From the NCBI GenBank assembly GCA_016763795.1, contig JAESTF010000333.1, positions 1 through 42,826 of the forward strand: 42,826 nt of DNA. Direction: 5' to 3'. The position numbers were made by a program, and so were the translations under genes. Every line of letters begins with the position of its first letter. Within the stretch, counting starts at the first letter, position 1. The DNA comes from Flavobacteriales bacterium. Lineage in GTDB: Bacteria > Bacteroidota > Bacteroidia > Flavobacteriales_E > Vicingaceae. This document shows, one piece after another, positions 1 to 42,826 of this stretch. The notes beneath the pieces were generated by a model, which had not been told where the DNA came from, searched no databases, and saw only the letters and a list, made by a program, of their open reading frames with translations.

Positions 1-1
1 T

Positions 2-757
2 AAAAATGATAATGTTTATTATTCCTCAGCTCGAAAAGGAGGGTTTGGTCAAAATGATATTTATATGATAAATGTTAATGGAATTAAGATAACGGGTGTT
101 GCTTTGTTGTATAATGATCCTTCATCACCCATTACTAAATTGAAAGTAAACATTACAAACAAGGATAGAACATTTAACTTAGCAGATACAACAGACGTTT
201 CGGGAAGGTATTACTTTCCTAAACTACCCATAAGTGATGATTATATTTTATTTATTGAAGAGATTGATGAGAGAGAGATTCCAGATTCTATTTATGTGCT
301 TAAAGGAGAAGTTATAAGAATGGGAAGAGCATACAGTAAGAGTAGTATTAATGACTCTATAGTTGATGAAAAAGGGAGTTATAGTGTTGAATTGATAAAT
401 GAAGAATATAAAAACAAACTAGATTCTATAGAAAATATGTCTGATGAAGCTATTTTAGAAGAGTATGGAGATAAAAGAGCACCTGGATTAGTATATAAAG
501 TACAAGTAGCAGCTTTAGCAAATTCTAAAAACTTTGAAGGAAGTTATTTAGAAGGATTCGGTGAAATTGAGAAAATAGTTTTAGATGATGGTTTAACGAG
601 AGTTACCATTGGAAAATTTTTAGTTTTGAAAGAAGCTTCCGCTCTGTTAGAATCTGTAAAAAGTAAGGGGCAGGATGATGCTTTTATTATTGTATTTGTT
701 GAGGGTAAAAGAACTTACCTTAAAGACTTAATTAAAGGAGGGGCTTTTGTTGAATAG
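2..757 (+). CDS. C-terminal part of a secreted/periplasmic protein with a C-terminal SPOR (peptidoglycan-binding) domain; 5' end lies outside the window
   Basis: The frame is open from the window edge (KNDNVYYSSARKGGFGQNDIYMINVNG). The SS.R.GG.G..DIY pattern resembles TolB/PD40-type repeats. A GRYYFPKLP segment resembles a CarboxypepD_reg-like sandwich. The last ~70 aa (YKVQVAALANSKNF...DDAFIIVFVEGKR) fit the SPOR pattern. Confidence 0.6.
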   Translation, partial: KNDNVYYSSARKGGFGQNDIYMINVNGIKITGVALLYNDPSSPITKLKVNITNKDRTFNLADTTDVSGRYYFPKLPISDDYILFIEEIDEREIPDSIYVLKGEVIRMGRAYSKSSINDSIVDEKGSYSVELINEEYKNKLDSIENMSDEAILEEYGDKRAPGLVYKVQVAALANSKNFEGSYLEGFGEIEKIVLDDGLTRVTIGKFLVLKEASALLESVKSKGQDDAFIIVFVEGKRTYLKDLIKGGAFVE

Positions 758-881
758 CTTTAAATATTGGTTTCCCCTAAATTTCACTCTCAAACTGGTT
801 AGCATCTCAATTAATAATGAACTGTTTATAACTGCTTTCACGGCACCTTCTTTGTAGTTGAATAAATAATATTTTTACCCG

Positions 882-2045
882 ATGCTTAGAGGAATTGTTA
901 TATTTTTTGTTGTTTTTTATTCACTATTTACAGTTGCTTTTGCAGAAATTGTAAACATAGGAATTTATCATAAAAGTAAAATCACTTCTTTTATTTTTCA
1001 TCCCGAAGAAGGTAAATACAGTGTATTTACTGAGCATGGAAAGCTTTTAGAGATTGATAAAACAGATTTATTAGAGATAAGGTACATTAACAATCAAATT
1101 ACAATAAAATCTTTTGATAAAAATTACGGAAGCTTTAAAAAAGTGCGATTTATTGGCACGTCATGGAGCAACTCTTTCAAAATAAAACTTACCAATAGCA
1201 AAAGAATAAAGATTTATGAAGATAATCTCTTTATTAATTTACATAATTACTATAACTACTTTCAATTAATTAATAATATAGAAATTGATAACTATATTGC
1301 TGGAGTAGTAGAATCAGAAGTGGGTAGGAGTCCGCCTCCAGAATACTTTAAGCTGCAAGCTATTATTTGTCGAACCTATGCGCTAAAAAACATTAAACGG
1401 CACCAAGCAGAAGGTTTTAGTCTTTGCGATAAAGTACACTGTCAAGCTTATAATAGAAAACCAAAATCAGAATTAATTAAAACGGCAGCACTAGAGACTA
1501 AAGATGTTGTAATTGTTGATAGCGATATTGATTTAATTACCGCAACATTTTATTCGAATTGTGGAGGAGAAACTGCTAGATCTGAAGAGGTATGGAAGCA
1601 AAAATTGTACTACTTAAGAGCTGTTAAAGATACTTTTTGTTTGCATGAAAATAATGCTGTTTGGACGAAAAAAATATCCAAAGAAAAATGGATGAGATAT
1701 TTAATAAATCATGGTTTTCCAAAAGGAAGCTTAAAACATGAGTGTAGCACAGAATATTTTCAGAATTGTAGAGAGCAATTTTATGAAAATCAGAACGTAC
1801 AAATACCTTTTACTAAAATTAGAACTGATTGGCACTTAAAATCAGCACAGTTTAATGTAACTCCTGAGGGTAGTTTTGTGATTTTAAAAGGAAAAGGTTT
1901 TGGTCACGGAGTTGGTTTGTGTCAAGAAGGAGCTATGAGAATGGCTAAAACAGGCTATTCTTATATTCAAATCTTACACTTCTATTACAAAGATGTGCAC
2001 ATGATTAATTTAGAATCATTGGCTTTCTTTAAAGCTGATTATTAA
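882..2045 (+). CDS. SpoIID/LytB domain-containing protein (amidase enhancer / lytic transglycosylase-like)
   Basis: N-terminal hydrophobic signal. Family-typical motifs AGVVESEVG, ICRTYAL, YSNCGGETA and GHGVGLCQEGA. Confidence 0.85.
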   Translation: MLRGIVIFFVVFYSLFTVAFAEIVNIGIYHKSKITSFIFHPEEGKYSVFTEHGKLLEIDKTDLLEIRYINNQITIKSFDKNYGSFKKVRFIGTSWSNSFKIKLTNSKRIKIYEDNLFINLHNYYNYFQLINNIEIDNYIAGVVESEVGRSPPPEYFKLQAIICRTYALKNIKRHQAEGFSLCDKVHCQAYNRKPKSELIKTAALETKDVVIVDSDIDLITATFYSNCGGETARSEEVWKQKLYYLRAVKDTFCLHENNAVWTKKISKEKWMRYLINHGFPKGSLKHECSTEYFQNCREQFYENQNVQIPFTKIRTDWHLKSAQFNVTPEGSFVILKGKGFGHGVGLCQEGAMRMAKTGYSYIQILHFYYKDVHMINLESLAFFKADY

Positions 2046-2046
2046 A

Positions 2047-3327
2047 TCATTTTACAATAAAAATAGTTTTACTTTCTTTGTTAATCTCTACAATATTTTC
2101 CTTTTCAATAATCATAGTAGGTATCCCATCAAAATCAGCAATTTTTCCTTTTAAGGTTATTTCCTTTCCTTTCCATTCTGTTAAAGGATCGTAGCTAAAG
2201 TTAACGATGTTTTTTTTCCAAATAGCAATAGTAAATATTTGATTTGGATAACTTTTGTCTAGATTAAAAAATAAGTGACCATTTCTCGTTCTTCGAGCAT
2301 CTACCACAGTACCTCTAATGGTCATTTTTTTACCTGTACCCATATTACGTTTAGCTTGTATTGTATTATAAATGCCTTTAGGTAAATCGGGCTGGTAAAG
2401 TGGGGTAACATCTCCTTTTTGTTTCTCAGGAACCCAAATAGTAATATCTTTTTGAGTTTCTAATTTTTCTTCTAAGCCATCTTCTAGCTGATGAAAGAAA
2501 TTTATACTTGTTACTTTTTCTACTTCGTTAATAGTTACAGCATAACTTGAAACCGGGTATTTCATCTCTTTATTGGGCATAATAAATGCAATGGCTTTTT
2601 TGTTGACTAAATCTAAAACGACTTTAAAAAAGTATTTTGGGATACTTACTTTATTTACACTACGCTCTATAATTGGCAGGCTATCGTTTAACAATGGCCC
2701 AGTAACTACGTAAAGTTGTGTTTTTGGGTGTTCGTAAATGTAACCTCTTAATAAACCCTCTAAATCAGCCCATTTTTCTCTATTAAACTTATCTAACTGT
2801 GGTGACATGTTTGAATAAAAATAAGATTCCGATAAAGCTTTTTTACTCCATCTAAAATCTGCCGAAGGAGCTAAATGACCTCTGTCATAGCCAAAACCGT
2901 CATAATCATATTTATCTTCAGAACCTTCTTTTAATGTTTTTAAGAAGTAATCTTTTTCTATCGCACTTCCTGTTTTTACTAAAGGATCTGCTCTAAAGTC
3001 GTTACTTCTACCTGCTTTTCCGTTAATAATATCAGCAGTTATAATGTGAGAAACCCATTTAGCTTGTTCGTGTTTTTCGGAATAAATTAAAGACATAGCG
3101 GAATGATTAATTAACACTTCACCTTCTTTTAATTTTGGAATTCCAATCGTTTGAATATCTTCTTGAATCTTTTTTAATTTCAATTCATTTATTTGATCAT
3201 TAAGCTTTAAAAGATTATTATCTAAAAGTTCTGTTTGATTTTTTAATTCTTGAATTTGTTCATCAATACTTTGAGAAAAAGCGACAGAAGTCGTCAAAAG
3301 AAATATAGATAAGATTTTATTTTTCAT
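2047..3327 (-). CDS. Secreted DNA/RNA non-specific endonuclease (NucA/EndoG beta-beta-alpha-Me family) with a C-terminal OB-fold-like extension
   Basis: Signal peptide MKNKILSIFLLTTSVAFSQ, a coiled-coil-like stretch, the active-site motif DRGHLAPSADF and NMSPQ. The C-terminal ~90 aa (GTVVDARRTRNGHLFFNLD...KGKIADFDGIPTMII) resembles OB-fold nucleic-acid-binding modules. Confidence 0.85.
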   Translation of the reverse strand: MKNKILSIFLLTTSVAFSQSIDEQIQELKNQTELLDNNLLKLNDQINELKLKKIQEDIQTIGIPKLKEGEVLINHSAMSLIYSEKHEQAKWVSHIITADIINGKAGRSNDFRADPLVKTGSAIEKDYFLKTLKEGSEDKYDYDGFGYDRGHLAPSADFRWSKKALSESYFYSNMSPQLDKFNREKWADLEGLLRGYIYEHPKTQLYVVTGPLLNDSLPIIERSVNKVSIPKYFFKVVLDLVNKKAIAFIMPNKEMKYPVSSYAVTINEVEKVTSINFFHQLEDGLEEKLETQKDITIWVPEKQKGDVTPLYQPDLPKGIYNTIQAKRNMGTGKKMTIRGTVVDARRTRNGHLFFNLDKSYPNQIFTIAIWKKNIVNFSYDPLTEWKGKEITLKGKIADFDGIPTMIIEKENIVEINKESKTIFIVK

Positions 3328-3336
3328 TCGATAAAT

Positions 3337-3897
3337 TTATTTCTTTTTCTTCTTTTTTGCTGCAATTTTCGCTTCTTTTTTTGCTTTTTTAGCAGCTGCC
3401 TTTTTTTGTTGTTCTTTTCTTTGTTTAAGGTAATATTCTCGTCTTATCTTTTCCTCTTTTGTTTCTGGTCGTTCATCAATCTCAGCATGATATTTTTTCA
3501 TGTCAAAATTTTTCATACCTCCACCTAAACCTAAACCTGAAACAGATACAGGTCCAATACCAATCCCTACACTCATTCCTGATTGGTTTTGTGGAGGCGT
3601 TATTCGTAATGGTAATTCTTTATTTAAAGCTATTTCACCCAATATTTGACCTTTAGAACCAACAATTACTACAACATCTGGATAAGCTTTAAAATACCAT
3701 TTTCCTTTTATTACTTTTCCATTAACTTTAGAAATCATCATTGCTCCCTGCTTAATTACATGCTTTACTTTTCCTTCTTTAGAGATAATAATAGAATATA
3801 TTTTTCGGGAATCATCATTTCCATAACCTTCCCTAGCTTGAGAAAACACTGTTAGGTTAATTATAATTAACAGCAGTACTAAATTTAGTTTTTTCAT
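3337..3897 (-). CDS. Hypothetical secreted protein with a Gly-rich segment and a poly-lysine/alanine C-terminal tail
   Basis: Signal peptide MKKLNLVLLLIIINLTVFSQ. The tail is ...KKAAAKKAKKEAKIAAKKKKKK. No family recognised. Confidence 0.5.
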   Translation of the reverse strand: MKKLNLVLLLIIINLTVFSQAREGYGNDDSRKIYSIIISKEGKVKHVIKQGAMMISKVNGKVIKGKWYFKAYPDVVVIVGSKGQILGEIALNKELPLRITPPQNQSGMSVGIGIGPVSVSGLGLGGGMKNFDMKKYHAEIDERPETKEEKIRREYYLKQRKEQQKKAAAKKAKKEAKIAAKKKKKK

Positions 3898-3995
3898 AAT
3901 AACAGTTTTTTAGTTTATACCAAAATTAATGGATTTAGTTCGTAATAATTTCATCTTCCCATAAATGACAGATTTTTAGTATATTAGCTAATATA

Positions 3996-6143
3996 ATGCA
4001 ACAACTAAACCACATTCCTTTGTTACGTTTGTTAATCCCATTTATTCTCGGAATAATTGGAGTTGTTTACCTCAAACCAAATTCAGATTATCTCATTTTA
4101 AGTTTGGGAATTTTAGTAATTTTTTTTTTCGGTTTACTATTAGTTAAAAAAATAAATGCTAACTATAAAATAAGGTGGCTATTTGGAATATTCATTTACG
4201 CCAGTTTAATTTTATCAGGAGCTTCCTTAACCAGTTTGAAATATAAAAACACCAATAACACATCTAAACTTTTAACCGAAAAAAACAACCAATTATTAAT
4301 AGGAGAAATAATTGAACCACCTCAAAATAAAGCTAAAAGCATAAAAACGGTACTGAATATTAAAGGAATTAAAACACAAAGTAGTTGGATTGAAGGAACT
4401 GGAAAAGTGATTATTTACTTACAAAAAGATAGTTTATCCGATAAACTAAATGTTGGCGATGTAATTTCTTTTGAACCCAAGTTGAAAAATGTTCCTCCAC
4501 CAAAAAATCCAAATGAATTTGATTTTAGGAAATACCTTTCATTTCATTTAATACATCAACAAGCTTATTTGCGCTCTAATAATTGGAAATTAGTACAACA
4601 ATCTCCAACAACAGGTATTTTTAAATTTGCGAATAATAGTCGTAAATACTTAATTAAAACATTAGAAGAAAAAGGAATTAAAGGAAAAGAACTGGCGGTT
4701 GCATCTGCTTTAATTTTAGGGTATAAAGATAGTATTGATGCTCAACTAAAAAGTGCTTACTCAAGTGCTGGAGCAATGCATGTGTTAGCTGTTTCGGGTT
4801 TACATGTGGGTGTTATTTTTTTAATATTTAGCCAATTATTTTCATTTTTTGAGAAAATTAAATATGGTAAAATTATTAAAGGAGTTTTACTTATTATTAT
4901 ACTTTGGGTATATGCATTGCTTACAGGTTTATCACCATCAGTAATGCGAGCAGCAACTATGTTTAGTTTTATCGTTGTAGCAAAAATGACGAATAGAAAT
5001 TCTAGTTTCTTTAATACATTAGCTGCATCTGCATTGGTTTTACTTATTTATAATCCACTGTTAATTATGGAAGTTGGTTTTCAACTTTCTTATATGGCTG
5101 TTATTGGTATTGTAATTATTCAGCCTTGGATAAACGATAGAGTTACCTTGAAATACTGGTTGCCGCGTAAAGTTTGGGAAATAACAGCAGTTTCTATTGC
5201 CGCTCAAATTGCAACATTCCCGTTGGGATTATTGTATTTTCATCAATTTCCTAATTATTTTATGCTCTCTAATTTAATTGTAATACCACTTGCTATAGGT
5301 ATTTTGTATTTAGGGATAATTACCCTAAGTCTATCATTTATACCTGTGGTTGGCGAATATTTAGCACTCGGTCTAAATTATATTATTCAGTTTTTAAATG
5401 CCTCGGTTAATTTTATTGATTCATTACCTTACTCTTTATCAGAAAACATACGTTTTAGCGTTACGGATACTTGGCTCGTTTATCTTTTTATTATTTTCAT
5501 CATTACATTAATTGCTTATCGAAAATTTAAGTACCTATTGTTTGGATGTTGTTTTATTGCCGTCTTTTTGATGTCAACTTTCTGGGTAAGTTTTTCGGGT
5601 TTGGATCAGCGGAAAATTATTATTTATAACATACCTCAATTCTCTGCCATTAATTTTATTGATGGAGCTGATAATATTTTAGTTTCAGACATTAAGCTGA
5701 CTCAAAATAGGAGTAAGCTAATGTTTCACGTTCAAAATAATTGGATTAATAATGGTGTCGATAAAGAAAAGGTAGTGAACTTAGACCATCTCATTAAAAA
5801 ATATTCACTTTCTAATATTTATAGAATATCTAATAGGAACCTCTTTACAAAAAGAAATTATTTTCAATTCTACGACACTAAAATTGCTATAATTGACAAC
5901 AAATATCAACTTAGCCACAGTAGTGATAAATTGAATATTGATTTACTGTTGTTAACGAAAAATACACAACTTTCTATCAAAGAAATTCTTAGTCAATTTA
6001 ATCCTAAACAAATAGTAGTTGATGCTTCAAATTCTTCTTATACCTCACAACGTTTAAAAGATGAAGCAAATGAATACGAAGTTAATTGTTGGGTCGTTTT
6101 GCTGGATGGGGCTTACATTAAAAATATAAATCAAATTACCTAA
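3996..6143 (+). CDS. comEC: ComEC/Rec2 family DNA-internalisation competence protein
   Basis: Polytopic membrane protein of 715 aa. N-terminal OB/DUF4131-like region and competence-domain motifs (GAMHVLAVSGLHVG, LSPSVMRAATMF). The C-terminal ~180 aa shows no HxHxDH metallo-beta-lactamase motif. Confidence 0.85.
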   Translation: MQQLNHIPLLRLLIPFILGIIGVVYLKPNSDYLILSLGILVIFFFGLLLVKKINANYKIRWLFGIFIYASLILSGASLTSLKYKNTNNTSKLLTEKNNQLLIGEIIEPPQNKAKSIKTVLNIKGIKTQSSWIEGTGKVIIYLQKDSLSDKLNVGDVISFEPKLKNVPPPKNPNEFDFRKYLSFHLIHQQAYLRSNNWKLVQQSPTTGIFKFANNSRKYLIKTLEEKGIKGKELAVASALILGYKDSIDAQLKSAYSSAGAMHVLAVSGLHVGVIFLIFSQLFSFFEKIKYGKIIKGVLLIIILWVYALLTGLSPSVMRAATMFSFIVVAKMTNRNSSFFNTLAASALVLLIYNPLLIMEVGFQLSYMAVIGIVIIQPWINDRVTLKYWLPRKVWEITAVSIAAQIATFPLGLLYFHQFPNYFMLSNLIVIPLAIGILYLGIITLSLSFIPVVGEYLALGLNYIIQFLNASVNFIDSLPYSLSENIRFSVTDTWLVYLFIIFIITLIAYRKFKYLLFGCCFIAVFLMSTFWVSFSGLDQRKIIIYNIPQFSAINFIDGADNILVSDIKLTQNRSKLMFHVQNNWINNGVDKEKVVNLDHLIKKYSLSNIYRISNRNLFTKRNYFQFYDTKIAIIDNKYQLSHSSDKLNIDLLLLTKNTQLSIKEILSQFNPKQIVVDASNSSYTSQRLKDEANEYEVNCWVVLLDGAYIKNINQIT
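6026..6074 (+). repeat. Left copy of an att-like direct repeat, inside the comEC 3' end
   Basis: By hand alignment, 43 of 49 nt are identical to 14848-14896. This includes the exact 19-mer caacgtttaaaagatgaag (6048-6066 = 14870-14888). Confidence 0.6.
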
Positions 6144-6168
6144 TTTTAAGTATTATAAAAACAAAATT

Positions 6169-6486
6169 ATGAAGGCAGGAAAATTAATAGGAATCGTACT
6201 CGCTATTTTAGGATTAATAACTTTTATACTAATTATTACAGTATTTAATAATACTCTTTCAATTCCAAAAATTATAATTTGTGGTCCCTCATTTTTAATA
6301 GTTGGTGTAGCAATGATTATTTTTCCTGGCGGAAATATTACTGTCTCAGAAATTAATAATAAAACAAAATTAGGAGGCGAAATATGGTCTGGGGCACCAA
6401 CACTACATAAAATAGTTTGGATATTATCATTATTGCTAGGGACTGCTGCCGTTTTCTATCAACTAAATAAAATTGGATTATTGTAG
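6169..6486 (+). CDS. Small integral membrane protein (about 3 TM helices), unknown function
   Basis: 105-aa ORF with hydrophobic stretches LIGIVLAILGLITFILIITVF, IIICGPSFLIVGVAMIIFP and IVWILSLLLGTAAVFY. No family recognised. Confidence 0.5.
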   Translation: MKAGKLIGIVLAILGLITFILIITVFNNTLSIPKIIICGPSFLIVGVAMIIFPGGNITVSEINNKTKLGGEIWSGAPTLHKIVWILSLLLGTAAVFYQLNKIGLL

Positions 6487-6631
6487 ATATAAAATATTGT
6501 TTTTCAGTTGGTTATATTTGTTTTACTATTTTTTTGCTAAAGAATAACTTTATTTAGTTAATGGTATTCTATACATAATTAAAAACTATTAATTATTATA
6601 TTAGCATTCCACAAAAACAAATGATTATACT

Positions 6632-7474
6632 ATGGTAATAATTGGATACAGATCAACTTTAATTGGAGAAACTACTTTGTCTTTTACAACATGTGAAGAA
6701 TGTGGGACAAAAAACTCTTATACGGTTTTTACCTACGGAAGATATTTTCATGTTTTTTGGATACCACTATTTCCAATAGGAAAGACTTATTTAGCTGAAT
6801 GCTCTCATTGCAAAAAAGCATACAGTAAGGAGCGATTGTTTACCAAAGAAGTTAGAGAGGCTTTTCATACAGAAAGAGTTAGAACACCAGTTAAAAGACC
6901 ATTTTGGCACAGTATAGGGTCATTAATGATTTTAGGGATAATTGGCTTAAGCATTATTACTGCTCTAATAGCTATAGCGACTGATGATGGCTCTGCAGAA
7001 AAGAAAAGATTAGCTGAAGAACCTTTTAAAGAGGCATTAGAAATGGACCTAGCTAAATTAAGCAGCAACGTAGCACTTGATGATTCTTTAACTTTTTATA
7101 TTAAAGATTGCCTATCTTTTAGTTTAAATAATGAGGTGAATGAAGATGAGATAGAATATTATACAGAAATGAAGGAAGACAAAATTCTTATTTTATTACG
7201 GATTAGAGACATTAAGAAGATTAAGAAAAAGTCACGAAAAAAGCTAATAGAATTTATTGAAATGTGTGTGAATTTAAACGATGAACCGAATACAAGAGAT
7301 TTATATATTATGGTAAAAGGTAAATACACTCCAATATTACTTAAAACTCCTTTCGAATCTGATTTGGGTGGTTACTTAGCATCAAAGAGTGATCTTTACC
7401 CGTATTATGCAGATGATAACCAGAGCAAAGATTCGACAACTGTAGCGATAGAAGTAGTTATAAATTCTTTGTAA
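6632..7474 (+). CDS. Zinc-ribbon domain membrane protein, unknown function
   Basis: An N-terminal CxxC...CxxC ribbon (CEECGTKN...CSHCKKAY) encloses the FHVFWIPLFPIGK motif typical of zinc-ribbon membrane proteins. One TM helix follows (SIGSLMILGIIGLSIITALIAIA), then a ~160-aa acidic/basic C-terminal domain. Confidence 0.55.
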   Translation: MVIIGYRSTLIGETTLSFTTCEECGTKNSYTVFTYGRYFHVFWIPLFPIGKTYLAECSHCKKAYSKERLFTKEVREAFHTERVRTPVKRPFWHSIGSLMILGIIGLSIITALIAIATDDGSAEKKRLAEEPFKEALEMDLAKLSSNVALDDSLTFYIKDCLSFSLNNEVNEDEIEYYTEMKEDKILILLRIRDIKKIKKKSRKKLIEFIEMCVNLNDEPNTRDLYIMVKGKYTPILLKTPFESDLGGYLASKSDLYPYYADDNQSKDSTTVAIEVVINSL

Positions 7475-8259
7475 ATTAAACCAAAAATCAAAAAGCATTG
7501 AATTATTGATAATGACTAAATGGCTTGTTGTTATTAGAGTGTTAATTGATAGTATAATTCTTAGAGTCTTTATTCAGAACAAATTAACTAACCAACTTAT
7601 TCCCGCGGGTTATTTGCATATAATTAGTCATTATGTTACTTTTCTTGTAATTCTTAACATAATAATTTAAATAAACGCTCTTAATTGTTGTACATCTATT
7701 ATAAGTATAATGTTAAGGTATATATATGATATAGGAGACTTAAATTATATAAAGAACTGTTTTAGGTAATTCTTTAACATTTACTAGATGGATTAGGTTT
7801 TTTTGTTTTGAATTCATTGAAGTTGAAAATGAAAATATTTTCTCAATCAAGAAAGTTATGTTATTATAGATGGAAAACGGAGGAGTATAGAACACTATAC
7901 TTTCACCTAAATACAAAGGAAATGATAGTCCGGATGTAAAAGTAATTACAACTTGATACACTAAAAATGCTCAAAGAGAATAAACCACAAAAATACATAG
8001 AAAGTTTATGAATATATTGTTTCAAAACGAAATAATTTATTATATCAATTGATTTTCAGTGGTTTAGCAGTCATTCTTTTGCGAAGAATATAGCATAGTA
8101 AAACCTAATATCACTTGGACTTATTTTATTAGATCGAATTAATACGGTATGATACGTAAACACATTTGTGTGATTTTACTGATGAATAATATTCTTATAA
8201 TTTTTAATTTTTGGTCATTATTTAATTTAGAATAATTAAAAATAAAAAAAAGTAATTCT

Positions 8260-9126
8260 ATGTGTTCAGATATACCAAATTTTAAAGTCCAAAAAGAAAA
8301 TGTATGTATTTATAATGATGAATTTTCAAATTCTCGGAAGCCTATAAATATTGTTCAACTTAATCTTTTAAAAAATGCTGGGTGTGCAGGCGGATGTAAA
8401 TTTTGTGGACTTAGTATTTCTTCAGAAGTTGATCGAAAGACGACTGCAACTGAGAAGGACTTTCAAAATTCATTTAATGATGCTCGTAATTCAAATTCTC
8501 GTTTAGAACTTGTATTTCCAAGTGTTGGTGCTAATCAAATGGAAGTACTTGGGTTGTTGTCTAAAATGACTGATGTTATTAATGATAATTCAGATATTGA
8601 ATTGGCAGTTAATCCTGGAATTTGTACACGTGAAGATTTTTATTCACAACTAGCAGAACTGGGAGTCTCTAGATATAGAAATAACTTAGAAAATTCCCGT
8701 AGATTGTTTAAGGAGCTTGTACCTAAACGGTCACTTGCTCAAGACTCAAAATTACAATCAATGGATCTTGCACGAGCTGCAGGTTTAAAAGTAGATACTG
8801 GTTGGTTGTGCGGACTAGGTGAAAATGAAGCAGATATTAAAGATATGCTAGAGCTTTTAAATGTATCAAATCCAGATTCAATAACCTTAAATTTTTTTGA
8901 TCATCGTGAGAGCGCTGAAGATTTTGATTATACAACTCCTTCCCGTCAGACAGGGTTAGAAAGAATAACAGTACTCCGCACTCATTTTCCTGAAGTTGAA
9001 ATTACTTTAGGAGGTGCTCATGGTTTATGGCTTGGTTCAAAAGCAATTGATATCCCACAGATTAACGGGGTATATGTTGGAAGATTTCTTGACCATGGTT
9101 TACGAGAAGAAAGTAAAAAGCAGTAA
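8260..9126 (+). CDS. Radical SAM enzyme, divergent BioB/HydE/PylB-like subfamily
   Basis: CX3CX2C motif CAGGCKFC (C42/C46/C49, nt 8383-8406). Colinear with BioB landmarks: YRNNLENS vs YNHNLDTS, AAGLKVDTGWLCGLGEN vs AGIKVCSGGIVGLGET, DSITLNFF vs ESVPINML. Only 288 aa, and the BioB auxiliary-cluster Cys positions are not conserved. Confidence 0.8.
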   Translation: MCSDIPNFKVQKENVCIYNDEFSNSRKPINIVQLNLLKNAGCAGGCKFCGLSISSEVDRKTTATEKDFQNSFNDARNSNSRLELVFPSVGANQMEVLGLLSKMTDVINDNSDIELAVNPGICTREDFYSQLAELGVSRYRNNLENSRRLFKELVPKRSLAQDSKLQSMDLARAAGLKVDTGWLCGLGENEADIKDMLELLNVSNPDSITLNFFDHRESAEDFDYTTPSRQTGLERITVLRTHFPEVEITLGGAHGLWLGSKAIDIPQINGVYVGRFLDHGLREESKKQ

Positions 9127-9174
9127 ACAGCTATGAAATAGGAGATAATCAATGAAATTAGTTTAAAGTAGTTC

Positions 9175-10401
9175 ATGAAAACTAAAAAAACACCTCAAGT
9201 AGAGGTTCTTATTATTGGAGGAGGACAGGCTGGGTTGGCGATGAGTAATTGTCTAACGGGGTGTAATATTTCACATGTTGTAATAGAACGTGGAAAAATT
9301 GCTAATCGATGGAGGAATGAAAGTTGGGATTCACTCCGTCTTCTTACCCCTAATTATCAAACCCGTCTACCAAATTGGTGCTACAAAGGAAAAGACCTGA
9401 ATGGTTATATGAGTGTTCAAGAGTTAATTTCGTTTTTAGAAAACTATGCAAAATCTTTTAATTCTCCGATCAAGACTGGAGTTATTGTAGAGTCTGTTAC
9501 ACAACGAACAAAAGGATTTCAAATATGTACAGATGCAGGGACATGGGAAGCAAAATCTATAGTAATTGCTACTGGGCATTGTAATACACCATTTGTACCT
9601 AAATTTTCTAAGAATTTAAATTCAGAATACAAACAATTAATTTCTCATCAATATAGAAATCCTAAACAGATAGGTTCGGGAAAGGTATTGATTGTAGGTG
9701 GAAGTGCAACTGGAGCACAAATTGCTGAAGAATTGATAAATGCTGGAAGAAACGTAACATTATCAGTAGGCCGACATCGAAGACTTCCGCGTAGTTACCG
9801 TAATAAAGATATATTATGGTGGGTAGAAAAAATGGGAATTTTTTGTCAACCTGCAGATCCTGAATCTGAGCGGAATTACCCTGCTCCTCAGCTTATAGGA
9901 TCAGTTGATGGAAGATCTCTTGATGTTGGAATTTTACAAAACTTAGGAGTAAAGCTGGTTGGTAGAGTAACTAGTATAAAAGATCATTTAATACAATTTG
10001 ATTCTAATTTGGAACACGATGTTAATCATGCAGAAGAGGAGATGCGTGAACTTCTAGCTCGGATAGATGCTTATGCGACAAAACAAGGGTTCGATGAGAA
10101 AACCGAACGAATCAATTCGGTAAAAATAGAACCTACAGCAGTTGAAATTAATTTAAAACAAGATAATTTTGAAACTATAATTTGGGCAACAGGATATCGT
10201 AGAGCCTATGATTGGTTAAACATCGATATGCTTGATAAGAATGGTGAATTACAACATGTATCAGGGATAACAGAACAACCAGGAGTTTATGCATTAGGAT
10301 TGCGTAGACAACGTAAATATAATTCAAATTTTATTGATGGAGTTGGTGAGGATGCATCATTTCTTACGAGTCATTTAAAAAACTACATTTCAACCATATG
10401 A
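9175..10401 (+). CDS. FAD/NAD(P)-dependent oxidoreductase, flavin-monooxygenase (CzcO/FMO-like) type
   Basis: FAD fingerprint VLIIGGGQAGLA, WDSLRLLTPN motif, second dinucleotide site VLIVGGSATGAQIA, and a C-terminal ATGY motif (IWATGYRRAY). Confidence 0.8.
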   Translation: MKTKKTPQVEVLIIGGGQAGLAMSNCLTGCNISHVVIERGKIANRWRNESWDSLRLLTPNYQTRLPNWCYKGKDLNGYMSVQELISFLENYAKSFNSPIKTGVIVESVTQRTKGFQICTDAGTWEAKSIVIATGHCNTPFVPKFSKNLNSEYKQLISHQYRNPKQIGSGKVLIVGGSATGAQIAEELINAGRNVTLSVGRHRRLPRSYRNKDILWWVEKMGIFCQPADPESERNYPAPQLIGSVDGRSLDVGILQNLGVKLVGRVTSIKDHLIQFDSNLEHDVNHAEEEMRELLARIDAYATKQGFDEKTERINSVKIEPTAVEINLKQDNFETIIWATGYRRAYDWLNIDMLDKNGELQHVSGITEQPGVYALGLRRQRKYNSNFIDGVGEDASFLTSHLKNYISTI

Positions 10402-11768
10402 GGATGTTAGGTGGAAAATCCATAAAAGAACTAGGAAGAATGATTAGGACAGAAGGTCTTAAATGTGAGGAATTAACTGAAACGATACTGTCTGATATAG
10501 AATCTCGTAACAATCATCTCAAAGCTTTTGTGAGGACTACCGCTGAAAGAGCTTTTGAAGAATCTCGTTTCGCCCAAATAGAACTAGATAATGGTATTGA
10601 TAGGGGACCTCTTCATGGAATTCCTTACGCGATTAAAGATTTGTTTGATGTTGCCGGAGAACCGAATAGTGCTGGCACACCTTTATTAGAAGACAATATA
10701 GCAACAAAAGATGCAGATATTGTAACACGTATGAAGCGTTCGGGAGCGGTGTTAGTGGGGCAAACAAATACGAGTCCGTTAGGAGCTACTATTTTAGGAA
10801 TCAATCATGCATTCGGTACACCTCATAATCCTTGGAAAAAAGAAGCTTTTATTCCAGGTGGATCATCTAGTGGTTCAGCTGTAGCTGTAGCTTCTGGACT
10901 AATTCCATTTGCATTGGGTACTGATACAGGAGGTTCAATACGAGTACCTGCAGCTATGTGTGGAATCGTTGGTCTTAAAACAACCGTAGGAAAGATTGAT
11001 GTAAGTGGAATGAGTCCACTTTCTCCTACATACGATTCTATAGGCACCTTAACCCGATCAGTTAATGATGCATTATTGGTGTATGGAGCATTACAAGATG
11101 AACCAATAGATTGTGGTAAGCGTGTAGAAAAATTAAAGATTGGCCTTTGTGAAAATATATTTTTTGATGAAATAGAATTAGAAGTAAAAAATGCAGTGTT
11201 AGATGCTGCTAATACCCTTGCTAGTCTGGGTACAGAAATTTGTTCACTTAAATTACAGGAGGTTGACATTATCTATGATCAGATTAAAGAAACAAGTTTA
11301 ATCGCCACAGAAGCATATCCATTACATAAAAAAATAATTGAAAATTCGAGTATGGATTGGGTTACAAATTGGCTAAAAGTAGCCAGTAACTATTCAGTTG
11401 AACAAGTAGTACATTCACAAAAAAAAATAAAAGAACTTTCATTTCAACTCGATATTCGCACTAAAAATCTAGATGCCATAATCGTGCCTACTACACCAAT
11501 TGTTGCAAAGTTGGTTTCTAGCTGCGATTCATATGAATCTCACGCTAAGATATCTTCATTAATTTCAAGGAATACCCAAATTGGTAATATGGTAGGATGG
11601 TGTGGCATTGCACTCCCTTGTGGTATTAGTCAAAATGGTCTTCCTATAAGCCTTTTAATTTACACTGGTGCAAATAATGAGCATACTGCATTTAGTATTG
11701 CTAAATCCCTTGAGCAAGCCTTATTAATGAAGTTAGGTAGCTTAAAGCCACCATATATTTTTAATTAG
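10398..11768 (+). CDS. Amidase-signature (AS) family amidase
   Basis: Catalytic Lys context PYAIKDLFDV. AS signature GGSSSGSAVAVASG and nucleophile region GTDTGGSIRVPAA. The start overlaps the upstream stop by 4 nt (ATGA at 10398-10401). Confidence 0.85.
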   Translation: MRMLGGKSIKELGRMIRTEGLKCEELTETILSDIESRNNHLKAFVRTTAERAFEESRFAQIELDNGIDRGPLHGIPYAIKDLFDVAGEPNSAGTPLLEDNIATKDADIVTRMKRSGAVLVGQTNTSPLGATILGINHAFGTPHNPWKKEAFIPGGSSSGSAVAVASGLIPFALGTDTGGSIRVPAAMCGIVGLKTTVGKIDVSGMSPLSPTYDSIGTLTRSVNDALLVYGALQDEPIDCGKRVEKLKIGLCENIFFDEIELEVKNAVLDAANTLASLGTEICSLKLQEVDIIYDQIKETSLIATEAYPLHKKIIENSSMDWVTNWLKVASNYSVEQVVHSQKKIKELSFQLDIRTKNLDAIIVPTTPIVAKLVSSCDSYESHAKISSLISRNTQIGNMVGWCGIALPCGISQNGLPISLLIYTGANNEHTAFSIAKSLEQALLMKLGSLKPPYIFN

Positions 11769-11821
11769 GAGAATTATAAAACAATGGATTACGATATTAT
11801 TAATTTAAAAAATATACTTAA

Positions 11822-13075
11822 ATGAACGATATAAATAAAGAAACCTTATCAATAAAATTTTCTGAAACGCGAGAAGAAGCAAAAGAGGAATACGAAAAAC
11901 ATTTAGGCTCTTTTTTACGAGATAGTCCTGTTGTTGCAAGACGGGGTGATCCTGATGTTGCTGATTTGTTATTTGGAGACCCTCATGATCCTTCATTAAC
12001 TGGTCTTGGAGAGATACTACATACACAAGTTGATATTAGCCAAGAAAAAGGTTATCGATATGTACACCATATGGAAGAAGCACGAGCAGCAGCGGCAAAG
12101 GCTCTTTCACAACGTACTAGTTTAGATTTTGCAGTTGAAGATTTATTTCTTACAACAGGAGCTTTCTCTGGTTTAGTAACATGCCTGCAAGCTTTGTGCG
12201 AAAAAAATTCAGAAGTAGTATATTTTAGTCCTCCTTGGTTTTATTACCGATCTATGATTAAATCTGTAGGAGCTATTCCGAAAGGAGTTGATCTTAACCC
12301 TGAAGATTGGTCGATTCCTTTTGATAAATTGGCAGAGGCTATTGGTCCTAAAACAAGTGCTATACTAGTAAATTCACCACATAATCCAAGTGGAAAAATT
12401 TTTTCTGATAGTGAACTTTCAGAACTAGCTCAAGTTGTTTCAGCTGCGAGTAAACGATTGGGGCGCGATATTCCCATAATTTCGGATGAAGCTTACTCTC
12501 GTATTGTTTATGAATGTTCGCATGCCCCCACACCAGCAAAATATTATCCGGCAACCATTATAATATACACTTATGGTAAAACACTTCTAGCACCCAGTTT
12601 ACGTTTAGGTTATATGGTACTTGCTCCAGGATTTCCTGGTGCACTTAAGATGAGAAGAATGTTTGATGCGATTCAACCTATGGGAGGCTGGCTACTTCCT
12701 AGTTGTTTGGTACAGAGAGCACTGCCTGACCTAGAGTTGTTATGTGTTGATCTAGTTCAGCTTAAACATCGCAGGGATAAATTAGTTGAGGCGTTAAGAG
12801 AAGGAGGTTATACAGTAATCCCAGCTGAGGGTACATTTTACATGTTGGTAAAAAGTCCACAGTTAGATGACGAAGCTTTTTCACGTTACCTTGAAAGTCG
12901 TAATGTTTTAGTTCTTCCGGGATCAACACTAGAAGTTCCTGGTACTTTTCGAGTGTCACTTACAGCTTCTGATGAAATGATAGATCAAGCTTCAGAGGTC
13001 TTTAAATCAGGATGGCAACCCTTTTTTATTAATTATAATGAAGAAAAATACGATAAAATAAAACTCAATAAATAG
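11822..13075 (+). CDS. PLP-dependent aminotransferase, class I/II fold
   Basis: Motifs LVNSPHNPSGK and ISDEAYSRIVY. Putative PLP-lysine in YTYGKTLLAPSLRLGY. C-terminal FRVSLTAS. Confidence 0.85.
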   Translation: MNDINKETLSIKFSETREEAKEEYEKHLGSFLRDSPVVARRGDPDVADLLFGDPHDPSLTGLGEILHTQVDISQEKGYRYVHHMEEARAAAAKALSQRTSLDFAVEDLFLTTGAFSGLVTCLQALCEKNSEVVYFSPPWFYYRSMIKSVGAIPKGVDLNPEDWSIPFDKLAEAIGPKTSAILVNSPHNPSGKIFSDSELSELAQVVSAASKRLGRDIPIISDEAYSRIVYECSHAPTPAKYYPATIIIYTYGKTLLAPSLRLGYMVLAPGFPGALKMRRMFDAIQPMGGWLLPSCLVQRALPDLELLCVDLVQLKHRRDKLVEALREGGYTVIPAEGTFYMLVKSPQLDDEAFSRYLESRNVLVLPGSTLEVPGTFRVSLTASDEMIDQASEVFKSGWQPFFINYNEEKYDKIKLNK

Positions 13076-13264
13076 AATTTAAAATGATGTAAATGTTTAT
13101 TGCAGAAAAAGAAATGTAGAAATAAATTAACTAGTTTTGAAAATGAATTGTAGTTCAAATCGATAATAATAAAAGGAATTATTATAACGGTAATTAGTAG
13201 AAAGACTACACCTTAATTAGATTAGTTAGCAATAAATATATTAACTCACAACAAAAATACACGG

Positions 13265-14251
13265 ATGAAATTAGCAACAATAAATAATAATACAAGAGAT
13301 GGCGAATTAGTAATAGTTAATAGAGCATTAACAAAAGCTGTTCGAGTTCCTGAAATTGCTTCAACCATGCAAATGGCAATTGACAATTGGGGGAGTACTG
13401 AAGAAAAACTTAAAAATGTTTATGATTCGTTAAACTTAGGAACCGTAGATAATGCATTTGATTTTACAGAAGAAGGAGTTATGGCGATACTTCCAAGAGC
13501 ATATCATTGGGTAGATGCAAGCGCTTACGTAACTCATGTTGAGTTAGTTAGGAAGGCAAGAAATGCAGAGCTACCTGGTTCTTACTGGACAGATCCATTA
13601 GTGTACATGGGGGCATCTGATGCTTTTATTGGTCCATATGATGACATAGAGATAGAGAATGATGAATGGGGAATTGATTTTGAATCAGAAATTGCTGTAA
13701 TTACAGATGATGTACCGGCTGGAGTTGATTCTAAAGAAGCATTAAATCATATTAAATTAGTTACAATCGTTAATGATGTTACGCTTAGAAATTTAATTCC
13801 TCAAGAATTAGCCAAACAATTTGGGTTTTATCAATCAAAACCTTGGACCGCTTTTGCACCTGTTTCTGTAACATTAGATGAACTTGATGAAGCTTGGAAA
13901 GATGGAAAACTTCATTTACCTATACATTCAACTTTAAATGAAGAATTAATTGGCTCTCCAAATGCTGGAATTGATATGACTTTTGATTTTGGTGAATTGA
14001 TTGCTCATGCTGCAAAAACACGTTCTTTAATGGCAGGAACTGTCGTTGGTTCGGGTACAGTAGCAAATCAAGGAAGTCCTAATGGATCTAGCTGCCTTGC
14101 AGAACTAAGATGCTTAGAAATAATTAAAGATGGTGAAGCTTCAACTCCATTTATGACTTTTGGAGATAGAATTGAAATTGAAGTGAAAAATGATAGTGGT
14201 CATTCAATTTTTGGAAAAATTAATCAAGTTGTAAAACAATATAAAAAATAA
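13265..14251 (+). CDS. Fumarylacetoacetate hydrolase (FAH) family protein
   Basis: 328 aa. Typical N-terminus MKLATI...DGELVIV. Metal-ligand contexts IDFESEIAVI and VNDVTLRN. GTVVGSGTV near the C-terminus. Separated from the upstream gene by a 189-bp AT-rich spacer. Confidence 0.85.
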   Translation: MKLATINNNTRDGELVIVNRALTKAVRVPEIASTMQMAIDNWGSTEEKLKNVYDSLNLGTVDNAFDFTEEGVMAILPRAYHWVDASAYVTHVELVRKARNAELPGSYWTDPLVYMGASDAFIGPYDDIEIENDEWGIDFESEIAVITDDVPAGVDSKEALNHIKLVTIVNDVTLRNLIPQELAKQFGFYQSKPWTAFAPVSVTLDELDEAWKDGKLHLPIHSTLNEELIGSPNAGIDMTFDFGELIAHAAKTRSLMAGTVVGSGTVANQGSPNGSSCLAELRCLEIIKDGEASTPFMTFGDRIEIEVKNDSGHSIFGKINQVVKQYKK

Positions 14252-14327
14252 TCTATTCTTTGATTTTTACTTAAAAATTATTAGAATCAATTAAATTTCT
14301 ATTTAATATAATAATAAAGAGCTATTG

Positions 14328-14360
14328 ATCGCTGGCCTGAAACAAAATTGGGCCAGCGAT
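14328..14360 (+). other. Perfect 10-bp-stem hairpin downstream of the FAH gene (possible terminator or RNA/protein-binding site)
   Basis: atcgctggcc (14328-14337), a 13-nt loop, then ggccagcgat (14351-14360). The stem is GC-rich in AT-rich surroundings. No U-tract follows. Confidence 0.35.
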
Positions 14361-14847
14361 GGCTGTGAAAAGAGTTCACGAACAATCGAACAGTAAATAA
14401 GGAGTGAGTAATATATAAATTCGTAAAAACAAACAAAAGGGCTTCTCCTTTTGTTGTGGAGCAAATAATTACTTTAGTATTGTTTTAGCATTTGTATAGG
14501 GATGGTGGATAGCATAGGTTTACATGTCCACAGGACATCTAACGCTATCTTGATTTTTATTAAGATAAAGCAAAGTCAGAGAACGCAGTATGAAAAAATG
14601 AGGAAAAAGCCTTCTTAAGGCAAATAGCATTTTAAATACAAATAAACAACCACAGGTAAAATTTTTGAGCGATGACAAAATAAAGATTTAAAGATGCTGA
14701 GCCTTGTGCGGAAATTTTACATTATAAAGTCTAAACGACTACAAATGGCTCTATATAAAAGAACCAATTCTTGTCCTGTAATTTGACCTATCTTAAATAG
14801 TTATAGATGGATGAAAGGTTAATATGGTTATTTTAATCCTAAATAAA

Positions 14848-14896
14848 TTCAAACTCATCTTACACTTCTCAACGTTTAAAAGATGAAGAAAATGAA
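14848..14896 (+). repeat. Right copy of the att-like direct repeat
   Basis: 43 of 49 nt identical to 6026-6074. No similarity to comEC was detected immediately upstream of 14848. Confidence 0.6.
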
Positions 14897-14958
14897 CTCT
14901 AACAAAGTTGGTAGGCGATTTTATTAGAAGGTGATTTTACCCAAAAATATTTAACACC
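14848..14958 (+). pseudogene. comEC: Displaced, degenerate remnant of the comEC 3' end (last ~35 codons)
   Basis: Translates colinearly as NSSYTSQRLKDEENEL*QSW*AILLEGDFTQKYL. The intact end reads NSSYTSQRLKDEANEYEVNCWVVLLDGAYIKNIN. There are two in-frame stops and no upstream ORF. Confidence 0.55.
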
Positions 14959-15023
14959 TTTTGTCAATTGCGGACTTTTATCTCGTTTGCAAATGGCTAC
15001 TTTTACTTTTCAAAATTTTAGTT

Positions 15024-17489
15024 ATGAGAAAAATTATTGCAGTACTCTTGTTATTCATTTCTATAGCAACATTTGCTCAAAAACAAATGAACTCATCAGA
15101 AATTAAATTAGCATTAAAAAAGCTGAATATTTTAGGCAGCGTTTTATATCTTGCTGCACACCCCGATGATGAAAACACTCGATTAATTGCTTATATGGCC
15201 AATGAGAAATTGGTAAGAACAGGCTATTTATCTTTGACACGAGGTGATGGCGGGCAAAATCTTATTGGAACAGAAAAAGGACCTTTAATGGGTGTTTTAA
15301 GAACGCAAGAATTATTAGAGGCTAGAAAGCTTGATGGAGGAGAACAATTTTTTACACGTGCTGTAGATTTTGGTTATTCTAAAACGGCTGAAGAAACTTT
15401 TGTAAAATGGGATAAACAAAAAGTGCTGGCAGATGTTGTTTGGGCAATAAGAAAGTTTAGACCGGATGTAATTATTACTCGTTTTCCTCCTACAAAAAGA
15501 GCAGGACACGGACATCATACCGCATCAGCAATATTAGCAGCAGAGGCTTTTGATTTGGCAGCAGATCCAAAAGCATTTCCTGAACAACTTGCATATACAT
15601 CTGTTTGGCAACCTAAACGATTATATTTAAACACGAGTACTTGGTGGGATAAAGAGTTACCTCAAAAAGCAAAAGATAATCCAGCTAAATATATCACTAT
15701 TGATGTTGGAACTTACAATACTTTATTAGGAAAATCGTATTCTGAAATTGCTTCAGAAAGTAGAACAATGCATAAGAGTCAAGGTTTTGGTTCTGGAAAA
15801 GTACGAGGTTCTAAATTAGAATATTTAGAATTAGTTAAAGGAGAAAAAGGTGAGAATAACGATATTTTTGATGGTGTTGATATTTCGTGGAATAGAATAA
15901 AAAATGGCAATGAAATTAAAAAAATATTATCTGAAACAAATTATAGCTACGAAATAGAACACCCAGAAAGGATAGTTCCTCAATTATTTAAAGCATACCA
16001 ACTAATTGATAAATTACCCGATAGTGAACAATGGAAATGGGTGAAACTAAGTAAACTTAGAGAAGTAATTTCTACTTGTGCTGGTTTATTTGTTGAGGTT
16101 ACAGCTGAAGATTATAGTGTGGCTACTGGGACAGAAATAAAACTGACTACACGTTTAGTGAATAGAAGCAGTCTTAAAGTAGAATTACTTGACGCAAAAT
16201 ACGGAGAAAAGGATACTACAATTAATATTATGCTAGCTAATAATGAGACCTTAAGTTTTGAAAGTAGCTTTACTTGTTCAAATAATCAAAAAACAAACCC
16301 GTATTGGTTAAAACATGATTTTGAAGGGATTTACACTGTAGATTCTCAGAGTTTAATTGGAGTTCCGCAAAACCGTAGTTCTATATCAGTATTGTTTACT
16401 TTTAAAATTAATGATGTTTATTTTCCTGTCTTCAGAAATGTAACTTATAAACATACTGACAGAGTAAAAGGAGAAATTTATCGTCCGTTTGTAGTATTGC
16501 CAAAAGTAACGGCTAATGTTTCTGATAATGTATTTATTTTCTCAAATAGTTTACCTAAAGAGATTCGTGTGACTCTTCAAGCGCACAAAGAAAATGAAAC
16601 AGGAAATGTTTCCTTAAGCCTTCCTCTTGGTTGGAAATCTGAACCTTTATCTATTCAATATAATTTGATAAAAAAGAATGAAGAAATAATAGCTGTTTTT
16701 AATGTTACTCCATCAGCTAACGAAAGTGTTGGAGAAGTGAAAGTGATTTTGAATAATTTAGAGAAAACAGCTAAAAGTTTAATTGCGATTGAATACGATC
16801 ATATTCAAACCCAAACCTTATTACCAGAAGCAAAAGCGAAACTGGTTCGATTAAACGTACAAATTAAAGGCAAAAAAATAGGTTATATTAAAGGAGCAGG
16901 AGATGAAGTGCCATCTGCTTTAGAACAATTGGGTTATTCCATTACCATGTTGGATGAAAATAGCTTAAAGAATAATGATTTATCACAATATGATGCAATT
17001 GTTGCAGGAATAAGAACTTACAACACCAATGATTACATGGCGAATGTGTACGACAAATTAATGGAGTACGTAAAAAATGGAGGTAACTATGTAGTACAAT
17101 ACAATACGAATAGGCGAGTTGATACTAGAACAATGGCTCCTTACCCTTTAAAACTATCGAGAGATAGGGTTACGGTTGAAGAAGCTAAAACTACTTTTTT
17201 AGCTCCTGAACATACTATTATGAACACTCCTAATAAAATTTTAATGTCAGATTTTGATAATTGGGTGCAAGAAAGAGGTCTGTATTTTCCGAATGAATGG
17301 GATAAAAATTACACTCCTATTTTAGGTTGGAAAGATCCCAATGAAGAAATGGTGAAAGGAAGTTTGTTAGTTGCTAGTTACGGAAAAGGAAGCTTTATTT
17401 ATACAGGAATTTCATTTTTCAGAGAATTACCTGCTGGTGTTTCAGGAGCATTTAAGTTATTTGCTAATATTGTGTCTTATGGGAAATGA
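15024..17489 (+). CDS. PIG-L/LmbE family deacetylase with a large C-terminal extension ending in a ThuA/GATase1-like domain
   Basis: Signal peptide MRKIIAVLLLFISIATFAQ. PIG-L signature LAAHPDDENTRLI and RAGHGHH. C-terminal segment IGYIKGAGDEVPSALEQLGY...YDAIVAGIRTYNT. The ATG at 15024 is preferred over the TTG at 14961. Confidence 0.8.
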   Translation: MRKIIAVLLLFISIATFAQKQMNSSEIKLALKKLNILGSVLYLAAHPDDENTRLIAYMANEKLVRTGYLSLTRGDGGQNLIGTEKGPLMGVLRTQELLEARKLDGGEQFFTRAVDFGYSKTAEETFVKWDKQKVLADVVWAIRKFRPDVIITRFPPTKRAGHGHHTASAILAAEAFDLAADPKAFPEQLAYTSVWQPKRLYLNTSTWWDKELPQKAKDNPAKYITIDVGTYNTLLGKSYSEIASESRTMHKSQGFGSGKVRGSKLEYLELVKGEKGENNDIFDGVDISWNRIKNGNEIKKILSETNYSYEIEHPERIVPQLFKAYQLIDKLPDSEQWKWVKLSKLREVISTCAGLFVEVTAEDYSVATGTEIKLTTRLVNRSSLKVELLDAKYGEKDTTINIMLANNETLSFESSFTCSNNQKTNPYWLKHDFEGIYTVDSQSLIGVPQNRSSISVLFTFKINDVYFPVFRNVTYKHTDRVKGEIYRPFVVLPKVTANVSDNVFIFSNSLPKEIRVTLQAHKENETGNVSLSLPLGWKSEPLSIQYNLIKKNEEIIAVFNVTPSANESVGEVKVILNNLEKTAKSLIAIEYDHIQTQTLLPEAKAKLVRLNVQIKGKKIGYIKGAGDEVPSALEQLGYSITMLDENSLKNNDLSQYDAIVAGIRTYNTNDYMANVYDKLMEYVKNGGNYVVQYNTNRRVDTRTMAPYPLKLSRDRVTVEEAKTTFLAPEHTIMNTPNKILMSDFDNWVQERGLYFPNEWDKNYTPILGWKDPNEEMVKGSLLVASYGKGSFIYTGISFFRELPAGVSGAFKLFANIVSYGK

Positions 17490-17601
17490 TCTTCAAAAAC
17501 CACCTTTCTTTAAAAACTGGAAAGGGCTATACATTTTTGTGATAGGGTTTTTAATCTTTTTAATTGTTTTGTTCTACCTATTAACTAACACTTATAAGTA
17601 A
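17479..17601 (+). CDS. Possible 40-aa single-TM micro-protein, translationally coupled on both sides
   Basis: MGNDLQKPPFFKNWKGLYIFVIGFLIFLIVLFYLLTNTYK. Its ATG overlaps the deacetylase stop region, and its TAA overlaps the symporter ATG (TAATG at 17599-17603). Confidence 0.35.
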   Translation: MGNDLQKPPFFKNWKGLYIFVIGFLIFLIVLFYLLTNTYK

Positions 17602-19334
17602 TGAGTATAATCGATTGGGTGGTAATGCTCGGAACATTAGGGTTTATAGTTGTTTATGGAACTTGGAAAACACGTAAAAACGCAAGCTTACAAGATTATT
17701 TGCGTGGTGGTAATGAGATGAAATGGACTACTATTGGTCTTTCTGTAATGGCAACACAGGCAAGTGCTATAACTTTTATTTCTACTCCCGGACAAGCTTA
17801 TGAAAATGGGATGGGGTTTGTACAAAATTATTTTGGTTTACCCATTGCATTAATTATTGTTTCAGCAGTATTTATTCCTATTTATTACAAGCTAAAAGTT
17901 TTTACAGCTTACGAATATTTAGAATCGCGTTTTGGAGTTTCGAGTAGATTATTAGCAGCATTCTTATTTTTAATTCAACGAGGATTAGCAGCTGGAATAA
18001 CTATTTATGCTCCTGCAATTATTCTTTCTACGGCTTTAGATTGGAATTTAAGTTTAACCATTTTACTCATAGGAATTTTAGTAATTATCTACACCGTTTC
18101 TGGAGGAACAAAAGCCGTTAGTTTAACACAGAAATGGCAAATGGGAATTATTATGTCGGGAATGTTTGCTGCATTTTTTATTATTGTTCATGAGCTACCA
18201 GCTTATGTTTCGTTTGGAGATGCTATTAATGTAGCAGGAATAATGGGGAAATTAGATGTAATTGATTTTTCTTTTGATATGGATAAACGTTATACTTTTT
18301 GGACAGGAATTACGGGTGGAACTTTTTTAGCGCTCTCTTATTTCGGAACAGACCAATCGCAAGTACAACGGTATTTAAGCGGTAGCTCTGTTTATGAAAG
18401 TAGAATGGGCTTAATGTTTAATGCTATTATGAAAGTTCCCATGCAATTTTTCATCTTGTTTGTTGGTGTGATGGTTTTTGTATTCTTTCAATATCAAGAA
18501 CATCCCGTTTTGTTTAATGAAAATGCTACTGCAAAAGTGTATCAAACCGAATATGCTGATGATATGAAAGTTATTGAAGCAGATTATTCAGCAGTTTTTA
18601 ATCGGAAAAAAGAAGCATTAAAAATGGTTGTAGCTAATTATGAAAATCCTAACTATGATGAGGAAACATTAGATTATGCCATTCAAACAGTTAAAAATAA
18701 TGAAGCTGAAGCAATAGCAATTAGGGATAAAGCCAAGTTATTAGTAAATAAGGCTGTACCTGATAATAAATCTAAAGATTCCGATTACGTGTTTTTATCT
18801 TTCATTATGAATTACTTGCCCATTGGTTTAGTGGGCTTACTCTTGGCAGTTATTTTTTCTGCAGCTATGTCTTCTACTTCAGGAGAGCTAAATGCATTAG
18901 CAACCACCACTACCATAGATTTTTACAAACGATTAAACAGCAAAGAACATTCAGAACAACATTATTTAATTGCATCAAAAGTATTAACTGCTGTTTGGGG
19001 AGTATTGGCAATTATGTTTGCTTTTTTTGCTGCTTTTTCTGAAAACTTAATCGAACTGGTAAATATACTTGGTTCTATATTTTACGGCACTATTTTAGGG
19101 ATTTTCTTAATTGCATTTTTCTTAAAACGAATAAAAGGAAAAGCCACTTTTATTGGAGCTATTATTGCTCAATCTTGTGTGATTATCCTTCACTTTTTCG
19201 GGCAAAAGATAGGAACGCTAATTATGGGTTATGAGGTACAAGAAGTAGCTTATTTATGGTACAATGTAATTGGTTGCGGTTTGGTAATATTCTTTGCTCT
19301 AATTATTAACCCTTTTGATAAGACTAAAGCATAA
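17601..19334 (+). CDS. Sodium:solute symporter (SSS/SSF) family transporter
   Basis: 577 aa with about 13 hydrophobic helices. SSF-like segments (MATQASAITFISTPGQAY, YTVSGGTKAV, GTDQSQVQRYLS) and a long helix 10-11 loop. Confidence 0.85.
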   Translation: MSIIDWVVMLGTLGFIVVYGTWKTRKNASLQDYLRGGNEMKWTTIGLSVMATQASAITFISTPGQAYENGMGFVQNYFGLPIALIIVSAVFIPIYYKLKVFTAYEYLESRFGVSSRLLAAFLFLIQRGLAAGITIYAPAIILSTALDWNLSLTILLIGILVIIYTVSGGTKAVSLTQKWQMGIIMSGMFAAFFIIVHELPAYVSFGDAINVAGIMGKLDVIDFSFDMDKRYTFWTGITGGTFLALSYFGTDQSQVQRYLSGSSVYESRMGLMFNAIMKVPMQFFILFVGVMVFVFFQYQEHPVLFNENATAKVYQTEYADDMKVIEADYSAVFNRKKEALKMVVANYENPNYDEETLDYAIQTVKNNEAEAIAIRDKAKLLVNKAVPDNKSKDSDYVFLSFIMNYLPIGLVGLLLAVIFSAAMSSTSGELNALATTTTIDFYKRLNSKEHSEQHYLIASKVLTAVWGVLAIMFAFFAAFSENLIELVNILGSIFYGTILGIFLIAFFLKRIKGKATFIGAIIAQSCVIILHFFGQKIGTLIMGYEVQEVAYLWYNVIGCGLVIFFALIINPFDKTKA

Positions 19335-19338
19335 AAAA

Positions 19339-19366
19339 AGCTCCATTAGATAATTCTAATGGAGCT
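19339..19366. terminator. Bidirectional rho-independent terminator between convergent genes
   Basis: agctccatta (19339-19348), an 8-nt loop, then taatggagct (19357-19366). An A-run lies on the left and TTCT on the right. Confidence 0.65.
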
Positions 19367-19389
19367 TTCTGAGTTTGATTTACTCTAAA

Positions 19390-22300
19390 TTACTTTATTA
19401 ACTTAGTTGTATAATTACTACTAGCATTATAAAGATTGATAAAGTATAGTCCTTTAGAAACTTTGTTCATATTAACTATTTCAGTTTGTTTTGATGAGCT
19501 AACATTAACTTGTTCTGTTATTACAGTTTGACCTAAAGCATTTACTATGACTAAGTTGTAATCACCTTGAGTTAAATTAGTTAAATTTAATTCTAAATTA
19601 TTACCTGAGTTTAAGAATGTAGTTACTTGTGAACCTTCATTAATATCATTAATCCCAGTACAAATTTCAATAATAGCTGTAACAGGAGTTCTTGCACTAA
19701 TACAGTCATCTTCTTTTACATTCCAATCATAGAAAAAGTAATAGTGGTCTAATCCATTATTAACGTTTGCACTACTATGTGTTATCGATGCTACACCATT
19801 TAGTGTATATGGATAATTTACACTGCCATTATTTCTGTAGAGTTCTATATTAGGTGTATTTGCAGCTAATCCCAACTGGTAATCAGTACCAGGAGTTATC
19901 ATAAAATTAAGCGAGATAACTTGTGCACCAGTTCCTGTTACATTTACAACTTGAGAGTTTAAAACTGAGCCTAAGCTGTTTCTTAACTCTACTATTCGTA
20001 ATCCTGCAGTTGAGGAATAAACAGTTACATCTATTAGCTCAAATGCAGTGTAAGCATCAAAAAATAAATGTTGTTGTGCGTTAAAATCTAGACCACTACC
20101 AGAATCGTCAGTTTTTCCAAAATTTTGTGTTGGAGCAACAATAACATCTTCTACATAATAAGTTGTTGTGGTTGTTATTACTGGAGTTGTGTATGACCCT
20201 CCTGTATTGATAATAGAACCACCTGTTGCAGCAGCATACCAATTTAATGTTCCAGAACCAGAGGCACTTAATGATGTTGTACCGCTACCACAAATACTGT
20301 CTCCATTTACGCTTGGTGCTACTGGAGATTCTACAAAAACGAAATTTGTTTTTATCTCAGTGTCATTACCAATAGTATTTTGCGAATTTAAAGTAACTGT
20401 ATAAAATCCATTTGCTGCATAAACATGCACTGGATTTTGCTGAGTAGATGTATTTCCATCACCAAAATTCCAAGACCAAGCATTTGGAGCATTGGTAGAT
20501 ATGTCTGTAAAGAAAATTTCGCCTGTACATGTTGTGTCAACATTACTTGTGAAATTTGCTGCAGGAGCTTGTGTTGCAAGATTACAAGACCAAGTTAATT
20601 CAAACCCATCTTCTTCTAAACCTCCATCAGAATGAAATAGGACAGTAATTGATCCTGTTGAAGAAGAAATTGTTGTTGGAATATTATCATTACAATATCT
20701 TGCAATTAACGTAGAAGCTGTAGATGCTCCATCATATATTTCAACAAAATCAAAATCACAATTATTATTAGAGCCAGCTTCAACATCAAAGCTTACAAAA
20801 GTTAAATCTACTGTAGCAGCTCCAATTGGTGAAATTGTAATTTGTACATCTTCATTGGCTCCATACTTAGCTGCAGGTCCACCACTATCAAAAATAGTAC
20901 CTGTACAAGCAGTTTGAGTTGTTGCAGTTCCTGCTGTTGGTAAAATTGTAATACAAGGCAAACTAGGGTCAATATTAATATAAGATACTTTTGTTTCTGT
21001 ATCCATACCACAAGAAACACCTCCATCAGCAATTAGTTGAACAGTGTAATTACCATTATTTGAATAAGTATGAGTAGGATTAAGTGTTGTAACTGTTGGA
21101 GAACCATCTCCAAAATCCCAAATAAAAGTAGTTCCGTTAATACTTGTGTTATTAAAACTCACTGTAAAAGGAGCAACACATGATGATGCTAATGGAGCAT
21201 CAAAATTACTAACAGTATTCGCTACATAAGCTGGTCCAACTCCAACTGCATGCCAAGCATTAGTAACTTCTTGAACTTGAGAAGTACAACCTCCAAACAA
21301 GTCTACTGCAGATTGAATTGCATAAAATCGTGCATCTGCATAATTAGATGATTGTGTTAAATAAACAGTAAGGTTTCTAAAAGCTACTTGACCTGCAATA
21401 GTAATACCTAAAGAATTTACGGTGTAACCATCTCCATTATCATTTGTTCCAGATCCACCGTCAGTAAGTAAATAAAACCAAAAATTTTGGACACCACTAT
21501 TGGTATGGACACCGCCATTATCTCCACCACCAAGGGGAGCCCAATTAGTTCCAAAATAAGTATCGGGATCTCCTTTTAATCCTGGGTTTTGCATGTTACG
21601 GATTCCTGTACCTCCTAAATCTTCTCCTATAACCCAATTTGCTTGTGCAGGTCGAGCCATAAATTCAACGGCTACTCCAAAAATATCACTGAATGATTCA
21701 TTTAAAGCACCTGATTCGTCTTGATAAATTAGGTTTGCGGTGTTTGATGTTAATCCATGCGTAATTTCATGGCCTGCAATATCTAATGCTGTAAAAGGAG
21801 AATTGTTTCCTGATCCATCTCCATAAGTCATTCTATTTCCATCCCAAAATGCATTTGAATAGTTATCATCATGGTGAACATGACTAATAAGTGTAAATCC
21901 ATTACCATCAATACTATTTCTACTATGCTGGTTTAGATAATAATCATAAGTCATTTCTGCTCCCCAGTGAGCATCTAACGCTGCATCTGGAGTTGTCCAG
22001 TTTGCAGATCCGTTAGTAATATCGGCTGTAGAATAATTTGTTGTATTTCCATTAGAAAATGTTCTTATTCCGTTTCCTCTACCTGATTCTCTTAAACGAA
22101 ATGGTCCCGTTGAATTATCACTGGTAATAGTTTGTGTACCACTATAAAGTGTTGTAGCCGTTCCTGTAACATCTGCTTCATGAATTTTATTTTGCTGCCA
22201 TACAACATTTCCTGTATTAGCATCAATAAATACATCTCTTCTACTAAAAGGTTCTTGAGCGTAGATGTTAAATTTATAGGCTAACTTTAATTTATTCTCT

Positions 22301-22884
22301 ATTCGACCATTATTATTAATTAGAACTAACTCTCCTTGGGGGTAGTAAGTTGCTGTTAAATCTTCCAGTTCTTCTTTTAATTGAGCCTCTTCAGATTTAA
22401 TTTCCCACTTATAAGTTGTAGCATTAATAAAATTTAACGCTTTTTTTAATGCACTGGATTCATTTAAAGAAGGACTTGATGCAACATTAATATCGCTAAA
22501 AAACTCTCCATTAACAGAAACTACTAATCCATTTTGTACGTGAGCAGTAAAAGCAGACAGTTCAACAGGAATTCCATTTACTGTTTGTTGATAACGATAA
22601 TGTGTAAAGCCTAAGTTTCCGTTTTCTTTTTTGATTAATTTAACACCATACTTAGCATCAGAAATGTAAAACTGATTTAACCATGCTTCCAATTTAACTA
22701 AAGGTACCTCTTTGCCTTTTTTAAATTTTACATAGTTTGGAATGTTTGTAAAACTTTTTAGTCTTACAATTTCGCTATTGGCTACTTTTTCTGAGGCCTT
22801 TTTTCCTGTTAAAACAGTCGCGTTTCTTTCTGCAGCTAATGTTAGTACAGAAAAAATAGAAACAAGGAGTAGTAATTTTTTCAT
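19390..22884 (-). CDS. T9SS-secreted thermolysin-like (M4) zinc metalloprotease with PKD, CUB-like and Ig-like modules
   Basis: Signal peptide and an FTP/PepSY-like propeptide. HEITH at nt 21757-21771 plus the third zinc-ligand motif GALNESFSD. Two PKD-like units (WDFGDGS...HTY, WNFGDGN...HVY). A CUB-like unit (GTIFDSGGPAAKY...CDFDFVEIYDG...FELTWSC). C-terminal T9SS sorting domain (...GLYFINLYNASSNYTTKLIK). Confidence 0.9.
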   Translation of the reverse strand: MKKLLLLVSIFSVLTLAAERNATVLTGKKASEKVANSEIVRLKSFTNIPNYVKFKKGKEVPLVKLEAWLNQFYISDAKYGVKLIKKENGNLGFTHYRYQQTVNGIPVELSAFTAHVQNGLVVSVNGEFFSDINVASSPSLNESSALKKALNFINATTYKWEIKSEEAQLKEELEDLTATYYPQGELVLINNNGRIENKLKLAYKFNIYAQEPFSRRDVFIDANTGNVVWQQNKIHEADVTGTATTLYSGTQTITSDNSTGPFRLRESGRGNGIRTFSNGNTTNYSTADITNGSANWTTPDAALDAHWGAEMTYDYYLNQHSRNSIDGNGFTLISHVHHDDNYSNAFWDGNRMTYGDGSGNNSPFTALDIAGHEITHGLTSNTANLIYQDESGALNESFSDIFGVAVEFMARPAQANWVIGEDLGGTGIRNMQNPGLKGDPDTYFGTNWAPLGGGDNGGVHTNSGVQNFWFYLLTDGGSGTNDNGDGYTVNSLGITIAGQVAFRNLTVYLTQSSNYADARFYAIQSAVDLFGGCTSQVQEVTNAWHAVGVGPAYVANTVSNFDAPLASSCVAPFTVSFNNTSINGTTFIWDFGDGSPTVTTLNPTHTYSNNGNYTVQLIADGGVSCGMDTETKVSYINIDPSLPCITILPTAGTATTQTACTGTIFDSGGPAAKYGANEDVQITISPIGAATVDLTFVSFDVEAGSNNNCDFDFVEIYDGASTASTLIARYCNDNIPTTISSSTGSITVLFHSDGGLEEDGFELTWSCNLATQAPAANFTSNVDTTCTGEIFFTDISTNAPNAWSWNFGDGNTSTQQNPVHVYAANGFYTVTLNSQNTIGNDTEIKTNFVFVESPVAPSVNGDSICGSGTTSLSASGSGTLNWYAAATGGSIINTGGSYTTPVITTTTTYYVEDVIVAPTQNFGKTDDSGSGLDFNAQQHLFFDAYTAFELIDVTVYSSTAGLRIVELRNSLGSVLNSQVVNVTGTGAQVISLNFMITPGTDYQLGLAANTPNIELYRNNGSVNYPYTLNGVASITHSSANVNNGLDHYYFFYDWNVKEDDCISARTPVTAIIEICTGINDINEGSQVTTFLNSGNNLELNLTNLTQGDYNLVIVNALGQTVITEQVNVSSSKQTEIVNMNKVSKGLYFINLYNASSNYTTKLIK

Positions 22885-23060
22885 AATTTAAAAGGAATAG
22901 TTTAGTTAAGTCTATAAATTTAGTACTTTAATATTAAAATGCGATGTCTAATATGACATATTAAAGGAATCCTAACCTTATGAATTAATAAACGGAGCTT
23001 TTTAGGTGGTAACGGTAAACTACTTGGAATTACAAACTGAAAATATATAGAAGTCTCTCT

Positions 23061-24170
23061 TTAAGGTTTTAAATAACCGAAGATCAGTGTCGCAGCTCTT
23101 TTAGAGGCCCCAATTCCACCTAGTTTTTGATTTAATGTTTCATAATCCTTTAACATTTTTTTGCGTGGCTCTATTGATATAATCTTAGTTAGTTCGTTAA
23201 CTAAATTGGTTGTAGAAAGTTTATTCTGAATCAGTTCTTTTACAATTTCTTTATCCATAATTAAATTAACTAAAGAAATGTATTTAACTTTTATAACGAG
23301 CTTAGCTAAATTGTAAAATAACCAGCCAGTTTTGTAACAGACTACTTGTGGTACTTTAAATAAAGCGGTTTCTAATGTTGCAGTACCAGAAACAACTAAG
23401 GCTGCTGTTGAATGTTGTAATAAATCGTAAGTTTTATTTTCAATTAGAGTAATATTTCTATTGATAAATTGTTTGTAAAAACTAAGGTTTTGTGCTGGTG
23501 CTCCTGCTATAATGAATTGGTAATCAGGGAATTTGTGAACAACAGTAAGCATTAAGGAAAGCGTGGATGAGATTTCTTGTTTTCGACTGCCTGGTAATAA
23601 TGCTATAATTGGTTTGTTATTCAATTGATGAGTGCTACAGAATGTTTCAAAAGAAATTTGAGGTCTATCAGCAATAGAATCGAGTAGGGGGTGCCCTACA
23701 AAATCAACAGTGTAATTAAATTTTTTATAAAAATCTTTCTCAAAAGGAAGAATAACAAACATTTTATCTATAATGTTTTTTATTTTAAATCCTCTTTTTT
23801 GATTCCAAGCCCAAATTTTAGGAGAAATATAATAGTAAACTTTTATGTTGTTAGTTTTTGCCCATTTGGCAATTTTCATATTAAACCCAGGGTAATCCAC
23901 TAAAATAAGTACATCAGGATTATACTGTTTAATATCATCCTTGCAAAAAGAAATGTTTTTAAATATGGTTCGGATATTTTTAATGACAGCCTCAACCCCC
24001 ATAAATGCTAATTCCTTATAGTGCTTTACAACAGTGGCTCCTTGTTCTTGCATTAAATCACCACCAAAACATCTAAAATCAGCATTGTTATCAGCTATAG
24101 CTAATTCCTTAATAAGATAAGAGGCTTGTAAATCTCCAGATGCTTCTCCTGCTACAAAATAGTACTTCAT
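23061..24170 (-). CDS. lpxB: Lipid-A-disaccharide synthase
   Basis: N-terminus MKYYFVAGEASGDLQAS and GT19-typical segments (DYPGFNMKIAKWAK, LLPGSRKQEI, VSGTATLETALF). Confidence 0.9.
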   Translation of the reverse strand: MKYYFVAGEASGDLQASYLIKELAIADNNADFRCFGGDLMQEQGATVVKHYKELAFMGVEAVIKNIRTIFKNISFCKDDIKQYNPDVLILVDYPGFNMKIAKWAKTNNIKVYYYISPKIWAWNQKRGFKIKNIIDKMFVILPFEKDFYKKFNYTVDFVGHPLLDSIADRPQISFETFCSTHQLNNKPIIALLPGSRKQEISSTLSLMLTVVHKFPDYQFIIAGAPAQNLSFYKQFINRNITLIENKTYDLLQHSTAALVVSGTATLETALFKVPQVVCYKTGWLFYNLAKLVIKVKYISLVNLIMDKEIVKELIQNKLSTTNLVNELTKIISIEPRKKMLKDYETLNQKLGGIGASKRAATLIFGYLKP

Positions 24171-24175
24171 TAGGA

Positions 24176-24475
24176 TTACATAAAAAACATATAGTACATA
24201 TAAATAGCAGCATAAAGCAGTGTAGCAAACAAAACACCTCTAGCTGATTTATCTTTTTTTAACCAGTAAAAAAGGAAAAACAAACCTAAATTGATAAGCA
24301 AAGCGCCTTTTAAATCATTTACTAAAGGGCTGAACATGGGGTTTTCTATAATGTATTCTAATGTAAAACTAGAATAATAACCTAAAATTGCAGTCATAAT
24401 TAACACCGGAAAAATTAATCCAGGTATTAGACCTATTAAAATATGATCGGCTTTTTTAAAATCTGATTTATCCAT
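24176..24475 (-). CDS. Small integral membrane protein (3 TM) between surE and lpxB
   Basis: 99-aa hydrophobic ORF. It overlaps the surE stop by 8 nt and ends 5 nt before lpxB. No family recognised. Confidence 0.5.
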   Translation of the reverse strand: MDKSDFKKADHILIGLIPGLIFPVLIMTAILGYYSSFTLEYIIENPMFSPLVNDLKGALLINLGLFFLFYWLKKDKSARGVLFATLLYAAIYMYYMFFM

Positions 24476-25238
24476 TTTCTAAGTCTTTTATATCGTTAAT
24501 TAACGAATAGTTGGTAACATCGGGTTGTATAGGAACAATGGATACGTAATTGTTAGACAAAGCCCATTCATCAGTATCTTTTCCTATATCTTCAAGTATA
24601 AATTTCCCTGTTAGCCAATAATATTTTCTACCCATAGGATCTGTTCTTTCATCATATTCTTCTTCCCAATTCCCTCTGGCTTGTCTGCAAATTTTTATAC
24701 CAGCAATAAGGTCTATACTTAAGTTAGGAATATTAACGTTTAAACAGAGGTGTTTCGCATAATTTCCATTGAGTATTTTTATTATTAGTTGTTTTGCATA
24801 ATGTTTTGCAGCTGTAAAATCGGCATCAACAGAGTGGTTGAGTAGTGAAAAACCAATTGATGGAATGCCTTCCAAAGATCCTTCTAATGCTGCTGACATT
24901 GTTCCTGAATAGATAACATTAATAGAAGAATTTGATCCGTAATAAATTCCAGAAATAATTAAATCTGGTTTGCGGTTTAAAATTTTGTTTACAGCAATTT
25001 TAACACAATCAACAGGTGTTCCGCTACAAGAGTAAGCTTTAACACCTTCAATATTCATTTCTTTAACATGTAAGGTAGAATCAAGAGTAATAGCATGACC
25101 CATTCCACTTTGTGGTTTGTCGGGTGCTACCACTACAACTTCACCTAGTTCTTTAGCAACATTTATTAATGCGTTAATTCCTGAGGCGTTAATTCCATCA
25201 TCATTAACTACTAATATTAGAGGGTTTGTTAAATTCAT
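24468..25238 (-). CDS. surE: 5'/3'-nucleotidase SurE
   Basis: ILVVNDDGINASGINAL N-terminal motif, GSNSSINVIYSGTMSAALEG, 256 aa. Confidence 0.9.
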   Translation of the reverse strand: MNLTNPLILVVNDDGINASGINALINVAKELGEVVVVAPDKPQSGMGHAITLDSTLHVKEMNIEGVKAYSCSGTPVDCVKIAVNKILNRKPDLIISGIYYGSNSSINVIYSGTMSAALEGSLEGIPSIGFSLLNHSVDADFTAAKHYAKQLIIKILNGNYAKHLCLNVNIPNLSIDLIAGIKICRQARGNWEEEYDERTDPMGRKYYWLTGKFILEDIGKDTDEWALSNNYVSIVPIQPDVTNYSLINDIKDLENG

Positions 25239-25243
25239 TTAAT

Positions 25244-25251
25244 TATTTTTG
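25244..25251 (+). promoter_or_regulatory. Bacteroidetes-type -7 promoter box (TAnnTTTG) for the usp gene
   Basis: Exact TATTTTTG 22 nt upstream of the ATG at 25274, within the 35-bp divergent surE/usp spacer. Confidence 0.35.
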
Positions 25252-25273
25252 TCAAACTTACAGAGAAACAGTA

Positions 25274-26047
25274 ATGAAAACAATTTTAATACCTACCGAT
25301 TTTTCAGAGAATTCTAATTATGCATTGGAGTACGCATCTTTTATTGCTAAATCGAAAGGAGGAGAATTGATAATTCTTCACATTACTAAAGATGAAGGGA
25401 GTGTTCTGGAAAAATTACAAAAAGTTAGAGATCTTCCTTTTTTTAAGGGGTTAACAATTAAAGTGATTATAAGGAAAGGGAAGAGTATTAGTAAAACGAT
25501 TAACAAAGTAGGGATTGAATTTGATGTCGATTTGATTTTAATGGGGTCTAATGGTATTTCTAATGTCGGAGAATTATTGTTGGGAAGTAACACAGAAAAT
25601 GTGATTAGAAATTCTCAGTTTAATGTGTTAACCATTAAACATAAAATGTTAGATTTGAGTTTAAATACAGTTTTATTTCCTTCTGATTTTTCTTCTGAAT
25701 CGTATGCTATTTTTGAAATAGTAAAAAAGTTTGCAGATTCGTTTAATGCGCAAATTCATTTATTACGTGTAGTTACTTCAGATCAGAAAAAAGGTTCGGA
25801 AACTATAAGTAATAAAATGGATGCTTTAATTACTCACTTCCAATTACCTGAAAATAGTTATAAAAAAATAATTTTTAGAGATACTACCAAAGAATTAGGG
25901 GTTTTAAACTATAGCATAAAGAGTGATATTGATATGATAGCTATTGGTTCGCATGGAAAAGGAATCGTACGTAAATTGGTAAAAGAAAGTATCTCTCAAA
26001 ATTTAGTGAGAGATACTTTTAGACCTATACTTACTGTTCGATTTTAA
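25274..26047 (+). CDS. Universal stress protein (tandem UspA domains)
   Basis: MKTILIPTDFSENSNYALEYA, and again VLFPSDFSSESYAIFE. G-x2-G-x9-G(S/T)-like segments (MGSNGISNVGELLLGSNTENV, GSHGKGIVRKLVKESISQNL). The internal ATG at 25274 is preferred over the ORF-track start at 25226. Confidence 0.8.
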   Translation: MKTILIPTDFSENSNYALEYASFIAKSKGGELIILHITKDEGSVLEKLQKVRDLPFFKGLTIKVIIRKGKSISKTINKVGIEFDVDLILMGSNGISNVGELLLGSNTENVIRNSQFNVLTIKHKMLDLSLNTVLFPSDFSSESYAIFEIVKKFADSFNAQIHLLRVVTSDQKKGSETISNKMDALITHFQLPENSYKKIIFRDTTKELGVLNYSIKSDIDMIAIGSHGKGIVRKLVKESISQNLVRDTFRPILTVRF

Positions 26048-27729
26048 GACAGACCAGATATTTTACCGTTATCGTCAATATCCATATTTTCTGATGCAGG
26101 AGTGGCTGGTAAACCAGGCATACGCATCATTTTTCCTAAAATTGGGATTATAAAACCTGCTCCTGTAGCAAATTCAAATTCTCGAACATTTACAGTAAAT
26201 CCTGTTGGTCTTCCTAGTAATTTATCATTATCAGAAAATGACTTTTGAGTTTTTGCCATACAAATAGGAAGTCCTTGCAAACCTAAAGTGTCAATTTTTT
26301 TAAGGTCAGTAATTGCTTTTTTAGAATACTCAACAGCCTCAGCACCATAAATTTCTTTTGCAATTCGCTCTATTTTTTCTTTAATGGTTAAGTTCCAATT
26401 GTATAAAGGTTGAAAATTGTTTTTTCCAGATTCTACTTCTTTAACTACCGCTTCTGCTAACTCAATCATTCCATCGCCACCTTTAGCAAATCCTTTGGCA
26501 ACAATTGCTTGCACGCCCATTTTTTTACATCTGTTTTGTATTAATTTCACTTCTTCTTCAGAGTCAGAAGGGAATGCATTAATTGCTACAACGGGGTTTA
26601 ATCCAAATTTCTTACAATTTTCAATATGTTTTTCTAAATTAGCAAACCCTTTTTTTACTCTCTCAATATTAGGGTCATTGTACTCTTCTTTTTTTGCTCC
26701 ACCGTGGTGCCTTAACGCTCTAATTGTTGCAACTAGAACCAATGCTTTAGGTTTTAACCCAGCAGAAACACATTTAATATTTAAGAATTTTTCAGCACCT
26801 AAATCTGCACCAAACCCAGCTTCAGTAATCACGTATTCAGAAACTGAAAGTCCTGTTTTTGTAGCAATAATAGTATTTGTTCCTTGTGCGATATTAGCGA
26901 AAGGGCCTCCATGAATAATTGCGGGGTTACCTTCTAATGTTTGAACTAAGTTTGGTTTAATGGCATCTTTTAGTAGAATAGCCATTGCATTCTGAGCTTT
27001 TAAATCATTTGCATAAATAGGCTTTTTATCAAAGGTAAAACCTATAAATATTTTTCCAAGTTTTGTTTTTAAGTCACTAAAACTTTCGGCCATACATAAA
27101 ATAGCCATTACTTCTGATGCAGGGGTAATGTTAAACCCATCCTCTCGAGGAATTCCGTTTAGTGTGCCACCAAGACCAATTGTTATTTGTCTAAGGGCTC
27201 TGTCATTCATGTCCATTACTCTTTTCCAAACAATGGTACGAGGATCAATTCCTAAACTTCTGGTTTTACTTTGTATGTTGTTATCAATTAATGCAGATAA
27301 TAAATTATTTGCTTTTTCAATAGCAGAAAAATCTCCAGTAAAGTGAAGGTTAATGTCTTCCATAGGAACAACTTGTGCGTATCCACCACCTGCAGCACCA
27401 CCTTTAATTCCAAATACAGGCCCTAAAGAAGGCTCTCTTAGAACTACGGTGGTTTGTTTACCAATTTTATTTAATCCTTCAGTTAATCCAATAGAAGTAG
27501 TCGTTTTCCCTTCTCCAGCAGGTGTCGGAGTTAAGGCTGTAACTAATACTAAGTTGTTTTTGGCGATTTTTTTTTCATCAATAATACTTAGTGGTAATTT
27601 AGCTTTGTATTTACCATATAATTCTAAATCATCAAGATCTATATTTAATTTAGTAGCTATTTTATTGATATGAAACATTTCATTTTTTTGAGCAATTTCT
27701 ATATCGGAAAGGAATTTTGTAGCTGACAT
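26044..27729 (-). CDS. fhs: Formate--tetrahydrofolate ligase
   Basis: 561 aa. SDIEIAQ, the P-loop-like TPTPAGEGKTTTSIGL, and full-length colinearity with FTHFS. Confidence 0.95.
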   Translation of the reverse strand: MSATKFLSDIEIAQKNEMFHINKIATKLNIDLDDLELYGKYKAKLPLSIIDEKKIAKNNLVLVTALTPTPAGEGKTTTSIGLTEGLNKIGKQTTVVLREPSLGPVFGIKGGAAGGGYAQVVPMEDINLHFTGDFSAIEKANNLLSALIDNNIQSKTRSLGIDPRTIVWKRVMDMNDRALRQITIGLGGTLNGIPREDGFNITPASEVMAILCMAESFSDLKTKLGKIFIGFTFDKKPIYANDLKAQNAMAILLKDAIKPNLVQTLEGNPAIIHGGPFANIAQGTNTIIATKTGLSVSEYVITEAGFGADLGAEKFLNIKCVSAGLKPKALVLVATIRALRHHGGAKKEEYNDPNIERVKKGFANLEKHIENCKKFGLNPVVAINAFPSDSEEEVKLIQNRCKKMGVQAIVAKGFAKGGDGMIELAEAVVKEVESGKNNFQPLYNWNLTIKEKIERIAKEIYGAEAVEYSKKAITDLKKIDTLGLQGLPICMAKTQKSFSDNDKLLGRPTGFTVNVREFEFATGAGFIIPILGKMMRMPGLPATPASENMDIDDNGKISGLS

Positions 27730-27862
27730 ACTTATCTATATTTTAAATTTGAGTGCTAAAGATAGAAAAAAACATAAATAAGAGGTGTAATATTATGTTT
27801 TGATAAAAATATTTTTTTGGCACTGTAATTGAATTAGTCTAAAAAGTTAAAAAATAATAAAT

Positions 27863-28603
27863 ATGAAAAAAGTAATAACTATAGTAATAGGTTTAATAAT
27901 TTTTTCTGCGGCTAATGTTTCTGCGCAAAATTGGAAAGATCTAAGAAAAAAAGCTAAAGAGAAAGCAAATAGTGCTAAAACTGGCTTGCCAGTAGCAGGA
28001 TTAACCCAAGATGAAGTAGGTAGAGGGTTAAAAGAAGCTTTAAATCAGGGAGTAAAAAAAGGAGTAGCTCAATTAAATCAAAAAGATGGCTATTTAAAAG
28101 ACCCTAAAATAAAAATACCAATGCCTGATGAAGCTAAAAAAGTAGAAGATAAGTTAAGAGCTTTAGGTCAAGGCAAAAAAGTTGATGAGGCAATTGAAAG
28201 TATGAATCGTGCAGCAGAAGATGCTGCTGCTGGAGCTAAAGATATATTTGTTGTAGCAATTAAAGAAATGACATTAACTGATGCAATGAGCATTTTAAGG
28301 GGAGAAAATGATGCTGCAACTAAATATCTGAATAAAGCTACTAATATAGAATTAACAAAAAAGTTTAATCCTGTAATTAAAGCTTCGTTAGATAAAGTAG
28401 GGGCGACTAAACATTGGACTACTGTTTTTGGATCGTATAATAAGTTACCTTTTGTAACTAAAATTAACCCTAATTTAGAGGAGTATGTTACTGAAAAAGC
28501 GTTAATTGGATTATTTATTCAGGTAGCAAAAGAAGAATTGAAAATTAGACAAGATCCTGCTTCAAGAGGAACTGACTTATTGAAAAAAGTTTTTTCGAAA
28601 TAG
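27863..28603 (+). CDS. DUF4197-family secreted protein
   Basis: Signal peptide. LTQDEVGRGLKEALNQGVKKGV, IKIPMPDEAKK and GATKHWTTVF match the DUF4197 pattern from memory. Confidence 0.7.
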   Translation: MKKVITIVIGLIIFSAANVSAQNWKDLRKKAKEKANSAKTGLPVAGLTQDEVGRGLKEALNQGVKKGVAQLNQKDGYLKDPKIKIPMPDEAKKVEDKLRALGQGKKVDEAIESMNRAAEDAAAGAKDIFVVAIKEMTLTDAMSILRGENDAATKYLNKATNIELTKKFNPVIKASLDKVGATKHWTTVFGSYNKLPFVTKINPNLEEYVTEKALIGLFIQVAKEELKIRQDPASRGTDLLKKVFSK

Positions 28604-28718
28604 TTTTTGATAAAAGATATAATTAGACCCTGCCTGTATGGTTGGGTTTTTTATTCCCATTCATTTTTAAGTATGTTCTAGTGATTTTTATATTAACTAC
28701 GGTTTAGTTTTTTGATCT

Positions 28719-29315
28719 TTAGTAAAATTCATTTTCAAATGGTTTAAAGTTTTTAAGTTGAGGTAATGGTCTAATTTGTATTTTCCCCTTAATTTTTAAA
28801 GTAATTTCAGATGTTTCGTTTATTTCAGTTTGTTTCGTGTATTTTCCAGTTAGTAAATTAAATTCTGTTTCAGTAATATTTATACTGTTCCAATTAACAT
28901 AACTAAAATAAGTTAGCTCAAATTCTCCGTTTTTAAATCTAAATTCATATCGAGAATTCCCTTTTATGTAAAAATCTAACTGCAACTTTCCTTCTTCAAT
29001 ATAAACATCCGGAATTTGGCTACCATTGTATTTTCCATTCTTTTCAAGAGGGTACATTGCTTCAATTATTTCGGTGGACGAAAAAAATAATTTAAACTTT
29101 TTGTTTGGTTGAGCAAAAAAGATTTGCAATCTCAGTGGTTTTGCATCGTTTACTGTATCCATAGATATGATAGCTTTGTCCAAGAGTCCATCTTTATTTA
29201 GGTCGCCCACAGATTTTCTTATTAGACAATTAAAATTATCATTCAAATTTTTATTCTGTGAATAAATAGTCACAAAAGCGAAAAGAGCGATTAATATAAT
29301 GGTTATTTTTTTCAT
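28719..29315 (-). CDS. Hypothetical secreted protein with one FG-GAP/VCBS-like Ca-binding motif
   Basis: Signal peptide MKKITIILIALFAFVTIYSQ. GDLNKDGLLD motif. Otherwise unrecognised. Confidence 0.45.
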   Translation of the reverse strand: MKKITIILIALFAFVTIYSQNKNLNDNFNCLIRKSVGDLNKDGLLDKAIISMDTVNDAKPLRLQIFFAQPNKKFKLFFSSTEIIEAMYPLEKNGKYNGSQIPDVYIEEGKLQLDFYIKGNSRYEFRFKNGEFELTYFSYVNWNSINITETEFNLLTGKYTKQTEINETSEITLKIKGKIQIRPLPQLKNFKPFENEFY

Positions 29316-29449
29316 TTCTTGTATTAAAGATAACGTAATCCTATGCTATGTTTTAATGTGATATAAAATATGTTGTTAAACGAAAGTATAGATTTTAAGG
29401 GTGAAATCAAGTTGTCGACTTTTAAATAAAAGGTTTGGTATAAACTGAA

Positions 29450-29481
29450 AAAAGGTAGAAACATAGATGTTCCTACCTTTT
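29450..29481 (-). terminator. Rho-independent terminator downstream of the lipoprotein gene 29584-30483
   Basis: aaaaggtag (29450-29458) pairs with ctacctttt (29473-29481). On the minus strand the hairpin is followed by a T-run. Confidence 0.55.
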
Positions 29482-29583
29482 CGAACTAAAAATTAGCAAT
29501 CTTATGATTACATAAGATGTAATATATGGTCTCTTAATATGTTTTACCAATTGTATTAATATGAGTTATTAAGAATAAAATGT

Positions 29584-30483
29584 TTATAGCCCATTTAAAT
29601 GAGAAGTTAATGCTGCATCAGTTGTTTGGCTAAGGCTTATGTCAATTGTACTGCTGCTGTTAACTGTGCGGCTATCTGTATAACTAAATAATTGTCCGTT
29701 TGCATCTTGAGCCATCATTATAATTTTGATACTTGAGCCATTTGGTATTAAGCCCGAAGTCATATTGTAAACTTGCATTACAGTTTTAGATGCAGGTATA
29801 TATATAAAGATTCCAACATTAGTCAAATCATCCACTTGTGAAGTGAAAGTAAGCGTATTTCCACTTCCTGTACCAATTTGGATATCAGCATTTAGCCAGC
29901 CTAGTGAGTTTACTATTCCTGAATAACCATAGCTAATTAATGAGAATGGGGTTGTTGTGTTCGACCAATCTATAAAATTTCCATTATCTGCTCCTGTAAA
30001 GATAGTCATGCTACTGTTTGGAGCTGTGTTTGGTATCCATATTTGGTAAGGGCAACTTAATGTTAATTCTTGGCCATTTTCAGTTGCTCTTATTCTAATT
30101 TCACCATCTGTTTCTAATATGTTTCCTCCAGCTACAGTCGGCATTTGCCAATAAATCATATCTTTAGGAGTGTATAATTCTACTAAATGGATTGAAAAAG
30201 GATAGTCAATAGTGTCTCCATTTGCATCTTGTAGGCAGTTTTTTCCGCCAATAACTTTTGTTCCTTGATTACCAGTTATGGTATCGTTACTCGGACCTGT
30301 AATAATAAACTCTTGCTCTTGTTGTTTCTTTGAATCTAAATATTGATTAACTGGGTTGTACTCATTTAAAGTTTTTTCTTCTGGAACTTCAATTCTATCT
30401 TTTTTACAACTAGTATTTATTATTGTAATGGCTATTATAATAGTTATTATAACTAAAGAATAAATTGGACTTGATTTTTTCAT
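29584..30483 (-). CDS. Lipoprotein, unknown family (paralog A)
   Basis: Lipobox ...INTSCKKD. Colinear similarity to 32368-33330 (DMIYWQM/DMIWMNK, ENGQELTLS/QNGEQLTLS, SLGWLNAD/SLGWINCD, C-terminal LNGL/LNNL). Confidence 0.55.
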   Translation of the reverse strand: MKKSSPIYSLVIITIIIAITIINTSCKKDRIEVPEEKTLNEYNPVNQYLDSKKQQEQEFIITGPSNDTITGNQGTKVIGGKNCLQDANGDTIDYPFSIHLVELYTPKDMIYWQMPTVAGGNILETDGEIRIRATENGQELTLSCPYQIWIPNTAPNSSMTIFTGADNGNFIDWSNTTTPFSLISYGYSGIVNSLGWLNADIQIGTGSGNTLTFTSQVDDLTNVGIFIYIPASKTVMQVYNMTSGLIPNGSSIKIIMMAQDANGQLFSYTDSRTVNSSSTIDISLSQTTDAALTSHLNGL

Positions 30484-30502
30484 AAGTTTAAATTATAGTT
30501 AT

Positions 30503-31036
30503 TCAATTATAGGCAGGACAAACAACTCCTTTCCTCATTCTATTGGTATTTCGATATCCATTTCCATCTCCTCCACAGCCAAAGATATACAATAATCCTA
30601 GCTGGAAGTGAGTTTCCTGAAATTTAACATTGTATCGATACTCTAAAAATGGGCGTAAACACTTATTGGTTGTGATTCCTGCACCAGCTTCAGCATTCCA
30701 ATTGCTCGGTGAAGCTCCAGAGAGTGCAGAATTTTCTGAGTTAGTCCACCGGTTATAACCTCCGTGAGCTAGTAAATAGAAATCGAAAGTATTACCTCTC
30801 AAAATTTTAAGCTCCAAACTCAGTCCCGCAGTCCATTCAGAAACAGGGCCAATAAAATAGTAAGAAAATTGAGGTACATAACTTAATGTGTTATTAGGAA
30901 ATATACTAACGTGTGCACCTGCACCAAAACTTTCAGATTGGATATTATATAGAGCAGAAGCTCCAACTCCGATATTTTGACTACTTCCTAAAAAAGGGAG
31001 TGATAACAAAATAAATATTAGGAGTAATTTTTTCAT
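30503..31036 (-). CDS. Small outer-membrane beta-barrel protein (OmpW/porin-like)
   Basis: Signal peptide MKKLLLIFILLSLPFLGSSQ from the internal ATG at 31036. Alternating-hydrophobicity strands with aromatic girdles. The C-terminal 30 aa is atypical. Confidence 0.55.
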   Translation of the reverse strand: MKKLLLIFILLSLPFLGSSQNIGVGASALYNIQSESFGAGAHVSIFPNNTLSYVPQFSYYFIGPVSEWTAGLSLELKILRGNTFDFYLLAHGGYNRWTNSENSALSGASPSNWNAEAGAGITTNKCLRPFLEYRYNVKFQETHFQLGLLYIFGCGGDGNGYRNTNRMRKGVVCPAYN

Positions 31037-31096
31037 AAAGCAATAATACCACAATCAAAACGATATTAACGTAATAATATTTAAGACTAATAAAAA

Positions 31097-32290
31097 CTAT
31101 TCAACATATAATACCAATCCTTTTAAATACTCTCCCTCAGGATGGTAAATGTTTACAGGATGATCTGCAGGTTGTGAAAGATGGTGTAAAACCCTAATTT
31201 TTCTACCGCTTTCTATTGCGGCAGCGGTTATAGTATCGTAAAAAAGTTTACGATTAATTATTTGAGAACAAGAAAATGTAAATAATATTCCGCCAGGTTT
31301 TATTTGTTTTAAAGCCATCAGGTTTAAGCGTTTGTAACCTTGAATAGCATTGTGTTTAGCTTTTTTATTTTTAGCATAAGCAGGAGGATCTAAAATAATA
31401 ACATCATAATCTATGGTATTCTTTTTTAAATAATCTAAGGTGTCAGTAGTAAAAGATTCATGATTTTTTAAACCGTTTAATTTAATGTTTTCATCTACTA
31501 AGTCAATTGCTTTTTGAGAACTATCAATAGAATGGACTTCTTTTGCTCCAGCTTTTAATGCGTAAACTGAAAAGCCACCAGAATAACAAAAGGTATTCAA
31601 TATTTTTTTTCCTTTACTGTAGTCGGCTATTAATTTTCTGTTTTCTCGTTGATCTAAAAAGAAACCAGTTTTCTGGCCATTAATCCAATCCAAATTAAAT
31701 TGATTGTCATATTCTAAACCAATTAAATTGGGATCACCTTTTTTATAAATGTAGTCGTTTTCTATTTCTTCGTTTGTTTGTTTGGCAATGCTCTCAGCAC
31801 TTTTATTATAAATAGCAATTAATTGTTTTCCATAAACGTGTTGTAGCGCTATACTAATATTATCTATTATATTATAAATGCCTATGGAGTGTGCTTGTAT
31901 AATTGCAGTACCATTATAAAAATCGATAACAAGCCCAGAAATACCATCTCCTTCTGCGTGCATTAAACGATAGATGTTTGTAGAAGTATTGTCGGTTAAA
32001 CCTAAATTTTCTCTAAGATTATAAGCCGATTGAATAGTTTTATTCCAAAATTCTTGATTAATAGTCTCTTTTTTAAAGGATATAATCCGAATTGCAATCG
32101 TTCCTTCACTAAAATAACCTAAGGCTAAAAAGTTGTTGTTAATATCTACAACCTCTACCAGTTCTCCATTTTCTGGAGCTTCTCCAGTATCACTAATTAT
32201 TCGGTTTATTGCTCCAGAAAACACCCAAGGATGCTTTCTTTCTAATGAACTTTCTTTTCTTCTACTTAATACAATTGTTTTTAACTCCAT
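31097..32290 (-). CDS. rlmI: Class I SAM-dependent rRNA methyltransferase, RlmI-like (PUA + MTase)
   Basis: LERKHPWVFSGAI N-terminal PUA-type motif, QKTGFFLDQRENR, SAM-binding NTFCYSGGFSVYA, ILDPPAYA. Internal start MELKTIVL (32290) preferred. Confidence 0.8.
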   Translation of the reverse strand: MELKTIVLSRRKESSLERKHPWVFSGAINRIISDTGEAPENGELVEVVDINNNFLALGYFSEGTIAIRIISFKKETINQEFWNKTIQSAYNLRENLGLTDNTSTNIYRLMHAEGDGISGLVIDFYNGTAIIQAHSIGIYNIIDNISIALQHVYGKQLIAIYNKSAESIAKQTNEEIENDYIYKKGDPNLIGLEYDNQFNLDWINGQKTGFFLDQRENRKLIADYSKGKKILNTFCYSGGFSVYALKAGAKEVHSIDSSQKAIDLVDENIKLNGLKNHESFTTDTLDYLKKNTIDYDVIILDPPAYAKNKKAKHNAIQGYKRLNLMALKQIKPGGILFTFSCSQIINRKLFYDTITAAAIESGRKIRVLHHLSQPADHPVNIYHPEGEYLKGLVLYVE

Positions 32291-32367
32291 TTTGCAAAGA
32301 AAGGAAAAGGATTGACAATAAAAAAGCCCCAACTAATTAGTTGGGGCCATTTTTAATATTATTGTTT

Positions 32368-33330
32368 TTATAAATTATTTAAGTCTGTTTGAAGGTCTGT
32401 AGACGTTGTTGCAGAGAATGTTATTGATTCTGTGTGGTTTGCTGTTAATGTAATTGGAGTAAATGAGGAGGAGAGCTGCCCATTAATTTCAGAAATAGCT
32501 ACAATCGTTATTTGTTCTCCAATAGGTAAACTGTTTAGATAAGAACGGAAGTGTGGGCCGTTTCCGTCCCATACTGTAGGTGCTACAGCGTAAATGTTGT
32601 TGAAGAACAAATAAATAACAGTATTAGTATTGTCATGGTTACTTGGAGGGTTTATGGTTAGTGTGGTTAGGTTAGTCTGACTATAAAAATAATCACAGTT
32701 AATCCAGCCTAAAGAATCACTTCCTAATGTTCCACTATAAATTGTGAACGTATAATTTCCACTACTATCAACAGCTACATTGGTAGTAGTAGAGTCCCAA
32801 TTTATATTTCCTGAACTATCTTCAGTTCCTGAAAATAAAGACATATTAGTTGGGTTGTTAGTTGGCATAGAAATGTAAACGGAACCATTTGGAGATAATG
32901 TAAGTTGCTCTCCATTTTGAAATGCTTTTATTGATATTTCTCCGCCACTTACTAATAATTGACCGTTTGATGTAGTTGTTTTATTCATCCAAATCATATC
33001 TGCCTTTGTTTGAATTTCAATTAATTCAACACTAATGTTTCCTGAAACAATGTTATTTGAATTGTTTTGGAATGAGTTTGCAGGAATATAAATGTAGGTT
33101 CCTTTTGATCCAGAAATTGATTGTCCTATTCCCGCATCAATCGTAAAAGATTGTTTTCCATCCAATATATTTTGATTGAAAAAATTATCTAGATTACTTG
33201 TTGATGGAGTAGGAGTTGGTGTAGTCTCTTCAACTATTGGCAGAACAGTGCCTTTATCTTTTTTACAAGAGTAAAATGTTAATAGAATAGTACAGATTGC
33301 TAGTGCTGGAAATAAAATGATCTTTTTCAT
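32368..33330 (-). CDS. Lipoprotein, unknown family (paralog B)
   Basis: Lipobox ...TFYSCKKD, a Thr/Pro linker (TTPTPTPSTS), and colinear similarity to 29584-30483. Confidence 0.55.
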   Translation of the reverse strand: MKKIILFPALAICTILLTFYSCKKDKGTVLPIVEETTPTPTPSTSNLDNFFNQNILDGKQSFTIDAGIGQSISGSKGTYIYIPANSFQNNSNNIVSGNISVELIEIQTKADMIWMNKTTTSNGQLLVSGGEISIKAFQNGEQLTLSPNGSVYISMPTNNPTNMSLFSGTEDSSGNINWDSTTTNVAVDSSGNYTFTIYSGTLGSDSLGWINCDYFYSQTNLTTLTINPPSNHDNTNTVIYLFFNNIYAVAPTVWDGNGPHFRSYLNSLPIGEQITIVAISEINGQLSSSFTPITLTANHTESITFSATTSTDLQTDLNNL

Positions 33331-33473
33331 AATTGTTTTTTAAAATTTAAATGCTTTTAATTATATACACGAAAAAAATAGATTGAATAGGGGGGTATAA
33401 ATAATTTGCTAATTATCGAAGCCATATTTTTATCAAAAATTGTTAGTGTAACTAACTTAGTTGTTAGTTTTAA

Positions 33474-33504
33474 TTGTCACACATTATACATTTTCCTACC
33501 TTTG
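33474..33504 (+). promoter_or_regulatory. Bacteroidetes-type promoter (TTG-N20-TACCTTTG) for the POTRA/Omp85-like gene
   Basis: Exact TAnnTTTG box at 33497-33504, 24 nt upstream of the TTG start at 33528. A TTG lies at 33474-33476. Confidence 0.4.
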
Positions 33505-33527
33505 TTGAATAACAACGTTTTAAAGAA

Positions 33528-34795
33528 TTGAAAAAAACAATTGTAATACTCTTTTATACTCTTACGGCCTTTTGTTGGGCTCAAGAAGATGTAATTTCTA
33601 AAATAGAATTTACAGGAGTAAAACGTTGTAATGTTATTTTTTTGAATAAACTCTTGATTGTAAAAGAAGCAAGTGCCGTGGATACTATACTTATTCAAAA
33701 AGATATTAAAAAGTTAAAACGGCAGGTGGCGATTGCGAATGCAACTTTTAGATTAGATAAAATATCGGGAAATAATTACAAATTAGTATACGAAATAGAA
33801 GAAAATTTTACGTTATACCACAAGCTAATATTTGGACTGTTGATGGGAAATTTTCTTACAATGTTGGGTTATATGAATATAATTTATTCGGAAGAAATAT
33901 TAAGATAGGAGGATTTTATCAGAATAATGGATTTGATTCCTATGGAGCAACTTTTAGTGCGCCTTATTTATTTTCTAAAAAATGGGGTTTAGGAATTAAT
34001 TATCAAAATTGGACGAATGAAGAACCTTTGTATTTTAATGAGTTGGTTGCAAATTATAAATACAATAATGAATTTATTGAGGTGATGGCGATGTTCGAGA
34101 TTTCGGGTAAAAATAACATAGGATTGGGAGTTAATTTTTTTACAGAGAAATACAATTATTTAAATGGAGATAATAATATTGATAAAAGTAAAGTGCCTTT
34201 AAGCTCAGAACAGGATAAATCGATGATAAAATTAGTTTATACTTATGATGATTTAAAATATGATTATTATTTATTGTCGGGATTTAAGAGTGTCTTAAAT
34301 TTACAAGGTGTAGTAACAGAAAATGATTTTAACAATGCATTTTTAATTGGATTTAATGATTTTCTTTATTTTACAAGAGTGGGTTTGAAAGGGAATTTCG
34401 CAACTAGATTAAGGTTGGGAATAGCAACAAACGTAAATAGCCCTTTTGCTCCATTTGCGGTAGATAATAATTTGAATATACGAGGTGTTGGTAATACCAT
34501 AGATAGAGGCTCTGCGAGTGCTGTTTGGAATTTAGAGTATCGCCATACTATTATTGAGAAGAATTGGTTTGTATTACAAACTAATTTCTTTATGGATGCG
34601 GGTTCTTGGAGAAGTCCTGGAGGTCATTTAAGTGATATTCTAGATAGTGAAAACTTTAGAATTTATGCAGGAGGCGGATTGCGCTTTATGCACAAAAAAA
34701 TATACAACGCTATTTTTAGGATTGATTATGGTTATGGTATTACTGAGGAGATAAATACTGGAGGGATAGTAATTGGTATAGGGCAATACTTTTAG
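33528..34795 (+). pseudogene. Frameshifted POTRA-plus-beta-barrel (Omp85/BamA-like surface antigen) outer-membrane protein gene
   Basis: ORF 33528-33908 gives a signal peptide and a POTRA-like unit (VISKIEFTGVKRCNVIFL...). The -1 frame is open from 33776 and continues as ...IPQANIWTVDGKFSYNVGLYEYNLFGRNIKIGGFYQ... into ORF 34028-34795. That ORF ends with a typical barrel terminus (...IGIGQYF). Confidence 0.6.
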
Positions 34796-34923
34796 AGTTT
34801 GTTTATAATCTTTTTATTACTGTAACATTAAATAAAGTTATGCCTCAATTTGCATTACAAATCATTTATTTGGCATATTTTTTGTTAAAATAAGTTTCTT
34901 TATTTTTATAAAAAAGTGTCATT

Positions 34924-37221
34924 ATGAAAAGAAATCTACTATACTTAGTAATAAGTTTAACAGTTATGCAACTTAATGCTCAAAATTGGAACGAAGTAAT
35001 TAAAGTTGTGGCTTCTGATAGATCTAGTGATGATCGATTTGGATATTCCGTATCTATTTCAGGAGATTATGCCATTGTAGGAGCTTACCAAGAAGATGAA
35101 GATTCCTCAGAAAATAATACATTAAGCAATGCAGGTTCTGCATCTATTTTTGAAAAAGATGGAGCAGGAAATTGGGTAGAGGTACAAAAAATAGTTGCCT
35201 CTGACAGAGCAAGTGATGATTTATTTGGTTATTCAGTATCTATTTCGGGAAATTATGCCATTCTAGGAGCTTACCAAGAAGATGAAGATGCTTCAGGAAA
35301 TAATACATTCTATGCTGCAGGATCTGCCTATATTTTTGAAAGAGATGGTCTAGGAAACTGGGTAGAGGTACAAAAAATAGTAGCCTCTGACAGGTGGCCT
35401 AATGATAATTTTGGTTTTTCAGTATCTATTTCAGGAAATTATGCGATTGTAGGAGCTACCCAAGAAAGTGAAGATGCCTTAGGAAACAATTCACTAGTCC
35501 GGTCTGGTTCTGCGTATATTTTTGAAAGAAATGGAACGGGAATTTGGTTAGAGGCACAAAAAATAGTTGCTTCCGATAGAGAGGCTAATATTTACTTTGG
35601 CTACTCTGTAGCCATTTCAGGGGGTTATGCCATTGTAGGAGCTAGGTATGGAAGCAAAGATGCTTTAGGAAACAATGTATTACCCCAGGCAGGAGCTGCC
35701 TATGTTTATGAAAGAAATGGTGTAGGAAACTGGGGGGAGGTACAAAAAATAGTCGCCTCCGATAGAGCATCTGGTGATTTTCTTGGTTTTTCTGTATCCA
35801 TTTCGGGGAACTACGCCATTGTAGGGTCTCATTATGATAGTGAAGATGCCTTAGGAAACAATACATTATTAAAGTCTGGATCTGCGTATATTTTTGAAAG
35901 AAATGGTGTAGGAAATTGGATGGAGATACAAAAAATAGTAGCTTCTGACAGGTTCTCTCAAGATCGGTTTGGTTTTTCTGTATCGATTTCGGGAAACCAT
36001 GTTATTGTAGGAGCTATATATGAAGATCAAAATGCCTTAGGAAACAATACATTAAGCAATGCAGGATCTTCGTATGTTTTTGAAAAAAATGGAGCAGGAA
36101 CTTGGTTAGAAGCACAAAAGATAGTTGCCTCCGATAGAGCAGCTGGTGATTATTTTGGTTATTCTGTATCCATTTCGGGAAACCATTTTATTGCAGGAGC
36201 TTACAGAGAAGATGAAGATGCTTCAGGAAATAATACATTGAGTAGTGCAGGGGCGGCTTATGTTTTTTGTGCTTCAACAGCAGGGGTAGATACTCAAGTA
36301 GCTTGTAGTACCTATATTTGGCCGTTAAATTCAACTATTTATACTTCATCAACCAATCTGCCAACTGTTACGTTAACCAATGCAATAGGGTGTGATTCTG
36401 TGGTTACCTTAAACTTAACAATTAACAGTAATACAGGAGCAGATACACAAGTAGCGTGTAATACATATACTTGGCCGTTAAACTCAACTACATATACAGC
36501 ATCTACAAGTACACCAACAGTAATATTAACCAATGTAACAGGGTGTGATAGTGTAGTAACCTTAAACTTAATAATAAACAGTGGTAATACAGGAATAGAT
36601 ACACAAGCGGCTTGTAATACATATACTTGGTCGTTAAATTCAACTACTTATACAGCATCTACAAATATACCAACAGTAACATTAACCAATTTAGCAGGGT
36701 GTGATTCTGTGGTTACTTTAAATTTAACCATCAACACAGTTGATGCCTCAACTACTACAGTTGGTAATACAATTACTGCAAAACAAACAGGAGGAGCTTA
36801 TATGTGGATAGACTGCAATAATGGAAACACAGCAATAATAGGAGAAACAAATGTTAATTATACTGCTGGATCCAATGGTGATTATGCAGTTGTGGTAACT
36901 TTAGGAGGTTGTATAGATACTTCGGCTTGTGTAAATGTAATTATTACAAGTATTATTGAAAGTGCTTTCGGAGAAGAAATTAAGGTTTATCCTAATCCAA
37001 CAAGCAACAATGTAACTATTGATTTTGGTATTTCGAATTGGTCTAATAATCAAAATACACAAGTTTTAATAATAAACATTGCAGGTAAAGAAGTTTATCG
37101 ATTAGATAAGATAATTAAATCTCAATTAGAAATTCCTTTAAAAGACTTTAATAGAGGTATATACTTCTTGAAAATTCAGGATAAAGAAAATCAAAAAGTG
37201 GTTAAGTTGATTAAGCAATAA
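34924..37221 (+). CDS. T9SS cargo protein: seven FG-GAP-like propeller repeats, three Cys-containing repeats and a C-terminal sorting domain
   Basis: Signal peptide. Seven 62-aa units of pattern W.E.QKIVASDR....FG.SVSISGNYAIVGA...E....NN.....GSAYIFE. Three ~51-aa units of pattern DTQVACNTYTWPLNSTTYT...GCDSVVTLNLTIN. CTD KVYPNPTSNNVTIDF...GIYFLKIQ. Confidence 0.8.
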   Translation: MKRNLLYLVISLTVMQLNAQNWNEVIKVVASDRSSDDRFGYSVSISGDYAIVGAYQEDEDSSENNTLSNAGSASIFEKDGAGNWVEVQKIVASDRASDDLFGYSVSISGNYAILGAYQEDEDASGNNTFYAAGSAYIFERDGLGNWVEVQKIVASDRWPNDNFGFSVSISGNYAIVGATQESEDALGNNSLVRSGSAYIFERNGTGIWLEAQKIVASDREANIYFGYSVAISGGYAIVGARYGSKDALGNNVLPQAGAAYVYERNGVGNWGEVQKIVASDRASGDFLGFSVSISGNYAIVGSHYDSEDALGNNTLLKSGSAYIFERNGVGNWMEIQKIVASDRFSQDRFGFSVSISGNHVIVGAIYEDQNALGNNTLSNAGSSYVFEKNGAGTWLEAQKIVASDRAAGDYFGYSVSISGNHFIAGAYREDEDASGNNTLSSAGAAYVFCASTAGVDTQVACSTYIWPLNSTIYTSSTNLPTVTLTNAIGCDSVVTLNLTINSNTGADTQVACNTYTWPLNSTTYTASTSTPTVILTNVTGCDSVVTLNLIINSGNTGIDTQAACNTYTWSLNSTTYTASTNIPTVTLTNLAGCDSVVTLNLTINTVDASTTTVGNTITAKQTGGAYMWIDCNNGNTAIIGETNVNYTAGSNGDYAVVVTLGGCIDTSACVNVIITSIIESAFGEEIKVYPNPTSNNVTIDFGISNWSNNQNTQVLIINIAGKEVYRLDKIIKSQLEIPLKDFNRGIYFLKIQDKENQKVVKLIKQ
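34984..36285 (+). repeat. Seven tandem 186-bp coding repeats (FG-GAP-like blades)
   Basis: Exactly 62 codons per unit by hand count. Long shared nucleotide strings such as ggaaa(t/c)tgggtagaggtacaaaaaatagt.gcctctgacag. Confidence 0.8.
36289..36735 (+). repeat. Three tandem ~153-156-bp coding repeats (two-Cys module)
   Basis: Units start at 36289, 36442 and 36598 (gatac.caag...). They share acatatacttgg.cgttaaa.tcaact and gggtgtgat.ctgt.gt.ac.ttaaa.ttaac. Confidence 0.7.
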
Positions 37222-37245
37222 TATTTTATAATTTTTATAAAAAAA

Positions 37246-37281
37246 GCCCCTTATGTAGAGTACAATAAGGAGCTTTTTTTT
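37246..37281. terminator. Bidirectional rho-independent terminator between the T9SS cargo gene and the SOD gene
   Basis: Imperfect hairpin gcccctta-tgtagagtacaa-taaggagc, flanked by an A-run (37239-37245) and a T-run (37273-37281). Confidence 0.6.
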
Positions 37282-37295
37282 ATTTGCGAGAATAT

Positions 37296-37898
37296 CTATC
37301 CCTTAAATCTAGCATTCACTTCATCCCAGTTAATTACATTGAAAAATGCATTAATATAATCTGGTCTTCTGTTTTGGTAGTTTAAGTAATAGGCATGTTC
37401 CCAAACGTCTAATCCTAAAATTGGAGTTCCTCCACAATCAATACCAGGCATTAATGGGTTGTCCTGATTTGCAGTAGAGCAAACATCAACACTTCCATCA
37501 TCCATTTTGCATAACCAAGCCCAACCAGAACCAAATCTTGTTGCTGCAGCTTTAGCAAAAGCATCTTTAAAGTTATCGTAAGAACCAAATTTAGCATCAA
37601 TTGCATCAGCAACTGCACCAGTTGGATTTCCCCCTCCATTTGGAGACATTACTTTCCAAAATAAATCGTGATTAAAATATCCACCACCATTATTTCTAAC
37701 AGCGCCATTTTTCATGTCTATTCCTGCTAAAATATCTTCAATAGATTTTCCTTCAAGATCTGTTCCTGCAACTGCATTGTTTAAGTTTGTTGTGTAACCA
37801 TTGTGGTGCTTAGAATGGTGTATCTCCATTGTTCTAGCATCTATATGCGGTTCAAGTGCATCGTAAGCGTATGGTAACGCTGGTAATTCAAAAGCCAT
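37296..37898 (-). CDS. sodA: Fe/Mn superoxide dismutase
   Basis: [57 protein letters not shown]. Metal specificity cannot be decided by eye. Confidence 0.95.
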
Positions 37899-37982
37899 AA
37901 TTTTAAAATTTTGTTGTTAGTATATAATTTTTGGTGTATGGTATGCTGAAAATTAGCAACCAAACACTAAAAATAAAATTAA

Positions 37983-38615
37983 TTAATGTGAAGTCAAATA
38001 TTCAGCAACACCATCAGAAGTAGCAGTCATTCCGTCATCACCTTTGCTCCATCCTGCAGGACAAACTTCTCCGTTTGCTTCAAAAAATTGTAATGCATCC
38101 ACCATTATTAATGTTTCATGAATGCTTCTACCTAATGGTAAATCATTTACTACACAGTGTCTAATTACTCCTTCTTTATCAATTAAAAAAGTACCCCTGT
38201 AAGCAACTGGTGCTCCAACAAAAGTAGCTTCTCCTTCTTCTGTAAAATCATACTCACCTGCTAAAACACCAAAGTTTTCAGCAATTGTTTTAGATAAATC
38301 TGCTACTAAAGGATATTTAACACCTTTAATTCCACCATCATTTTTGTCGGTATTTAACCAAGCCCAATGAGAGAATTTAGAATCTACTGAACAACCAACA
38401 ACAGCAACATTTCTTTTTTCAAACTCTTCTAATTTAGCTTGAAATGCTAATAATTCTGTTGGGCATACGAATGTAAAATCCAATGGGTAAAAGAAGAAAA
38501 TAACTTCTTTTTTTCCGATATACTGTTCTAATGAGAAATTTTCAACAAACTCTCCTCCATTAATTACTGCATCAGTACTAAATACTGGTGCTTTTTTTCC
38601 AATTAAACTTTCCAT
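37983..38615 (-). CDS. Typical 2-Cys peroxiredoxin (AhpC/Prx1 type)
   Basis: Peroxidatic Cys in DFTFVCPTEL and resolving Cys in GEVCPAGW. 210 aa. Confidence 0.9.
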   Translation of the reverse strand: MESLIGKKAPVFSTDAVINGGEFVENFSLEQYIGKKEVIFFFYPLDFTFVCPTELLAFQAKLEEFEKRNVAVVGCSVDSKFSHWAWLNTDKNDGGIKGVKYPLVADLSKTIAENFGVLAGEYDFTEEGEATFVGAPVAYRGTFLIDKEGVIRHCVVNDLPLGRSIHETLIMVDALQFFEANGEVCPAGWSKGDDGMTATSDGVAEYLTSH

Positions 38616-38624
38616 TTTCTATTA

Positions 38625-39032
38625 TTAATTTTTAGTTATTAAACATTTATTACATTTTCCTTTAAGGTAGATATTTGTTTTTTCGACTTTAAAGGCATTC
38701 ATTTTTTTAAATTTTAAATCTGACATGTCAATTTCAATATCATATACATTGCCACAAGCATCACATTTAAAGTGTGCATGTTCTTCCATAATGGCATCAT
38801 ACCTTACTTCATTATCTTCAATAGTTACTGTTGAGGTAATTCCATTATCAATAAATAATTTTAATGTATTGTAAACAGTTGTTTTTGATAATGTAGGGAT
38901 GTCACTAACTAAATCAGAATAGATAGTGTCAACAGTAGGGTGTTCTCTGTTGTCATATAAATATTCAAATATCTTTATTCGCTGTAAAGATGGTTTGATA
39001 TTATTTGTTGATAAATGATTTACAAAATCCAT
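38625..39032 (-). CDS. Fur-family transcriptional repressor (PerR-like by context)
   Basis: Winged-helix N-terminus (PSLQRIKIFEYL...HPTVDTIY...LSKTTVYNTLKLF). CxxC pairs (CDACGN, CNKC). Ends 9 nt upstream of the peroxiredoxin gene. Confidence 0.85.
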   Translation of the reverse strand: MDFVNHLSTNNIKPSLQRIKIFEYLYDNREHPTVDTIYSDLVSDIPTLSKTTVYNTLKLFIDNGITSTVTIEDNEVRYDAIMEEHAHFKCDACGNVYDIEIDMSDLKFKKMNAFKVEKTNIYLKGKCNKCLITKN

Positions 39033-39035
39033 TAA

Positions 39036-39067
39036 TTGTAATTATTATAAAATTGTAATGATTACAA
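39036..39067. promoter_or_regulatory. Two adjacent Fur/PerR-type 7-1-7 inverted-repeat boxes
   Basis: ttgtaat-t-attataa (39036-39050, one arm mismatch) and the perfect palindrome ttgtaat-g-attacaa (39053-39067). They start 4 nt upstream of the Fur-family start codon. Confidence 0.5.
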
Positions 39068-39072
39068 AATTA
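39065..39072 (-). promoter_or_regulatory. -7 promoter box (TAATTTTG on the minus strand) for the perR-like/prx/sod operon
   Basis: The plus strand reads caaaatta, an exact TAnnTTTG on the minus strand, about 33 nt upstream of the start codon. It overlaps the perfect palindrome. Confidence 0.4.
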
Positions 39073-39233
39073 TGTTTATTTTTAGAATGATACGTTTCTT
39101 TTAAATTTATTTTCCTTAAAACTTATCAACTAACAATTCACAAGATATTGTTAAAAAATACTTGGTAAGTTGCAAAAGCATTATGCCGAATAAGCCTTAT
39201 TTTTAGGTTACTTTGTAATCAAACTTATAAACT

Positions 39234-40043
39234 ATGGGAAAGATAATTGCAATATCAAATCAAAAAGGTGGAGTAGGTAAAACAACTACTGCTATTAATT
39301 TAGCTGCGGGATTAGGAGTGTTGGAATATAAAGTGTTGTTAGTGGATGCAGATCCTCAAGCAAACTCTACTTCTGGTGTTGGATTTGACCCAAGGAATAT
39401 TCGTAATAGTATTTATGAATGTATTATTAATGAGATTGAGCCTAGAGAGGCAATTTTACATACAAAATCTCCTAATTTGGATATTTTACCGGCTCATATT
39501 GATTTAGTTGGAGCAGAAATTGAATTAATCAATTTGCCCAACAGGGAGCATATGATGCGTTTATCGTTAGCAAAAATTAAAGATGATTATGACTTTATTA
39601 TCATTGATTGTTCTCCATCTTTAGGGCTAATCACTATTAATTCATTAACAGCTGCTGATTCAGTTATTATTCCTGTTCAATGTGAGTTTTTTGCATTAGA
39701 AGGTTTAGGTAAATTACTAAATACAATAAAAATTGTTCAAGCAAGGTTAAATCCAGAGTTGGATATTGAAGGGTTATTATTGACAATGTTTGATGTTCGA
39801 TTAAGATTATCTAACCAAGTTGTAGAAGAGGTTAAAATGCATTTTCAGATGATGATGTTTGATACTATTATTCAACGTAATACGAGATTGGCAGAAGCGC
39901 CAAGCCATGGTAGTACAATTATTATGCATGATGCAAGCTGTAAAGGAGCTGTTAATTATTTAAATTTAGCGCGAGAAATTCTTCAAAAGAATGGAATGAC
40001 TAAAATGAGTGAAGAGGAAAAAACAATTGCAATAAATGAGTAA
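39234..40043 (+). CDS. parA: ParA family chromosome-partitioning ATPase
   Basis: Deviant Walker A NQKGGVGKTTTAINLA, IIDCSPSLG, LLTMFDVR. Confidence 0.9.
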   Translation: MGKIIAISNQKGGVGKTTTAINLAAGLGVLEYKVLLVDADPQANSTSGVGFDPRNIRNSIYECIINEIEPREAILHTKSPNLDILPAHIDLVGAEIELINLPNREHMMRLSLAKIKDDYDFIIIDCSPSLGLITINSLTAADSVIIPVQCEFFALEGLGKLLNTIKIVQARLNPELDIEGLLLTMFDVRLRLSNQVVEEVKMHFQMMMFDTIIQRNTRLAEAPSHGSTIIMHDASCKGAVNYLNLAREILQKNGMTKMSEEEKTIAINE

Positions 40044-40932
40044 AAAACCTGCATTAGGAAGAGGATTAGGAGCATTACTTCAAAACTCTGAAACAGATAT
40101 TACTATTGGTTCTACTACCGAAAATGGAGGGAACGTTGTTGGTTCTGTTTCTGCTATTTTAATTACAGCTATAGAAGCTAATCCTTTTCAACCACGAACA
40201 CAATTTGAAAAAGATGCATTGGTAGAACTTGCTAATTCTATTAAAGAGTTGGGGATTATACAACCCGTTACAGTTCGTAAAATGGGCTATGGTAAATATC
40301 AATTAATTTCAGGAGAAAGAAGATTTAGAGCTTCGCAAATTGCTGGATTAACTGAGATTCCTGCGTTTATACGAATTGCAAATGACCAAGAGATGCTAGA
40401 AATGGCATTGGTAGAAAATATTCAGCGACAAGATTTAGATGCTATTGAAGTAGCTTTTAGCTATCAAAAGTTAATAGAAGAATGTAATCTTACACAAGAA
40501 AAAATGAGCGAACGAGTAGGGAAAAAACGATCTACTGTTGCTAATTACTTACGGTTATTGAAACTCCCAGCAGAAATTCAATTGGCAATAAGAACTCGTG
40601 AGATTAGCATGGGACATGCAAGAGCTCTAGTGAATATTGACAATGAAAAAAAGCAACTAACTATTTCGAGAAGAATAATAAAAGAAGGCTTATCTGTTCG
40701 TCAGATTGAAGATATTGTAAAGGAAAGAAGAACAGAAGAAAAATTATTAACGCTAAAAAAAGGTGGAGTTTCTGATTTATCCTTTAGCCAACAAAAAATT
40801 AAAGACGATTTAACAGGTTTTTTGAAAACAAATGTTCAATTGCAAAGTAATTCTAAAGGAAAAGGGAAATTAACGATTCCGTTTACTTCAGAAAAAGAAT
40901 TGGAACGTATTATAGAATTGTTAGGATTATAA
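40036..40932 (+). CDS. parB: ParB/Spo0J chromosome-partitioning protein
   Basis: LGRGLGALL N-terminus, ParB box LISGERRFRA, and HTH region MSERVGKKRSTVANYLRLLKLP. Overlaps parA by 8 nt. Confidence 0.9.
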   Translation: MSKKPALGRGLGALLQNSETDITIGSTTENGGNVVGSVSAILITAIEANPFQPRTQFEKDALVELANSIKELGIIQPVTVRKMGYGKYQLISGERRFRASQIAGLTEIPAFIRIANDQEMLEMALVENIQRQDLDAIEVAFSYQKLIEECNLTQEKMSERVGKKRSTVANYLRLLKLPAEIQLAIRTREISMGHARALVNIDNEKKQLTISRRIIKEGLSVRQIEDIVKERRTEEKLLTLKKGGVSDLSFSQQKIKDDLTGFLKTNVQLQSNSKGKGKLTIPFTSEKELERIIELLGL

Positions 40933-40939
40933 TTTTATT

Positions 40940-41515
40940 GTGAAATCTATTCAGCTATTAATCATAACGCTTTTAATGATTAGTGTAACTTCATTAAAAA
41001 GTAGCGCACAATCGTCTACGTTAGACTCACTTTTTTCGGATACCCTAAACATTAAAGAGACAAAAAAACATTCGCCTAATAAGGCAACATTATTTAGTAC
41101 TGTTTTACCAGGTTTAGGACAGGCGTATAATAAAAAATATTGGAAAGTGCCAATTGTGTATGCAGCGATAGGCTTGCCATTATATTTCGCGATCTCAAAT
41201 CAAAGAAACTTTAATAAATTTAAAACTGCTTATGGTTTACGAATTGATGGAGATCCTAATACTATTGATGAATTTGAAGGGGTATTATCCGAAGCAGGGA
41301 TAAAATCTAACTTAGATTTTCATCAGCGGAACAAAGATTTGTCTTATATTTTAGTAGGATTATTTTATGTTTTTAATATTGTTGATGCTGCTGTTGATGC
41401 ACATTTATTTAATTTTCCTAAAAACGATAATTTATCATTTAATTTGCAGCCAAGTATAGAGTTGACAAGTAATAATAAATTAAGTAAAGGATTTAAGTTG
41501 GTTATTAATTTATGA
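40940..41515 (+). CDS. DUF5683-family protein
   Basis: Signal peptide. STVLPGLGQAYNKKYWKVPIVYA motif. Conserved position after parB in Bacteroidota. GTG start. Confidence 0.6.
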   Translation: MKSIQLLIITLLMISVTSLKSSAQSSTLDSLFSDTLNIKETKKHSPNKATLFSTVLPGLGQAYNKKYWKVPIVYAAIGLPLYFAISNQRNFNKFKTAYGLRIDGDPNTIDEFEGVLSEAGIKSNLDFHQRNKDLSYILVGLFYVFNIVDAAVDAHLFNFPKNDNLSFNLQPSIELTSNNKLSKGFKLVINL

Positions 41516-41601
41516 TTTTAACCTTCTATCATTAAGAGAAACCATTAATGTAAAAAGAAACCATATTAATAATAATGGAAGTTACTTTGAGTTTTTAAGT
41601 T

Positions 41602-42318
41602 ATGAATATTGCAATAATAGGATACGGAAAAATGGGTAGAGAAATTGAACGATCTGCTCTAGAAAGAGGTCATAATGTTTCTTTGAAAATTTCTTCAAAA
41701 AATACACATGAATTTACGTTTAATAATTTAAAGAATATTGATGTAGCTATAGAGTTTACGAGCCCTGAATTAGCAGTAAATAATATTAATATTTGCATTG
41801 AATCTAACACACCAGTTGTTGTTGGAACAACTGGGTGGTATGATAAATTTAATGAAATAAGCACAAGAGTTTCGGAAAATAATGGAACATTATTGTATGC
41901 AACTAACTGTAGTATTGGAGTTAACTTGTTTTTTAAATTAAACAAACAGTTAGCTCAACTTATGAATAAACATAAAGAATATGATATTAAAATGGAAGAA
42001 ACGCATCATGTTCAAAAACTAGATGCTCCAAGCGGAACAGCAATTACTTTGGCAGAAGGTATTTTAAGTAATAATGAGGAAAAAGATTTATGGGTTAAAG
42101 GAGGCTCTAAAGCTCAGAATCAATTATCGGTGGTATCGCATAGAATTGAAAATGTGCCAGGAACACATCAAGTAAATTATACCTCAGCAATAGATGATAT
42201 AGAGATAAAACATACAGCACATAACCGTAAAGGCTTTGCAATAGGAGCAGTTATTGCTGCAGAATACATTGCAGATAAAAAAGGTATTTTTACGATGGAA
42301 GATGTGTTGTTTGATTAA
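41602..42318 (+). CDS. dapB: 4-hydroxy-tetrahydrodipicolinate reductase
   Basis: MNIAIIGYGKMGREI dinucleotide fold, VVGTTGW, EETHHVQKLDAPSGTA signature. Confidence 0.9.
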   Translation: MNIAIIGYGKMGREIERSALERGHNVSLKISSKNTHEFTFNNLKNIDVAIEFTSPELAVNNINICIESNTPVVVGTTGWYDKFNEISTRVSENNGTLLYATNCSIGVNLFFKLNKQLAQLMNKHKEYDIKMEETHHVQKLDAPSGTAITLAEGILSNNEEKDLWVKGGSKAQNQLSVVSHRIENVPGTHQVNYTSAIDDIEIKHTAHNRKGFAIGAVIAAEYIADKKGIFTMEDVLFD

Positions 42319-42334
42319 ATAATTAGGTGTCGCA

Positions 42335-42403
42335 CTGAGTTTATCGAAGTGTAAGTCTATCAAAAAATAAAAATTACTTTGCCTTGTCCTTCGACAAGCT
42401 CAG
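42335..42403. repeat. Imperfect inverted repeat of the CTGAG...TCGAAG type (REP-like intergenic element; may double as the dapB terminator)
   Basis: ctgagtttatcgaag (42335-42349) pairs with cttcgacaagctcag (42389-42403) at 13 of 15 positions, with a 39-nt AT-rich loop. Confidence 0.45.
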
Positions 42404-42429
42404 AATAACAAAGAAAAAAACAAAAAACA

Positions 42430-42826
42430 ATGGAAATAAGTATTAGTGGATTTATAATTTTATCAATCATCTATTTTGTAGCAGCTCATATTGGTCTGTA
42501 TAAAATATTTGAAAAAATGGGAGAAGATGGCTGGAAAGCTTTAGTACCTTTTTACGGAACTTATTTGGCTGTAAAAATGGTTAAAAAATCATGGGCTTGG
42601 ACCATTGTCTATTATGTTCCTTTTTTAGGTTTTGTAGTTTGGATGGGATTGATCGTGGAACTGATGAAGTTATTAGGTAAAACTGATTTTAAAGATCACG
42701 CCTTAGGAGTTGTCTTCGCAGGGGTTTATTTGCCATATATTGGATTTAAAGAAGATGTTAAATTTATTGGCTATGAAGAGGCTGCTAAGTATAAAAAATC
42801 GTTTAAACGAGAATGGGCAGATGCAA
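42430..42826 (+). CDS. lepB: Signal peptidase I, N-terminal membrane region; 3' end lies outside the window
   Basis: ORF open to the window edge and absent from the supplied track (MEISISGFIILSIIYFVAAHIGLYKIFEKMGEDGWKALVPFYGTYLAVKMV...). It resembles the N-terminal extension of flavobacterial LepB, and dapB-lepB adjacency is conserved. The catalytic domain is not in the window. Confidence 0.55.
   Translation, partial: MEISISGFIILSIIYFVAAHIGLYKIFEKMGEDGWKALVPFYGTYLAVKMVKKSWAWTIVYYVPFLGFVVWMGLIVELMKLLGKTDFKDHALGVVFAGVYLPYIGFKEDVKFIGYEEAAKYKKSFKREWADA

Follow-up and report, generated by a model that had tools for sequence, protein, structure and literature searches.

The comEC locus of this uncultured marine flavobacterium is best read, with a probability of about one half, as a gene-end displacement scar: a foreign segment would have entered the tail of comEC and displaced the resident tail. 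The window, i.e. the whole stretch of DNA that was analysed, comprises 42,826 nt (JAESTF010000333.1, GCA_016763795.1; Flavobacteriales bacterium, Vicingaceae), from a genome of ~30% GC. Judged by comparison with relatives, positions 6144-14826 are a lineage-specific insertion with metabolic cargo of about 8.7 kb; comEC is the gene whose 3' end was targeted, and there is no sign of a self-mobile element at the island. The insertion would represent a clean, fairly ordinary case of an already known route of gene gain. The features of the locus are:

3996..6143, + strand: intact comEC (715 aa; DUF4131 and Competence domains; Pfam PF03772 2e-58, PF13567 8e-26)
5992..6143, + strand: duplicated segment, live copy (functional 3' end of comEC), aligning with 14827-14954
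6026..6074, + strand: 49-nt high-identity block, left copy (43/49 against the remnant, 42/49 against L004, 41/49 against L002)
6144..14826, + strand: inserted cargo segment, 8.7 kb, missing from all sampled relatives at the comEC locus
6169..6486, + strand: gene (ORF) for a 105-aa predicted membrane protein, starting 25 nt past the comEC stop
6632..7474, + strand: gene for a 280-aa zinc-ribbon (Zn_ribbon_15) membrane protein (Pfam PF17032 2.7e-9)
7475..8259, no strand: AT-rich non-coding gap within the insert (GC about 0.26)
8260..13075, + strand: conserved four-gene cassette (Pfam and NCBIfam matches)
8260-9126, + strand: cassette gene 1, BioB-like radical SAM
9175-10401, + strand: cassette gene 2, MSMEG_0569-like flavin oxidoreductase
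10398-11768, + strand: cassette gene 3, amidase
11822-13075, + strand: cassette gene 4, class I/II aminotransferase
13265..14251, + strand: fumarylacetoacetate-hydrolase (FAH) family gene, last gene of the insert (Pfam PF01557, PF18288)
14252..14826, no strand: non-coding right end of the insert, junction with the remnant at about 14826/14827
14827..14954, + strand: remnant (pseudogene) of the resident comEC end, corresponding to the last ~150 nt of the gene, from alignment to the live end and the comEC profile match
14848..14896, + strand: 49-nt high-identity block, right copy (43/49 against 6026-6074, 42/49 against the L004 comEC)
14955..15023, + strand: conserved spacer, probable PIG-L promoter/5' leader, following the comEC stop in empty-site relatives
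15024..17489, + strand: PIG-L family deacetylase-like gene (Pfam PF02585 8.6e-14)

The intact comEC shares 77-81% amino acid identity with full-length Vicingaceae orthologues. An earlier note, made from the sequence alone, had pointed out that 6026-6074 matches 14848-14896 at 43 of 49 positions, including an exact 19-mer (6048-6066 = 14870-14888), and we could reproduce both observations. The match of comEC to the remnant is its sole significant self-match in the window (blastn E 1.1e-11; runner-up 0.005), and the local alignment of the pair scored 68, far above chance: 200 shuffles that preserved dinucleotides gave 28.2 +/- 2.6 (max 38; z = 15.4). A profile built from the comEC genes of relatives only, with the window's own comEC excluded, had 14832-14944 as its only match in the interval (E 1.3e-11); on the left this extra match breaks off sharply, at profile position 2002 of 2145, and at the right junction it begins only at 14832. 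The similarity had been described as stopping abruptly left of 14848, which does not hold: beyond a 13-nt deletion after 14848, positions 14827-14848 match 5992-6013 at 19/22, and it is at ~14827 that the homology ends sharply. Further lesions of the remnant are two in-frame stops (14900-14902, 14912-14914) and one inserted nucleotide near 14940, and the homologue of the ancestral comEC stop lies at 14952-14954; its translation, YTSQRLKDEENEL*QSW*AILLEGDFTQ, is the one given earlier, with the same two stops.

Overall the two comEC ends are 29% diverged, and the divergence is uneven: 43/49 (88%) in the core versus 31/59 (53%) in the tail (Fisher p = 8e-5), the latter close to the ~55% previously estimated. 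This pattern parallels the conservation profile of functional comEC genes, within which the 49-nt block is simply the best-conserved stretch of the 3' end, coding for DASNSxYTSxRLKxEA. At the C-terminus the live copy is of the 'long' type, as in L002 and L006, and the remnant of the 'short' type (...ATTTAA) seen in the L004/L085 group. In a neighbour-joining (NJ) tree of comEC ends (~130-nt segment), remnant and live copy were weak sisters (73% bootstrap).

In the relatives L001, L003, L004, L084, L085, L088 and L089 comEC adjoins the PIG-L gene, with short gaps in L001, L084 and L089; in L004, L085 and L088 the PIG-L gene follows the comEC stop after ~50 nt, which is the empty site that the earlier note had proposed to look for, and which identifies the interval as a genuine insertion. 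Ancestrally, then, comEC was followed by the PIG-L gene. The latter probably has its true start at the ATG at 15024, which is conserved in the alignment with relatives, and the spacer in front of it matches those of L004 (59/71), L085 (59/69), L088 (60/71) and L100 (59/65). Because the remnant, the ~70-nt spacer and the PIG-L start are colinear with the comEC end of the relatives, 14827-14954 is the resident comEC end in its ancestral context, which bears out the suggestion that the downstream copy is the displaced original; the live end was consequently supplied by the incoming DNA, and the live tail, at least ~6075-6143, would have come in with the insert.

When the seven cargo genes were searched against ~150 comEC loci of relatives (tblastn), there was no match at the locus; the only matches were to the conspecific L083, the unrelated cassette contigs L080-L082 and weak ~24% aminotransferase paralogues. 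A downstream comEC remnant occurred in 0/107 other comEC loci. The comEC/PIG-L junction is a cargo hotspot whose content varies among Vicingaceae lineages (a lipoprotein; DUF6272-SiaC-SpoIIE; a 2375-aa T9SS protein; an LRR protein). In all cargo-bearing relatives the cargo lies between the comEC stop and the conserved spacer, and this junction cargo showed neither mobility genes nor repeats. Both junctions and the remnant of the window are present in conspecific contigs (99.7% nt) from another metagenome, in two assemblies (JGI 3300005056 / ENA ERZ23495903), so that the structure is not an assembly artefact.

The comparisons show an ancestor with comEC, a ~70-nt spacer and then the PIG-L gene. 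Into comEC, some 150 nt ahead of its stop, a segment of ~8.8 kb was inserted; the resident end was pushed downstream, where it stayed beside the PIG-L spacer and decayed. The incoming segment carried, in this order, its own comEC 3' end, two small membrane-protein genes, the four-gene cassette and the FAH-family gene, and the imported 3' end keeps comEC intact. We suppose that no site-specific recombinase was involved, that the donor was a related flavobacterium of similar composition, and that its cargo directly followed the comEC stop, as at the hotspot of the relatives. One join would have formed by homologous (RecA-type) exchange within conserved comEC sequence, for which the 49-nt block is the likeliest place only because it is the best-conserved stretch, and the other an illegitimate join at about 14826/14827. 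This may have happened by homology-facilitated illegitimate recombination of a linear fragment or, equivalently, by a single crossover of a circularised fragment with the comEC end. As to composition, profiling did not set the insert apart: its GC3, codon usage and tetranucleotide composition are within the host range. The cassette homologues elsewhere sit in unrelated, higher-GC contigs (GC3 0.42-0.63), so either the donor resembled the host in composition or the insertion happened long ago.

As an explanation, such a recombinase-independent, homology-anchored insertion is the best we have, at about even odds. Several points count against it. A donor-like arrangement (comEC followed by cargo, no remnant) was not found among about 150 comEC loci, and the place of a homologous crossover within comEC could not be pinpointed: sliding windows gave noisy identities, and even the nearest relatives reach only ~80%. 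Given the weak sister relation in the NJ tree, the sources of the two ends may be closely related lineages or even a single lineage. In its classical form, homology-facilitated illegitimate recombination usually removes DNA from the recipient, and an overlapping duplicate of ~80 nt is not its usual product; natural transformation, too, is not known from Vicingaceae. Finally, the observed topology is exactly the outcome of an integrase too.

That the island is a relic or trans-mobilised site-specific element, with a surrogate comEC 3' end in its attP, a crossover core inside 6026-6074 and a tyrosine or serine recombinase since lost or encoded elsewhere in the genome, would account for this topology (live end, cargo, displaced original end), for the empty site, and for a high-identity block with low identity to its right, which a crossover core plus surrogate tail would give. 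We consider it unlikely. The reported lack of integrase, transposase and tRNA in the interval was confirmed and extends across the whole window, and no recombinase, excisionase, transfer gene or decayed fragment of these was found in either. The 49-nt block is not a demonstrable att core, being no more alike between the copies (43/49) than between species (42/49 to L004). Moreover, the similarity runs about 35 nt further left across the 13-nt deletion, the lack of remnants at the 107 other loci argues against a family of comEC-targeting elements, the cargo is purely metabolic and host-like in composition, and the junction cargo of relatives is equally devoid of mobility genes and repeats. The att-site interpretation of the repeats is therefore not supported; of the three options offered in the earlier note, a relic or an element mobilised in trans lacks support, and homology-facilitated illegitimate recombination fits best, short of proof. 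Less likely again is a tandem duplication in which the last ~150 nt of comEC were copied in place, cargo later arrived after the first stop and the second copy decayed. It agrees with the sister relation of the copies, and a pre-existing duplicate would suit the position of cargo in relatives, always between comEC stop and spacer; it predicts uniform divergence, however, rather than a contrast between core and tail. Had identical copies decayed neutrally and uniformly, the live tail, which is under selection, would have had to change by an implausible ~30-40%; this approximates the whole distance between the window and other species (28-41%), which argues that the tails descend from different functional lineages. 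The copies also differ in C-terminal length class, and no relative has such a duplication minus cargo.

We regard as very improbable an island older than the sampled clade, with the empty sites arising secondarily by precise deletion between the comEC-end repeats. Such deletion would restore an intact comEC-PIG-L junction, and the divergence of the copies and host-like composition would suit an old event, but many independent precise losses would be needed (L001, L003, L004, L084, L085, L088, L089, L100 and others), 0/7 cargo genes occur anywhere in the loci of relatives, and the nearest homologues of the cassette are 55-75% identical and in unrelated higher-GC contigs. Chance similarity in AT-rich DNA, or misassembly, could be imagined given the low GC content and the metagenomic origin of the relatives' assemblies and probably of the window; both are refuted by the tests, i.e. 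by the shuffle score, by E values of about 1e-11 from blastn and from the independent orthologue profile, and by the recovery of both junctions in independent assemblies.

The preferred reading, a homology-anchored insertion, has parallels in the displacement of C-terminal (3') ends at rhs, CDI and T6SS effector loci, for which homology-facilitated illegitimate recombination (de Vries & Wackernagel 2002, PMC122324; Prudhomme et al. 2002, PMC122325) has been proposed (Jackson et al. 2009, PMC2935791; Kirchberger et al. 2017, PMC5361080, and references therein). There, the incoming DNA likewise shares the conserved upstream part of the gene and supplies a new 3' end together with the cargo behind it, the old end is moved downstream and survives as an orphaned or vestigial piece, a recombinase gene is not associated, and the mechanism is, as for comEC, deduced. 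Unlike the genes of those accounts, comEC encodes a housekeeping DNA-uptake channel and not a polymorphic toxin, its new and old ends are orthologous versions of one domain rather than alternative toxin tips, there is one displacement and no array, and the cargo is a metabolic cassette instead of an immunity gene. Integrative elements that insert into the 3' ends of tRNA or protein genes, with a surrogate gene end in attP (prophages, genomic islands, IMEs/ICEs) share with the locus the live gene with an element-supplied end, the displaced original end at the other side and the empty site in relatives; the comEC island differs by lacking integrase, excisionase and transfer genes or their relics, an identical core and recurrence at other comEC loci, and by its host-like composition. 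The varied, unrelated junction cargo across Vicingaceae, devoid of mobility genes, resembles flexible genomic islets, i.e. hotspots between core genes with homologous exchange in the flanks. When such islets are replaced flank to flank in the ordinary way, no scar remains; at this locus, the exchange would have had one end within comEC and so left a duplicated, decaying gene end.

Within the cargo, the 105-aa protein gene gave no match in Pfam or NCBIfam and is identical in the conspecific contigs L157 and L158. The zinc-ribbon gene is rare, its top non-self homologue (69% aa) being on a contig without comEC context. The gap that follows contains no ORF of at least 60 aa except one 73-aa GTG ORF, and neither it nor the right end of the insert gave Pfam (six frames) or Rfam matches. 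All four cassette genes occur in the same order in L080 and L082 (55-75% aa), and the incomplete contigs L081, L161 and L162 keep this order up to their limits; the FAH-family gene is absent beside the cassette in L080 and L082 and does not belong to its conserved part. The right end of the insert differs from the conspecific strain by 7 SNPs in 575 nt, versus about 0.27% overall.

The 3' end of comEC is present twice in the window, and the downstream copy is the displaced and decaying end of the resident gene, separated from the gene body by an 8.7-kb insertion with seven genes (6144-14826). The duplicate described in the earlier note was readily recovered: nucleotides 6026-6074, in the live end of comEC, and 14848-14896 agree at 43/49 positions, including an exact 19-mer that is also the longest exact run between these two core copies, and the downstream copy reads, as had been claimed, YTSQRLKDEENEL*QSW*AILLEGDFTQ. 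The similarity is not due to chance. The local alignment score of 68 lies 15 SD above that of 200 dinucleotide-preserving shuffles (maximum 38), and a blastn search of comEC against everything downstream in the window returned the repeat pair with E = 1.1e-11 and a runner-up with E = 0.005. A nucleotide profile built only from the comEC genes of other organisms matched 14832-14944 (E = 1.3e-11) and found no second comEC-like piece in 6144-15100. The abrupt loss of similarity to the left of 14848 that had been reported proved incorrect: 14827-14848 matches 5992-6013 at 19/22 positions across a 13-nt deletion, and the remnant, at about 14827-14954, therefore corresponds to the final ~150 nt of comEC. 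Its homology has a sharp left edge at 14827-14832, both in the alignment of the two copies and with the comEC profile. In addition to the deletion, the remnant contains two in-frame stops and, by alignment, one inserted nucleotide near 14940. Conspecific contigs with 99.7% identity (L157/L158; JGI 3300005056 / ENA ERZ23495903, two assemblies) likewise span the two junctions together with the remnant. Because these contigs from another metagenome cover both junctions, the displaced-end structure is real; chance and misassembly are refuted by the shuffles, the blastn and profile E values and the conspecific contigs.

ComEC relatives from genomes and metagenomes placed the window in the Vicingaceae (Flavobacteriales); the closest ComEC sequences share 77-82% protein identity, and an exact-protein look-up found no exact match on record for the window ComEC. 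The empty site that the insertion presupposes was found among these relatives. The comEC stop lies ~50 nt before a PIG-L family gene in L004, L085 and L088, and the gap between the two genes is 0.2 kb in L001, L084 and L089. An unoccupied site of this kind is a feature common to every insertion model, not to an integrative element alone. In our alignment A1 the remnant, the next ~70 nt and the start of the PIG-L gene are colinear with the comEC end, spacer and PIG-L start of L004, and the identity of the spacer between the window and L004, L085, L088 and L100 ranges from 59/71 to 59/65. This colinearity and the conserved spacer together identify the remnant as the end of the resident gene, which has kept its ancestral position. 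The PIG-L ORF as called mechanically begins with TTG 14961, which falls within the conserved spacer (window 14961-15023); alignment with the relatives indicates that the true start is probably ATG 15024 (MRKIIAVLLL..., signal peptide). The live comEC end and all that follows it up to 14826 lie between the remnant and the body of comEC, in the following order:

Gene 1: 105-aa membrane protein
Gene 2: 280-aa zinc-ribbon protein
7475-8259: gap of 785 nt between the zinc-ribbon and radical SAM genes, very AT-rich (GC about 0.26)
Gene 3: BioB-like radical SAM protein
Gene 4: MSMEG_0569-like flavin oxidoreductase (TIGR04046, 341 bits, under the cutoff of 498)
Gene 5: amidase
Gene 6: class I/II aminotransferase
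Gene 7: FAH-family hydrolase
14252-14826: non-coding stretch of 575 nt that separates the FAH gene from the remnant

We then compared the two gene ends. The identity between the copies is uneven, 88% in the core and 53% in the tail, i.e. the remaining comEC 3' end to the right of the core (Fisher p = 8e-5), and this divergence pattern follows the degree of conservation along functional comEC genes. The live tail shares 53% identity with the remnant and 59-72% with the orthologues. Had the copies started out identical, with neutral decay of the remnant only, the live tail must have changed by 30-40% since the event; the tail distance between the window and other species (28-41%) is as large as that, so most of the difference presumably arose in functional genes of separate lineages. 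As the remnant is in its ancestral context, the live tail would then be the imported one, and we infer from these comparisons that it was brought by the incoming DNA as a homologous but independently evolved gene end. The remnant shares the short ...ATTTAA ending of the L004/L085 group, and the live end has the longer form of L002/L006. In a NJ tree of the ~130-nt segment the remnant and the live copy pair weakly (73%), a pairing that weakens a 'star-like' three-point distance argument (copies no closer to each other than to the orthologues), to which we preferred the core/tail heterogeneity. Sliding-window identity against 11 orthologues showed no clear mosaic or crossover breakpoint inside comEC, the relatives being too distant. 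The pairing in the tree and the lack of a breakpoint suggest that the donor was probably a fairly close relative, and the host-like composition of the insert agrees with this (cassette homologues elsewhere have a GC3 of 0.42-0.63).

The process that we favour, with a probability of about one in two, is a recombinase-independent, homology-anchored integration with one exchange in comEC and one illegitimate join. The homologous exchange would have occurred within conserved comEC sequence and the illegitimate join at about 14826/14827, either from a linear fragment by homology-facilitated illegitimate recombination or from a circularised fragment by a single crossover. The same process has been proposed for C-terminal displacement at rhs and T6SS loci (PMC5361080); such displacement is known from polymorphic toxin loci, whereas comEC is a housekeeping gene. 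The event is of a known kind, in a gene and a lineage where it was previously undescribed, and it extends 'C-terminal displacement' to a housekeeping gene of an uncultured marine flavobacterial family. It provides a well-resolved natural case in which DNA was inserted into the coding end of a core gene and a substitute end kept that gene intact, with the old comEC end left behind as a datable scar.

In the Vicingaceae, the junction between comEC and the PIG-L gene is a hotspot of gene gain. The inserts found there range from 0 kb (L004, L085, L088) and 0.2 kb (L001, L084, L089) to 0.7 kb with a lipoprotein gene (L003), 1.2 kb with an LRR/T9SS gene (L100), 3.2 kb with a DUF6272-SiaC-SpoIIE partner-switching module (L002, L015) and 7.7 kb encoding a 2375-aa T9SS protein (L006). 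In the relatives the cargo always follows the comEC stop and precedes the conserved ~70-nt spacer (L001-L006, L015, L084-L089, L100), and no mobility genes were found in it. Since this cargo starts after the comEC stop, a donor with cargo at that position would have the usual layout of the locus. A tblastn search with the seven proteins found these cargo genes, and with them a donor layout, at none of ~150 comEC loci drawn from genomes and metagenomes, a sparse sampling in which the closest relatives are about 80% identical at the amino acid level.

The earlier note had read the repeats as att sites bracketing an integrative element. The insertion is genuine; the att reading is unsupported, with no recombinase, no identical core and no recurrence. 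An integrase-type element whose recombinase was lost or acts in trans would fit the topology, but every element-specific test failed, and we consider such an element unlikely. Pfam assigned neither a recombinase nor a transposase to any ORF, inside the interval (as the earlier note had stated) or elsewhere in the window, and there is no tRNA across the window, which outside the interval contains housekeeping genes. Six-frame Pfam scans (E<=1) of 7475-8259 and 14252-14830 revealed no decayed recombinase, and no Rfam match (E<=1) in 5800-15200 pointed to a structured RNA as the true target. The core copies of the window agree at 43/49 positions, and each of them, the live copy as well as the remnant, agrees with L004 at 42/49; the core encodes the conserved motif DASNSxYTSxRLKxEA. 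No att core is needed because gene conservation accounts for the 49-nt block; the evidence says that the repeat is not an att core, or need not be one. A downstream comEC 3' remnant was found in 0/107 other comEC loci (those with >=300 nt downstream), nor was there a comEC remnant inside the relatives' own inserts, so there is no sign of a comEC-targeting element family. The composition profile suggested earlier did not set the insert apart from the host: GC3 is 0.15-0.24 in the insert and 0.15-0.26 in the host genes, the codon-use likelihood lies inside the range of the host, and the tetranucleotide distance of the insert (z <= 2.1) stays below the host maximum of 2.9. Total GC is raised at 8.5-13 kb (0.35-0.38), which stems from codon positions 1 and 2; we rejected it as a sign of recent foreign origin since the insert resembles the host in GC3, codon usage and tetranucleotides. 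The case cautions against taking every duplicated gene end for an att site: what looks like a core here is explained by gene conservation.

The uneven core/tail divergence also speaks against a local tandem duplication followed by insertion of the cargo, which we regard as improbable. Even less credible is that the 8.7-kb block is a recombinase-less mobile cassette, with the captured comEC 3' end as a recombination handle for homing, whose spread among Vicingaceae would rely on transformation and a RecA-dependent single crossover; such a cassette would leave intact the very DNA-uptake gene on which it depends and deliver a radical-SAM/flavoenzyme/amidase/aminotransferase pathway. That the island is ancient and was repeatedly and precisely lost in the relatives seems very improbable.

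Apart from the displacement, the insert contains a four-gene cassette at 8260-13075 (radical SAM, flavin oxidoreductase, amidase and aminotransferase). All four genes were found in the same order in L080 (3301-8019) and L082 (670-5357), and the truncated contigs L081, L161 and L162 keep this order as far as each extends. The homologues share 55-75% amino acid identity and their GC runs from 0.35 (window) to 0.60; the other cassette-bearing contigs are unrelated and GC-richer (GC3 0.42-0.63). The cassette may resemble the 'Nit1C'-type clusters associated with nitrilases, an amidase taking the place of the nitrilase, and with its patchy distribution and putative pathway it may merit biochemical attention separate from the displacement. 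Homologues of the zinc-ribbon gene sit in other genomic contexts. Six-frame translations of the gap at 7475-8259 gave no Pfam match (E<=1), nor was there a Rfam match; this gap may be the seam of two separately acquired modules. In L080 a 46-aa ORF lies directly 5' of the radical SAM gene, with no obvious counterpart in the gap. A sigma-70 promoter scan gave fewer matches than in shuffles and was uninformative; Bacteroidota promoters depart from the sigma-70 consensus. The three terminator-like hairpins of the stretch at 14252-14826 (14455-14432, 14621-14609 and 14766-14746) all lie on the minus strand, and the stretch may represent the leftovers of deleted minus-strand genes. It differs from the conspecific strain by 7 SNPs in 575 nt, ~4x the overall rate, with none in the adjoining 128-nt remnant.

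In ComEC (3996-6143) Pfam detected the DUF4131 and Competence domains and no metallo-beta-lactamase domain. The C-terminal ~200 aa are without a Pfam match, yet the motif (I/V)DASNS...CW.VL.DGA is strongly conserved across the Vicingaceae, a conservation that explains the selection for an intact comEC end. At 6132 the conspecific strain has a C->T change (position 3313-3315 of L157/L158) by which CAA becomes TAA. Its ComEC ends in ...IKNIN* and has 712 aa instead of 715, which puts it in the length class of L002; evidently the protein can do without its final three residues.

What the first reader, a model, noticed from the sequence alone, without database searches (positions are those of the whole stretch)
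8260..14251. Orphan enzyme cassette: BioB-like radical SAM, FMO-type flavoprotein, AS amidase and class-I aminotransferase, possibly with an FAH-family hydrolase
Five same-strand genes sit inside the bracketed island. The first four are tightly packed, with gaps of 48 and 53 nt and an ATGA start/stop overlap at 10398-10401, which suggests one transcript with translational coupling. Catalytic motifs look intact in every gene: CX3CX2C; GGGQAG plus GGSATG plus ATGY; K...GGSSSGS...GTDTGGS; NPSGK/DEAY/PLP-Lys; FAH ExE/D ligands. Together the set offers radical C-H chemistry, flavin-dependent oxygenation, amide hydrolysis, transamination and, through FAH, C-C hydrolysis, decarboxylation or isomerisation of a 1,3-dicarbonyl. 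That fits making or degrading an amino-acid-derived small molecule. I cannot map the combination to a named pathway. It is not biotin (no bioF/A/D logic and the wrong aminotransferase class), thiamine, pyrrolysine or the homogentisate route. No regulator, transporter, NRPS/PKS, ATP-grasp or obvious precursor peptide accompanies it. Hand counts of sampled 60-nt lines in 8260-13075 gave about 32-43% G+C, against about 25-38% in sampled flank lines. That is weak evidence for a foreign origin. The FAH gene follows a 189-bp spacer and looks more host-like in composition, so it may be a separate unit.
Basis: partly seen in the sequence, partly recalled or inferred. Interest (0 to 1): 0.75.

Follow-up and report, generated by a model that had tools for sequence, protein, structure and literature searches.

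The report
Rare orphan radical-SAM enzyme cassette
This is a real, very rare four-gene enzyme operon, passed between distant bacterial phyla and here carried on a small inserted island, that most likely builds an unusual amino-acid-type molecule by chemistry nobody has yet characterised.

Summary
In about 12 independent lineages from at least four phyla (Bacteroidota, Nitrospinota, Cyanobacteria, Acidobacteriota) plus a 70% G+C organism, the order rSAM–flavoprotein–amidase–aminotransferase never changes and all catalytic motifs are kept.

The rSAM and the aminotransferase are tiny cassette-specific orthogroups. The rSAM family is about 24 clusters among 5.8 billion proteins and a single 50%-identity cluster among 1.84 billion representatives. 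It has a BioB/HydE/PylB fold but lacks all three cysteine ligands of BioB's auxiliary cluster.

The strict core is rSAM, flavoprotein and aminotransferase; one lineage lacks the amidase. The fifth gene varies: an ordinary Bacteroidota FAH, a CysK-like enzyme, or nothing.

In one lineage the cassette sits inside acyl-ligase/carrier/condensation/NRPS clusters. An orthologous aminotransferase also follows a giant NRPS. The most likely role is therefore building a specialised amino acid; nitrogen-scavenging catabolism is the main rival.

In the window, cassette and FAH lie in an 8.8-kb insertion at the comEC 3′ end, marked by a decayed comEC relic. No published pathway matches. The product is unknown.

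The parts
6026..6114 (+). Left copy of the island-bracketing direct repeat. It lies inside the intact 3' end of comEC (gene 3996-6143).
   Evidence: 89 nt at 73% identity (core 49 nt at 88%) to 14848-14936; 43 of 49 matches against at most 31 in shuffles.
6169..6486 (+). 105-aa predicted membrane protein. Island passenger, not found next to the cassette elsewhere.
   Evidence: ORF; no Pfam family; no homologue in any fetched locus.
6632..7474 (+). 280-aa zinc-ribbon (PF17032) protein with a transmembrane segment. Island passenger.
   Evidence: Zn_ribbon_15, 38 bits; absent from the other loci.
7475..8259 (.). 785-nt AT-rich (24% G+C) non-coding stretch upstream of the operon, presumed to be the promoter region. 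No riboswitch and no gene relic detected.
8260..9126 (+). Radical SAM enzyme of a new, tiny BioB-fold subfamily. CX3CX2C at C42/C46/C49, plus family-invariant C122 (NPGICT), C184 (GWLCGLGE), RYRNNLE and FLDH. The first 28 residues or so are a window-specific extension that is disordered in the model.
9175..10401 (+). Class B-type flavoprotein monooxygenase with two dinucleotide-binding motifs. Its nearest named family is MSMEG_0569 (the Nit1C flavoprotein), at 341 bits against a cutoff of 498.
10398..11768 (+). Amidase-signature (Ser-cisSer-Lys) amidase. Its start overlaps the flavoprotein stop (ATGA). Present in all lineages but one.
   Evidence: The overlap is conserved in L001, L003, L005, L013, L018 and L021.
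11822..13075 (+). Class I PLP aminotransferase belonging to a cassette-specific orthogroup. It is the best-conserved gene (64-75% identity across phyla).
13076..13264 (.). 189-nt AT-FAH spacer. It holds one Bacteroidota-type -7 promoter motif (TAGTTTTG, 13132-13139) and no predicted terminator.
   Evidence: This is weak evidence, because the motif occurs at 0.72 per kb across the window.
13265..14251 (+). FAH-family protein (FAA_hydro_N_2 + FAA_hydrolase). It is an ordinary, ubiquitous Bacteroidota type and a variable accessory partner of the cassette. Here it runs in the same direction as the operon; in all other loci it is convergent.
14848..14936 (+). Right copy of the bracketing repeat: a decayed, displaced comEC 3' end. 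It reads ..SNSSYTSQRLKDEENE..W..ILLEG.., interrupted by stops and frameshifts. Similarity begins near 14826 (FNPK).

Best explanation
The block is a self-contained, horizontally mobile small-molecule pathway. Its invariant core is a radical SAM enzyme, a class B flavoprotein monooxygenase and a class I aminotransferase, and an amidase-signature amidase is almost always inserted between the last two. I judge it most likely biosynthetic: it converts a common amino or 2-oxo acid into a specialised (non-proteinogenic) amino acid or a close derivative.

Inferred order of events:
1. The rSAM has a BioB/HydE/PylB-type full barrel but lacks the three cysteine ligands of BioB's auxiliary cluster, so I infer it does not insert sulfur. 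It probably uses the 5'-deoxyadenosyl radical to abstract hydrogen from an unactivated carbon, performing the committed C-H functionalisation or skeletal rearrangement. Invariant C122 is probably involved.
2. The flavoprotein oxygenates the intermediate. This could be heteroatom oxygenation or a Baeyer-Villiger-type or oxidative-decarboxylation step.
3. The amidase is translationally coupled to the flavoprotein and hydrolyses a carboxamide. This could be on the intermediate itself or on the keto-amide by-product of a Gln/Asn-dependent transamination. The step is dispensable in one lineage.
4. The aminotransferase installs or exchanges the alpha-amino group.

In some lineages the product is passed to an acyl-AMP ligase, carrier protein, free-standing condensation enzyme and MFS transporter, or to a multimodular NRPS. 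In the window no such genes are present, so the product would be a free metabolite.

Shown: the genes, motifs, fold, conservation, gene order, rarity, contexts and island structure. Inferred: the direction of the pathway (making rather than degrading), the order of steps and each enzyme's substrate.

The FAH gene is a recurrent neighbour in Bacteroidota. It may handle a 2-oxo or 2,4-dioxo acid linked to the transamination, but it is not part of the core.
For: Conservation of the cassette:
- Gene order is invariant in about 12 lineages from at least four phyla plus a 70% G+C organism.
- All ORFs are intact with their catalytic motifs.
- The 4-nt overlap between the flavoprotein and amidase genes is conserved.

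Cassette-specific orthogroups:
- The rSAM family is 24 clusters at 56-72% identity, then a gap to BioB at about 25%. It forms one 50% cluster among 1.84e9 representatives, with the next hit at 133 bits.
- The aminotransferase family is about 20 clusters at 56-74%, then a gap to 47% or less.

The rSAM enzyme:
- Fold: pLDDT 81.7; BioB TM 0.71-0.76, HydE/PylB about 0.68.
- BioB residues C97, C128 and C188 align to P, A and D.

Biosynthetic context:
- L018 and its 20-kb sister contig: NusG-like, KASIII-like, acyl-AMP ligase, 91-aa weak PP-binding protein, PPTase, [cassette], FAH, C, A-T, T, NRPS of more than 1500 aa.
- L021: NusG-like, acyl-AMP ligase, 87-aa ORF, C, MFS, [cassette], FAH.
- L013: formyltransferase, weak C-like ORF, MFS, [cassette].
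- L022: NRPS of more than 3739 aa, 2OG oxygenase, then an orthologous aminotransferase that nests inside the cassette clade.
- L020: type III PKS/KASIII, N-acetyltransferase and thioesterase neighbours.

Patchy, HGT-like distribution:
- 3 of 185,579 species genomes and 6 metagenome contigs.
- IS elements beside the cassette in Acaryochloris.
- The island structure in the window.
Against: - No substrate or product can be named.
- Most loci (the window, both Pedobacter genomes, Nitrohelix, Acaryochloris, L009-11, L014, L019) have no NRPS, ligase or carrier genes within 10 kb.
- The clear NRPS-type contexts come from one cassette clade plus one aminotransferase-only locus.
- Nitrohelix has LysR and a TctCBA importer directly upstream. 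L019 has catabolic-looking neighbours: an FAD-linked oxidase and an amidohydrolase.
- An amidase, an aminotransferase and an FAH are all typical of nitrogen-releasing catabolism.
- The flavoprotein's nearest family belongs to operons induced by nitrogen starvation or cyanide.
- The NJ phylogeny has weak internal support.
- The window shows no exporter, regulator or resistance gene.
Confidence: 0.5

Rival explanations
1. Catabolic or nitrogen-scavenging module. The four enzymes break down an imported compound that carries both amide and amine groups. The rSAM and flavoprotein open or activate the skeleton, the amidase and aminotransferase release both nitrogens, and FAH (where present) cleaves or decarboxylates the resulting 2-oxo or 2,4-dioxo acid into central metabolites.
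For: - LysR and the TctCBA importer lie directly upstream in Nitrohelix.
- An MFS gene abuts the rSAM gene in L013 and L021.
- L019 has an FAD-linked oxidase and an amidohydrolase as neighbours.
- Most loci are stand-alone, with no biosynthetic partners.
- The FAH superfamily is classically catabolic (established knowledge).
- The nearest flavoprotein family, MSMEG_0569/NitH, sits in operons induced by nitrogen starvation or cyanide.
Against: - The cassette is embedded in NRPS/acyl-ligase/carrier/PPTase clusters in one clade, with FAH lying between cassette and NRPS genes.
- An orthologous aminotransferase follows a giant NRPS.
- Radical SAM enzymes are uncommon in aerobic catabolism (general knowledge).
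- The extreme rarity argues against a widely available substrate.
- The amidase is dispensable in L020.
Confidence: 0.3
2. Variant of the Nit1C-type system. The rSAM, the MSMEG_0569-like flavoprotein and a C-N hydrolase (here an amidase in place of the nitrilase) carry out the same, still unknown, chemistry as Nit1C. In Pseudomonas, Nit1C is needed to assimilate cyanide and nitriles. The CysK-like partner would act as a beta-cyanoalanine-synthase-type enzyme.
For: - The flavoprotein aligns full-length to TIGR04046 at E 7.6e-102.
- Nit1C also pairs a 'biotin synthase-related' rSAM with a COG2072 flavoprotein and a C-N hydrolase, and is likewise patchy across phyla.
- CysK-like genes accompany the cassette outside Bacteroidota.
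Against: - The flavoprotein score is below the family cutoff (341 against 498).
- The rSAM has no hit to the Nit1C rSAM model.
- The nitrilase, GNAT, AIR-synthase-like protein and the two hypothetical proteins are all absent.
- An aminotransferase that Nit1C lacks is the best-conserved gene here.
Confidence: 0.07
3. Sulfur-insertion pathway of the BioB/LipA type that makes a thio-cofactor or thio-amino acid. The CysK-like gene would supply sulfur and the flavoprotein would act as a disulfide or S-oxidoreductase.
For: - The closest sequence and structural relatives of the rSAM are biotin synthases, and lipoyl synthases also appear.
- The flavoprotein hits pyridine-nucleotide-disulfide oxidoreductase families.
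- A CysK-like partner is present in several lineages.
Against: - None of BioB's three cysteine auxiliary-cluster ligands is present (they align to P, A and D) and there is no LipA-type N-terminal cysteine motif.
- Only two extra invariant cysteines exist.
- There is no BATS domain.
- The CysK-like gene is absent from the Bacteroidota, L014, L019 and L020 loci.
Confidence: 0.05
4. Chance juxtaposition of unrelated enzymes in a variable region.
For: None beyond the mixed enzyme classes.
Against: - Order and orientation are identical in about 12 lineages across phyla.
- The rSAM and aminotransferase orthogroups co-occur almost without exception.
Confidence: 0.01

Closest known systems
Biotin synthase BioB (types I and II) and the BioB/HydE/PylB/HydG full-barrel radical SAM clade
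   Same: - Same fold: TM 0.71-0.76 to BioB and about 0.68 to HydE and PylB.
- CX3CX2C motif present.
- Equivalents of BioB N153, D155 and N222 are kept (N142, E144, N211).
- BioB is the best sequence hit.
   Different: - Only about 20-25% identity.
- NCBIfam bioB score of 99 against a cutoff of 225.
- No BATS domain.
- Auxiliary-cluster ligands C97, C128 and C188 are replaced by P, A and D.
- No bio genes nearby.
- Shorter (about 260 aa), with the cluster loop at residue 14 or so.
- Has its own invariant C122, C184 and FLDH motifs.
Nit1C gene cluster (Podar et al. 2005, PMC1199592; nitA-H of Pseudomonas pseudoalcaligenes)
   Same: - Pairs a BioB-related rSAM with a COG2072/MSMEG_0569-type flavoprotein and a C-N hydrolase.
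- Highly conserved as a block, patchy across phyla, and flanked by unrelated genes and IS elements.
- The flavoprotein is the nearest named family to ours.
   Different: - Has an amidase-signature amidase instead of a nitrilase.
- Adds an aminotransferase.
- Lacks the GNAT, the AIR-synthase-like protein and the two hypothetical proteins.
- The rSAM is not of the MSMEG_0568 family.
- The flavoprotein scores below the family cutoff.
Amino-acid building-block sub-clusters beside NRPS genes, such as VioC/VioD (capreomycidine) and MppP/Q/R (enduracididine). This comparison is from my own knowledge and was not tested here.
   Same: - A small set of oxidising enzymes plus a class I PLP enzyme makes a non-proteinogenic amino acid for an adjacent NRPS.
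- L022 (2OG oxygenase, cassette-type aminotransferase, NRPS) and the L018/L021 contexts have this layout.
   Different: - The oxidising partners here are a radical SAM enzyme and a flavoprotein.
- An amidase is included.
- Most copies, including the window's, have no NRPS nearby.
- The product is unknown.
Transaminase-based two-step logics: glutamine transaminase with omega-amidase (MtnE/MtnU in methionine salvage), and TAA/YUCCA (aminotransferase with an FMO that oxidatively decarboxylates). This comparison is from my own knowledge.
   Same: An aminotransferase is paired with an amide hydrolase, or with a class B flavoprotein. Either pairing could explain why the amidase is dispensable, or why the flavoprotein and aminotransferase always co-occur.
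   Different: - Omega-amidases belong to the nitrilase superfamily, not the amidase-signature family.
- No sequence relationship to MtnE/MtnU or YUCCA was shown.
- Neither logic involves an rSAM.

Membership tests
Biotin synthase (BioB) | Score above the curated equivalog cutoff (TIGR00433, 225 bits) | tested here: not met
   98.8 bits.
Biotin synthase (BioB) | Cysteine ligands of the auxiliary Fe-S cluster (E. coli C97, C128, C188; the fourth ligand, R260, was not assessed) | tested here: not met
   A profile-to-1R30 alignment places P, A and D at these positions. The family's invariant cysteines are only C42/46/49, C122 and C184.
Biotin synthase (BioB) | C-terminal BATS domain (PF06968) and bio-operon context | tested here: not met
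   Only PF04055 is found, whereas true BioB hits carry PF06968. There are no bioF/A/D genes in the window.
Radical SAM superfamily | CX3CX2C motif, PF04055 above threshold, partial or full TIM-barrel fold | tested here: met
   CAGGCKFC is invariant. PF04055 scores 35.5 against a cutoff of 29.5. The model has eight strands and matches BioB at TM 0.76.
Nit1C cluster | Subfamily-1 nitrilase plus GNAT, AIR-synthase-like protein and two conserved hypothetical proteins | tested here: not met
   None are present in the window or in any orthologous locus.
Nit1C cluster | MSMEG_0569-family flavoprotein (TIGR04046, cutoff 498) and MSMEG_0568-family rSAM | tested here: not met
   The flavoprotein scores 341 bits, full length but below the cutoff. 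The rSAM shows no hit to the MSMEG_0568 model at E <= 0.01.
Class B flavoprotein monooxygenase | Two dinucleotide-binding motifs, Pyr_redox_3/FMO-like profiles above threshold | tested here: met
   PF13738 scores 104 bits and PF00743 scores 27.8 against a cutoff of 22. GGGQAG, GGSATG and ATGY are present. PDB type II FMOs match the N-terminal half only. Monooxygenase activity itself is not testable here.
Amidase-signature family | PF01425 above threshold; Lys, cis-Ser and Ser triad motifs | tested here: met
   269.5 bits. GGSSSGS and G(T/S)DTGGS are conserved in all orthologues. No curated equivalog cutoff is reached; the best is PRK06102 at 320 against 559.
Class I/II aminotransferase | PF00155 above threshold; PLP-lysine, Asn, Asp and Tyr motifs | tested here: met
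   140 bits. SPHNPxGK, DE(A/S)Y and YTYGK..LRxGY are conserved in all orthologues. No equivalog cutoff is reached; the best is PRK06836 at 263 against 376.
FAH superfamily (FAA_hydro_N_2 type) | PF18288 and PF01557 above threshold | tested here: met
   93.6 and 125.8 bits. E 1.7e-113 to 3LZK, a structure of unknown function. More than 8000 homologues, with ordinary Flavobacteriia at 75-79%.
NRPS-type biosynthetic gene cluster (the window itself) | Adenylation, condensation, carrier or PPTase genes adjacent | tested here: not met
   None among the window ORFs of 100 aa or more that were scanned (28 ORFs). They are present in the orthologous loci L018, p06E4X7F, L021 and L022.
Integrative genomic island | Direct repeats that duplicate the target gene end | tested here: met
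   6026-6114 against 14848-14936; the right copy is a decayed comEC 3' end.
Integrative genomic island | Integrase or recombinase gene, tRNA target, compositional (GC3) anomaly | tested here: not met
   No integrase ORF or relic. No tRNA. GC3 equals the host's.

The most novel reading that the evidence does not exclude
The radical SAM protein founds a new BioB-fold family that carries out an undescribed radical C-H functionalisation or rearrangement on an amino-acid scaffold. Together with the flavoprotein, amidase and aminotransferase it would make a previously unknown non-proteinogenic amino acid. That amino acid would be a free bioactive metabolite in most hosts and a building block for lipo-amino-acid or NRPS products in others.
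Probability: 0.35. Interest if true: 0.75.

Novelty: new variant of a known kind. Interest (0 to 1): 0.6.

Why it matters
Each characterised branch of the BioB/HydE/PylB/HydG radical SAM clade has turned out to catalyse a distinctive reaction: sulfur insertion, methylornithine formation, or H-cluster ligand synthesis. This branch is a discrete, strongly conserved subfamily (about 60-70% identity across phyla) with fixed partners, so it is a clean target for enzyme discovery.

The recurring link to condensation and NRPS machinery suggests a new amino-acid building block. Cultivable carriers exist (Pedobacter sp. PAMC26386, P. polysacchareus, P. cryoconitis), so the hypothesis can be tested directly.

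The parallel with the still-unexplained Nit1C cluster means that solving one system may help explain the other. The family's extreme rarity limits its ecological importance.

Tried and rejected
- **Riboswitch or leader RNA.** No Rfam match in window 6400-15200 at E <= 1, and none upstream of the operon in eight orthologous loci.
- **tRNA target.** None in the window.
- **First repeat scan (6400-15200).** It gave only AT-rich chance matches. The true bracket appeared only after widening the search to comEC.
- **PALP gene remnant.** tblastn at E 10 found none in the window's non-coding stretches.
- **Integrase or transposase relics.** None in the island's non-coding parts.
- **Similarity of the island flanks or small ORFs to other loci.** None found.
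- **Cassette on plasmids.** Only true BioB at about 25% and outgroup aminotransferases at 40% or less. The Nostoc outgroup context was uninformative.
- **G+C as evidence of foreignness.** Rejected, because GC3 matches the host.
- **FAH as a co-transferred five-gene unit across all lineages.** Rejected. Cassette-linked FAHs do not cluster together, and the window's FAH is closer to more than 110 ordinary FAHs.
- **FAH as a mere resident neighbour in the window.** Weakened, because it lies inside the same comEC-bracketed insertion.
- **Membership of BioB and of Nit1C.** Both rejected (see the membership table).
- **Literature.** Six searches found no paper describing this gene set.
- **Promoter evidence for independent FAH transcription.** Only one weak motif, so this stays undecided.

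Full report
**1. Observation**

They are rSAM 8260-9126, flavoprotein 9175-10401, amidase 10398-11768, aminotransferase 11822-13075 and FAH 13265-14251. The gaps are 48 nt, an ATGA overlap, 53 nt and 189 nt.

Pfam places each protein above its gathering threshold. No curated NCBIfam equivalog cutoff is reached by any of the five, so none is an orthologue of a named enzyme.

The G+C difference exists: 0.360 for the four-gene core against 0.291 and 0.319 for the flanks. GC3, however, is the same as in host genes (0.17-0.21 against 0.20-0.23). The excess therefore reflects protein composition and not recent import.

**2. Recurrence of the cassette**

A search of 5.8 billion proteins with the rSAM found only 24 clusters at 56-72% identity. 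Scores then dropped straight to true BioB at about 25%. An exhaustive HMMER profile search of 1.84 billion 50%-identity representatives collapsed the whole family into one representative (480 bits). The next hit scored 133 bits.

Only 3 of 185,579 species genomes and 6 metagenome contigs carry the family. The aminotransferase behaves the same way: about 20 clusters at 56-74%, then a gap to 47% or less.

Every locus I could read has rSAM, flavoprotein, amidase and aminotransferase in the same order and on the same strand. These loci are:
- Ca. Nitrohelix vancouverensis
- Pedobacter sp. PAMC26386 and P. polysacchareus
- Acaryochloris
- a Pyrinomonadaceae MAG
- several metagenome lineages, including one at 70% G+C

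Identities to the window are rSAM 59-73%, flavoprotein 47-60%, amidase 45-59% and aminotransferase 64-75%. All ORFs are intact and keep their catalytic motifs. The 4-nt overlap between the flavoprotein and amidase genes is conserved in most lineages. Chance juxtaposition is excluded.

**3. Core and accessories**

The Acidobacteriota locus L020 has rSAM, flavoprotein and aminotransferase with a clean 200-nt spacer and no amidase anywhere on the contig. The strict core is therefore three genes.

The gene immediately after the aminotransferase varies between loci:
- An FAH gene in all Bacteroidota-type loci.
- A CysK-like PALP enzyme in Nitrohelix, Acaryochloris and L009-11. It scores 342 bits against a cutoff of 344 for cysKM, and these copies are 70-75% identical to each other.
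- Neither in L014, L019 and L020.

The FAH is not a special paralogue. More than 8000 homologues exist, and ordinary Flavobacteriia without the cassette (Lutimonas, Olleya, Aequorivita, Maribacter, Myroides) are 75-79% identical to it. In those genomes it is a lone gene in variable neighbourhoods.

Cassette-linked FAHs do not cluster together. The window's core genes are closest to the PALP-type loci L009-11, at 66-67% concatenated identity against 54-60% for the FAH-type loci (internal bootstrap support is weak). FAH adjacency therefore arose at least three times. In the window FAH runs in the same direction as the operon; everywhere else it is convergent. That pattern points to functional selection or to a recombination hot spot. 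I cannot decide between the two.

**4. The island in the window**

Positions 14848-14936, in otherwise non-coding DNA, are a decayed copy of the comEC 3' end at 6026-6114. In the 49-nt core 43 positions match, against at most 31 in 60 shuffles.

In the comEC reading frame the relic reads ...FNPK...SNSSYTSQRLKDEENE...W..ILLEG.... The comEC tail reads FNPKQIVVDASNSSYTSQRLKDEANEYEVNCWVVLLDGAY. The relic is interrupted by stops and frameshifts.

So about 8.8 kb was inserted at the end of comEC. The insert holds two small ORFs that occur next to the cassette nowhere else, a 785-nt AT-rich gap, the cassette, FAH, and about 600 nt of non-coding DNA. There is no integrase gene or relic, no tRNA and no GC3 anomaly, so the insertion is probably old or was mediated by recombination. 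The rest of the window is ordinary Bacteroidota chromosome: ParAB, LpxB, SurE, FTHFS and T9SS cargo proteins. It has no NRPS or PKS genes.

**5. The radical SAM enzyme**

The AlphaFold model (pLDDT 81.7, pTM 0.82) is an eight-stranded barrel. Its closest solved structures are the BioB enzymes (TM 0.71-0.76), then HydE, PylB and HydG, all at about 20% identity.

In the profile alignment to E. coli BioB, the auxiliary-cluster ligands C97, C128 and C188 align with P, A and D. There is no BATS domain. The enzyme is therefore not a biotin synthase and probably does not insert sulfur.

The family has its own invariant residues: C122 (NPGICT), C184 (GWLCGLGE), RYRNNLE and FLDH. A handful of short 'cousins' at 26-31% identity share C122, NNLE(T/N)S and RFL(D/N)H but lack C184.

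The first 28 residues or so of the window protein have no counterpart in the homologues and are disordered in the model. The homologues' initiator Met aligns with Ile29.

**6. Function**

No riboswitch, regulator or transporter in the window names a ligand.

Evidence for biosynthesis comes from context:
- In the L012/L018 lineage and its 20-kb sister contig, the cassette follows a NusG-like antiterminator, a KASIII-like protein, an acyl-AMP ligase, a small carrier-like protein and a PPTase. After it come FAH, a condensation enzyme, an A-T didomain, a carrier protein and a multimodular NRPS.
- L021 has NusG-like, acyl-AMP ligase, an 87-aa ORF, a condensation enzyme and an MFS transporter directly upstream.
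- L013 has a formyltransferase, a weak condensation-like ORF and an MFS transporter.
- In L022 an aminotransferase that nests inside the cassette clade follows an NRPS of more than 3739 aa and a 2OG-Fe(II) oxygenase, with no rSAM, flavoprotein or amidase nearby.

These contexts fit a module that makes a specialised amino acid which other enzymes then acylate or incorporate.

Evidence for catabolism or nitrogen scavenging:
- LysR and a TctCBA importer in Nitrohelix.
- Catabolic-looking neighbours in L019.
- The presence of two nitrogen-releasing enzymes.
- The flavoprotein's nearest family (MSMEG_0569/NitH) belongs to Nit1C. Nit1C is induced by nitrogen starvation or cyanide and is needed for cyanide assimilation, although its rSAM and flavoprotein remain biochemically untested.

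I put biosynthesis at about 0.5, catabolism at about 0.3, a Nit1C-like role at about 0.07 and sulfur insertion at about 0.05.

**7. Comparison with known systems and novelty**

The cassette resembles Nit1C in enzyme types and behaves like an NRPS building-block sub-cluster in its context. It fails the membership tests for BioB and for Nit1C. Six literature searches found no description of this gene set. It is not on any sequenced plasmid.

I class it as a new variant of a known kind: an orphan small-molecule pathway built around a new radical SAM subfamily. The product, the substrate and the direction of the pathway remain inferred.

Noticed in passing
window 6026-6114 and 14826-14936: A decayed duplicate of the comEC 3' end lies about 8.8 kb downstream of the intact gene end and brackets an insertion that contains the finding. 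It lies outside the coordinates I was given.
   Followed up: yes
window 8260-8343: The rSAM ORF has a 28-residue N-terminal extension that is absent from all distant homologues (their Met aligns with Ile29) and is disordered in the AlphaFold model. The true start codon is uncertain. A 99%-identical metagenome protein (P0001) has the same length.
   Followed up: partly
window 14252-14847: About 600 nt with no ORF holds a perfect 10-bp inverted repeat (ATCGCTGGCC...GGCCAGCGAT, about 14331-14362) and three minus-strand terminator-like hairpins (14455-14432, 14621-14609, 14766-14746). Across 7400-15100 there are 10 terminator-like sites against 3.3 expected. This could be a decayed gene or a small RNA. 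There is no Rfam match.
   Followed up: partly
window 14961-17489: The listed TTG start at 14961 is probably too early, because an ATG at about 15025 begins a signal-peptide-like MRKIIAVLLLF. The protein is a large PIG-L-family deacetylase with weak DUF2194/ThuA-like C-terminal matches, and it is followed by a sodium:solute symporter.
   Followed up: no
L020 (Pyrinomonadaceae MAG JBTETG010000021.1) 3477-6915: A three-gene version of the cassette with no amidase. It is flanked by a type III PKS/KASIII-like gene, an aminoglycoside-N-acetyltransferase-family gene and a 4HBT thioesterase.
   Followed up: yes
L022 (ENA ERZ25039505 contig_831) 1-11170: A cassette-type aminotransferase (70% identical to the window's) follows an NRPS of more than 3739 aa and a 2OG-Fe(II) oxygenase, with no rSAM, flavoprotein or amidase. 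A DDE transposase lies 2 kb downstream.
   Followed up: partly
L005 (Acaryochloris sp. RU_4_1) 5251-6422: The aminotransferase is split into two overlapping ORFs (251 and 153 aa) in this MAG but is intact in the sister MAG L004. This is either a frameshift or an assembly error.
   Followed up: no
L008 (Pedobacter polysacchareus) about 28-6305: A run of nine minus-strand ORFs whose sizes suggest a urease operon (not checked against Pfam), with an Rfam 5' ureB sRNA match (66.8 bits, 5021-5316), lies about 4 kb upstream of the cassette beyond a two-component system.
   Followed up: no
L013 5069-6840: Three tandem paralogues, each with a phage tail-collar domain (PF07484), sit directly upstream of the formyltransferase, condensation-like ORF and MFS genes that precede the cassette.
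   Followed up: no
proteins P0270-P0274: A handful of short (259-302 aa) radical SAM 'cousins' at 26-31% identity share the NPGIC, NNLETS and RFLNH motifs. They point to a small uncharacterised superfamily between this cassette's rSAM and BioB. Their genomic contexts could not be looked up.
   Followed up: partly
L015-L017 (Lutimonas, Olleya, metagenome): In ordinary Flavobacteriia the conserved FAH gene sits alone amid ParDE toxin-antitoxin genes, IS110 and DDE transposases, AbiH and other accessory genes, as if it borders a variable region.
   Followed up: partly
window 39234-40932: Adjacent parA and parB genes, together with housekeeping genes (lpxB, surE, fhs), show that the window is chromosomal.
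   Followed up: no

Follow-up and report, generated by a model that had tools for sequence, protein, structure and literature searches.

Introduction

Enzymes with the BioB fold belong to the radical SAM proteins and carry out sulfur insertion, lysine rearrangement and hydrogenase cofactor assembly, which are among the hardest C-H functionalisations. Every BioB-fold subfamily characterised so far has brought new chemistry. Biotin synthases themselves fall into type I (E. coli, 1r30) and type II (V. parvula 8vdw, B. obeum 8vcw), and these share with the protein described here the barrel, the CX3CX2C motif, a ribose motif of the N153/D155 type, the GxIxGxxE motif and an equivalent of N222 (N211). 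The type II enzyme holds a [4Fe-5S] cluster through C52 (at the position of E. coli S43), C138, C198 and R268 (PMC10813225). A second described system with related components is the Nit1C cluster, which Pseudomonas needs to assimilate cyanide and nitriles (PMC8567248).

Here, we analyze a radical SAM gene and its neighbours in a window of 42,826 nucleotides, the whole stretch of contig JAESTF010000333.1 (Flavobacteriales bacterium) that was studied. An earlier note on this DNA had described the gene product as a minimal BioB-like protein without the auxiliary-cluster ligands of biotin synthase. We find that the open reading frame is intact and that its product, called P0001 below, is a BioB-fold radical SAM protein; it represents a small, uncharacterised new subfamily of BioB-fold radical SAM enzymes and no new kind of system. 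Literature on the gene combination, on BioB-like enzymes and on MSMEG_0568/0569 yielded no characterisation of this radical SAM family.

Results

P0001 Is a Radical SAM Protein With a Complete BioB Barrel

P0001 scores 35.5 bits against the Pfam radical SAM model PF04055 (cut-off 29.5), which places it in the superfamily. The SAM-binding core is in place: N142-L-E144 of the ribose motif on β4 aligns with BioB N153-L-D155, and G181-W-L-C-G-L-G-E188 on β5 aligns with the BioB version of GxIxGxxE, GGIVGLGE. The features of the locus are collected in Table 1.

Table 1. Coordinates of the features of the radical SAM locus within the window.
Feature	Position	Strand	Remarks
comEC 3'-end direct repeat, left copy	6026..6114	+	89 nt; 73% identical to 14848-14936; 8822 nt apart
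Radical SAM ORF, 288 aa (P0001)	8260..9126	+	Open frame, no stops; PF04055; TIGR00433 sub-threshold
N-terminal extension, 28 codons	8260..8343	+	No counterpart in most homologues
CX3CX2C motif (C42-x3-C46-x2-C49), radical SAM [4Fe-4S] cluster ligands	8383..8406	+	Invariant in 150/150 tabulated related radical SAM proteins
E83, at BioB C97 position	8506..8508	+	Glu invariant in family; Glu also in sister clade
NPGIC motif, last residue C122	8611..8625	+	Loop after β3; six residues past BioB C128 position (A116)
RYRNNLE, counterpart of BioB YNHNLD (ribose and substrate motif)	8671..8691	+	Invariant in family
D179 (BioB C188 position), then GWLCGLGE (GxIxGxxE motif) with C184	8794..8823	+	C184 invariant
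H254, at BioB R260 position	9019..9021	+	Tyr in 20/21 members, His in P0001; Arg in almost all BioBs tabulated
D278-H279, at BioB T292-T293 position	9091..9096	+	FLDH motif invariant
FMO-like FAD/NAD(P)H flavoprotein, gene 2	9175..10401	+	PF13738 1e-29; after radical SAM gene in 12/12 loci
Amidase-signature amidase, gene 3	10398..11768	+	PF01425 8e-80; conserved position; 4-nt overlap with flavoprotein gene
Class I/II PLP aminotransferase-fold enzyme, gene 4	11822..13075	+	PF00155 1e-40
FAH-family protein, optional gene 5	13265..14251	+	PF01557 and PF18288
comEC 3'-end repeat, right copy	14848..14936	+	Degenerate; pair brackets inserted segment

The structure model of P0001 reached a pLDDT of 81.5 and a pTM of 0.81. 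By sequence profile, the nearest solved structures are 8vdw (7.6e-15) and 1r30 (1.2e-10), followed by PylB (9e-6); by fold, the nearest are again BioBs (Foldseek E about 1e-15 to 1e-14). In the VIA structural match, the superposition on BioB covers 250 residues with a deviation of 2.7 Å (Z 24-25), and PylB and HydE reach Z values of about 20. The resemblance to BioB across the core barrel that had been seen by eye is thus borne out. "Minimal" is too strong a word for a protein with the full BioB barrel, in which only the terminal extensions are missing, about 45 N-terminal and 40-60 C-terminal residues. That P0001 is shorter than BioB holds for most BioBs but not for those of the Campylobacterota type (~279-282 aa; NF006308 profile length 279).

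The family core measures 258-278 aa, and homologues mostly begin at MNI.QL, which corresponds to residue 29 of P0001; a few carry predicted N-terminal extensions of their own. Where other members have the start Met codon ATG, the P0001 gene has ATA (Ile29, 8344-8346). The usual family start codon is therefore absent from the copy in the window, which we count against our main reading. The 28 residues that precede this position are modelled as disordered (pLDDT <50).

The Cluster Ligands and Substrate Contacts of BioB Are Replaced

To read the ligand columns, P0001 was aligned with E. coli BioB (1r30) and with type II BioB (8vdw, 8vcw) in HMMER, both pairwise and by profile. None of the type I [2Fe-2S] ligands is retained in P0001, which has E83 for C97, A116 for C128, D179 for C188 and H254 for R260. 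The type II ligand columns are occupied by V32 (S43 position), A116, D179 and H254. The true BioB of the same genome keeps all four ligands in the same alignment. Within the family, the C188 column holds Asp or Glu and the R260 column Tyr or His.

The three strings on which the earlier note had built its case, LELVFPSVG (82-90), ELAVNPG (114-120) and LKVDTGWLCGLGE (176-188), are all found in the translation. Its first observation stands, as LELVFPSVG has no Cys and places E83 at the C97 position. ELAVNPG has no Cys either, with A116 in the C128 column, but the note overlooked C122, which follows two residues downstream in NPGIC. At the third site the Cys is indeed shifted, with D179 in the C188 column and C184 five residues further on. 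With both the type I and the type II ligand sets replaced, the absence of a BioB-type auxiliary-cluster site is upheld, and neither alignment nor structure brought such a site to light.

The substrate side has changed as well. Of the desthiobiotin contacts in 1r30, which we take to be N151, N153, N222 and T292/T293, only N153 and N222 are kept, as N142 and N211; N151 is replaced by R140 and T292/T293 by D278/H279. Nearly all BioBs tabulated have N or H in the N151 column and mostly TT in the last two. The replacement set (E83, D179, Y/H254, R138, R140, D278, H279 and C122) is invariant in the family, and the combination of E83, C122, R140, D179, C184, Y/H254, D278 and H279 occurred only in this family among 150 related radical SAM proteins.

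Two Cysteines Are Invariant Outside the Radical SAM Motif

Across 21 aligned family members, C122 and C184 are invariant (21/21) and are the only invariant cysteines outside the CX3CX2C motif. C122 is also found in the sister clade P0031-P0034, which lacks C184; the latter is specific to the family. In the secondary structure of the model, C122 lies in the loop after β3 and C184 at the end of β5, within the adenine-binding GxIxGxxE motif. Judging from general radical SAM architecture, both would sit on the SAM-binding face, away from the BioB cluster site. Their invariance, which also speaks against our main reading, leaves room for a non-canonical cluster, a persulfide or a redox-disulfide site.

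P0001 Belongs to a Small Family Outside BioB

BioB is the best sequence match of P0001, but the scores are low: 98.8 bits against the BioB model TIGR00433 (cut-off 225) and 76.5 against NF006308 (cut-off 377). Scanning the genome with the BioB model gave 98.5 bits for P0001 and 402.3 bits for the true BioB of the same genome (at C325). About 30 homologues, 56-73% identical, were found in Bacteroidota, Cyanobacteria, Nitrospinota, Acidobacteriota and metagenomes. In the tree they group tightly in a single clade that a long branch sets off from BioB (SH-aLRT 100, stem length 2.64). This clade joins the sister group P0031-P0034 (SH-aLRT 99), apart from the clade of type I and type II BioB (98). 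Placement inside bona fide BioB, a result that would have told against the earlier note, was not seen. The tree is unrooted and comes from a quick search, and its exact topology around the family is uncertain because of the long stem branch. P0001 thus differs from BioB in standing in a separate clade, alongside a true BioB in the same genome and in another gene context. Taken with the aligned ligand columns, these data support the view that P0001 is something other than a biotin synthase and lacks an auxiliary-cluster site of the BioB type. The interpretation in the earlier note is supported in this part; the mutase or lyase role that it preferred stays conjectural. The label "biotin synthase" on these homologues is wrong.

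When 1.84 billion cluster representatives were searched exhaustively, the whole family appeared as one 50%-identity cluster (477 bits); the next matches scored 108-132 bits and the BioB continuum at most 88 bits. None of 23 genomes of the same genus has an orthologue, tblastn against 72,556 plasmids gave no match, and no fused forms were seen among longer proteins, the last being weak evidence. Pattern-based genome scans, which undercount, recovered three species representatives and six metagenome loci; Pedobacter cryoconitis CP014504 carries the full cassette described below, yet its species representative was missed by the pattern scan.

The Gene Heads a Conserved and Mobile Cassette

All 12 related loci, which represent at least four phyla, share one gene order: radical SAM gene, FMO-like flavoprotein gene, amidase gene, aminotransferase gene. 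The radical SAM gene always comes first, and biotin genes adjoin it in none of these loci. A fifth gene usually follows. It encodes an FAH hydrolase in five other loci (72-79% identical copies) and a CysK-like enzyme in five more (71-75% identical between phyla). The aminotransferase is among the best conserved cassette genes (64-75% identity between loci). Against TIGR04046 (MSMEG_0569 family) the flavoprotein scores 341 bits, below the cut-off of 498. It has a single invariant cysteine, in ATGHC, and a role as redox-disulfide reductase was rejected since it has no CxxC pair. Complex prediction for the radical SAM protein and the flavoprotein with FAD and [4Fe-4S] gave a score of 0.00, which is uninformative on binding either way. 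Neither the 785-nt spacer that precedes the gene nor the regions upstream of six related cassettes gave a relevant Rfam match to a riboswitch or other known RNA; the only matches, elsewhere, were to a tRNA and to part of a group II intron.

In the window, the direct repeat of the comEC 3' end lies on either side of the inserted segment. The cassette of Acaryochloris is flanked by transposases, and that of Pedobacter cryoconitis has a transposase gene upstream at a distance of a few kb. From these features and from the missing orthologues in the 23 genomes of the genus, we read the cassette as an accessory, horizontally moving unit. In one lineage (P0008, P0021, L027) it is surrounded by genes for a fatty-acyl-AMP ligase, a carrier protein, a PPTase, condensation and NRPS proteins and an MFS transporter and lies within a lipopeptide NRPS cluster; in L028, formyltransferase and MFS transporter genes are directly upstream. 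We take these neighbours as a hint of a biosynthetic role. Since the NRPS association is confined to this single lineage, most cassettes stand alone, which counts against that role.

Discussion

We put at about an even chance the reading, whose chemistry we infer, that P0001 is a single-cluster, substrate-radical BioB-fold enzyme of a small-molecule pathway, without a sacrificial sulfur-donor cluster. The [4Fe-4S] radical SAM cluster would then work alone, and reductive cleavage of SAM would yield a 5'-deoxyadenosyl radical that removes a hydrogen atom from its substrate, a small, charged molecule resembling an amino acid. This substrate would occupy the cavity that in BioB holds the [2Fe-2S] cluster and desthiobiotin, with acidic residues binding its ammonium group and two arginines its carboxylate. 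The substrate radical would be resolved without sulfur insertion, either rearranging or fragmenting as in PylB or being quenched by hydrogen transfer from C122. The flavoprotein, the amidase and the PLP enzyme could then convert the product to a non-proteinogenic amino acid or another building block of secondary metabolism. The pathway is probably one of amino acids; the class of the substrate is judged solely from the charge pattern of residues that were placed by homology to BioB.

A more detailed version of this reading is possible but doubtful. It holds that the [2Fe-2S] pocket has been rebuilt as a carboxylate/Tyr(His) site (E83, D179 and Y/H254, with D278 and H279) that would bind a mononuclear metal or a cationic substrate group. 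The enzyme might then catalyze a radical reaction new to the BioB fold on a common amino acid; for example, it could rearrange the carbon skeleton as PylB does, or epimerise or reduce the amino acid by way of Cys122. This reaction would be the committed step of a mobile pathway whose product, a new non-proteinogenic building block, would serve an NRPS in some hosts. If true, the BioB fold would gain a radical transformation so far undescribed for it.

A catabolic or nitrogen-scavenging route would account equally well for the amidase, aminotransferase and FAH genes, and this weighs against our main reading. In such a cassette, P0001 would be a lyase or would open a ring or chain in an imported amide or amine compound, the amidase and aminotransferase would free nitrogen, and the FAH hydrolase would cleave a diketo or oxo acid. 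These three enzymes make up a typical degradative set; Nitrohelix has TctCBA transporter genes immediately upstream of its cassette and a LysR regulator further upstream, and a GlcD-like oxidase gene is directly upstream in L019. Moreover, the nearest named family of the flavoprotein, MSMEG_0569, is part of the Nit1C cluster, but the radical SAM family of that cluster, TIGR04043, gives no match to P0001. Most cassettes lack a transporter or regulator; in one lineage the cassette lies within the NRPS cluster, and in two the start of the radical SAM gene is overlapped by an MFS gene. In addition, oxygen-sensitive radical SAM enzymes are unusual in the catabolism of aerobes such as Pedobacter. 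We regard the catabolic route as unlikely.

Sulfur insertion into a substrate other than desthiobiotin seems to us distinctly improbable. Such an enzyme would use as donor a small Fe-S cluster or persulfide at C122/C184, together with H279, D278 or E83, and sulfur would come by way of the cysteine made by the CysK-like neighbour. The invariance of the two cysteines fits this idea, as does the fact that the sulfur-inserting BioBs are closest to P0001 by sequence and fold. BioB ligand positions can also move, as the comparison of type I and type II has shown (PMC10813225), and the CysK-like gene follows the cassette in five loci. However, known auxiliary clusters take three or four ligands and P0001 offers two extra invariant cysteines only, one of which, C184, is missing from the sister clade that has C122. 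The inferred placement of both on the SAM-binding face would also speak against a donor site, and half of the cassettes have FAH in place of the CysK-like gene.

A third true type of biotin synthase, or a functionless, decaying BioB paralogue, is highly improbable: some sources annotate the homologues as biotin synthase and BioB is the best family match, but P0001 stays below threshold on both BioB models, its desthiobiotin-contact residues are replaced, a full BioB is encoded elsewhere in the genome and the gene was never beside biotin genes in 12 loci. The 56-73% identity over four phyla, with about 75 invariant columns, points to purifying selection for a different function and not to decay.

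The single-cluster, substrate-radical reading that we prefer concerns a small, sharply bounded subfamily whose redesigned cavity is easily read. As the same three partner enzymes travel along, the whole pathway could be cloned as one fragment of ~5 kb for a heterologous host. The practical value is moderate; many radical SAM subfamilies are still uncharacterised.

Comparison With Known Systems

Our favoured mechanistic model is PylB (methylornithine synthase, 3t7v), which has a BioB-like barrel but no sulfur-donor cluster and rearranges a free amino acid by radical chemistry. Its structural match to P0001 reaches Z 20.4, but PylB (~350 aa) is remote in sequence (TIGR03910: 33.3 bits, cut-off 348.2), and its neighbours pylC and pylD are absent beside the radical SAM gene. 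HydE, the [FeFe]-hydrogenase maturase, is likewise a BioB-like barrel, and its essential chemistry uses the radical SAM cluster only; it differs from P0001 in its cavity residues, its sequence match is weak (E about 5e-3) and no hyd genes are nearby. P0001 also scores far below the cut-offs for HmdB (TIGR03957: 34.3 against 320.9) and lipoyl synthase (TIGR00510: 20.5 against 310).

A radical SAM protein, a C-N hydrolase and a flavoprotein of the MSMEG_0569 type also occur together in Nit1C (MSMEG_0565-0572; NitA-H of Pseudomonas pseudoalcaligenes). The hydrolase is a nitrilase there and an amidase here, and the GNAT and AIR-synthase-like genes are absent from the cassette. Scanned with TIGR04043 (MSMEG_0568 family), the whole genome gave no hit at E <= 0.001, and the family was likewise absent from scans of P0001, P0005 and P0014. 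Thus, the flavoprotein alone is common with Nit1C, and the radical SAM-flavoprotein module is not shared as a pair.

The nearest relatives in the exhaustive search are the uncharacterised sister clade P0031-P0034, which has E83, the NPGIC cysteine and an FLNH-type motif in common with the family and, like it, is devoid of the BioB Cys ligands. Unlike the family, it retains Arg at the R260 position and is without C184, R140 and D179. Its context is entirely different, with transglutaminase-core, DegT aminotransferase and FemAB genes on the contigs. Glu at the C97 position is also common to several orphan BioB-like groups, which hints at a wider branch of the BioB fold without the auxiliary-cluster ligands of BioB.

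A distinct radical SAM subfamily

The radical SAM gene of the window (Table) has an open frame encoding a 288-aa protein, P0001, whose own residue numbers are used here; the three strings quoted from it in the earlier note are all found in the translation. Its SAM and [4Fe-4S] apparatus is intact, with the radical SAM motif C42-x3-C46-x2-C49. Pfam assigns it to the radical SAM superfamily with 35.5 bits (cut-off 29.5), while its top NCBIfam model is biotin synthase (BioB) at 98.8 bits, below the curated cut-off of 225; the PylB, HmdB, and lipoyl synthase models give 20-35 bits. Most homologues start at MNI.QL. The window has an isoleucine codon in place of their start Met, and its ORF opens at an ATG 28 codons upstream, resulting in an N-terminal extension that is predicted to be disordered; translation may begin there or at a non-canonical codon.

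A word-indexed search returned about 24 close relatives (56-72% identical) and then nothing until the BioBs at 24-26%. When 1.84 billion cluster representatives were searched exhaustively with a profile, the family gave a single 50%-identity cluster (477 bits), followed by four intermediate proteins, P0031-P0034 (108-132 bits), and by a BioB continuum at 88 bits or less. In a maximum-likelihood tree of 57 rows (unrooted, quick search mode), the family members group as a single clade (SH-aLRT 100) whose stem measures 2.64 changes per site and which joins P0031-P0034 (99), apart from the clade holding both BioB types (98); because the stem is long, the exact attachment is uncertain. The earlier note had set the protein apart from bona fide BioB and the tree agrees, since the family is not nested within it. 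The family is a new, sharply delimited group inside the BioB/PylB/HydE branch, and we are highly confident that it is a distinct non-BioB subfamily, although some sources misannotate its members as biotin synthase. Our literature search found a description of neither the family nor the gene combination of its cassette.

Replacement of the BioB cluster ligands

We aligned the single window sequence, and then a 21-member family profile, to solved BioBs with HMMER. In both alignments, the E. coli [2Fe-2S] ligands C97, C128, C188, and R260 fall on E83, A116, D179, and H254, so that no ligand cysteine is present. The type II BioB [4Fe-5S] cluster is held by C52 (E. coli S43 position), C138, C198, and R268 (PMC10813225); the S43 position is V32 in the window protein, so the type II ligands are missing as well. 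The genome also encodes a BioB of its own (contig C325, 402 bits), which served as an internal control and shows all four ligands when aligned beside the window protein. Together, these results confirm the earlier observation that the auxiliary ligands are missing, and a BioB-type auxiliary cluster is very likely absent.

In an alignment of 21 homologues, E83, N211, T249-L-G-G252, and R138-Y-R-N-N-L-E144 are invariant, the last being the counterpart of BioB YNHNLD with R140 replacing N151. F276-L-D-H279, where BioB has YLTT, is likewise invariant. Position 179 is Asp or Glu in all members, and position 254 is His only in the window and Tyr in every other member. Across 150 related radical SAM proteins this residue combination, which includes the two cysteines described next, is unique to the family; in the columns of C188, R260, and 292/293, the BioBs among them have Cys, Arg, and mostly TT, respectively. 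In place of the sulfur-donor site and desthiobiotin pocket of BioB, the family has a set of other, charged residues that is strictly conserved.

Two further cysteines are invariant: C122 in the NPGIC motif and C184 inside GWLCGLGE. The earlier note had quoted the shifted C184 but missed C122, two residues past its string. Additional cysteines occur in some members. The C-termini of P0005, P0008, P0009, and P0011 (4 of 21) end in one or two (...SAC, ...GCC, ...GSC), and an Acidobacteriota-like subgroup (P0015-P0018, P0020) has a third extra cysteine at the BioB C128 column (ELCVNPGIC).

An AlphaFold2 model built from the family alignment (pLDDT 81.5, pTM 0.81) has a barrel of the BioB type. Its best Foldseek hits are type II and type I BioB (E 1e-15 to 8e-14, TM 0.72-0.78), followed by PylB, HydE, and ThiH, and VIA-align gives Z 24-25 against BioBs (250 residues, 2.7-2.8 A), about 20 against PylB and HydE, and about 18 against ThiH and HydG. 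The protein had been described as shorter than BioB. It indeed lacks the N-terminal segment of about 45 residues and the C-terminal tail, which accounts for its length without any reduction of the barrel, but Campylobacterota BioBs are equally short. The model places C122 in the loop that follows beta-3, and C184 within the adenine-binding motif, where beta-5 ends. Judged from this secondary structure and general radical SAM architecture, the two are unlikely to form one cluster site. The protein probably has no second cluster of any kind.

The gene belongs to a mobile cassette

Using the window proteins as tblastn queries, we found, in each of the 12 related loci with DNA, the order radical SAM, FMO-like flavoprotein, amidase-signature amidase, and class I/II aminotransferase-fold enzyme on one strand. 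Compared with their counterparts in the window, these proteins are 58-73%, 47-60%, 45-59%, and 64-75% identical, respectively. The radical SAM gene is a fixed member of a cassette of enzyme genes that are transferred together.

Downstream there is usually a fifth gene, which shares the strand of the cassette in the window but is inverted in the related loci. Its product is a FAH-family protein in the window as well as in L003, L013, L020, L027, and L028 (72-79% identical), and such a gene is also present on the contigs of the family members P0008 and P0021. In L001, L004, L018, L025, and L026 it encodes a CysK-like PLP enzyme, whose score of 342 bits with the cysKM model is just below the cut-off of 344; these copies, 71-75% identical, span Nitrospinota, Cyanobacteria, and metagenome contigs, and the FAH gene is absent where they occur. 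The two forms look like variants of the cassette. L019 and L029 have neither.

Table. Coordinates of features in the window and in related loci
Feature	Location	Strand	Remark
Radical SAM gene (P0001)	window 8260-9126	+	
AT-rich spacer 5' of the gene	window 7475-8259		785 nt
Codon at the homologues' start Met	window 8344-8346		ATA (Ile29)
comEC 3'-end repeat, copy 1	window 6026-6114		89 nt
comEC 3'-end repeat, copy 2	window 14848-14936		89 nt
CysK-like gene	L001:14650-15561	-	
CysK-like gene	L004:7057-7968	-	
CysK-like gene	L018:15097-15813	-	
Flavoprotein homologue	L021:9001-10230	+	50% identical
More divergent CysK-like gene	L021:10809-11693	-	
Group II intron domain match	L020:7850-7946		42.6 bits (cut-off 40)
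Sister-clade locus	L006:3687-7858		
Sister-clade locus	L009:4715-10427		

Named sources are Candidatus Nitrohelix vancouverensis, Acaryochloris, several Pedobacter species, and a Pyrinomonadaceae MAG. Pattern scans matched 3 of 185,579 species representatives and 6 metagenome loci; these counts are lower bounds because P. cryoconitis CP014504 has the cassette (58% identity, all motifs intact) while its species representative was unmatched. We found no orthologue among 23 genomes of the window's own genus, which have BioB alone (24-29% identity); the host genome itself is a MAG with 74.6% completeness. A direct repeat of the comEC 3' end (73% identical copies, 8822 nt apart) brackets the cassette segment, consistent with an island inserted at the comEC end, and the G+C of the cassette is slightly above that of its flanks. 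Transposases flank the Acaryochloris cassette; P. cryoconitis (L020) has a gene for a Mutator-type transposase a few kb upstream of its cassette. Together, these features show that the radical SAM gene is accessory and horizontally mobile. Close to the 5' side of the L020 cassette there is a match to a group II intron domain, and in the spacer 5' of the window gene we found neither a convincing ORF nor an Rfam match at E <= 1.

Proposed chemistry and related systems

We propose that the protein uses a single cluster and forms a radical on a small, zwitterionic substrate resembling an amino acid. This substrate radical might be resolved without sulfur insertion. It might rearrange or fragment, as in PylB, or it might receive an H atom from C122, which looks catalytic because it is kept even in the sister clade. 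We regard such rearrangement or H-transfer chemistry on an amino-acid-type substrate as a tentative proposal.

The set of amidase, aminotransferase, and FAH protein would also suit catabolism, while NRPS and MFS contexts favor biosynthesis of a building block. In the P0008/P0021/L027 lineage, the cassette lies amid genes for a fatty-acyl-AMP ligase, carrier protein, PPTase, condensation, NRPS, NusG paralogue, and MFS transporter, and in L028 a formyltransferase and an MFS gene are directly upstream. Nitrohelix has TctCBA genes immediately upstream and, beyond them, a LysR regulator.

The window protein does not match the radical SAM family of Nit1C, and a link to that family was rejected. The best named family of the flavoprotein is nevertheless MSMEG_0569 of the Nit1C cluster (341 bits, below the cut-off of 498), and its N-terminal half is like type II FMOs (4usr, 4a9w). 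The flavoprotein family, with thousands of members, greatly outnumbers the radical SAM family; at the Acidobacteriota locus L021, a flavoprotein homologue lies near a CysK-like gene, and the radical SAM, amidase, and aminotransferase genes are absent.

The sister clade P0031-P0034 has E83 and the NPGIC cysteine in common with the family but keeps Arg at the R260 position and lacks C184; Glu at the C97 column also occurs in several other sub-threshold BioB-like groups. The gene context of the clade differs from the cassette as well. P0031 and P0032 adjoin transglutaminase-core, DegT aminotransferase, and FemAB genes, and their loci, L006 and L009, represent another uncharacterised BioB-like system that keeps the Arg and lacks the BioB cluster cysteines.
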